DNA of 35,648 nucleotides. Source: a virus (lineage: Duplodnaviria > Caudoviricetes). Made by a program: the position numbers and the translations under genes. Each line of letters begins with the position of its first letter. The first letter of the stretch is position 1. The notes beneath the pieces are model-generated. The model was not told the DNA's origin, did not search any database, and saw nothing but the letters and a program-made list of their open reading frames with translations. The DNA is taken from positions 1 to 35,648 of the IMG/VR virus record IMGVR_UViG_3300027720_000196; one strand, 5' to 3'. Positions 1 through 35,648 of the stretch are shown piece by piece.

Positions 1-397
1 CTTCTGCACCCATACCGTAGTACTTTTGGTCATGGAAGATTTTGATATCCGGAATATTATGATCACCAATACGGTCACGTACCAACTGTCCGTTTACACA
101 ATAGTCAGCGGCAATGTTAAAGATTTTGGCATCTCGACCTTCTCTACGACCCATGTGGTCAAACACATTGTGTAAAATTTCATGAGCAATAACAAACTCA
201 ACTTGTTTTACCGAGAGTTTCTCAAAAAAGCCACGATTAAAATAGATATGGCGACCATCTGTGGCTGCTGTGGGCAACCAATCTTCACCTTCTTGAATTT
301 TCAAGCGTGTAGCCATGTTGCCAAAGAATGGGTGTTTAAGCAACAGGCTCACTCGTGCAATAATAATTTTATCGATAATTGGATCTGTATGTGACAT
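1..397 (-). CDS. Putative metallopeptidase (DUF2201-like, vWA-associated), N-terminal part; runs off the window
   Basis: Not in the ORF track. Manual translation from ATG 397 gives MSHTDPIIDKIIIARVSLLLKHPFFGNMA...TAATDGRHIYFN...IAHEILHNVFDH...NIAADYCVN, with an HExxH motif. AGGAG SD upstream; lies next to a MoxR-like ATPase. Confidence 0.85.
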   Translation of the reverse strand, partial: MSHTDPIIDKIIIARVSLLLKHPFFGNMATRLKIQEGEDWLPTAATDGRHIYFNRGFFEKLSVKQVEFVIAHEILHNVFDHMGRREGRDAKIFNIAADYCVNGQLVRDRIGDHNIPDIKIFHDQKYYGMGAE

Positions 398-426
398 TCT
401 TGCTCCTAAGTTCTTACTATGTATAT

Positions 427-455
427 AGTATAACACCACCCGAAGGTGGTGTCAA
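427..455 (-). promoter_or_regulatory. Sigma70-type promoter TTGACA-N17-TATACT
   Basis: Minus strand reads TTGACA CCACCTTCGGGTGGTGT TATACT; the spacer lies inside an 8-bp inverted repeat with a TTCG loop. Confidence 0.85.
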
Positions 456-471
456 ATGGTGTTAAACCAAT

Positions 472-1572
472 TTATTTGGAATTTTTGTCAGTAGCGGCAC
501 TGATGTACTTGCCAAACTTTTGGTGGAACTCGTCAAAGCATGCAATTTCATCTGGATCCAATGGCAGTTTATAAGTGCTTAGAGCCAACTTGGTACCCAT
601 AATTACTAACTCAGTTTCAAAATTCTTCATAATAAATTCAAAGAAGTTGTTGACTTGTTCGTTCCAATTCTTGGCTTTCTTATCGCAAGAATCTTTCAAC
701 TCGTAGCACAATGACACAGTCAATGAGTACATGGCAGAGATTTCTTTGGAATCCATTTTCTTAACTTTGCCATTCAAAATGTCTGTAGGATTAGGCATTT
801 TGCTTGCGTGTTTACGGTGCGCCATGAATTTGATAGCAAGACCTTCACCAACAGAACCTGACACCAAATCAGTTAGTGTTTCGTTATCACAATCGTCGTC
901 GTGCAACAATTCGCTAACAAAAGACCAAGAGCGTGGTGTAGCAAAGGCACGTGAACTGGACTTTGGATCAAAGTCGTACAAGTCCTTTTTGGAGAAACTC
1001 AAGAAGCCAACCACATCCTTGTGAACCTTGTTTTCAGCAGCCCACTCAAAATAGTCATCCCAGTTAACTTGCATTTCCAAGTGAACAAAACGATTAGCCA
1101 ACGGAGCAGGCATGCGGAATGTAACACCTTTGTCAGTTTCTCGATTGCCTGCAGCAACAATAACAACATTGCTGGGCAAAGTGTATGCACCAACTTTACG
1201 GTTAAGAACCAACTGATATGCAGCTGCTTGAACGCTGGGTGCCGCACTGTTCATTTCATCCAAGAACAGGATAATGTGTTTGTGCTGTTTGGCCATTTCT
1301 TGGTTAGGCAATTCGCTTGGCGGTGCCCAAACCATTGTGTTGGAGTTAGAATCAAAATATGGAATGCCTTTGATGTCAGTGGGTTCCCACAGACTCAAAC
1401 GTACATCAATCACATGAGCATCAATCTCAGTGCCGAGTTGTTTGATAATATCGGACTTGCCAATTCCGGGAGGACCCCATAGGAAGATTGGACGTTGATT
1501 TTTAAAAGCCTTACGCAAAGACTTTTTAGCACCGCTTGGGCCCACTGTACGGCCTGAAATATCTGCTGCCAT
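472..1572 (-). CDS. MoxR/dynein-related AAA+ ATPase
   Basis: Walker A GPPGIGKS, Walker B ILFLDEMN, sensor AAGN, arginine finger LANRF, TPRSW. Confidence 0.9.
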   Translation of the reverse strand: MAADISGRTVGPSGAKKSLRKAFKNQRPIFLWGPPGIGKSDIIKQLGTEIDAHVIDVRLSLWEPTDIKGIPYFDSNSNTMVWAPPSELPNQEMAKQHKHIILFLDEMNSAAPSVQAAAYQLVLNRKVGAYTLPSNVVIVAAGNRETDKGVTFRMPAPLANRFVHLEMQVNWDDYFEWAAENKVHKDVVGFLSFSKKDLYDFDPKSSSRAFATPRSWSFVSELLHDDDCDNETLTDLVSGSVGEGLAIKFMAHRKHASKMPNPTDILNGKVKKMDSKEISAMYSLTVSLCYELKDSCDKKAKNWNEQVNNFFEFIMKNFETELVIMGTKLALSTYKLPLDPDEIACFDEFHQKFGKYISAATDKNSK

Positions 1573-1627
1573 TTTATTTCCTATCTTAGTTAAAAAAATT
1601 GTTACGAATAACGTTGTGTATGTATGT

Positions 1628-1656
1628 ATTATAGCGTCGATACACTATCACGTCAA
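1628..1656 (-). promoter_or_regulatory. Sigma70-type promoter TTGACG-N17-TATAAT
   Basis: Near-consensus hexamers with 17-nt spacing in the intergenic region upstream of the AAA+ gene. Confidence 0.85.
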
Positions 1657-1672
1657 CAAATTTTTTAACTAT

Positions 1673-2074
1673 TTAGGCATTTTTGGCTAAATCTTTTTCG
1701 CGTTCGTTCATGGCTTTGATAAGCCCAAATTTTCTAATGTCGTCAGAAAACAACATCAGCTCAAAACTCTTGCGTTCAGAAAATACAGTGATTGACATGT
1801 TGGTAAGATAATACGGGCAATCCACGTATCTTTCCAAAAATATGATTGTTTGGGGACTTAATTCAATTGGTTCGGTAAATGGAATTTCATACTCTTTTAA
1901 ATCCAATTCTTTCACCAAAAACTCGTAGCCTTCTTCACTCAATCGAAATGCACTGTCCTTGCCAACCCGTGTGCTTTGCCACCACTTGCGTGAAAATAGC
2001 TGTACATTTGCATCATCTGTGCTTTTGCCCCACTGTTGTAAAAATATCCTAGTTAGGGCAGTTCTGCTGATCAT
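1673..2074 (-). CDS. Hypothetical protein (133 aa, start MISRTAL)
   Basis: ATG at 2074 overlaps the upstream TGA (ATGA), making it the likely start. Confidence 0.7.
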
Positions 2075-2355
2075 TTTAGAATAGCACCCTGTGTGAGTTT
2101 GACCACTTGAAAATCTTCGCAACCAAATGTGAGATTCAATTTTTTAGCCAAATTAATAGCATGGCCGGGATTACTAAAGCTGACTTTCTTGTATTTCGGG
2201 CCAGGATAACTGGTAAGACTATTGAAGCTTTTCAAATTAAAAGGCTCGTTTTTGTAGAACACAGCCCAAATTGCTTCAGCTTCTAAAATCTGTTCTGCTT
2301 TATAATTTTTCTTACTGATATATTCCAGTAAGATTTTTGGCTTGGGTCTCGACAT
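2071..2355 (-). CDS. Hypothetical phage protein (MSRPKP..., 94 aa)
   Basis: Clean ORF with AGGA SD and an upstream late-promoter motif. Confidence 0.75.
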
Positions 2356-2388
2356 ATGCGTATCCTAGTAATATACGCATATATTTAT
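2354..2388 (-). promoter_or_regulatory. T4-like late promoter (ATAAATA 2388-2382) overlapping a 10-bp hairpin over the RBS/start codon
   Basis: Minus strand: GGATAAAT ATATGCGTAT ATTACTAGG ATACGCATAT G. Arms 2373-2382 and 2354-2363 are perfectly complementary. Confidence 0.7.
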
Positions 2389-2392
2389 CCAA

Positions 2393-2635
2393 TTAGTTCT
2401 TAAAATCTCCACCGTCCAGCTGTATGGACACAACTTCAGTGTTGGTGCTTTCTTTGAGTTTGATGTAGAGACTTTCGTAATCTTGTACCAGTTTGTCCTG
2501 TATTTCGGACAGAGCCAAACTAAGCAATCGTGCCTGTTGTAGAGGTAGTTTTACCTCTTTGCTTTGACTCAATTCAGCGGCTCTTACTGATTGTATAAAC
2601 TGTGTTATGGGTGTGAGATTAATCTGATTTTGCAT
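2393..2635 (-). CDS. Hypothetical protein (80 aa)
   Basis: ORF in the operon, overlapping the upstream gene. Confidence 0.7.
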   Translation of the reverse strand: MQNQINLTPITQFIQSVRAAELSQSKEVKLPLQQARLLSLALSEIQDKLVQDYESLYIKLKESTNTEVVSIQLDGGDFKN

Positions 2636-3098
2636 TTGAAAAAACCTGTTTCATCTCTAATTCAGTTTTAAACGGGCCCTTGTACGGGTTACGTTCCAGC
2701 GTAATAAGTTTGGGACAAAAGCTCTTGACCCATCCTTTGTTAAATTGAATTGTGTAATAACCTGCACAATACAAACTTTTACTCTGTGAGCTTTTTGTAA
2801 ACAATGGCAGTTTGTTTCTAACATCGTACATACTGTTGTATGGTTTAACGCTGGTAGGAAAACCATGGCATTCTTGCGGTTCTACCTGGGTAACTTTTAC
2901 TTTAGTATTGTTTAAAAAGAAAGTTTCACCAAATTGTTTGGTTAGATCTTGCTTCTTATTAAAAGTAATTTCTCCTTTGGTGCTGCTGAGAATAAACTTG
3001 TTGTTTTCTTTCTTGTGTAGTGTTGCAACCTTAGTGCCGTCTTGCTCTACGATCCAAAACTTACCATCCACTATAGGCTTGGCGTGTATAATTGTCAT
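2619..3098 (-). CDS. Hypothetical protein (159 aa)
   Basis: Strong AAGGAG SD; clean ORF. Confidence 0.75.
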   Translation of the reverse strand: MTIIHAKPIVDGKFWIVEQDGTKVATLHKKENNKFILSSTKGEITFNKKQDLTKQFGETFFLNNTKVKVTQVEPQECHGFPTSVKPYNSMYDVRNKLPLFTKSSQSKSLYCAGYYTIQFNKGWVKSFCPKLITLERNPYKGPFKTELEMKQVFSNAKSD

Positions 3099-3108
3099 AT
3101 TTTTCTCC

Positions 3109-4143
3109 TTATATACTCAGCCCCGAAGGCACTGGAGTAATGTATGTATTTATCTCTTGTTTTTTGGGATATTTTGCTTGGAAAGGCTCAGCATACGATT
3201 GAATGTTATCTGCAATTTTTTTCATGTCCCATGCATTGCAAAATTTAAGCATACGAATTCCCACTTGATCCACTGTTTTAGGCACAGCATTGATTTGAAT
3301 TGTTTCTATAATTTTTGCTTTAATCTCAGCAGGTTGTGCAGTTAAATCACACAATTGCACATTGCGTTGATAATCTTCCAGCACACGATGCTCTTGACCG
3401 TTGTGGTCAGACCATCTCTGCAGCATGAGATTGTTCCACGCAAATCCTTTGCTTTTACGATCTTCAAACGCTTCAGTGAGCCCAACTTTGTTTTTACTAC
3501 CTTTTGTACGCACACCGGGATAAGCAGAGAACACATTGTCGCTTGTATCGCCACGCATACACTTTTCGAACAGCATCCATTCTGGATCCTGTGCGGCTTT
3601 GGGTTCACCTGTTTTTTTGTCTTTAACAGGTTTGCCTTTGGCATCAAATGTGCCTTGGTGTGTGATATGTAAATCGCCCACACCATTGTACTGACTCACA
3701 TTGCTACTAATAAGTTGTGCAAAGTCGCCGTCTGTACTGATGATCACGTGTTTTGCATCTGGATGTGCTTGCACCCAGCCAGCAATTAAGTCGTCTGCTT
3801 CTAATTCCGCATGACGCATCACTGTGCAATTAGTCTTGTCCACAATAAAATTCTTGAACTCGTCAAATGCTTCCCAGAACAATTTGTCTTCATCTTGTTC
3901 CCGTTGTGTCATTGCTGCACGAGTTTCTTGTCTGTTGGCTTTGTAAGGTTTGTAAAAGTCCTTGCGCCACGATCTGCCCTCAAGGCAGAACACCACATGA
4001 GTACCGCCAAAGTCATGCCATGCTTTCTTAATACTGTTGAAGGTAATGTGAAAAGCCATACCAAGTTTGATCTCAGCTGCGCCCTGCACCACGTGTCTAG
4101 CACGAAAAAACGTGTTAGCGGTATCAACAATAATATATGTCAT
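3109..4143 (-). CDS. rnh: T4-like RNase H / 5'-3' flap exonuclease (FEN/PIN fold)
   Basis: Motifs IIVD..N, SWRK..Y..YKANR, LEADDLI, IISTDGDF, GDTSDNV..PG. Confidence 0.9.
   Translation of the reverse strand: MTYIIVDTANTFFRARHVVQGAAEIKLGMAFHITFNSIKKAWHDFGGTHVVFCLEGRSWRKDFYKPYKANRQETRAAMTQREQDEDKLFWEAFDEFKNFIVDKTNCTVMRHAELEADDLIAGWVQAHPDAKHVIISTDGDFAQLISSNVSQYNGVGDLHITHQGTFDAKGKPVKDKKTGEPKAAQDPEWMLFEKCMRGDTSDNVFSAYPGVRTKGSKNKVGLTEAFEDRKSKGFAWNNLMLQRWSDHNGQEHRVLEDYQRNVQLCDLTAQPAEIKAKIIETIQINAVPKTVDQVGIRMLKFCNAWDMKKIADNIQSYAEPFQAKYPKKQEINTYITPVPSGLSI
3147..3153 (-). promoter_or_regulatory. Putative T4-like late promoter (GATAAATACATA) inside the 3' end of rnh
   Basis: Same TAAATACATA context as the sites at 23496 and 26245; about 50 nt upstream of ATG 3098. 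Confidence 0.5.
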
Positions 4144-4574
4144 TCAACTTCCGATCTGCCACCTGGCAACTTCCTTACATTGATATAACCAGCACTTGTA
4201 CGTCCTGGGTCTTGTCCAGTTTCGGCAATCATGTTGCCTGCAAGATCTCTGAACCAACGGTCCACAATTTCTTCATCAGGATCACCTTCATAACCATAAC
4301 CAGCTTGTTTCAATTGTACTATAAAATGATCATTCCAGTCAAGCTCAAAAAAGCCGTTTCGTATGTTTTCTTTGTTTACATGTGTGTCTAACACAGCAAC
4401 CCACGGTTCATTTCGAGCAGTGGCTCGTTCTTTTGGCGTTGCTTTGGCCAATGCTTCTGCTGCCTGCGCTTTTTTAGTTTCTTCTTGAGCCTTTGACAAT
4501 GCTTCGTTAGCCTGAGCTTTCTCTAATTCTAACTTTTCAATACCAAACAGCTTTTTAACAAATTTACCAATCAT
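4140..4574 (-). CDS. Hypothetical phage protein (144 aa, start MIGKFVKKLFG)
   Basis: AAGGA SD before ATG 4574; the stop overlaps the rnh ATG. Confidence 0.75.
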   Translation of the reverse strand: MIGKFVKKLFGIEKLELEKAQANEALSKAQEETKKAQAAEALAKATPKERATARNEPWVAVLDTHVNKENIRNGFFELDWNDHFIVQLKQAGYGYEGDPDEEIVDRWFRDLAGNMIAETGQDPGRTSAGYINVRKLPGGRSEVE

Positions 4575-4660
4575 TTCTTTTTCCTTGAAATTATATACTG
4601 TGCAAACATATACACTATGATAATGCATGCTAGTCCTACACAGGTATAATAGAATATCAT
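4571..4660 (-). CDS. Small single-pass membrane protein (29 aa)
   Basis: MIFYYTCVGLACIIIVYMFAQYIISRKKK. Start overlaps the queE stop (TGATG) and stop overlaps the next ATG (ATGA); hydrophobic core followed by a basic tail. Confidence 0.6.
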   Translation of the reverse strand: MIFYYTCVGLACIIIVYMFAQYIISRKKK

Positions 4661-5514
4661 CAAGTACCCCACTCATTTTTAAATAACGGCACTTGCAAAC
4701 GATCACTGTAACGCCATCCACGTTTCATAGCCGCCAGTGCCACATTCTTTGCATTGAGTGTATAAACACTTTCCACACCACCCACTGGCATTAGATAAAC
4801 GTGTCCTTTGAATCCTGCTTCTCTAAATTCTTCAACAGCATGTTCTGCATCAATAATATCTTCTGTTGTTGCTACTACAAATTTAAGATAAGCTGTGCCT
4901 ACTTCTTCATACTCACAAACAACTTCTGGGAGAATAGCCTCAAACCAATTCTCTCCACTTGCTGGCAGTTTAGCACTTACACTAAACGTAAGTTCTCTGC
5001 CCACTACACTATTCCACTTTCTCAAGTATTCTTTAAATTCCGGAGTAAGTTTTTGAGTACCATTTGTTTCAAATGTAATCTCTTTTAGACCACGCATTCT
5101 AGAGTTGTTAATCAAATCTGGATAAGCACGTTGCCAACCCAGCAAAGGTTCTCCACCTGTAATAACAAGGTGCTCATCTTCCCAATGATCTTGCGGAAGA
5201 ATTTCCATAATTCGATCTGCAATTGCTTCGCTGGTGAGCATGGGCGACAGATCTTTGAAGTCTGGATGCCAACTGGCATAGCTGTCACAACCTGTACTAA
5301 CTAAGGGCAAGTCTTCATATTTTGTAAACGGCGTAATCATTGTATGTGTGGCCGCAATGTCAGTTGCTTCGTGACTCGTTTCACCACGTGGCATACCAAA
5401 GCCAGCACATTTAAAATTACATCCAAATGTGCGCAGAAACACAGAAGGGACGCCCATGTAGCGTCCTTCACCTTGGATACTGTAAAACAGTTCAGCTATT
5501 TTTATTTTGCTCAT
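4660..5514 (-). CDS. queE: 7-carboxy-7-deazaguanine synthase (radical SAM)
   Basis: ELFYSIQGEG, FLRTFGCNFKC...GCDS, ITGGEP, ETNGT, LMPVG, RLQV. ATGA overlap places the start at 5514. Confidence 0.92.
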   Translation of the reverse strand: MSKIKIAELFYSIQGEGRYMGVPSVFLRTFGCNFKCAGFGMPRGETSHEATDIAATHTMITPFTKYEDLPLVSTGCDSYASWHPDFKDLSPMLTSEAIADRIMEILPQDHWEDEHLVITGGEPLLGWQRAYPDLINNSRMRGLKEITFETNGTQKLTPEFKEYLRKWNSVVGRELTFSVSAKLPASGENWFEAILPEVVCEYEEVGTAYLKFVVATTEDIIDAEHAVEEFREAGFKGHVYLMPVGGVESVYTLNAKNVALAAMKRGWRYSDRLQVPLFKNEWGT

Positions 5515-5900
5515 ACACAATCCTGTTCATTTGCCATTTTCTTTATTGTAGCACGTTCTTCTTTGTTTTGCCTAGCATTACGAAAAGCAGTAACATCTTC
5601 AATTGCGTTTTTTAAAGTTTCAGCATAATTGAGTGCTTGTTGTTTATTTAGGTGTACACTGGATTCTGTATCAACATAGCCCTTAGTCAGCAGAGTCCAA
5701 ATATGATCCCAACGTTTTTTACTCCACCAATTTGTTTTGCCTGTGGTATAAATGGTTACTTGAATATCGCAGTCATCCGCTTCTACCCACAGGTTATGAT
5801 TGTGAGTTTCATCTCCGCAATTACAAGCGACTCGGTAGACTCTGCTGTCTCCCCAATCGTTTGTTTTTAATATGCCTTCTGCTGGAATTTGATACTTCAT
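5511..5900 (-). CDS. Hypothetical protein with CxC-x4-HxH putative metal site
   Basis: ORF coupled to both neighbours; contains CNCGDETHNH. Confidence 0.7.
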   Translation of the reverse strand: MKYQIPAEGILKTNDWGDSRVYRVACNCGDETHNHNLWVEADDCDIQVTIYTTGKTNWWSKKRWDHIWTLLTKGYVDTESSVHLNKQQALNYAETLKNAIEDVTAFRNARQNKEERATIKKMANEQDCV

Positions 5901-6115
5901 TCTACATCCTCCTCAAACCATTCGTCAACCATTGTTTCTGCTTCGTCTTGCGTTAACGCTGGCACAAAAATTCTAGCAGGGTGTCCAACTGAATGCTGAA
6001 TGTTAAATTTTACTACACCGGCAGGTATGCGATCAAATTCACGTTCCACAATAAATTCTTGTAAATTTTTAGCACGGTTAATTATTTGATCAGTTAAGTC
6101 TTTAGCTGTGGTCAT
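5897..6115 (-). CDS. Hypothetical protein (72 aa)
   Basis: ATGA overlaps on both sides. Confidence 0.65.
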   Translation of the reverse strand: MTTAKDLTDQIINRAKNLQEFIVEREFDRIPAGVVKFNIQHSVGHPARIFVPALTQDEAETMVDEWFEEDVE

Positions 6116-6948
6116 CTTGGGGCAAAGTCCTGTTGTAGTTTAATGTTATCAAAAAATTCTTTCTTTGTTCCTGCGTCAGTAGTGAATGCACCTTTGAGTA
6201 CAGTAGTCTGTGTTAAACTGGAATGTGCCATAATGCCACGATTCTCACAGCACCCGTGTACAGCTTGAATATATACTCCCACATTCTCGCTGTCAGTTGC
6301 CTTCATTATTTCTCGGGCAATATCATTGCACAGTTCTTCCTGTAGTGTACCACGACGAGCACACCACTGTGCTATTCTGGTATACTTGCTGAGACCAATA
6401 AGTTTATTAGCGGCAATGATACCGATGTAGGCAACCCCAGATACAGGCTGGTGGTGATGAGAACACATACTTCGAAGCTCACTACGTACCACAAGCATAC
6501 CTTCGTAGCGGTCGGCGCTGTCATTTGGAAAAGCTGTTGCATCTGGTGCTGGTTCATATCTGCCCTCCATTACTTCGTTAAAGTACATTTTAGCCAGTCG
6601 TTTTGCTGTGCCTTTTGAGTTAGGATCAGTTTCACGATCAATAAGCAAACTATCTAACACCAGTTCAAATGCTTGTGCAGCTTCGTTGATTAAATGTTCT
6701 TTATCGCTTTCATGCAGGTAGTCACTGATATTATCCCCTGCCCAAAAGCGTTTGCCTTCACGTTTCATTCTCATGCGGATTGCGCCTGCCAATGTTCCTT
6801 CTTTGTATCCGCCATCGCCTGCCATTGCGTCTAGTCCAGTTTCTGTTTTAACATGTACTTCTTTTTTTGCAGTTATTATTTGGTCTGCTACAAATTTGAT
6901 ATCGGCATCAGAATGAAATACGGGATCGGGTTTAAAGTCTTTAGTCAT
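6112..6948 (-). CDS. folE: GTP cyclohydrolase I
   Basis: RSMCSHHHQP, GLSKYTRIA, LQEEL, HGCCENRG, KKEFF; AGGAG SD. Confidence 0.95.
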   Translation of the reverse strand: MTKDFKPDPVFHSDADIKFVADQIITAKKEVHVKTETGLDAMAGDGGYKEGTLAGAIRMRMKREGKRFWAGDNISDYLHESDKEHLINEAAQAFELVLDSLLIDRETDPNSKGTAKRLAKMYFNEVMEGRYEPAPDATAFPNDSADRYEGMLVVRSELRSMCSHHHQPVSGVAYIGIIAANKLIGLSKYTRIAQWCARRGTLQEELCNDIAREIMKATDSENVGVYIQAVHGCCENRGIMAHSSLTQTTVLKGAFTTDAGTKKEFFDNIKLQQDFAPR

Positions 6949-6966
6949 CGTTACTCCTATGTTTGT

Positions 6967-6995
6967 ATTATATAGGTTTATTTAGGTTTTTGCAA
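6967..6995 (-). promoter_or_regulatory. Sigma70-type promoter TTGCAA-N17-TATAAT, with CTAAATA in the spacer
   Basis: Hexamers at 6995-6990 and 6972-6967, directly upstream of folE. Confidence 0.8.
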
Positions 6996-7007
6996 GAAAT
7001 TTTAAGC

Positions 7008-7208
7008 TCAAATGTATTCACTTAACAGTATTTGGCACAGGTTGTAATCTTTTTGATTCTTAAATGTAAAAGCCATATCTTCATCTCGTGGGTGATATGT
7101 GAACTTGTTACCAGGTAATCCAAAAACTTCCACTACATCGGCACATATTTCATTCCACCAGTTATTATCTTGTCCAGTCCACTGGATTTTAATTGTTAGA
7201 TTTTCCAT
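7008..7208 (-). CDS. Hypothetical protein (66 aa)
   Basis: Short ORF in the operon. Confidence 0.6.
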   Translation of the reverse strand: MENLTIKIQWTGQDNNWWNEICADVVEVFGLPGNKFTYHPRDEDMAFTFKNQKDYNLCQILLSEYI

Positions 7209-7353
7209 CTCTTTCCAACATTTTTAATTCATCTTCGAGATATTCTCTATAACTAGATAACACTTCGGAAGCATGAATGTTTTCCGAATTTTTTTCAATA
7301 TCTTCAACAACTCGTTTAATTTTTTCTTGTAATTCTTCAACAGTTAATGTCAA
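7189..7353 (-). CDS. Hypothetical coiled-coil protein (54 aa, TTG start)
   Basis: TAAGGAG SD 6 nt before TTG 7353, which overlaps the upstream TGA. The longer track ORF is probably over-extended. Confidence 0.6.
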   Translation of the reverse strand: MTLTVEELQEKIKRVVEDIEKNSENIHASEVLSSYREYLEDELKMLERDGKSNN

Positions 7354-7550
7354 TTTGAACTCCTTACAGATCTCAGGCCGCTGGCGCCGCCTAGTAAAAT
7401 GGCAAATGCTGCCCACGTTTCCCAAGTTAGTGGAATGTTCAATACAGGAAATAGTGTATTCAAACTCCAAATACCTAAAATAGGTCCAATAGCAATCACA
7501 ATTACAATTAAAGCAATGCCTAAAATAAGTTTAATTAGTGATGATGTCAT
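7350..7550 (-). CDS. Small two-TM membrane protein (66 aa)
   Basis: MTSSLIKLILGIALIVIVIAIG...WETWAAFAILLGG; ATGA overlap with the PRTase stop. Confidence 0.65.
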   Translation of the reverse strand: MTSSLIKLILGIALIVIVIAIGPILGIWSLNTLFPVLNIPLTWETWAAFAILLGGASGLRSVRSSN

Positions 7551-8038
7551 AACCAAAAATCCTCCCAGGGATAAACAAGCCAACAATCTTCTTCTGCTTT
7601 ATTTACTGTCCACACATAATAGTCTGGATCTTTAAACTGGCTCGATTGATTGTGTGTCAATACTGCAAATCGAACATTATCTCCCCATATACTTTCCCAT
7701 TTGGGATCGTTAGGGAAACAACCGTCAGGCCAATCATTCTTAATCCATGCAACAGTGGATCCTTGATCGTTAATGTCATCGACTATAAGAATTTTTTTAC
7801 CTGCATAAGCATCTTCAGCCATACCAAGATTGCTAACACAATCGCCGCCATCTCGTAGACTAATGTCAAGGCTATTCATTTTAATGCCAGTGTATTGACT
7901 TAACAAATTAGCAGGAACAAGCCCGCCACGTGTAATGCCTACAATATAATCTGGGCGCCAATTGTGATTATGCATTTGTTTAGCAATATCCAAACATGCA
8001 CCTTGAACATTGCGCCAAGTGTAATAAACTTTTTTCAT
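7547..8038 (-). CDS. Type I purine phosphoribosyltransferase (xanthine/guanine PRT-like)
   Basis: IVGITRGGLVPA, PRPP loop ILIVDDINDQGST, C-terminal WLVYPWE. Confidence 0.9.
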   Translation of the reverse strand: MKKVYYTWRNVQGACLDIAKQMHNHNWRPDYIVGITRGGLVPANLLSQYTGIKMNSLDISLRDGGDCVSNLGMAEDAYAGKKILIVDDINDQGSTVAWIKNDWPDGCFPNDPKWESIWGDNVRFAVLTHNQSSQFKDPDYYVWTVNKAEEDCWLVYPWEDFWL

Positions 8039-8265
8039 GCTACTAGTCCATCGGCTAATTTAACAAGTTCTTCTTTTGTCATAAAGAAATTGTATGTTTG
8101 ACTGTCTTGCACTTGGCCGTCTTTAATACTTTCTTGAATAATATCAAGACTAAACAGGCCTTTTGGTGCTAGTACTTCGTGTTTAGTTACACGTACTCTG
8201 AATCCTTCAGATTCTTTAACAATTATTTCTTTGCGTGTGTGCGCTATTGATTCATGCAACATCAT
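8035..8265 (-). CDS. Hypothetical protein (76 aa)
   Basis: AAGGAG SD; ATGA overlap with the PRTase gene. Confidence 0.65.
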   Translation of the reverse strand: MMLHESIAHTRKEIIVKESEGFRVRVTKHEVLAPKGLFSLDIIQESIKDGQVQDSQTYNFFMTKEELVKLADGLVA

Positions 8266-8671
8266 TTTCTCCTTTAATTGATTCCCACATTCTGTATTTA
8301 GAAAGTTCTATCATGTACTCATCATACAGTTTCTTTAGTTTCGGATGCTTACGTTCAAGTATAGCATCTCTTTCAGGAATTTGCAATACTTTTTCAATTA
8401 TATCCAACCGTTCTTCCAAGTCTCGCCCATTAATAACCACTCGACCTTTGACTTCTAATTCTGGTGGACTTTGATTAACCTTGAGTACAGTGTCATTTGA
8501 ATTAGACCAACTTGTGCCGTTAGACCCACTTGTTAAAAAAGCACCAGTGGTATTAGTGGGATAAACAGTTCCAACTGTTAGTGGAGTTGCTGGCGGAATA
8601 GCACCATATCCAACACTCACTGTACTGCCAACGAGGCCATTACTGACGGCGTTCTTCAAGATAGTGGTCAT
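8252..8671 (-). CDS. Hypothetical S/T/G-rich protein with helical C-terminus
   Basis: Likely start ATG 8671 (MTTILKN); C-terminus LEERL..IE..L...KHPKLKKLYDEY. Confidence 0.65.
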   Translation of the reverse strand: MTTILKNAVSNGLVGSTVSVGYGAIPPATPLTVGTVYPTNTTGAFLTSGSNGTSWSNSNDTVLKVNQSPPELEVKGRVVINGRDLEERLDIIEKVLQIPERDAILERKHPKLKKLYDEYMIELSKYRMWESIKGENDVA

Positions 8672-9110
8672 TGTGTATCCATTTGTTATTAACGAGAAAT
8701 CCCCACTCCCGACGTTGTGGGCCAGGCATAAACAGCGTCCACGGTGTAACACCCGGTTTCAGTTCAATACGATGATAACTAGAAGGACTACAAATACGAA
8801 AGTGTCCAGGTCCACGCCAATGCTTGGTCTCACTGAGCATTTTGCCGTATTCAAAATTAGGAGTGTATTCGTAATAGCCACCTGCCAGTATCAATGTGGC
8901 ATAGGACCAAGGGTGATCATGCACATCTCCAGGATCTCCTTTGTGGAACTTGTGCAAGAACACATTAAACGGAAAATGTTTACGATCCTTTAAAAACAAA
9001 TAGTAGCGTGTTAGCAAAGGCTCGTTGCATTGACGATCCATAATAATACGCTTTCGGTCCCGTTGGTCCAGCCAATTAAGGACGCGGTCTCTTATCTTCT
9101 GGAGTGTCAT
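8640..9110 (-). CDS. Cupin (RmlC-like) fold protein
   Basis: Metal-binding cupin pattern VHDHPW, GGYYE, YHRIEL, WTLF..G...REWGF. Confidence 0.75.
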   Translation of the reverse strand: MTLQKIRDRVLNWLDQRDRKRIIMDRQCNEPLLTRYYLFLKDRKHFPFNVFLHKFHKGDPGDVHDHPWSYATLILAGGYYEYTPNFEYGKMLSETKHWRGPGHFRICSPSSYHRIELKPGVTPWTLFMPGPQRREWGFLVNNKWIHNDHYLEERRQ

Positions 9111-9483
9111 AATGATCTTTCACAAGTTTATAAACAGTTTTAAATTTTTCTAATGCTATTTTTAAGCCCGGATATTCCTCGCACATTTTTTGTACACGAT
9201 CAAAATCTGGAAATTGATTAACCCATTCTTCGGGCAACTGTATTTTAAATGTTGATGTGTCAATGTTTGACGAACTAGTCAGGGATGGAATACTTGTTGC
9301 AATTGATATTGCACCAATTGCATTGCCGTTACCATATGTGTATGATGGTGATGATACATACGTTATACTATTGCTAGTATTGAAAGAACTAAAATCAATA
9401 GTGTCCGTACCACTAATGGTTATAGTGTCTATTGTACTACTTGATATTGTTGAGCAACTCGTGTGCTGAGAAGTAGTTGTCAC
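9076..9483 (-). CDS. Hypothetical S/T-rich protein
   Basis: GTG at 9483 with GGAG 7 nt upstream; C-terminus MCEEYPGLKIALEKFKTVY. Confidence 0.65.
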   Translation of the reverse strand: MTTTSQHTSCSTISSSTIDTITISGTDTIDFSSFNTSNSITYVSSPSYTYGNGNAIGAISIATSIPSLTSSSNIDTSTFKIQLPEEWVNQFPDFDRVQKMCEEYPGLKIALEKFKTVYKLVKDHYDTPEDKRPRP

Positions 9484-10531
9484 GTAAAGACTCCGTTTGT
9501 TTGTGCAGCATAGGAAGTCTAGTTTTGTAATTTTCCATATGCTCAATTATTGTTTTGCAAATAAAAGGCCTGTATCTGTTATAAGCTTCAAAACTTTCAG
9601 TCCATTCGCTGGGATATTTAAATGTGTCAAACGCCATTTCACTATAGCTAAGTCTATCTGGCACCATGGGAATAGAATCCACAATAGCCCCTTCGTACCA
9701 ACTGATGCCAAGTGTTTCTTGCAAGTTGGCACTGAACACCATTTTAGATTCGCCCAACAAATTATGGTATTCGTTTTTTGTTAATTGCTGATCTTGACAA
9801 ACTACAAATTCATATTGCGGCAAATGCGTGGCCAAGTCTCGGAAAATATCAACTTGTTTCTCTGGAGCAATACGATGTGGAAACAAGATAAGATCACGTT
9901 TGGGCATGTGCTTGTACATGGCTAGCGTATCTTGCATATATTCCATGGGCCAACCGGTGCGCACAAATTTACCATTGTCATACCGTTCAGCAAAATCTTC
10001 TTCGTACCATGGGTTTTCTGAGATACATCCGTCGTGTAGTAATTCATCGATAAACAGTTTAACGTGGAATTCTGTAGCAAAGTAGTTGTGATCAAATGCA
10101 TGATAGAAACTCTTCTCAGCATGTCTCACCCAGGGTTTGTTACCAACCAGTCTGCCTAGGAAGTCTTGTGGATCATATGAACCAGCATGCCAAAGTCCGT
10201 GTGTAGTTACTGGAATACCCAATAACTCACTCATGTATTTTAAATTTATGATACCAGGATGCCAAGCATCAGTAAAGATAAAGTGATCCCCGGAATGAAC
10301 GGCTCCGTTACAAAATAAACGGCCCATCTGTTCCACTTGACTAGCCTTGTAGATATTAGTGCCGCCAAAGTTGAGAAATGCTCCAGGAGTGGTAGCACTA
10401 GGAATATCCGTAGGACCTGATATAATGTTGACATTGTGCCCTGCCTTTCGTAGTAGTGCAGGTACATGGGTCTTCCATTGACCCGTGTACCTTGTCTCAA
10501 CTGACTCTAAATCAATTAAGAAGATAGTCAT
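9437..10531 (-). CDS. Glycosyltransferase, GT-B fold (GT4/family-1-like)
   Basis: LILFPHRIAPEKQ and SANLQETLGISWYEGA..IPMVP match the GT-B C-terminal nucleotide-sugar binding pattern (E-x7-E). Confidence 0.82.
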   Translation of the reverse strand: MTIFLIDLESVETRYTGQWKTHVPALLRKAGHNVNIISGPTDIPSATTPGAFLNFGGTNIYKASQVEQMGRLFCNGAVHSGDHFIFTDAWHPGIINLKYMSELLGIPVTTHGLWHAGSYDPQDFLGRLVGNKPWVRHAEKSFYHAFDHNYFATEFHVKLFIDELLHDGCISENPWYEEDFAERYDNGKFVRTGWPMEYMQDTLAMYKHMPKRDLILFPHRIAPEKQVDIFRDLATHLPQYEFVVCQDQQLTKNEYHNLLGESKMVFSANLQETLGISWYEGAIVDSIPMVPDRLSYSEMAFDTFKYPSEWTESFEAYNRYRPFICKTIIEHMENYKTRLPMLHKQTESLRDNYFSAHELLNNIK

Positions 10532-10782
10532 TAGTTTTCGAATCGTTCGTGCTTGGGATTCTTACCCAAGTAAGGTTTACGTTCGCCTGTGTAGGCTTTC
10601 TTAGGACGACGACTCTTTTCAAAATTGCGCCACTGCCAACTTTCCCTATTGTACAAATCTGCTTCATCAAACGGCGCACCTTCAATTTTGCACCAATCCA
10701 AAAATCCTTCAAGGTCGTCAAAGATTTTGACGATGTCCGGGCGGGTTTCGAAATAACTGATATCTTTGTAATTCTTAGCCAT
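10531..10782 (-). CDS. Hypothetical protein (83 aa, basic C-terminus)
   Basis: GAGG SD; TAATG overlap with the glycosyltransferase gene. Confidence 0.7.
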   Translation of the reverse strand: MAKNYKDISYFETRPDIVKIFDDLEGFLDWCKIEGAPFDEADLYNRESWQWRNFEKSRRPKKAYTGERKPYLGKNPKHERFEN

Positions 10783-10794
10783 AATAGCCTCTTT

Positions 10795-11184
10795 TTAATA
10801 TTTAATAAACGAACCATTTTCCCCGTCTTCGGAGACCTCAATCCAAACCTCACGGTTGGGATACTTTTGTGAAATCTGTTGATATAAATCTCCAGACATC
10901 ATTTCACAACTTTTGTAGTCTAACGCTAGTATACTATCTTTGTAAAGATTTAGCAACCATCGTTTGAACTGAATAAACTCGATATCACGATCATCGTGGG
11001 TGACACCAATCCACACTTTAAAGTGAAAGATGTGACGATGTGGATAGCCTAGAAAACTTACGTCATATTCATCACCTGTTGCTAGATTAGGATCTGTAAG
11101 TGCTGCCGGATACTTGTGCATACCTTCTTTGTTAAAGGTAACCCAAATCATTTTGTTAGGTCTGATGTCTTGTTTAATAATCAT
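10795..11184 (-). CDS. QueD-like T-fold protein, DpdL-like (predicted CDG decarboxylase)
   Basis: LGYPHRHIF fits LxxxHRHxF instead of the QueD CxxxHGH motif; also DRDIEF, SCEMM, VSEDGENG. The DpdL motif is recalled from the phage deazaguanine literature. Confidence 0.7.
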   Translation of the reverse strand: MIIKQDIRPNKMIWVTFNKEGMHKYPAALTDPNLATGDEYDVSFLGYPHRHIFHFKVWIGVTHDDRDIEFIQFKRWLLNLYKDSILALDYKSCEMMSGDLYQQISQKYPNREVWIEVSEDGENGSFIKY

Positions 11185-11735
11185 TCGAATAAACTTCCAA
11201 AGTTGTTGTCTGCCGCACCTAGAATAGTTTTCATAGCAGAGTGCGGAATTCTGTATTGATAAGAGTTTTTTGTTTGACGTTCAAAATATCCCCACTTGGA
11301 TCCTCTAACATAATCTCCAGTGTGGCCTTTTTGAATTAATTTACGACCTTCTTCATAGCCTTCTTTAAGTTTTTCTTGAATATACGGATCTGTGAAATCG
11401 TAAATCTTAGCTTCTTTAATTACAGATTCGGTATCACTATAAGATACACGATACTGATTTTGGCATTTTTCTTTTAAAGAAGATTCGTCCCATGAGTTCT
11501 TTTTAATTTGCTCCACAGTGATAGAGCCAACTGTGTGTGCTGAAGTAGATTCTTCTTTTCGAGTTTTGACTTCTAAACCCTCTTCGGGAAGATCCACACC
11601 TTTGCCTGTGTTAAAATTGTGTCCTGCGCTGATCAAATCTCGTTGTATTTTTCGACCAACGTTGCCGTGTTGTTGTTTAGGTACAGTTTTACCTACAAGC
11701 GGTATTTTTAGTTTTGTAACTTTTGGCTTAGTCAT
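11181..11735 (-). CDS. PD-(D/E)xK endonuclease, MutH/Sau3AI-like
   Basis: GNVGRKIQ...GKGVDLPEEGLEVKT resembles the MutH-type D-x6-ExK active site. Confidence 0.6.
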   Translation of the reverse strand: MTKPKVTKLKIPLVGKTVPKQQHGNVGRKIQRDLISAGHNFNTGKGVDLPEEGLEVKTRKEESTSAHTVGSITVEQIKKNSWDESSLKEKCQNQYRVSYSDTESVIKEAKIYDFTDPYIQEKLKEGYEEGRKLIQKGHTGDYVRGSKWGYFERQTKNSYQYRIPHSAMKTILGAADNNFGSLFE

Positions 11736-12252
11736 TTGATTTAATTATCGGAGTGTCATTGACATATTGATCCCAGTGTGTATAAGTTTCCTTAGTCATC
11801 AGGCTCGGCAGATGATGAGTCCAAACTCCAGGGTTTGTTTTGCCCCAAGTTAGGTCATCAATTTTAAGAGTTGCATTGTAATTAAACAATTTGATATACG
11901 GAATCTTAACACTGATCATGGGCACAAATGTGTTGTGCTCTGTCCACCCGTCTTCGTGCATTTGATCTGCATATTTTACATCAAAGTCTAAACTGACCCA
12001 GTACTTTAAATTAAGCAAGGGTGTGATCATTGTGTCCCAAGACTTCCAGTCTTCATGTGTCGCCGGATTAAAACTTTGACTGGTTCCAAGATAGATATGT
12101 TTGCATTCGTTGGTGTCTGCAAGTTGCATGATTTGTTCTATGTCTTGAACGCCTACCACAAACAAAGTTTTCATACCATAACACACAGTATGCTCCACTT
12201 CGTCTCCAATGAAAAAATCAATTTGTTTTCGGGCTTCGGTGTTTAGTCCCAT
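11728..12252 (-). CDS. Hypothetical protein (174 aa) within the modification cluster
   Basis: Globular ORF (GDEVEHT..GMKTLFVVG, HIYLG, KIDD..WGKTNPGVW) coupled to its neighbours. Confidence 0.75.
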   Translation of the reverse strand: MGLNTEARKQIDFFIGDEVEHTVCYGMKTLFVVGVQDIEQIMQLADTNECKHIYLGTSQSFNPATHEDWKSWDTMITPLLNLKYWVSLDFDVKYADQMHEDGWTEHNTFVPMISVKIPYIKLFNYNATLKIDDLTWGKTNPGVWTHHLPSLMTKETYTHWDQYVNDTPIIKSND

Positions 12253-13121
12253 TTGATATAACCTCTACTGTAACCACTCGGACGATTAACGCCGTCCGCA
12301 AACGCTTGTTGCCACTCTATGTTTCTATTATATGCTCTTGTCCAAAAAGAATCAACCTCGAGATAGCCGTTTTCAATCATCCAAACAGCATCTTTCATGC
12401 ATTGATGAAAATTTGGATTGCGTGGGCTTGGTTTAATGGTAGTGACAGCTTTCCAAAGTTGCGCTTGTGCTTCTTCTTTACTCACTGTTTTACCAACTGC
12501 ATCAACAATCACAGCATTGTTATTTAGATTTATATCTGTACCTAAAGCATATTTGCCACTTAGGTCGATCACTACATCATAACTTTCACTAGTACCAAGT
12601 AACAGTTTGTCTCCCCATAGGTCAACATTACTAGATCCTACAACATCTACATTTTCACAATGTTTAAATTTGGTCAATGTGTGATAAGCCACCCATGCTA
12701 GAAATCCACTGCCAATAATCAGTATTTTATCTTTTTTAGAACAATCAGCAACATCCACTGTATTAATACCGCAAGCAACTGGCTCAATAATGTAGCGTGG
12801 ATGAGCTTCGGGCACCCTTACGTATTCATTTCTACGTACATTATAAATGTCTGCATATGCTGGCTCACCGCGAGTAGCCACATAGTCTCCTTTGGCAATT
12901 CCTGTAACATTCAATCCAATTTTAATTACTCTGCCAAGACCTTCATGTCCTTGCATGTGCAACGGCAATGGACCAAAGTTTCCATTCATCATGTCGATGT
13001 CACTGCGACACACACCAGTCATAACCGCTTGTACTTCAATGTCGTCGAGGCCTATTTCTGGTTTGTTGTATTCTACTTCTTCAAAGAAGCCTTGCCCTGT
13101 TGTTTGTAAACAGCGTGTCAT
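12243..13121 (-). CDS. Zn-dependent medium-chain (polyol/threonine DH-like) dehydrogenase
   Basis: GVCRSD, GHEG, IEPVAC, Rossmann IIGSGFLA; lacks the 4-Cys structural Zn lobe. Confidence 0.88.
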   Translation of the reverse strand: MTRCLQTTGQGFFEEVEYNKPEIGLDDIEVQAVMTGVCRSDIDMMNGNFGPLPLHMQGHEGLGRVIKIGLNVTGIAKGDYVATRGEPAYADIYNVRRNEYVRVPEAHPRYIIEPVACGINTVDVADCSKKDKILIIGSGFLAWVAYHTLTKFKHCENVDVVGSSNVDLWGDKLLLGTSESYDVVIDLSGKYALGTDINLNNNAVIVDAVGKTVSKEEAQAQLWKAVTTIKPSPRNPNFHQCMKDAVWMIENGYLEVDSFWTRAYNRNIEWQQAFADGVNRPSGYSRGYIKWD

Positions 13122-14002
13122 AAATTTTCTATTCTTTCATGGATCCAAGTATCAATTGCATATTGCTTTAACCAAAACTCAGAATTATCAATATTATCTA
13201 TAGCATCAACAATCATATTGTGATACGCTTCTTCTGGGCACCATCCTAAATCAAATTGTTCTATTGTATTATCTGGCATAACAAACATAATGGAACTGTC
13301 TTCCTCAGTCAAGCTACGCCAATTAGCCGCACATCGCCATTTGTCACCAAAGTTGATTACACATACATCATCAACATCGTATGTGCCATTGGGATTAACA
13401 AATCCATAGTCAGTACTGTCGATGTCTTTTAATTCCCAACATTGCATTGCAGATTGGCCAGACACAGGTTCACGTTTCCAATTAGGATTCATGGCCACAT
13501 ACAAACTCAACAAGTGTGGCATTAAATCTCTACTAACACCTCCAAACGCCAACTTCTTAGTTGTGAACCAACTACCTGGACTAGGAATACAGTTCTTTCT
13601 AATCCACCGTATCTTTACAGTCTTGGCTTTGCTGGCTAGTTCAGTCAGCTCAGTTATATTACTACGCCACATGTTGTTTTTAACCATTATGAAGCGTGTT
13701 TGTTTGAATTCAGTTACTAGTTTAGCCCAAGTGTCACTAACAGCAACTCCGGGTTTTTCAATAAACACAATTTTACTATGCGGAGCAACTCTAGCCGCAA
13801 TTTCAAAATGTGTAAAGTTGGGAGTGCAGATATGAACAGTGTCAAACAATCCGTGTATCAGTAATGCTTTATCAACAGAATCAAAATCTGCACCTTTGCT
13901 GATATCTTGGTCCACTGTAACAACTGTGTGACCAAGTTTTGTCAGCACATCTTTATACAGGTTACCAATACCCATGCCAATGACTAGACTACGCTTGTTC
14001 AT
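13118..14002 (-). CDS. Gfo/Idh/MocA-family NAD(P)-dependent oxidoreductase
   Basis: VIGMGIG, VHICTPNFTH, VFIEKP, SWF....AFGG..RDLMPH; likely start ATG 14002. Confidence 0.88.
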   Translation of the reverse strand: MNKRSLVIGMGIGNLYKDVLTKLGHTVVTVDQDISKGADFDSVDKALLIHGLFDTVHICTPNFTHFEIAARVAPHSKIVFIEKPGVAVSDTWAKLVTEFKQTRFIMVKNNMWRSNITELTELASKAKTVKIRWIRKNCIPSPGSWFTTKKLAFGGVSRDLMPHLLSLYVAMNPNWKREPVSGQSAMQCWELKDIDSTDYGFVNPNGTYDVDDVCVINFGDKWRCAANWRSLTEEDSSIMFVMPDNTIEQFDLGWCPEEAYHNMIVDAIDNIDNSEFWLKQYAIDTWIHERIENL

Positions 14003-14243
14003 TTTTCTTTTCCTCATAGGATCTAAACATGCGAGTTACTGCTTCCATTTGTTCTTGGAATACATCGGGACAGTTTTCAGCGGCCTGTTTCATATCCCAG
14101 TCGCTAGGATAGTGCCTCAGCATACTTCTCGCTGTTTCTCGAACTAATTTGGGTACTCTGGGTGTATGCTCAGAATTACAAAGATCCAATAAGAATCTCC
14201 GTGTAGCTAAAACAGCACGATATCTTTCATCAGGTAACGTCAT
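13989..14243 (-). CDS. Hypothetical protein (MTLPDER...LRHYP type, 84 aa)
   Basis: Clean ORF with a recurrent phage small-protein pattern. Confidence 0.7.
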   Translation of the reverse strand: MTLPDERYRAVLATRRFLLDLCNSEHTPRVPKLVRETARSMLRHYPSDWDMKQAAENCPDVFQEQMEAVTRMFRSYEEKKNEQA

Positions 14244-15924
14244 GTATACTTGCCTCTAATGCATCTAATTTATCAGTATCAAAATCTTCTTCATCTTCCG
14301 ATTGTACACTATCCGCACCCACTTCTTCGAACAATTCGGAGAATTTTCCGCTGGCATTAACTGTTTTCTTGCCAGTGGCACCACGAGTGCCAGGAATGGC
14401 TTGCCAAAATTTATCAAAGCCGTCGATAATTGCCAGTGCTGTTTCTCTATCCGATGCACTGAAAATAGCATCAACTACATCTTTGAAATAAACACGTTCA
14501 AATTTTTCATCTACCAACATTGCAGGACATAGACCAGCATCGTATTGACGATTGGCTTCTTGTACACTGTTCAAATGCAACCAAACATTGTGACCCATCA
14601 TGATTGCGTATGTAAAACTGTCCCAACTGGTCTTGCCTTCTTTGCCAATCTTATTCAAATCTCCTGGACCGTAGATGCAGATATCTTTAACTTGAACACC
14701 GTCCATTAATGGACTAGTGGTAAACGATTCAAAATGTTTGTCTTGCACCACTACATCTTGGAAGAGTCGTGTGTCTTTGCTGTATTTTTTGTTGTCAAGA
14801 GACGGCAACATCCGGTAAAGCCACTTTTGTCTGTCTTCAATTTCTGTTTGGACATAGATTTGTCCGTTTGCTGTGGCGAGGAAGGGACTTGCGCAGTCAA
14901 AAGATATGGTAAAGTTTTCATTATGATATTTCCTAATAGCTCGTTGTATGTCAGTTAATAACAATGCCCACTCTAACTTAGAGGTGCCCAGGAAGTGCAT
15001 CCAGTCTTGATGACCTTTTTCAAGAAGTCCATCAAACTTCAGTGCCACTAATCTACGTAACACTAGATCAACGTCGCACATGTTTTGTCCACCCATGGCC
15101 CATCCGTTGAAAGGTTTATCATATTTTGTTGGATCGCAGAAGTCTTTCATCTGCTGATACCAGTCGTCTGCTTGTGCGTGATTTTCACCTTGTAACACAT
15201 TTAAAAACTTACAAGCACCTGTGCGATGCTTAATAAAGTATTCATTGTTATACTTGGTTGCTGCTACTGCTTGAGGATAATCCCCAACACCGCTGTTCTT
15301 AGCACCCACAGGACTACGACCGACCCATGCTGGAATATCAAGAACCATGCCATAGTCCATGAGCGCATCCATCCATGCCAACACTTGTCCACGTTTTTTT
15401 TGAGCCGCATCCAGTTTGGCCTGGTAGATTTTCACGTGATCAATTTTGTTATATTTTGGATTGCCATTTTTGTCAGTCTTGGGATGCCCAGTGGGATGTA
15501 ATTGTGGTACTAATTCTACACCCTTGGCTACAGCTTCAGCCATGCGTTGTGCAACTACTGGTCCTGCCGGATCATTCCACTCACCTTCCCACACTCCTTT
15601 ACCAATCTGGAAACCACCTGAATCACCCAGTACCCAACTAGTACTACGATCTCTATTCCGAAACATGTCTTCGCTTGGATCGGGTTTAGACAAATCCAAG
15701 TTGGCATGCCCTGCTGAATACAAACAATGGTCAAAGTAGAATGCCGCATTGGGATTCAAATAGTTCATAGCTTCGATACCTAGTGGACCAAAACTCGCAG
15801 GAATGCGAGCTGGGTCCACATAGTTACTGTAACGTTGCTTGCCTATATACGTGCTGTAAAAGCCTGACGTTGCCGGCAGGAAATACGCATAATCGCTTTG
15901 AGCTGCTGTCAGGTTTTTATTCAT
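14230..15924 (-). CDS. dpdA: DpdA-like DNA guanine transglycosylase (TGT fold)
   Basis: TGT motifs GDSGGFQ, MVLDIP, NVLQG, GWAMGG, HFLG, SFDCASP. Lacks the CxCxxC Zn site of tRNA TGT; co-located with folE, queE and replication genes. Confidence 0.8.
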   Translation of the reverse strand: MNKNLTAAQSDYAYFLPATSGFYSTYIGKQRYSNYVDPARIPASFGPLGIEAMNYLNPNAAFYFDHCLYSAGHANLDLSKPDPSEDMFRNRDRSTSWVLGDSGGFQIGKGVWEGEWNDPAGPVVAQRMAEAVAKGVELVPQLHPTGHPKTDKNGNPKYNKIDHVKIYQAKLDAAQKKRGQVLAWMDALMDYGMVLDIPAWVGRSPVGAKNSGVGDYPQAVAATKYNNEYFIKHRTGACKFLNVLQGENHAQADDWYQQMKDFCDPTKYDKPFNGWAMGGQNMCDVDLVLRRLVALKFDGLLEKGHQDWMHFLGTSKLEWALLLTDIQRAIRKYHNENFTISFDCASPFLATANGQIYVQTEIEDRQKWLYRMLPSLDNKKYSKDTRLFQDVVVQDKHFESFTTSPLMDGVQVKDICIYGPGDLNKIGKEGKTSWDSFTYAIMMGHNVWLHLNSVQEANRQYDAGLCPAMLVDEKFERVYFKDVVDAIFSASDRETALAIIDGFDKFWQAIPGTRGATGKKTVNASGKFSELFEEVGADSVQSEDEEDFDTDKLDALEASIHDVT

Positions 15925-16655
15925 TATTTAGATTGTGCTGGCAAAATGTAGTCGTACACAGTAACGCCACTGTCAACTGTGATGTTTAATGCACCTGCAT
16001 CAGCAATACGCATAGAAACATCGCCGGGCAAGTTCAAAATACTCTGAACCGCTGTGACAGGCCACGACCATGTTTGTTTTAATTTGCCATTTACGCCTGC
16101 TTGGAACACAAAGTTACCAGCGTGTGTGCTTGCATCACCAAAGCTAAACACTAGGTTACCATCTTTGGTAGATACCTGGAATGTTTTTTCATCACTGTGT
16201 GCTGCACTTTGGAATTTAAACTTTTGTATACTGGCCATTGTGGGTTTGAAATCAATGTCCCATGCTGCGCCTTTGAACTTAACAGTTTTCAACTTTTCGT
16301 TGATAATGTCTTGATTCATAAAACGATAGTCGTTTTCAAAATCGCCTGCACCGTTTTGGAAATGCAAACCTGTTGGAATTGTTTCACCATTACGTTCTTG
16401 CTTAACTACTTTAATAGTAAAGTTTTCTTTATATTCTGGGCACTTGAGAATAATGTCTAGCCTGTTAAGGTTAGGCATACCAAAGGTACCTTCAAAATCT
16501 TCCACTGGCGCTTTGGCTTTTGCTGTTAAGATAACGCTACGGTCCTCAGCCATTGATTCGATTAACGCTTCTTTTTCTGTTGCACTAATTTTAACTAGTG
16601 GCAAAAAGCCTAAGTTATGTGTGTGTGCTACTAGGTCTTGTAAAAAGTCTTTCAT
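15924..16655 (-). CDS. Putative DNA polymerase sliding clamp (gp45/PCNA-like)
   Basis: 243 aa beta-rich protein ending YDYILPAQ, near the polymerase; GGAG SD before ATG 16655. Fold inferred, not searched. Confidence 0.7.
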   Translation of the reverse strand: MKDFLQDLVAHTHNLGFLPLVKISATEKEALIESMAEDRSVILTAKAKAPVEDFEGTFGMPNLNRLDIILKCPEYKENFTIKVVKQERNGETIPTGLHFQNGAGDFENDYRFMNQDIINEKLKTVKFKGAAWDIDFKPTMASIQKFKFQSAAHSDEKTFQVSTKDGNLVFSFGDASTHAGNFVFQAGVNGKLKQTWSWPVTAVQSILNLPGDVSMRIADAGALNITVDSGVTVYDYILPAQSK

Positions 16656-16673
16656 ATTGTTCTCCATGTTTAT

Positions 16674-16702
16674 AGTATATAGGTTTTTTGTGACTATGTC
16701 AA
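16674..16702 (-). promoter_or_regulatory. Sigma70-type promoter TTGACA-N17-TATACT
   Basis: Hexamers at 16702-16697 and 16679-16674, upstream of clamp-dpdA. Confidence 0.85.
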
Positions 16703-17473
16703 TTATTTTCTAACTCTTTTATTATATTTTATTGCCGATTCTAGGATACTTACAGACGTACTCAATCGATCAGAATACCATACAAATGCATTTGTGTCTT
16801 TGGAAAAACAAGCTCCTCCAAATCCACGAAGTCCATCTGGACCCGGAACTTGCATGTGACTTGATCCAATCCTGTCGTCTAGTTTAAGTAAACTAGTCAC
16901 AGTATCGAAATCAATATTATTAGCAAGACATGTATCGTACAATTGATTAAAAAATGCCACCTTGACACTTAAAAAACAATTAGTTGCATATTTGACCATG
17001 CTAGCTTCTGCAATAGTACAGTGGAACGATGTTTTAATTTTAGGTAATGACTCAAAAAATAGCTCATGCCATATGACTGAATTAATATCATCTCCACCTA
17101 ATATCATATATGTTTGATTTTTAAAGTCTTCATCTGCTGTAGAAGCTCTTAAAAATTCTGGACTATAACAGATATTGTGATCGGGATAATCTGCCACCAG
17201 TTTATTTAGGTAATCTGGCACAATTGTACATTTAATCAATACAGGTATAGTGATTGGTAACTGGTCCAATACACTACGCACTTGACTAACGTCACAATCA
17301 CCTAGTACAGTTGCCGGAGTTCCTACACAAATAATAGCACCATCTGCATCGGTGCAATCCTTTATCTCTGCCCTAGTGTATTTCGGATCTACAATATGTA
17401 AATCGTTTTTATCTTTAATAGCGTTAGCAACAGCCTTGCCAACAAATCCGTATCCTGCAATTATAATTTTCAT
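16703..17473 (-). CDS. UDP-glucose/GDP-mannose dehydrogenase family protein (short form)
   Basis: GYGFVG, ICVGTP, SPEFLR, KYATN.FL..K..FFN, DDRIG, GFGGACFSKD; no C-terminal UDP-binding domain. Confidence 0.9.
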   Translation of the reverse strand: MKIIIAGYGFVGKAVANAIKDKNDLHIVDPKYTRAEIKDCTDADGAIICVGTPATVLGDCDVSQVRSVLDQLPITIPVLIKCTIVPDYLNKLVADYPDHNICYSPEFLRASTADEDFKNQTYMILGGDDINSVIWHELFFESLPKIKTSFHCTIAEASMVKYATNCFLSVKVAFFNQLYDTCLANNIDFDTVTSLLKLDDRIGSSHMQVPGPDGLRGFGGACFSKDTNAFVWYSDRLSTSVSILESAIKYNKRVRK

Positions 17474-17474
17474 A

Positions 17475-20144
17475 TTAAAACTCGAATAGTGAATTGAATG
17501 TGTTCTTTTCTTCTGTACTATTGATATCCCACTTTAGAACCCCAATTAAGTTGTCTAACTTGTTATCGATAATTGTTTGCTCCATTTCTGCATGGTCAAA
17601 CGGAAGATCTTTGAACCACTGTGGCAAACGTAATTCATCAACTGGGTATGCAACACTGGTAAACTCTAATGGATTAGGTTTAAGTTTACATACAATTACT
17701 TTAGCACCGTCTGTAATGTTCATTGAGTACTTGTCGTTGTACATTCTCTTGAGCGTATTCCAATTAATACTTGCTCTAACATGACCAGGCATATTAGCCT
17801 TGCCAGCTTTCTTCTCTTTTGCTTGGTAGTCTGTAATGTTGTTTGCACGTTTAGGGCTTCCTTTCTCCCAACCTGGTCGGGCTTTAAAGCGAATACGAAA
17901 TTCGCTAATGTGATCTAAGACTTCTTGCTCGGGCTTACCCATTAGAACCATCTCTAAAACATCACTTAAAAAGTTCTGAATAAATTCCGGAGTGTCACTA
18001 CGTTTTAGATCCAAGCCCATGGCCTTGATCTTGCCGGCCTTGCCATCTACGTCAGTACGCTTGCCTTCTTTATCATAGTAAAGAACAGCATAACGCTTCT
18101 TAGTAATAAACAAACTCTTAGATCCAACAATCTCACGACCTGCTTTGATAACTTCACCACGTGATTTAGGACAATGGAATGTATCCAACATAAATTGTGG
18201 AAATGTTGTATTAACTTCTTCTGCTATCTGGTCATATAAACCAATTACAGTTTCTCTAGTCCACGGAATAAGACCTTTGTCAATGTCCTTCTGTAGTGTT
18301 TTGTAAGCACTAAAATAACAAGAGTCTGTATCACCGTAAATAATGGCCTTACCTCTATGATCATACTCTCCTGCAATAATCTCATTTACCTTACTGGCCA
18401 TGTGCTTAACAATTTGACGACCACTTAGTGTAGTCGATTGCCCAATACGCTTATCAAAAAACCTACAACCGCTGTTAAGAATGGCACCATACAAACTGTT
18501 TAAGTTAATCTTCTTGACCAACTGACGCTTGTCCCAGTATTCTTCTTCAACTTTGTTACCACTTTTAATACATTCCTTTAGTTTGGCCTGCATCTCTTTA
18601 CGTTCAGCATACCAACGCTTGAGCAAGCCGGGTATAATACCTTCTTTCTCGTAGGTAAAGATTGTGCCGTTAGCACTGAGCATCCATGGTTGGTTACTTT
18701 CAAAGATTAGTCTGTATACTTCTGCAGCACTTAGCACATCACTGGACTTATCTTCCCAGTCAATAGTAATGTCTGTGCCAATCTCTTGCGACATAACAGC
18801 CTCAAACTCATCACATCCAAACTTACCTTCCCATGCAGCCGCAAAACTCTTGCCCTTGGCCATTTGCAGTTCAATAAATTCTTCTGTTCGTGTTTGACGC
18901 AATTGACCAATAATAGTTTCTGGCCCCATGTTAAGTGCCCTAATTGCACTAGGATACAGACTGTTAATGTCTAAACTGCCAACCCAGTCTTGAATACCTT
19001 CCTTAGGCACAGCTACATAAGCACCAGCAGCCGCAGTATTTTCTTCACGGTCGTCTTTCTTGATACGATTAGGTACTTGAAATCCACGACGATGTGCTTC
19101 GTTAATAATAGCCTGTTCAGTTACAGCCACCGCACCCATTGTAGTTTGTAACAATACTGTATTTTCGTGTGCCAGTGTATTAGCTAGATCTAAAAACTTT
19201 AGTTTCTTGTCCAGTCTGTCAAGTAGTGAAGTATCTTGTCTATTGTATTCGATGAATGTTTTAAAATCATTGTTGTATAACTGATCAAGTGTGCCTTCGT
19301 ACTGTGTCTTACGTTCGCCTAATTCGTATTCGGCAATAGCATCCAATCGATACGTATGACGTTCTTCATATGTGTATTTGCGATACAGTTCAAGACTGTC
19401 CAAGTGTACACGACCAATAAAATCATATGTAACTGATTGACGTCCAAACTTTTCGTATTCTCTGCGCTTGGGGAATTGATCAAACAAACAAAAACGTCTA
19501 GTGTCGTCTTTGCTTAAAACCTTAGTTACACGATTAACAGTGTAAGGAATATCGTAACCTTCGCTATTCCAACCTGTTAGAATGTCTGCATCTTGAATTA
19601 GATCTAAAAATGCATCCAACATTTCCCCTTCTGTCTTAAACAGCATGGTGTTGGGAAATTCTTTAGTTTCTTCTTGTGCCTGTTCCCAAGTTAGTGTCTT
19701 AGGTGGAACAGCAAAACATATAAGTGTTTCTAACCATTGTAGGTGAACAGCAATACTGGTAATTGGCATGAACGCATCATCAGGTGTGCTGTAGCCTCTT
19801 TCAGGATCAAAGTCCACCTCAATGTCAAAAAACGCCACATTGAGTTTGGGAGGATCTTGATTTAAATAATGTTCGCTAAGTGTAACAAAGATTGGATTGA
19901 TGTCGCTTTCAAACAGTTCTTTGCTGCTGTTGATAGCTTGTTCTTTGCGTAGTTCTTTTGTGTTCTTACAGACAATGCGTGTTAGTGCATCTCCGTAGAT
20001 TGATTGATGTTTGCCCTTTGGGTCTTTTACATAGAACGTGTGTTTGACAGGAATGTCTCGGAACTCACGTTCACCTTTCTTGTTGCGTTCAACCACTCGA
20101 ATAACGTCATTCTCGCGGTCAAACCATGCGTCTACATAGCTCAT
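17475..20144 (-). CDS. Family B DNA polymerase (T4 gp43-like)
   Basis: Exonuclease motifs DIE, GWNSEGYD, YNRQD; polymerase motifs DINSLYPS, KINLNSLYG, YGDTDS, KKRY. TAAGGAG SD before ATG 20144. Confidence 0.97.
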   Translation of the reverse strand: MSYVDAWFDRENDVIRVVERNKKGEREFRDIPVKHTFYVKDPKGKHQSIYGDALTRIVCKNTKELRKEQAINSSKELFESDINPIFVTLSEHYLNQDPPKLNVAFFDIEVDFDPERGYSTPDDAFMPITSIAVHLQWLETLICFAVPPKTLTWEQAQEETKEFPNTMLFKTEGEMLDAFLDLIQDADILTGWNSEGYDIPYTVNRVTKVLSKDDTRRFCLFDQFPKRREYEKFGRQSVTYDFIGRVHLDSLELYRKYTYEERHTYRLDAIAEYELGERKTQYEGTLDQLYNNDFKTFIEYNRQDTSLLDRLDKKLKFLDLANTLAHENTVLLQTTMGAVAVTEQAIINEAHRRGFQVPNRIKKDDREENTAAAGAYVAVPKEGIQDWVGSLDINSLYPSAIRALNMGPETIIGQLRQTRTEEFIELQMAKGKSFAAAWEGKFGCDEFEAVMSQEIGTDITIDWEDKSSDVLSAAEVYRLIFESNQPWMLSANGTIFTYEKEGIIPGLLKRWYAERKEMQAKLKECIKSGNKVEEEYWDKRQLVKKINLNSLYGAILNSGCRFFDKRIGQSTTLSGRQIVKHMASKVNEIIAGEYDHRGKAIIYGDTDSCYFSAYKTLQKDIDKGLIPWTRETVIGLYDQIAEEVNTTFPQFMLDTFHCPKSRGEVIKAGREIVGSKSLFITKKRYAVLYYDKEGKRTDVDGKAGKIKAMGLDLKRSDTPEFIQNFLSDVLEMVLMGKPEQEVLDHISEFRIRFKARPGWEKGSPKRANNITDYQAKEKKAGKANMPGHVRASINWNTLKRMYNDKYSMNITDGAKVIVCKLKPNPLEFTSVAYPVDELRLPQWFKDLPFDHAEMEQTIIDNKLDNLIGVLKWDINSTEEKNTFNSLFEF

Positions 20145-20155
20145 AATTCTCCTTA

Positions 20156-20201
20156 TGTCATTTACGGCTGACAAACACCTTACATGCGGTTTATGGCCCG
20201 C
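20156..20201 (-). promoter_or_regulatory. Two hairpins with GCCRUAAA 8-nt loops in the polymerase leader (putative translational operator)
   Basis: GCGG-GCCATAAA-CCGC (20201-20186) and TGTCA-GCCGTAAA-TGACA (20173-20156), the second abutting the TAAGGAG SD. Confidence 0.55.
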
Positions 20202-20223
20202 CGACCCTTGCTAGCAATACTTA

Positions 20224-20481
20224 TTAGATACGCTTGGTGATATCCAAAATTGCTTCAATTTCTTCCCAATCTGCATTATGCGCACTCCAATCACCCTTGT
20301 GAGCAATCTTGATAGCTTTGTTAATAACACTTGGTTTCACTTGTAATTCTTCTGCCACAGCTTTGACTGTTTCTTTTAAGCCTTCTGATAGATCTTCAAT
20401 TTCACGCAGCACTGTGCTACCTTCTGAAATCAAACGCTCTAGTTTTGCCTTTTCTTCTGGACCATATGAACGACCTGACAT
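20224..20481 (-). CDS. Small helical dsDNA-binding protein (T4 DsbA-like)
   Basis: 85 aa coiled-coil pattern LKETVKAVAEEL..KPS.INKAIKIAHK; AGGAG SD. Confidence 0.55.
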   Translation of the reverse strand: MSGRSYGPEEKAKLERLISEGSTVLREIEDLSEGLKETVKAVAEELQVKPSVINKAIKIAHKGDWSAHNADWEEIEAILDITKRI

Positions 20482-20504
20482 GCTATCTCCTAATGTATAT
20501 GCCT

Positions 20505-20533
20505 ATTATACTTTACTTATCGTGTTAATGCAA
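20505..20533 (-). promoter_or_regulatory. Sigma70-type promoter TTGCAT-N17-TATAAT
   Basis: Hexamers at 20533-20528 and 20510-20505, at the head of the replication operon. Confidence 0.8.
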
Positions 20534-20555
20534 GTGGTTAGATATTTTAGAGGTG

Positions 20556-20582
20556 AAAATGGCAGAATAAATCTGCCATTTT
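20556..20582 (-). terminator. Intrinsic terminator ending the late operon
   Basis: AAAATGGCAGA-TTTAT-TCTGCCATTTT inverted repeat directly after the stop at 20589. Confidence 0.75.
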
Positions 20583-20588
20583 TATTGA

Positions 20589-23474
20589 TTAACCGCGGGC
20601 TATTCTCAACCAGCGAGCCAATTCGTTATCGCTTTCTGTTACAGGTTCAAATTGTTTTGTTGCCGGATTCTGTTTATACTCTTTACCAGACGCATCTCGA
20701 TTTACACCGTTGCTGTCTTTAAATATATCATTGGGTTTAACACTTGCGGGCTTGGTAGTTGTAGTTCCTGTAGGCTGCGCGGCAATACCGCCATTCTTCT
20801 CACTTGCTGTTGAAACAGCTGCAGCTTCCGCTTGTTTTCTTTTTTCAGCTTTATCTAAAACAGCTTGTGCAGACATTGTTGAGTTGAACCAATCTTTATC
20901 GTCGCCCCAGTCGTTACGCATCAGCACACGGATTTGTTTGATTAATTCTTTTTGTTCTGGAGTTAATTCGCTTGTGGTGGTATTAGTTGGTAATGGCGCA
21001 ACATCTGAACCCGTTGTTGTTGGCCCGTTTGCTGGATCAGTTGCTGGCCCGTTTTCTGGATTAGGTTTCTCCTCATCGTCAAAACCTCCCAATGCTGCCA
21101 CTGTTCCTGCACCAATTGCTGCAGCTCCGGCCAGGCCTAATGCAGCAGCCAACTTGGGATTAGCTCTTATCCAACCTGATAGTCTACCAGATCGTTTGGC
21201 AGCATTGGCTGCTGCAGATGCAGCAGCTCTTTCGGCAGCACTGAGTTCTTTACCAGCAACACCTGCAACATCGTCTGCAGATTTGGATAAGGCCGCTCCA
21301 GCACCTCGCACAGCATCATCTGCAGCATTGGCCCCTGCCTTACCAGCAACACCTGCAACATCGTCTGCAGATTTGGATAAAGCCGCACCAGCGCCTCGCA
21401 CAGCATCATCTGCAGCATTTGCAACATCATCGCTGCCTTTGACCATGGCGTTCATTGTGCCGCCTAATTCTTTACTTGCGGCTCTGCCCGCATTCACCGC
21501 GTCATCTGCAGCATTCTGCGCTCTGAGAGCTCCAACACTGCCTGTAGCACTTAATGCACCAGGAGTAATTGGTGCGCCAGTGAGGTCTTTGGTTACAGCA
21601 GGTGCCTTTGGTAAGTCAGCTTTGGCTGCATTGGGGTTGTTGGCACTTTGCTTGTAAACAGTATTGGTAGTGGTAGCTGGCGGCTTTGTAGCAACTGCGT
21701 TTGGTCGACTTCGACCAAACATTTTTCCAGCTGCACCTTTAAGGGCGTCATATCCTTTGCCTATATATTTCATACCGTAATCAAATTCTGCTAAAAATTT
21801 TGGATCCCATTGAATATTTTCAAGCAATTCGTCATCTGTAATCAACACGCCGTTGTCATCGATAACAGTATTGTCAGGTCTTAACCACACACGATACACT
21901 GTATCTTCTTCCAAACTCCATTGACCACTTTCAATCATGGCCAATTTTTGTTGCATTGATCTGATATCTTCTGCAACTGTGTGTACACGATTTTCTGCAA
22001 GGCCTGCTTTGGACATTGTGGCCGGATCTGCTTTGCCTGTTACAGGTAGTCCTTGGTCTTTCTGATAAGCCATAATGGCTTTTGCAGTGTTCGGCCCCAT
22101 CTTGCCGTCAATTTGAGCACCAACTAAACCAATTGCCTGTTGCAATGCTCCAATACGTTTATCTCCACCTGGGCCAACAAATGTATTAAGATCAGATTTT
22201 TGTTTAACTGTGTCAACAGCTTTCATTGCAGCAAGGTTAGCACCTACTACTCCTGCTACTTTAGCACCAGTAGCTACGTTGGCACCTGCTCCTAATGCTC
22301 TGGCACCTCTAGCAGCCAATGCACCTGCAGCACCTCCAGGAATTGGCACAGCCAATGCCCCTGCCACATTGCCTGCACCATACAACCATGGACTACGTGT
22401 TTCGGCCTCTTTGCTTGCAGCGGCCTGTTTAGCTAATTCGTCTTTGTATGTTCCAGGACCAAATGCACTTTTAACACCAGCAGCAATGTTGTCTCCTGAG
22501 CCCAGTGTCACACCATTCCATGCACCACGACCAAAATCGCCTGCATCCTTGCCCAACTGGCTCATGCTGTATTCATCCAATTGGTCATCTTGAAATTCGT
22601 AGCCAAGACTTTCAGTCAGTGACTGAGCAATACTTGATTTGTATTGGATGCCTTCGTTTTGAAAAGCATTCACTCCTAATCCAGCAGCAGTACCGCCGAG
22701 TGCGGCTGAAGCTGCTTGCCCAATACCTTTGAATCCTGCTCGCTTGGCCATTTGTTGGCCAGCCAATGCTCCTGCAGCCATACCAGAGCCAATTCCAACC
22801 TTCTGTGCTGTGGTTTTTCCTGGGCCGGGTGGTGGCTTAACAACGGGATCAGTATTTGGACTTGGTTTTGGAGCAACATCTCCACCCAGTGATGCATCCA
22901 ATTTTGCAACCAATGCATTTAATTGTGCAACATCTTGTCCAGAACCTATGTCTTGTCCAGGCAATCGTGGTCGAGTTGTTGGTCCAGAAGGTAGTGGTGG
23001 TTTTGTCACCACTGGATCAGTAGTAACAGCAGATGGAAGTTTACCCTGTTGTAATAATTTTACTTGATCTAATGGAACTGAAGGATATCCAGCACCGTAA
23101 CTTGTAAATTTATTCCAGCCGCTGCCTGTTGCTGCTGCTGACGGAACAATACTTACGCCTGCACTGTCTAATAACTGTTTAATATCTTTGTGTAAATTGG
23201 TTAACTGATCCATTCGCACAGGCTCGGGTCTGGGCGTCTCACCACCGTATGGAGTTGACCAAAATATTATACCATTTTTTGGATCAATGGTGTACCCTGC
23301 ACCTTTGGCACTTGGATCTTCTTGACCTTTAATCATTACTTGAATTTTTTGAGCCAATGCTGATTTGGCTTTTACATCTTCTTGTTTTTTTACATACGCA
23401 GCAAATCTAGCTTCTTCATCACCACTTGCTTCTGCAATAGTGTCCAGCTTGTTCATTAGGTCTCTTAAGTTCAT
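20589..23474 (-). CDS. Large Ala/Gly-rich protein with a peptidoglycan-binding domain (putative virion/ejection protein)
   Basis: PG-binding pattern LQQAIG...DGKMGPNTAKAIMAYQKDQGLPVTGKADPAT; several glycine-zipper hydrophobic segments; late promoter upstream. Confidence 0.75.
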   Translation of the reverse strand: MNLRDLMNKLDTIAEASGDEEARFAAYVKKQEDVKAKSALAQKIQVMIKGQEDPSAKGAGYTIDPKNGIIFWSTPYGGETPRPEPVRMDQLTNLHKDIKQLLDSAGVSIVPSAAATGSGWNKFTSYGAGYPSVPLDQVKLLQQGKLPSAVTTDPVVTKPPLPSGPTTRPRLPGQDIGSGQDVAQLNALVAKLDASLGGDVAPKPSPNTDPVVKPPPGPGKTTAQKVGIGSGMAAGALAGQQMAKRAGFKGIGQAASAALGGTAAGLGVNAFQNEGIQYKSSIAQSLTESLGYEFQDDQLDEYSMSQLGKDAGDFGRGAWNGVTLGSGDNIAAGVKSAFGPGTYKDELAKQAAASKEAETRSPWLYGAGNVAGALAVPIPGGAAGALAARGARALGAGANVATGAKVAGVVGANLAAMKAVDTVKQKSDLNTFVGPGGDKRIGALQQAIGLVGAQIDGKMGPNTAKAIMAYQKDQGLPVTGKADPATMSKAGLAENRVHTVAEDIRSMQQKLAMIESGQWSLEEDTVYRVWLRPDNTVIDDNGVLITDDELLENIQWDPKFLAEFDYGMKYIGKGYDALKGAAGKMFGRSRPNAVATKPPATTTNTVYKQSANNPNAAKADLPKAPAVTKDLTGAPITPGALSATGSVGALRAQNAADDAVNAGRAASKELGGTMNAMVKGSDDVANAADDAVRGAGAALSKSADDVAGVAGKAGANAADDAVRGAGAALSKSADDVAGVAGKELSAAERAAASAAANAAKRSGRLSGWIRANPKLAAALGLAGAAAIGAGTVAALGGFDDEEKPNPENGPATDPANGPTTTGSDVAPLPTNTTTSELTPEQKELIKQIRVLMRNDWGDDKDWFNSTMSAQAVLDKAEKRKQAEAAAVSTASEKNGGIAAQPTGTTTTKPASVKPNDIFKDSNGVNRDASGKEYKQNPATKQFEPVTESDNELARWLRIARG
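21250..21419. repeat. Intragenic direct repeat, 80 bp x2 at 90-bp period
   Basis: 21250-21329 and 21340-21419 differ at 3 synonymous positions; both encode NAADDAVRGAGAALSKSADDVAGVAGK. Confidence 0.95.
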
Positions 23475-23495
23475 TGTGTTCCCCGAATTAATATG

Positions 23496-23502
23496 TATTT
23501 AT
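23496..23502 (-). promoter_or_regulatory. T4-like late promoter ATAAATA(CATA)
   Basis: Motif about 22 nt upstream of ATG 23474. Confidence 0.6.
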
Positions 23503-24281
23503 TTCACAGAGCATTTTGGAACAGACATTCCGTTCTTGGTTTGCATACCTGTTTGTGTTTGCCCAGTGCGACACACACTTGTTTTTGTTTTGGGTTTGAT
23601 TTTTTTGGATTTGGCTGGCGCTTGTGCAACTTCTTTTGTCAGTCTGGCCAGTTTGTTGGCTTCTTTGATTGGATTCTTTTCTTGAGATTGCTTCTCTTGT
23701 TTTTCCTTCCAATCTTTTTCAAATTCCGCTTTGGCTTGTCTAGCACGTTCAGCACTGGCCGTTGATTTGGCCTGCTCACGATCCCACGCACGACTCAGTT
23801 TTACCTGTGCAGACATGCCTTCGTTGGGCATAATGCCAGGCGCACCTGCTCCTGGTTTGAATCCCATGCTGTGTCCAGGAATTTCATTTTCCGCCACACT
23901 TTTCTTTTTCTTCTTCTTGGCAATAGCAATAGCAGCTTGTTGTGCAGGATTTGCCGCTTCTTTCATCATCACACGTTCAGCAATCACCGTGGCGTATTGA
24001 TTAATCAAGTTGCGTTTCTGTACACGTTCTTCTGCTATCTCAGATTCCACTTTGTGGAAGTACTTGCCCAGTGTGGTCTCGCGACCAACTGGTTTGAAAT
24101 TTTGTGGTGTTTCTTCTTGGGGTTTTTGATAGTGTTGCATTGCCATTTGTACTGGCAATGAGACTTTGTGTGGATCTTTACCTTCGATTACCACTTGAAG
24201 AAACTTCTTCATGCTGTCGGCATCAACTACTGGTTTAGCAGCCACACCGTCCAACTTCAGAAGCAATTTCTTCATATCCAC
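23499..24281 (-). CDS. Hypothetical charged protein (260 aa), probable internal head protein
   Basis: Lys/Glu-rich, modular sequence in the late operon. Confidence 0.7.
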   Translation of the reverse strand: MDMKKLLLKLDGVAAKPVVDADSMKKFLQVVIEGKDPHKVSLPVQMAMQHYQKPQEETPQNFKPVGRETTLGKYFHKVESEIAEERVQKRNLINQYATVIAERVMMKEAANPAQQAAIAIAKKKKKKSVAENEIPGHSMGFKPGAGAPGIMPNEGMSAQVKLSRAWDREQAKSTASAERARQAKAEFEKDWKEKQEKQSQEKNPIKEANKLARLTKEVAQAPAKSKKIKPKTKTSVCRTGQTQTGMQTKNGMSVPKCSVK

Positions 24282-24285
24282 GATG

Positions 24286-24684
24286 TTAGCCCTTTAATAC
24301 TTTGTTAGTTAGTTCTTTGATTCTATCCAATCCTTCAGCCATAGGATGTTGACCAAAACCTATTCCTACTTCGTCACCTGTATTATCTGCACTACTTGTT
24401 TTAGTTGCAGATAATTTTTGGAAATCTCTAGGACTTACAATTATTTTACCACCGCCTTCTAAACCAGAAATAATACTGCCAGCTGATGAAATGCTTATTT
24501 TTCTAAATCCTTGAGAGTGTGCCTTTGCCTCAACATCAGGAGTAAGTTCAAACCATAACTTACTTGGCTCAACAGGAGTTAATCCGTTACCACTTTTGAC
24601 CATGAGCTTGCCGCCTTGCATGGTTACATAATAAGGAATCTCTCCTTCGGCTATGAATTCAGGATCGAGATCTGCTATGCGCAT
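24286..24684 (-). CDS. Hypothetical protein (132 aa)
   Basis: Ends EGLDRIKELTNKVLKG, similar to neighbouring proteins. Confidence 0.7.
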   Translation of the reverse strand: MRIADLDPEFIAEGEIPYYVTMQGGKLMVKSGNGLTPVEPSKLWFELTPDVEAKAHSQGFRKISISSAGSIISGLEGGGKIIVSPRDFQKLSATKTSSADNTGDEVGIGFGQHPMAEGLDRIKELTNKVLKG

Positions 24685-24688
24685 ACTA

Positions 24689-26221
24689 TTAACCTAGTAA
24701 GCGTTTTGTCAATGCACGAATTTGATCAACTTCACGATTCTCAACCAGTGCTGGCTTTTCATTTTGATTCAAACGACCAGTAAGTTGACGCATACGTGCC
24801 AAGTCAATGGACTCTTTTGTGGTACTGATCGGATCTTTTTTGCCTGCTGGTGCTGGCATCATTGCACCTAATTCTTTTGCTCTTGCAGCACTGTCAGCAC
24901 CTGATGGATTTGGCACAACTGTTAAATTCTCATCAGTTACTTTTTCTTTCTTTTTTCTTTCTGCCATGTAAGCCGTGGTTTCTTTCATGTTCTTCCACAT
25001 TTCAGCGGCAACAGCTTTGTTGCTTTCTTTGACTGGCATGGTTTTACCACCAACTGTCATAGTGGTATCTCTAGATGCTTTGGCATCTTGTACTGCCTTA
25101 CCAAATGCATTGCCTTCTTTGCCTACTTTGCTACCTTTTTTTGGCATGTCTTTAGTAGGTGCAGCTGCTTCATACATACCACATTCTTTTAAACCGTGTA
25201 CTGGACATGATTTGCCTTTGGCAGTGCTGTTGCATTTTGCCTGAGCGGCTTCTTTGAACTTGTCTTTCTTTTTAGCACGTAAGTTAGCTAGATCTTTAGC
25301 ATCGATGTCGTTGTCGTTATCGGTGTCTAATTTCTTTTGGCCACCTTTAAGTGCTTCTTTAACTTTCGTTTCCCCGCCTAGAGTTTTATCTCGACCGGTG
25401 AAATAATCGTAGTCGTCTGCGGCATTTCCACTAGATGGCATATTTTTGCCTTTGTTAGCCGCATGAGATGCAGCATTCTTCTCGGCTGTTGTCAACGGTG
25501 TCTTCTTTGCTAGTCCAACAGCACTCTTTACGGCGCTTACAATGCCTTCGTCAACTTTCTTGCCGTCTTTCACACGAGTCACTGAATCTTTACCAAAACG
25601 CTTTTCCCAGTTCTTGCCTTCTTTCTCTTCTGCTTTGTCAGCAGCTTTGTCGCCCGCTTTGTCAGCTGCAGACTGTGATTTGGCTTGGCTTTTTGGTTCA
25701 GTATGCGGCTCGTCGCTAAATCTGTTTGGATTCTCTTTGTGTTTAGTTACACCCTTGGTTTTGCGGTCAATCTCACCACCAGTTGAAGATTTTTCTTCGG
25801 AAACTTTTTCAGCTTGAGCTTTCTTGAGTTCTTTTACTTTTGATTTTGCTTCTGATAATAATTCTTTGATTCTCATTTTTTGTCCTTCGCTTAGTGTATC
25901 ACTGTTGTCCAAGTGGTGCCCGTATTCACTGAACTTCATTTCGTATTCTAAATAGTGATATACTGATGCAATATAATCAGCAGCCTTGGTAATTTTAGCT
26001 TGTACCCAAGATTCCAACTGGTCGTTGTCTTCCAACTGTTGATACAGCTTGTGTGCGTAGTTGGCTATTTTGAACAAATCAGCTTTGGCCATGGCACCTT
26101 CACGGTCAGTTTCGTCACCGTGCAATCCTATGGTGCCGCCCACTGGTTCTGAATCTATTTCTGGCTGATCCATCTCAGGTTGGTCCATTTCTGAGTCAAT
26201 GTTATCTAATTCTGCTGGCAT
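24689..26221 (-). CDS. Modular charged protein (510 aa), probable prohead core/internal protein
   Basis: Helical module EGAMAKADL...WVQAKI..A.DY, EF-hand-like DTDNDNDIDAKD, C-x8-CPVHG-x3-C; GGAG SD. Confidence 0.7.
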   Translation of the reverse strand: MPAELDNIDSEMDQPEMDQPEIDSEPVGGTIGLHGDETDREGAMAKADLFKIANYAHKLYQQLEDNDQLESWVQAKITKAADYIASVYHYLEYEMKFSEYGHHLDNSDTLSEGQKMRIKELLSEAKSKVKELKKAQAEKVSEEKSSTGGEIDRKTKGVTKHKENPNRFSDEPHTEPKSQAKSQSAADKAGDKAADKAEEKEGKNWEKRFGKDSVTRVKDGKKVDEGIVSAVKSAVGLAKKTPLTTAEKNAASHAANKGKNMPSSGNAADDYDYFTGRDKTLGGETKVKEALKGGQKKLDTDNDNDIDAKDLANLRAKKKDKFKEAAQAKCNSTAKGKSCPVHGLKECGMYEAAAPTKDMPKKGSKVGKEGNAFGKAVQDAKASRDTTMTVGGKTMPVKESNKAVAAEMWKNMKETTAYMAERKKKEKVTDENLTVVPNPSGADSAARAKELGAMMPAPAGKKDPISTTKESIDLARMRQLTGRLNQNEKPALVENREVDQIRALTKRLLG

Positions 26222-26244
26222 GAGTATACTCCGTTATCTTTATG

Positions 26245-26251
26245 TATTTAG
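26245..26251 (-). promoter_or_regulatory. T4-like late promoter CTAAATA(CATA)
   Basis: Motif about 24 nt upstream of ATG 26221. Confidence 0.55.
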
Positions 26252-26832
26252 CGTCGTTTGACTGGCGGCCCACCAAATAAACTGGCGCCTTTGATATCTA
26301 AACCGTTCTTGGCTGTGCCGTCTTTGTTTTTGGGTTGGTTAACTTTGGGTTGTGGTGGAGCTGTTGTTCCTGACTTACCAGGACTACCAACATAACTCTT
26401 TTTGCCACGTGCTTTGCCTGGACTCAAATGCGGTGCATCCACAGTGCCAATGTTAGCTGAACTTGTTGCACCCACAGTGGCTGATTCAGACACATCTTCT
26501 GGTTTGCCAAACGGATATACTTCTGTCCAGCCATTGCCTTGTTTTTGTACCCATTTTCCTGGTTTGAATTTGCTCTTGATAATGCCGTGTAATTTTAATG
26601 CCTGTTCCACAGTATCTCTGTATCCTTGATCACGGGCTTCACGTTCGTGACGATTTGAGATCATTGCTTGCTGAACTCTTTCGTTTTTGTAAATGTATAA
26701 CAAATTGGATTCATCGCTCATGTCTCTTTCCGGTCGACCAAAGCCTTGTTTACTGGCTCGTTCGTCTCTGTCATATGCCGATGAACTACCGCGACTACGG
26801 TAGAGTCCTTCATCAAGTTCGTGCATTTTCAT
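26248..26832 (-). CDS. Hypothetical protein (194 aa)
   Basis: GAGGA SD, ATGA overlap; ESATVGATSSANIG module and basic tail. Confidence 0.7.
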   Translation of the reverse strand: MKMHELDEGLYRSRGSSSAYDRDERASKQGFGRPERDMSDESNLLYIYKNERVQQAMISNRHEREARDQGYRDTVEQALKLHGIIKSKFKPGKWVQKQGNGWTEVYPFGKPEDVSESATVGATSSANIGTVDAPHLSPGKARGKKSYVGSPGKSGTTAPPQPKVNQPKNKDGTAKNGLDIKGASLFGGPPVKRR

Positions 26833-27059
26833 TTTTTAATTCCTCTAAATCCTGTGCCTACTGCAACTTCGCCACCCATAAACTTGGGCAAACTAAACCA
26901 TAACTTGAACCATTCTTCAGTTCCAGGTTTGATATTCTGTTCACGCATTATGACTGCTTTTTCTGTGCCAGTCACACTGATGTTGCTTCCGCCATAAGGT
27001 TGCAGACCTTTAAATTCTGTAATACCTGCCAACTTCTTAAGACGTGCTAGTTCATCCAT
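26829..27059 (-). CDS. Hypothetical protein (76 aa, start MDELARLKKLAG)
   Basis: GAGG SD and TAATG overlap with the dps stop. Confidence 0.7.
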   Translation of the reverse strand: MDELARLKKLAGITEFKGLQPYGGSNISVTGTEKAVIMREQNIKPGTEEWFKLWFSLPKFMGGEVAVGTGFRGIKK

Positions 27060-27496
27060 TATTTCACACTTGACCTCAACATCCAACTGTGCTTTTTATG
27101 TGCATCTTGTCTATCAGCTAGAAAATTACTCAACCCATGATCGCCATTTTGTTCAGCCATGTCAAATGTAATACGGAATATGTTAGCCATACGTTCGCTA
27201 TCTTCCAATAGTTCACGCAACATGTCAATCCACTCTGGCACGGCATTTTCATCTTTGACTTGTGACAGCATGCTGAACTTGCTGTAACTGGCAGGAGCAT
27301 ACACTTGTAATGCACGTAATTGTTCTGCAAACGTATCAATACTGTCATACACTTCGTCGTAAATTCTTTCAAACAACAAGTGATGTTGATAAAATAAAGG
27401 ACCTTCAGTGTTCCAATGGAAATTTTGTGCTTTGAGAGCAAATGCATATTCGCTAGCAAATGCTGTTTTTAGTGCCAAGTGATATTTCTCATCCAT
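27059..27496 (-). CDS. dps: Dps / ferritin-like DNA protection protein
   Basis: KAQNFHWNTEG..F...H.LFE, IDTFAE, HKKHSWMLRS. Confidence 0.92.
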   Translation of the reverse strand: MDEKYHLALKTAFASEYAFALKAQNFHWNTEGPLFYQHHLLFERIYDEVYDSIDTFAEQLRALQVYAPASYSKFSMLSQVKDENAVPEWIDMLRELLEDSERMANIFRITFDMAEQNGDHGLSNFLADRQDAHKKHSWMLRSSVK

Positions 27497-27498
27497 GA

Positions 27499-28587
27499 TT
27501 AAATTCCGTATTTGTTCTTTTTAATTTTTGCCACTGTGCTGGTTTTATTTACGTCAGCCATTTCTTCACTGCGTTTACCACTCCAGTTTTCAATTGTGCC
27601 AGCACCAACTTGCAATGCTGCTGCTTTGACCATTTCGTATTCTTCTTCAGTATATGAACTAATTAGTGGATCACCGCCAATCCAATTGTCAGCTGACATC
27701 TTGGTAGGGTATGTGGGCGCACCTGCCAATGCAATACCCATGCGATAATTTTTATACATACTACCAGTTGACATGTTTAGTCCTGGCAAAGTAGTGGCAT
27801 TTTTCATTGCGGCTTTCTTGTTTTTGTCTATGGGCGTTGTTCCGCCTTTGCCCACCTTGCCAGCTGATCCTTCTCTTAAGGATCTTGCCAACGCATTGGC
27901 TTCCTTCAAAGATACATCTGGTTCGGCTTTTTCTTTTTTTCCTCGAACCTTGGGTTTGCTGAAATCCTGCATACGTGTTTGTGCTTTTTGCATCAAATCA
28001 CGCACCTCGTCATCATCCAGTTCGGGATTCATTGCATCACGCCATACTGCAAACTTTTCATCTTCGCTCTTGTCTGGATCCATTAGCACATCGCGCATGG
28101 GCGTGGCACGTGGACCTTCTTCTTCACGACTTGGATCGTTGGTTTCTTGACGAGCAATCACATTTAAACTGTTAAAGCTGAATGGAATGTTGCCAGCTTT
28201 GTCTGGAACTCCGTTATACTGTTTGACATAACTTAATCCTTTAACTTGATCTGCCCCCACTACCACAGTTACATCTGTATAACCATGACGGTCCAGTTGT
28301 GCCAACACACGGGTTAAATCAGGCATTTCATCTGTAGCGGTGTGAAAAATATGTCCATGTTTTGGAAATACTTTTTTATAAATCTGCATTTTTTCTGCTG
28401 GCTTAATTGGATCGTCTTTGCCCACAGTACGGCTCACAACAAAGTAAGGATCTGCACCTTGTTCGTCTGCTTGTGTGATAACGCTACTGGCCAGATACAT
28501 GTGACCTTTGTGGCCCATGCCACGGCCCCAGCCTACCACAGCAGCTTTACCTTCTCCAGTGCGATTAAGAAATTCACGTAATAACAT
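27499..28587 (-). CDS. HxGH-type (cytidyltransferase-like) nucleotidyltransferase with extra C-terminal domain
   Basis: VVGWGRGMGHKGH, DDPI...K, VVVGADQ, RAT.MR. Confidence 0.72.
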   Translation of the reverse strand: MLLREFLNRTGEGKAAVVGWGRGMGHKGHMYLASSVITQADEQGADPYFVVSRTVGKDDPIKPAEKMQIYKKVFPKHGHIFHTATDEMPDLTRVLAQLDRHGYTDVTVVVGADQVKGLSYVKQYNGVPDKAGNIPFSFNSLNVIARQETNDPSREEEGPRATPMRDVLMDPDKSEDEKFAVWRDAMNPELDDDEVRDLMQKAQTRMQDFSKPKVRGKKEKAEPDVSLKEANALARSLREGSAGKVGKGGTTPIDKNKKAAMKNATTLPGLNMSTGSMYKNYRMGIALAGAPTYPTKMSADNWIGGDPLISSYTEEEYEMVKAAALQVGAGTIENWSGKRSEEMADVNKTSTVAKIKKNKYGI

Positions 28588-30485
28588 TAGTCTTTCCTCG
28601 GAGCCCAGTTTGCCTGGTCGATGGTTTTTACAAACTGTCCTGGTAAATCATTTTTAAATTTACCACCCGGGTGTGCTTGCACATATCCTTCTGGTTTTGT
28701 TTGACGAATTCCGCCGTGTGTGCCTGAACTCAATGTATTGATAACTTTCATCTTTTCGTGTGTTAGCAATTCAACAGCACTTAATACTGCATCCAATCCA
28801 GGATGACTCAACACCTTTTGTGCTTGTGTATTGCTTAATTTTGCAGTGGCCCATTCTCTGAACTTTTGTTTAACTCCAGCCACACGTAAATTTTGATTGA
28901 AGAAACTGTACAACACATCGCCAGGTTTGCTTAGTCCGGGCTGACCTGCAATAAAACTATCTATAGCAGCTTTGTTTTGTTTGATATACGACTCTGTGTG
29001 TTTCAATCCAGTGTCGTCAACTTTGGGTGCATTTTCAACATATGTTGTACCTTGTACAATAACATCACTATTTGATAATTTTTCAGCATTGGGATAACGT
29101 GTTTCGTCTGAACCAATGTGTGTATAGTAACCGGTTGCAGCAACCATTACTTTTGCTTTGGCAATCTTGATGCCCAACTTGCTTTTAGCTGGAATATGGA
29201 AACTTGTTATATTGGGAGTAAAATCATATTCATTGGTACTGGGATTTAACACAGCCGGCTTTAACGGACTGAATAAAATCCCACCTTCAATATAGCCTGT
29301 CTTGGGACTGATACTTTCAAAGTAAGGCCATAGGTCTGCAAGTCCTTGAGCAAATGCACGACGTTGTTCTTCTTGTCCGGGTTGTGCTGTGCCTGTGCCC
29401 AGCACAAACATGGCCACATCATCTGGATCATTCATCATGGTGGTAACACCACTCTTAGTATGAGTAGTACCACGCTTTATATAATCCCAAGCATTTTTAG
29501 GAAACATATGGAACACGCCTTGGTCATCGCGTCCCCAATATACAACAGGACTTCCATCCCATTTTAATTCTATGCCCTTGCCTTTGGCAGTCATGTCACG
29601 CAGTCGTTCAACCGCATGTAAGCCACCCACACTGCCATCAGTGAAAACTAAATCTTCAATGTGTTGATACTTGCGGCCCACAGCTGCTTCCAACAATGGT
29701 GTAGCCGGGCCACGCAACGGAGTGGCTGACCAACTGGATCCGGATGTTGCAGCATCGTGTACTTGTTGTTTTAATGCTGGATCTTTAATTGCTGACATGA
29801 TGCTTTCTGCACTGCCGAGATCAGCACCAGTGTGTCCAGGACCCAATAATAGTGTAGCTATTTCATCCCATTCATCAGATAACAAGTCTGCTTTTTTTCT
29901 AGCAGCATCTCTTGCGTATAGTCCTTCGTCTGGACTCCATAACATGTTCTTAGCACTGGCCAATGCGCTCATTACTACTTGTTTGTGTACACCCTTGTAT
30001 GGGCTACCGCGTGGTATAATGTGTTGGTGAAATTTAGACACTTTCTCGGCTTTGCGAACAACTTTGATATCACATTGATAAAATTGTCCCTTGTATGGAA
30101 ATTTGATGTGTACAGTTACTCCAGCCTTGTAAGTTGCTGGAACTCCGTTGTCTAATAGAAACTGTTCAAGTGCAACTCTTGCGGCCTTGTCATCGTCAGC
30201 CAACTTTTTGCTTTGAGAAATTTTAAAATATTGTTTAACTTGATCCATGTCACAGCTGACATCCAAATCACCTGTTGGATGTTCTGGATTAGGATCTGTG
30301 TTGGCACCACTGCCTTGTACATACAAAGGGAAACCTGCTTTACGAAGATACTTTTTAACTTGCGATAACAATGCTTGCACCATGTCTGGAGTGGGATAAA
30401 ATTCCACAGTTTCCGGCCAAATGTTGCCACCGCCTTCTTTAAGCATAGGCTTTTTAACATTAACAAATAGTTCACGTAGTAACAT
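28587..30485 (-). CDS. Fusion of a polB-superfamily nucleotidyltransferase-like domain and a KxDG ligase-like domain (632 aa)
   Basis: Start ATG 30485 (MLLRELF). N-domain GSG...GDLDV...QCD; C-domain HIEDL, ELKWDGSP.VYWG, EGGILF, KPEGYV, FVKTID. Confidence 0.65.
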   Translation of the reverse strand: MLLRELFVNVKKPMLKEGGGNIWPETVEFYPTPDMVQALLSQVKKYLRKAGFPLYVQGSGANTDPNPEHPTGDLDVSCDMDQVKQYFKISQSKKLADDDKAARVALEQFLLDNGVPATYKAGVTVHIKFPYKGQFYQCDIKVVRKAEKVSKFHQHIIPRGSPYKGVHKQVVMSALASAKNMLWSPDEGLYARDAARKKADLLSDEWDEIATLLLGPGHTGADLGSAESIMSAIKDPALKQQVHDAATSGSSWSATPLRGPATPLLEAAVGRKYQHIEDLVFTDGSVGGLHAVERLRDMTAKGKGIELKWDGSPVVYWGRDDQGVFHMFPKNAWDYIKRGTTHTKSGVTTMMNDPDDVAMFVLGTGTAQPGQEEQRRAFAQGLADLWPYFESISPKTGYIEGGILFSPLKPAVLNPSTNEYDFTPNITSFHIPAKSKLGIKIAKAKVMVAATGYYTHIGSDETRYPNAEKLSNSDVIVQGTTYVENAPKVDDTGLKHTESYIKQNKAAIDSFIAGQPGLSKPGDVLYSFFNQNLRVAGVKQKFREWATAKLSNTQAQKVLSHPGLDAVLSAVELLTHEKMKVINTLSSGTHGGIRQTKPEGYVQAHPGGKFKNDLPGQFVKTIDQANWAPRKD

Positions 30486-30859
30486 TATATACCCTTGTAC
30501 TTGCCAGCTTGTATGTGTTCTTGTATATCGTCGTGCATTTTGGAACAAGCTTCTTTGCACATTTTTTCTTCTAACTCATCGGGTAATTCACGTATGGGGA
30601 ATTTTTCTTTGTATTGTTTGTAGCATTCTTTTATGGCTTCTGCAAACATGTTGGCTTGTACCGGTTTCTTGGCATTGACTAAATCTAAACATTTAACCAA
30701 CACTGGAAAAACGTGACGACGGTATATACGGTCGTCGTTGTGCATGAAATGTAGTAGGTCTTCTATTAGATCGTAGTCTAACTCACGTTTATCGCCATGT
30801 TGTTTAACATATTCTAATTCTTTAAAATTAGCGTTTTCTAGTAACTCTTTTATAAGCAT
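30485..30859 (-). CDS. Hypothetical protein (124 aa, start MLIKELLE)
   Basis: First gene after the late promoter; TAATG overlap downstream. Confidence 0.7.
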   Translation of the reverse strand: MLIKELLENANFKELEYVKQHGDKRELDYDLIEDLLHFMHNDDRIYRRHVFPVLVKCLDLVNAKKPVQANMFAEAIKECYKQYKEKFPIRELPDELEEKMCKEACSKMHDDIQEHIQAGKYKGI

Positions 30860-30892
30860 TTTTATTCCCAATAGAACACTCTGGATTTAGAG

Positions 30893-30899
30893 TATTTAT
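30893..30899 (-). promoter_or_regulatory. T4-like late promoter GATAAATA
   Basis: Intergenic motif at the head of the 30859-20589 operon. Confidence 0.6.
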
Positions 30900-30918
30900 C
30901 GCTTTTGCAATCAATGGG

Positions 30919-31542
30919 CTATGCTTTGATAATGCGAGAAACCTTGGATATACTACCGCCAAGGTGCATTTTTGACATGAGTAAGTTGTTATCACCTGTC
31001 ACATAGAAGTGTGTGCCGCCCCAACTGCGATTCCTTGTCAAGGCTGCTATACAACTCTTTGTGAGTTTGAGTTTTTGATTGGATGCTGCCCACGATATAA
31101 ATGCACTGTGTTCCTGTGTGGTTTTACCCAAGGTCACTTGAAAATCGTAATTCATTTTAGGCATGATCACAGTATCAGAACTCAGTGACACATTGGCAGG
31201 TGGCAAACAAATATACTTGACCCTGGTTTTGTCCAACTTTGTTAAATCATCCAAATGACTTTTATTATTTGTGTACACTGTAATCCATGGATTTTCTATT
31301 CTAACATTTAAATCAACCAATACAGACAACACTTCATACAGCGCCAGAGCATAGTCCTTGTCCTCAATGCTTTTAAAACTTAACGATCCTTGGCGTACAC
31401 CGGGAGAAATACTACTTTTTTGCAACAGGTGCAAGCACTGTTGCCAATCACTGTTGCGAAAGAAGTGTGCATTGGGACACACCAACACTATCTTGTATTG
31501 GTATATCCCTCTGAACAACTTGCTTGTGGTTTTAATCAACAT
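30919..31542 (-). CDS. Hypothetical protein (207 aa)
   Basis: Clean ORF overlapping the end of clpA. Confidence 0.7.
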   Translation of the reverse strand: MLIKTTSKLFRGIYQYKIVLVCPNAHFFRNSDWQQCLHLLQKSSISPGVRQGSLSFKSIEDKDYALALYEVLSVLVDLNVRIENPWITVYTNNKSHLDDLTKLDKTRVKYICLPPANVSLSSDTVIMPKMNYDFQVTLGKTTQEHSAFISWAASNQKLKLTKSCIAALTRNRSWGGTHFYVTGDNNLLMSKMHLGGSISKVSRIIKA

Positions 31543-33811
31543 TCATCTCAACCAACGAGGTAGTAGGATCCACCGTTAACAAAGGTGTCTTTGATTCCTT
31601 AGGAGTTGACAACAACACTAACTTGTCGTCTTGAACTGTGATATTAAGTACTCCACCGTTCTTTAAATCGCCAAACAACATGAGCTTGGCCAACGGACGT
31701 TTGATTTCCTTGTCAATCACACGTTGCAGTGGGCGGGCACCCATCTTGGTATCAAATCCTTTGGTAATAAGCCAGTTAGTACTTTCCTTATCTAGCTTGA
31801 TACGAATGCCTTTTTCTTTGACTTGCGCACGTAATTCATCCATGAATTTAACAATGACTTTGGTCATGGACTCTTTGCCCAGCTTGTTAAAGGTCATGAT
31901 ACCATCCAACCGATTACGGAATTCTGGTGTAAAGAATTTCTTTAAATCTGCATCATTGTAATCTTTTTCCTGTGATCCAAAGCCAATTGCATTCTTTTCT
32001 GCAGACTGTGCGCCGGCATTGGTGGTAAGGATAAGAATCAAATTGCGGCAATCAGCTTGTTTGCCATTTGATCCTGTAACAAAACCATTATCCATCATTT
32101 GCAACAACACAGTTGTGACATCTGGATGTGATTTTTCAACTTCGTCAAACAACAACACCGCATTGGGATTTTCTTGAATCTGTGTGATCAATAATCCAGC
32201 GTTTTCTTCAAACCCCACATAGCCTGGAGGACTACCGATTAGCTTGGAGATGCTATGCTTCTCTTGGTATTCTGACATGTCAAATCTCAACAACTTGACA
32301 CCCAAGTGCTTGCTCAGCGCCTTGGCAGTTTCGGTCTTACCGCAACCCGTAGGTCCCATGAACACAAACGATCCAATAGGTTTATTTTCTGATTTCAATC
32401 CAGCCTGCGCCACCATGATCTTATCCACAACTTCTGTAAGCGCAAGATCCTGTCCGTAAACTTCACGTTGCAAGTTTTCTTGTAGTGTAGAAAGATTGCT
32501 GGATTCTGTCTCCATGATCTTTTCTTCAGGCATTTGAATCATCTTGGCCAGTTCAAACTGAATTTCACGCTCGCCGATGATCCGATCATCTGCAAGTTTG
32601 AGATTAAAACGGCTACATGCCAAATCGATCAAGTCAATTGCCTTGTCTGGCAACTTTTTGTCTGTTTGATACTTGACTGACAATTTAATAGCAGCATCCA
32701 ATGCATCGTCACGAATTTTAACCTTGTGGAAACCTTCGTAGTATTTCTTAATACCTTTGAGAATTTGTTTAGTAACTTCTATGGTGGGCTCGTCAACTGT
32801 GATACGTTGAAACCTGCGCATCAGCGCACGATCCTTTTCAAAATGTTTGCGATATTCTTCCCATGTGGTGCTGGCAATAACTTTGATATTGCCTTTGCTC
32901 AACGCAGGTTTCATCATGTTAGCAAGGTCGTTAGAACTGTTGCCTCCTGCACCTGCACCACTGATCATGTGTGCTTCGTCAATGAACAACACAGTTTTGC
33001 CTTTTTTCTGCAGCGCCTTGATAACATGCTTGAATCTTTCTTCAAAGTCTCCACGGTACTTGCTGCCAGCCAGCATGGCACTGATATCCAAACTGTAAAC
33101 TTTGTATTCTTTAAGAAATTCTGGAACAGCACCATTCACAATGTTGTGAGCAAGACCTTCAGCAATAGCAGTCTTGCCTACACCAGGATCACCAACCAGG
33201 ATCACATTATTTTTATTTCGACGACCCAGGGCCAACGCAATATTTTCTAATTCGTCAATACGACCAATAACTGGATCAATCTTTTGCTTTTCAACCATGT
33301 CGTTCAGATTGGTTGTGAACGCACGAAGTGCTCTGTCGCCCTGATTGTCTGTGCCGGATTCTTCTTCGGATTCTTCGGGATTGCTGTTATTAACAAAGTC
33401 GTTGAACTTGTCTTTATCAATTTTTGCCTTCTGAATATAGTAGTGTGCCCAGCTACGTTTTTCACCAATCATACTCATGAACACATCAGTAGGTTCAATT
33501 CGTTGGCGTCCGTTAAACAGCACTTGTGTAAATGCACGATTAAGCACACGTTCCACACTTTGAGTTTTCTTTGGTTTAACAACCACATCAGTAATGGTGA
33601 TTTCTTGGCACTTGTTGTGCAAATAATCTGTTAGATCGTTTTTGAGTTCGTCGAGACTTGCTCCAAACCCTGTAATTACATTTCCAAATGTTTCCTCCAA
33701 TAACATGGCATACAATAAATGTTCTATTGTAAGATACTCGTGATGAAGTTTTTTAGCTGTATCGATTGCTTTTTCAAATACTGCTTGTAGGTTATCACTT
33801 GGTTCAACCAT
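31532..33811 (-). CDS. clpA: ATP-dependent Clp protease ATPase subunit ClpA
   Basis: Clp N-domain (HEYLTIEHLL); AAA1 GDPGVGKT/FIDEAH; AAA2 GPTGCGKT/LFDEVEK; ClpP-docking IGF loop; GARPL; no ClpB coiled coil. Confidence 0.95.
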   Translation of the reverse strand: MVEPSDNLQAVFEKAIDTAKKLHHEYLTIEHLLYAMLLEETFGNVITGFGASLDELKNDLTDYLHNKCQEITITDVVVKPKKTQSVERVLNRAFTQVLFNGRQRIEPTDVFMSMIGEKRSWAHYYIQKAKIDKDKFNDFVNNSNPEESEEESGTDNQGDRALRAFTTNLNDMVEKQKIDPVIGRIDELENIALALGRRNKNNVILVGDPGVGKTAIAEGLAHNIVNGAVPEFLKEYKVYSLDISAMLAGSKYRGDFEERFKHVIKALQKKGKTVLFIDEAHMISGAGAGGNSSNDLANMMKPALSKGNIKVIASTTWEEYRKHFEKDRALMRRFQRITVDEPTIEVTKQILKGIKKYYEGFHKVKIRDDALDAAIKLSVKYQTDKKLPDKAIDLIDLACSRFNLKLADDRIIGEREIQFELAKMIQMPEEKIMETESSNLSTLQENLQREVYGQDLALTEVVDKIMVAQAGLKSENKPIGSFVFMGPTGCGKTETAKALSKHLGVKLLRFDMSEYQEKHSISKLIGSPPGYVGFEENAGLLITQIQENPNAVLLFDEVEKSHPDVTTVLLQMMDNGFVTGSNGKQADCRNLILILTTNAGAQSAEKNAIGFGSQEKDYNDADLKKFFTPEFRNRLDGIMTFNKLGKESMTKVIVKFMDELRAQVKEKGIRIKLDKESTNWLITKGFDTKMGARPLQRVIDKEIKRPLAKLMLFGDLKNGGVLNITVQDDKLVLLSTPKESKTPLLTVDPTTSLVEMNVD

Positions 33812-34305
33812 TACATTTTCCTTTTTTTCTTTAATAATTTCTTTTTAGCTAATGACAATTTTAATGGACTAATATTGTCTATGAAACAAACACCATCCAA
33901 GTGGTCCAGTTCATGTTGAAAACATCTTGAATCTATTCCAGTTAGTTCTATTATACATTCTTTGTTTTGTCTGTCAACGTATCTGACTGTAATATTGTTA
34001 TGTCTGGGTACTTTTAAAATTAGTCCAGGAAAGCTCAAGCATCCTTCTTCTCCAACAACCATATTGTTATCTCCCCACAATATAGATGGATTAAACATGC
34101 AAAACGGAACTTGATTTGTCAAATGTATGGCAAAAACTCGTTTGAGTAATCCAACTTGATTGGCCGCCAATCCTCTGCCTTGACTCATAACCATGAGCTG
34201 AACCATGTCAACTTCTAAGGAGTCTGCGTTTTGATCTTTTTCAAAATTCCAATGTTCTGCTTTTTGTTTTAGAATAAGATCAGACGACTCTATTAATTTC
34301 AGCAT
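33811..34305 (-). CDS. def: Peptide deformylase
   Basis: GRGLAANQVG, EGCLS, QHELDHLDG. Confidence 0.95.
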   Translation of the reverse strand: MLKLIESSDLILKQKAEHWNFEKDQNADSLEVDMVQLMVMSQGRGLAANQVGLLKRVFAIHLTNQVPFCMFNPSILWGDNNMVVGEEGCLSFPGLILKVPRHNNITVRYVDRQNKECIIELTGIDSRCFQHELDHLDGVCFIDNISPLKLSLAKKKLLKKKRKM

Positions 34306-35140
34306 CCAGCGCCCTTAGTTTTGCTATCAAATTTTGGTCAGTGATTATCGGTGTTTTAATTTTAACTACACTGACAAATCTTCCCCGCCCTCCATTATTT
34401 ACATTTGTAAAGCCATTTCCATGACTAGCAAACTCAACTCCAGTTTCTACACCTGCACGTATGTCAATCTCCATGGTGTCACCGGATATATTACTAACAG
34501 TTTTCTTACAGCCCAACATGGCTTCAATAGGTGATATTTCTATGTTTGTATAAAGGTCATCGCCTTTACGTTCAAACTTGGGATCTGCTTGCACTAAAAT
34601 TGTTACGTTGAGGTTACCACGTTGCATTTGAGGAATTGAATCGTCACCCAGTCCGTTGTATCTAATAGTGTCTCCGTTGGTGATTCCAGGCGGCACATTG
34701 ATCTTAACTGATTGATTGCGTCCACTGGGTAATTGGAAATTAGCTTCAAGTTGCTTGCCAAGATATGAGTCTACCAAACTAACTTGGCACTGTATATTCA
34801 AATCTCGGTTCCTACGTACTCCTCGCATTTGACTAAAAATATCTCCAAAGGGATGACCAGCGCCACCAAACATTTGCCCAAAAGGATCTTGGCCACCGCC
34901 AAACGGATTACCAGTATGAAAGTGAAATTGATGTTGATCACCGTACATACGTTTTTGATCGTATTCGGTTTTTTTGTTAGCATCGCTCAAAATGTCGTAT
35001 GCCACACTGATATCTTTGAATTTGGCTTGGTCACCACCCTTGTCCGGATGATGTTTGTTAGCCAAGCTTCTATATGCTTTTTTAATTTGTTCTGGGCTGG
35101 CATCTGCGCCAACACCTAGTGTTTGATAATAGTCAGTCAT
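34280..35140 (-). CDS. dnaJ: DnaJ/CbpA-type co-chaperone (class II, no Zn finger)
   Basis: J domain with HPD, G/F-rich linker, two C-terminal domains. Confidence 0.92.
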   Translation of the reverse strand: MTDYYQTLGVGADASPEQIKKAYRSLANKHHPDKGGDQAKFKDISVAYDILSDANKKTEYDQKRMYGDQHQFHFHTGNPFGGGQDPFGQMFGGAGHPFGDIFSQMRGVRRNRDLNIQCQVSLVDSYLGKQLEANFQLPSGRNQSVKINVPPGITNGDTIRYNGLGDDSIPQMQRGNLNVTILVQADPKFERKGDDLYTNIEISPIEAMLGCKKTVSNISGDTMEIDIRAGVETGVEFASHGNGFTNVNNGGRGRFVSVVKIKTPIITDQNLIAKLRALDAEINRVV

Positions 35141-35146
35141 AGTCGT

Positions 35147-35195
35147 AAAAAAGGCTCCATTAATAGTATTAATTATACTATTTTAAATGGAGCCT
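35147..35195 (-). terminator. Long hairpin plus T6 tract (terminator) overlapping the dnaJ promoter
   Basis: Plus-strand arms 35152-35161/35186-35195 and 35162-35169/35175-35182; minus-strand TTTTTT follows the stem. Confidence 0.65.
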
Positions 35196-35200
35196 GTCAA
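35172..35200 (-). promoter_or_regulatory. Perfect sigma70 promoter TTGACA-N17-TATAAT
   Basis: TTGACA 35200-35195, TATAAT 35177-35172. Confidence 0.9.
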
Positions 35201-35208
35201 TGATTTGA

Positions 35209-35418
35209 TTATTTCTTTTCTGGAACCTTATCGCCTTCCACTTTCTTGTGAACTTTGATTTTTTTACAATCTTCAGCTTGCTTTCCAGTTTTCTTGTCCA
35301 TCACAGCTTTACCTGCTTTGTCAACCCGTGGTGTACAAACTTCTTTTATTTCGCCGCCAGCAATTACTGGGTTTGATAATGTTAATGCTAAACCTGCTAC
35401 AAATATAATATGTTTCAT
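35209..35418 (-). CDS. Small secreted/periplasmic protein (69 aa, two Cys)
   Basis: N-terminal signal-like MKHIIFVAGLALTLSNPVIA; AAGGA SD. Confidence 0.7.
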   Translation of the reverse strand: MKHIIFVAGLALTLSNPVIAGGEIKEVCTPRVDKAGKAVMDKKTGKQAEDCKKIKVHKKVEGDKVPEKK

Positions 35419-35430
35419 TTTATTTTTCCT

Positions 35431-35648
35431 TTATAGAACTGGTTGGTCAAAATCCGGAACGATTTTTTTACCGCTTGCTGTTGTGGCCATCGGTGCACCA
35501 CTGCCAAATCCGCCCATAGTTGCTGGCGCGGCCTGTCCAAACCCGCCGCCAGAGCCTGTGTATCCAAATCCGCCAGCTGTTGGCGCTGGTGAATTAAAGC
35601 CACCTGAGTTACCAAAGCCACCTGAGTTACCAAAGCCACCTGCAGGTG
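35431..35648 (-). CDS. C-terminal GGFG-rich tail of a gene starting beyond the window
   Basis: Manual translation PAGGFGNSGGFGNSGGFNSPAPTAGGFG...GKKIVPDFDQPVL*. Confidence 0.7.
   Translation of the reverse strand, partial: PAGGFGNSGGFGNSGGFNSPAPTAGGFGYTGSGGGFGQAAPATMGGFGSGAPMATTASGKKIVPDFDQPVL
35596..35642. repeat. 18-bp tandem repeat, about 2.6 copies (encodes GGFGNS)
   Basis: aaagccacctgagttacc repeated. Confidence 0.9.

What the first reader, a model, noticed from the sequence alone, without database searches (positions are those of the whole stretch)
4660..17473. Candidate new DNA hypermodification: 7-deazaguanine pathway interleaved with sugar-synthesis and transfer genes
Seen: folE, queE, a DpdL-like T-fold gene and a dpdA-like gene are co-oriented and interleaved with a GT-B glycosyltransferase, a UDP-sugar dehydrogenase, Gfo/Idh/MocA and Zn-MDR oxidoreductases, a cupin, a PRTase and a 174-aa hypothetical, next to clamp and polymerase. 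No queC, queF, arcS or dpdC is recognisable here. Known: FolE-QueD-QueE make CDG and phage DpdA swaps deazaguanines into DNA. The derivatives I know (dG+, dPreQ0, dPreQ1, dADG, dCDG, dDG, methyl/formyl-dPreQ1) are not glycosylated. Inference: the locus installs a deazaguanine that is then decorated with an oxidised or epimerised sugar, a purine analogue of T4 glucosyl-hmC.
Basis: partly seen in the sequence, partly recalled or inferred. Interest (0 to 1): 0.9.

Follow-up and report, generated by a model that had tools for sequence, protein, structure and literature searches.

The report
Sugar-tailored deazaguanine DNA module in phage
A fragment of an uncultured freshwater giant phage carries the genes that likely swap guanine in its DNA for a 7-deazaguanine, together with a sugar-transferring enzyme that stays with those genes in unrelated phages and bacteria and an optional pair of sugar-type redox enzymes, which predicts a sugar-bearing purine in DNA that has not been measured.

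Summary
The genes are there as described, all on the minus strand. Core: TGT-like DpdA, DpdL, a GT4-type glycosyltransferase (GT), FolE, QueE. The GT is tied to the deazaguanine genes: 38 of 38 dpdA-picked loci; 6 of 12 cultured DpdL phage lineages; 16 of 17 further genome loci, mostly bacterial, put it beside dpdA. It is absent from phiST, the one DpdL phage measured as plain dDG. Best reading (0.55): a 7-deazaguanine, probably DG, is inserted into DNA and carries a sugar; acceptor and sugar unknown. The other sugar genes are accessory. Gfo+MDR occur in 10 of 38 loci and track a variant of the 174-aa protein (26 of 26 versus 0 of 139), not the GT; the Gfo's best PDB match is the glycoside 3-oxidase DgpA; the 174-aa protein weakly resembles a QueE without its iron-sulfur motif. 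PA5oct/Paride carry the core and a degenerate Gfo-MDR pair; PA5oct DNA is reported G-modified, structure unknown. UDP-sugar dehydrogenase, cupin and PRTase are loosely linked. This scan found the same module before on other genomes; my paper searches found no description of it.

The parts
4660..5520 (-). QueE, 7-carboxy-7-deazaguanine synthase (radical SAM)
   Evidence: phrog_2076 E 8e-51; C34, C38, C78, R30 nearly invariant in 19 phage QueEs
6112..6948 (-). FolE, GTP cyclohydrolase I
   Evidence: PF01227 E 3e-38
7547..8038 (-). Purine phosphoribosyltransferase (Gpt-like), loosely linked; may recycle released guanine (inferred)
   Evidence: PF00156 E 3e-14; 34 of 38 dpdA-picked loci; near queE in Paride and beside it in BUCT-ZZ01
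8640..9110 (-). Cupin, lineage-level accessory gene
   Evidence: phrog_4786 E 5e-33; 29 of 38 dpdA-picked loci; no hit in 14 loci of cultured phages
9437..10531 (-). GT-B, GT4-like retaining glycosyltransferase; core of the module
   Evidence: model pLDDT 92; Foldseek E 2e-9 and VIA Z 25 to GT-B sugar transferases; R220, K225, E280 invariant in 46 homologues, E272 nearly invariant in a 10-sequence set
10531..10782 (-). 83-aa conserved protein of unknown function between dpdL and the GT
   Evidence: 46 of 46 GT-picked and 38 of 38 dpdA-picked loci
10795..11184 (-). DpdL, T-fold QueD paralogue, proposed CDG decarboxylase
   Evidence: LxxxHRHxF motif at residue 45 (PMC10516641); 56% to PA5oct DpdL, 30% to phiST DpdL
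11181..11735 (-). 184-aa Sau3AI/MutH-like nuclease remnant, probably a mobile insert
   Evidence: NF040973 E 3e-4, far below cut-off; 6 of 46 loci
11728..12252 (-). 174-aa protein; partial barrel weakly like QueE but without the iron-sulfur cysteines; this copy is the variant (T57-S58, T135-W136) that goes with Gfo+MDR
   Evidence: model pLDDT 93; top VIA match B. subtilis QueE Z 6.0, rmsd 3.4, 125 aligned, two more QueEs in the top 19; profile comparison with QueE negative; variant in 26 of 26 loci with Gfo+MDR and 0 of 139 without
12243..13121 (-). Zn-dependent MDR oxidoreductase, accessory, always paired with Gfo
   Evidence: PF08240; zinc-ligand motifs intact in 21 of 21 related loci; lost in Paride
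13118..14017 (-). Gfo/Idh/MocA oxidoreductase, accessory; closest solved relative DgpA (glycoside 3-oxidase)
   Evidence: PF01408; 7xr9 DgpA E 2e-8; GxGxG, EKP and DxxxH motifs in 21 of 21 related loci; first two motifs lost in Paride
13989..14243 (-). 84-aa BPSL0761-family protein
   Evidence: NF041728 E 2e-18, above cut-off; 29 of 46 loci
14230..15924 (-). Large DpdA (TGT-like DNA-guanine transglycosylase)
   Evidence: 32% to PA5oct QCG76197 = DpdA3 of PMC10516641 Data S1; invariant D101-S-x-G-x-Q, D196, H310-x-L-G, D343 (mapping to TGT catalytic residues recalled); weak profile matches to phiST DpdA3 and BCSR5 DpdA2, E 7e-5 and 9e-5
15924..16667 (-). Sliding-clamp-like protein (context)
   Evidence: 31% to the Phosso gene annotated as sliding clamp
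16703..17473 (-). Short UDP-sugar 6-dehydrogenase (no C-terminal domain), loosely linked
   Evidence: PF03721 and PF00984; GFGGACFSKD motif; 17 of 38 dpdA-picked loci, at varying positions

Best explanation
This locus is a QueC-less, DpdL-type 7-deazaguanine module whose DpdA likely swaps guanines in phage DNA for 7-deazaguanine, and whose conserved GT4 glycosyltransferase is predicted to put a sugar on that base, with the Gfo-MDR-174-aa cassette as an optional unit that would likely edit the product. Steps: (1) FolE, a QueD outside the window and QueE make CDG from GTP (established chemistry; folE and queE shown, queD inferred from relatives). (2) DpdL removes the carboxyl group to give DG (published proposal, not proven). 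(3) DpdA exchanges G for the base in DNA (inferred from family and kept residues; PA5oct DNA is G-modified by restriction tests). (4) The GT transfers a sugar from an NDP-sugar to the base, before or after insertion (inferred from linkage). The likeliest acceptor is the exocyclic N2 amine, the one nucleophile shared by the DpdL, Gat-QueC and YhhQ settings in which this GT occurs and the site used in huimycin; C7 is second. (5) In about a quarter of relatives the Gfo oxidises a sugar hydroxyl, probably C3 as DgpA does, and the MDR reduces it again, which would give an epimer or keto-sugar; the 174-aa variant belongs to this step (inferred, about 0.35 given step 4). The purpose would be escape from host nucleases.
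For: GT, dpdL, the 174-aa and the 83-aa gene in 38 of 38 dpdA-picked loci with at least 7 kb downstream (80 loci fetched) and dpdA in 46 of 46 GT-picked loci with at least 9 kb upstream. GT beside dpdL or dpdA in six cultured lineages at 24-48% identity: Wroclawvirus, ACP17, Phosso, BUDD/X1, BCSR5, BUCT-ZZ01, and beside Gat-QueC, a PIG-L deacetylase and a Gfo in PhiXhv-12. GT next to dpdA in 16 of 17 loci L188-L204, mostly bacterial islands with no folE hit, with a YhhQ-like transporter gene adjacent in 4. GT absent from the whole genome of phiST, measured as plain dDG, and of five more DpdL phages, while three controls rang. In the second GT clade an NAD-dependent epimerase/dehydratase family occurs in 75 of 80 loci, typically right after the GT. 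Intact GT4 motifs and GT-B fold. [quoted passage not shown] ACP17 DpdA+DpdL without the GT gave no dDG in E. coli (PMC10516641). HuiG glycosylates a 7-deazaguanine derivative, linked at the C-2 position (PMC7439116).
Against: No measurement of any glycosylated base. The 38 and 46 loci are one phage family, so they are not independent. The GT's best structural matches are small-molecule and polysaccharide GTs; T4 alpha-glucosyltransferase ranks 37th (Z 18.0) and a pterin glucosyltransferase 21st (Z 20.0). Vibrio phage 2.275.O has a DpdA of this family with QueC and QueF and no GT, and RHph_I1_18 has DpdL and a 422-aa DpdA3 without GT. phiST DpdA+DpdL, which needs no GT, also failed in E. coli, so the ACP17 failure proves little. 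Gfo+MDR follow the GT tree poorly (11 changes against a shuffled mean of 19.9) and give no diagnostic GT column. In Paride the pair has lost its catalytic motifs and sits 27 kb away. In Phosso the dpdA-like gene is about 170 kb from the GT.
Confidence: 0.55

Rival explanations
1. The DNA carries plain dDG or dCDG; the GT and the other sugar enzymes act on something else (cell envelope, virion or host proteins) and stay linked for regulatory or historical reasons.
For: Phage GT and UDP-glucose dehydrogenase pairs are common in Microbacterium phages; jumbo phages carry surface-polysaccharide gene clusters (PMC7824862 passage); DG offers no obvious hydroxyl acceptor.
Against: The GT family was found next to deazaguanine genes in every setting examined, including compact bacterial GT-dpdL-dpdA and yhhQ-GT-dpdA units, and is absent from the phage known to make plain dDG.
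Confidence: 0.2
2. The GT makes a free small molecule, a huimycin-like deazaguanine glycoside or a pterin glycoside (FolE, T-fold enzyme, two reductases and a GT4, as for cyanobacterial biopterin glucoside; pathway recalled), which never enters DNA.
For: Pterin glucosyltransferase 5zer at Z 20.0 and other small-molecule GT4s lead the fold list; HuiG acts on the free base; Gfo and MDR are small-molecule oxidoreductases.
Against: In bacterial islands the GT stays with dpdA when folE, queE and sometimes dpdL are gone, which ties it to the transglycosylase and not to pterin synthesis.
Confidence: 0.12
3. The TGT-like enzyme and the GT work on tRNA, as a phage counterpart of queuosine glycosylation (QTMAN/QTGAL; recalled).
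For: TGT-like clusters among language-model neighbours (score 0.92); YhhQ-like transporter genes in four bacterial units; two earlier scan notes report likeness to QTMAN.
Against: The genes sit beside clamp and polymerase; PA5oct DNA itself behaves as G-modified; no QueA/QueG or tRNA gene in the window; no QTMAN-type Pfam family among the 15 hit by 46 GT members (inconclusive).
Confidence: 0.07
4. The base enters at the nucleotide level: the PRTase makes a 7-deaza-GMP that is reduced, phosphorylated and used by the adjacent polymerase, with or without later glycosylation.
For: PRTase in 34 of 38 loci and near queE in Paride and BUCT-ZZ01; GT-less DpdL phages carry kinases and MazG/dUTPase-like genes beside dpdL.
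Against: No such kinase or MazG-like gene in this locus; DpdA keeps its conserved residues; no PRTase hit in the ACP17, BUDD and BCSR5 loci.
Confidence: 0.06

Closest known systems
DpdL-type dDG system of Cellulophaga phage phiST (FolE, QueD, QueE, MazG-like, DpdL, DpdA3; PMC10516641)
   Same: FolE, QueE, DpdL with LxxxHRHxF, a DpdA, no QueC or QueF.
   Different: phiST has a 259-aa DpdA3, MazG and a kinase-like gene and no GT; this locus has a 564-aa DpdA, a GT4, the 174-aa and 83-aa proteins and a redox pair, and no MazG or kinase.
Wroclawvirus (PA5oct, Paride) dpdA-GT-dpdL-queE locus; listed as DpdA3/DpdL in PMC10516641 Data S1; G-modified by restriction tests in PMC12191111
   Same: Orthologous pol-clamp-dpdA-GT-dpdL-PRTase-queE-exonuclease order; Gfo-MDR-174-aa triplet in the same order.
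   Different: The triplet is 27 kb away, its Gfo and MDR have lost catalytic motifs and its 174-aa protein is of the common type. The GT between the two listed genes (QCG76198) has no column in that table, and the base is not identified in the sections read.
T4 glucosyl-hydroxymethylcytosine (alpha- and beta-glucosyltransferases)
   Same: A GT-B enzyme predicted to add a sugar to a modified DNA base; T4 AGT aligns at Z 18.0.
   Different: Purine rather than pyrimidine; base placed by transglycosylation; no hydroxymethyl acceptor known; T4 AGT is not the closest structure.
Huimycin cluster (HuiG; PMC7439116)
   Same: FolE/QueD/QueE pathway plus a glycosyltransferase that puts a sugar on a 7-deazaguanine derivative.
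   Different: A free secondary metabolite with QueC and a methyltransferase and no DpdA; sequence relation of HuiG to this GT not tested.
DgpA glycoside 3-oxidase (PMC11239390, abstract start only)
   Same: Best solved relative of the Gfo (E 2e-8); DxxxH and EKP motifs kept.
   Different: DgpA starts C-glycoside breakdown with DgpB/C; here the partner is an MDR and the 174-aa protein, and the substrate is unknown.

Membership tests
DpdL-type 7-deazaguanine DNA modification system | FolE and QueE present | tested here: met
DpdL-type 7-deazaguanine DNA modification system | QueD present | tested here: inconclusive
   not in the 35.6-kb contig; in 4 of 5 longer relatives
DpdL-type 7-deazaguanine DNA modification system | DpdL with LxxxHRHxF | tested here: met
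DpdL-type 7-deazaguanine DNA modification system | DpdA-family transglycosylase | tested here: met
   32% over 460 residues to QCG76197, published as DpdA3; weak profile matches to phiST DpdA3 and BCSR5 DpdA2; no Pfam TGT or PDB sequence hit
DpdL-type 7-deazaguanine DNA modification system | No QueC or QueF | tested here: inconclusive
   none in the window; no full QueC in 5 relatives, one partial match; QueF not searched genome-wide; own genome incomplete
DpdL-type 7-deazaguanine DNA modification system | dDG measured in virion DNA | not testable with these tools
   needs LC-MS/MS
GT4-type retaining glycosyltransferase | Two-Rossmann GT-B fold | tested here: met
   (Z 25.4, rmsd 3.3, 316 aligned)
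GT4-type retaining glycosyltransferase | EX7E motif and phosphate-binding Arg/Lys (motif recalled) | tested here: met
   E272...E280, R220, K225
T4-type DNA glucosyltransferase system | Hydroxymethyl-base acceptor and its synthase in the locus | tested here: not met
   no thymidylate-synthase-like or TET/JBP hit among 47 window ORFs; the rest of the genome is not held
T4-type DNA glucosyltransferase system | GT acts on DNA | not testable with these tools
   needs an enzyme assay
QueE radical-SAM family (174-aa protein) | QueE-like partial barrel | tested here: inconclusive
   top VIA match but Z 6.0 is within background; Foldseek and profile comparison negative
QueE radical-SAM family (174-aa protein) | Three-cysteine iron-sulfur motif | tested here: not met
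   only C24 and C50, neither conserved
QTMAN/GTDC1 queuosine mannosyltransferases | Family-level sequence match | tested here: inconclusive
   no such Pfam family among 15 matched by 46 members at E 0.5; no direct comparison made
Bacterial Dpd restriction-modification island | PADLOC Dpd models hit | tested here: not met
   0 hits for 28 proteins, including 5 window proteins and the island DpdAs

The most novel reading that the evidence does not exclude
These phages, and some bacterial islands, make a sugar-bearing purine in DNA: 7-deazaguanine glycosylated at N2 or C-glycosylated at C7. The sugar is diversified by swappable cassettes: an epimerase in the marine clade, PAPS-reductase-like and deacetylase genes in BUDD and BCSR5, and here a DgpA-like 3-oxidase with an MDR reductase working with a QueE-derived protein that has lost its iron-sulfur cluster.
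Probability: 0.25. Interest if true: 0.9.

Novelty: new variant of a known kind. Interest (0 to 1): 0.64.

Why it matters
The eight 7-deazaguanine derivatives in PMC10516641 carry no sugar, and the glycosylated DNA bases I know are pyrimidines (recalled). A glycosylated deazaguanine would be a new chemical class of DNA base in a very abundant phage family: about 1100 and 910 stored IMG/VR stretches were estimated for the two GT clades. It is directly testable, because cultured Pseudomonas jumbo phages of therapeutic interest (PA5oct, Paride) carry the core and PA5oct DNA is already reported as G-modified without a structure. It would also supply a DNA-labelling enzyme candidate and a possible missing factor for DpdL reconstitution.

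Tried and rejected
The deep representative search for the GT never ran. The 174-aa protein gave no ESM Atlas hit, no PDB sequence hit, no Foldseek hit at E 0.001 and no profile match to QueE, DpdA or GT (probability 0.2-3%); the QueE likeness rests on a Z of 6.0 and on motifs matched by eye. DpdA has no PDB sequence hit and was not folded. PADLOC gave nothing. A scan with the Vibrio 2.275.O DpdA found no loci. I expected Paride's 174-aa protein to show the T57-S58/T135-W136 variant because it sits beside Gfo-MDR; it does not, and Paride was not among the 165 sequences counted. I expected Gfo+MDR to track the GT if they made its donor; they do so only weakly. The DpdL tree showed no clustering of the trait (21 changes), but the protein is short. 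An RNA library holds identical contigs over parts of the locus, MDR included, but contigs do not show transcription, so I do not count it. The UDP-sugar dehydrogenase was rejected as core: it is variable in presence and place, and only 2 Pseudomonas records of 98 matched it although 11 Wroclawvirus records match the core genes. No complex was predicted.

Full report
Observation. The window is a whole 35,648-base viral contig with jumbo-phage genes (polymerase B, clamp-like protein, exonuclease, ClpB-like ATPase, DnaJ). Between 4660 and 17473 all named genes lie on the minus strand with gaps of at most 76 bp. QueE, FolE, PRTase, cupin, MDR, Gfo and the UDP-sugar dehydrogenase have profile hits. 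The three genes that matter most have no named profile hit and were identified otherwise. DpdL has the published LxxxHRHxF motif and matches phiST DpdL. The 564-aa protein is 32% identical to PA5oct QCG76197, which PMC10516641 Data S1 lists as DpdA3, and keeps invariant D101-S-x-G-x-Q, D196, H310-x-L-G and D343 (that these are the TGT catalytic positions is recalled). The 364-aa protein folds confidently (pLDDT 92) as a GT-B enzyme (Z 25.4) with the GT4 EX7E motif and invariant R220 and K225. QueD is not in the window; 4 of 5 longer relatives have one and none has a full QueC.

Is the GT part of the deazaguanine system? In 80 IMG/VR loci picked by the GT, the 46 with at least 9 kb upstream all have dpdA, dpdL, the 174-aa and the 83-aa gene. 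In 80 loci picked by DpdA, the 38 with at least 7 kb downstream all have the GT. These are one phage family, with some contigs in both sets, so the weight lies on distant cases. DpdL finds 28 phage records in 12 lineages (my grouping). Six lineages have the GT within about 3 kb of dpdL: Wroclawvirus, ACP17, Phosso, BUDD/X1, BCSR5, BUCT-ZZ01. Six have none in the whole genome: phiST, RHph_I1_18, Bakedbeans, Ahp1, D479, MA9V-3 (three controls rang). Four of those six have kinase or MazG/dUTPase-like genes beside dpdL, and phiST is measured as plain dDG. PhiXhv-12 has the GT beside Gat-QueC, a PIG-L deacetylase and a Gfo. A scan of species genomes gave 25 loci. L180-L187 are phage-like contigs in MAGs. 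Of L188-L204, 16 of 17 have dpdA next to the GT, as GT-dpdL-dpdA in Magnetospirillum and others, or with a YhhQ-like gene in Pelagibacterium, Azospirillum, Shimia and a Rhizobiaceae MAG; the exception ends at a contig edge. Against strict coupling: Vibrio 2.275.O has a DpdA of this family with QueC and QueF and no GT, and Phosso's dpdA-like gene is about 170 kb from its GT-dpdL-folE-queE group.

The other sugar genes are accessory. Gfo and MDR come as a pair in 17 of 46 and 10 of 38 loci and in none of 58 deduplicated loci of the second, 25%-identical GT clade, which all carry an NAD-dependent epimerase-like gene; in the window's clade the pair and the epimerase never co-occurred (21 and 9 of 91). 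On quick trees of 92 rows (91 deduplicated loci plus the window), presence of the pair needs 1 change on the 174-aa tree, 5 on DpdA, 9 on the clamp (87 rows), 11 on the GT and 21 on DpdL, against a shuffled mean near 20 (FastTree, kin share labels). The 174-aa copies beside the pair have T57-S58 and T135-W136 where other members of the clade mostly have A-N and D-F: 26 of 26 against 0 of 139. No such columns appear in DpdA, GT or DpdL. Adjacency can explain part of this, but switches at otherwise conserved positions suggest a shared substrate. Wroclawviruses carry Gfo-MDR-174-aa in the same order 27 kb from dpdA; in Paride both enzymes have lost catalytic motifs and the 174-aa protein is of the common type. 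The window's Gfo is most like DgpA among solved structures (E 2e-8), which oxidises C3 of the glucose in puerarin (PMC11239390, abstract start). A 3-oxidase plus a zinc reductase suggests epimerisation, but this is inference. The 174-aa model (pLDDT 93) has B. subtilis QueE as top match (Z 6.0) and two more QueEs in the top 19 of 48,161 chains. Five strand motifs can be paired by eye with the window's QueE, the cysteines are absent, and a profile comparison is negative, so this is a lead only. The protein is found in Paride and ACP17 and not in Phosso, BCSR5, BUDD, BUCT-ZZ01 or PhiXhv-12. The dehydrogenase is in 17 of 38 loci at varying places and has homologues in Microbacterium and Campylobacter phages. 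The cupin is in 29 of 38 loci and in none of 14 loci of cultured phages.

Mechanism. GTP to CDG by FolE, QueD and QueE is established. DpdL decarboxylation is a published proposal that failed to reconstitute. DpdA insertion is inferred; PA5oct DNA resists five G-containing restriction sites and the section read gives no structure for its base (PMC12191111). Glycosylation is inferred from linkage. DG has no hydroxymethyl group, so the T4 analogy is loose; because the same GT family sits in DpdL, Gat-QueC and YhhQ settings, I favour the shared N2 amine, as in huimycin (PMC7439116), over C7. Whether the sugar is added before or after insertion is open. Overall 0.55; the rivals are plain dDG with an unrelated GT (0.20), a free metabolite (0.12), tRNA (0.07) and nucleotide-level entry (0.06).

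Literature seen. PMC10516641: parts 2-5 of 7 of the text, supplement part 1 of 19 and a term search of the supplement ('glycosyl' 3 times, the two shown being 'transglycosylase'). PMC12191111: passages and section 8. PMC7824862, PMC10761892, PMC12783734, PMC13326640 and bioRxiv 10.64898/2026.04.15.718813: passages. PMC7439116: passages and section 3.2. Searches listed no title or abstract start on a glycosylated deazaguanine in DNA, and only PMC10516641 names DpdL. The library lacks most subscription papers, bioRxiv supplements are closed, and the END paper's extended tables were not seen; they may bear on PA5oct.

Earlier scan notes. After stating my reading I found at least 16 notes on other genomes with the same module and the same prediction. 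They agree but are not independent evidence. In the short entries shown I did not see the variant-specific link of the 174-aa protein to Gfo+MDR, the DgpA match, the QueE-like lead or the degenerate Wroclawvirus triplet; I saw only their summaries.

Verdict. A real, widespread and apparently undescribed variant of 7-deazaguanine DNA modification, with a well-supported extra enzyme and an unmeasured product. Interest 0.64.

Noticed in passing
L188-L201, L203 (bacterial genomes): Compact GT-dpdL-dpdA(-queD) or yhhQ-GT-dpdA units in Alphaproteobacteria and others, near resolvases/integrases, MASE1 two-component pairs and defence-type genes (DUF3375, ABC-3C, HEPN). No PADLOC hit for the proteins tested. 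An unknown 538-592-aa protein follows dpdA in L189, L199, L200 and L201; a candidate new bacterial DNA-modification island.
   Followed up: partly
L283:8140-10417 (Paride 122139-124416): Gfo-MDR-174-aa triplet kept in order although both oxidoreductases have lost catalytic motifs; possible pseudo-enzymes with a structural role.
   Followed up: partly
L088, L091, L092, L094 around dpdL: GT-less DpdL phages pair dpdL with a 259-290-aa DpdA3 or similar-sized gene, a nucleotide kinase and MazG or dUTPase-like genes, which hints at nucleotide-level entry of dDG rather than post-replicative exchange. DpdL is fused to a longer N-terminal part in Bakedbeans (L090) and MA9V-3.
   Followed up: partly
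L095:7669-11755 (PhiXhv-12): Gat-QueC, PIG-L deacetylase, GT and Gfo in one run: a possible glycosylated archaeosine-type base; only a faint TGT match elsewhere in the genome.
   Followed up: partly
L005:8152-9519, L007:8374-8868, L096-L098: PAPS-reductase-like and PIG-L-like genes beside the GT in BCSR5, BUDD and relatives; BUCT-ZZ01 (L093:6388-7731) has a second GT4.
   Followed up: no
window 11181-11735: Sau3AI/MutH-like nuclease remnant between the 174-aa gene and dpdL, present in 6 of 46 related loci.
   Followed up: partly
window 27059-35140: Host-like genes: ferritin/Dps-like protein, cytidyltransferase, ClpA/B-type ATPase, peptide deformylase and DnaJ.
   Followed up: no
window 20589-23474: 961-aa protein with a peptidoglycan-binding domain in a stretch of raised G+C (up to 0.49 against about 0.40).
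   Followed up: no
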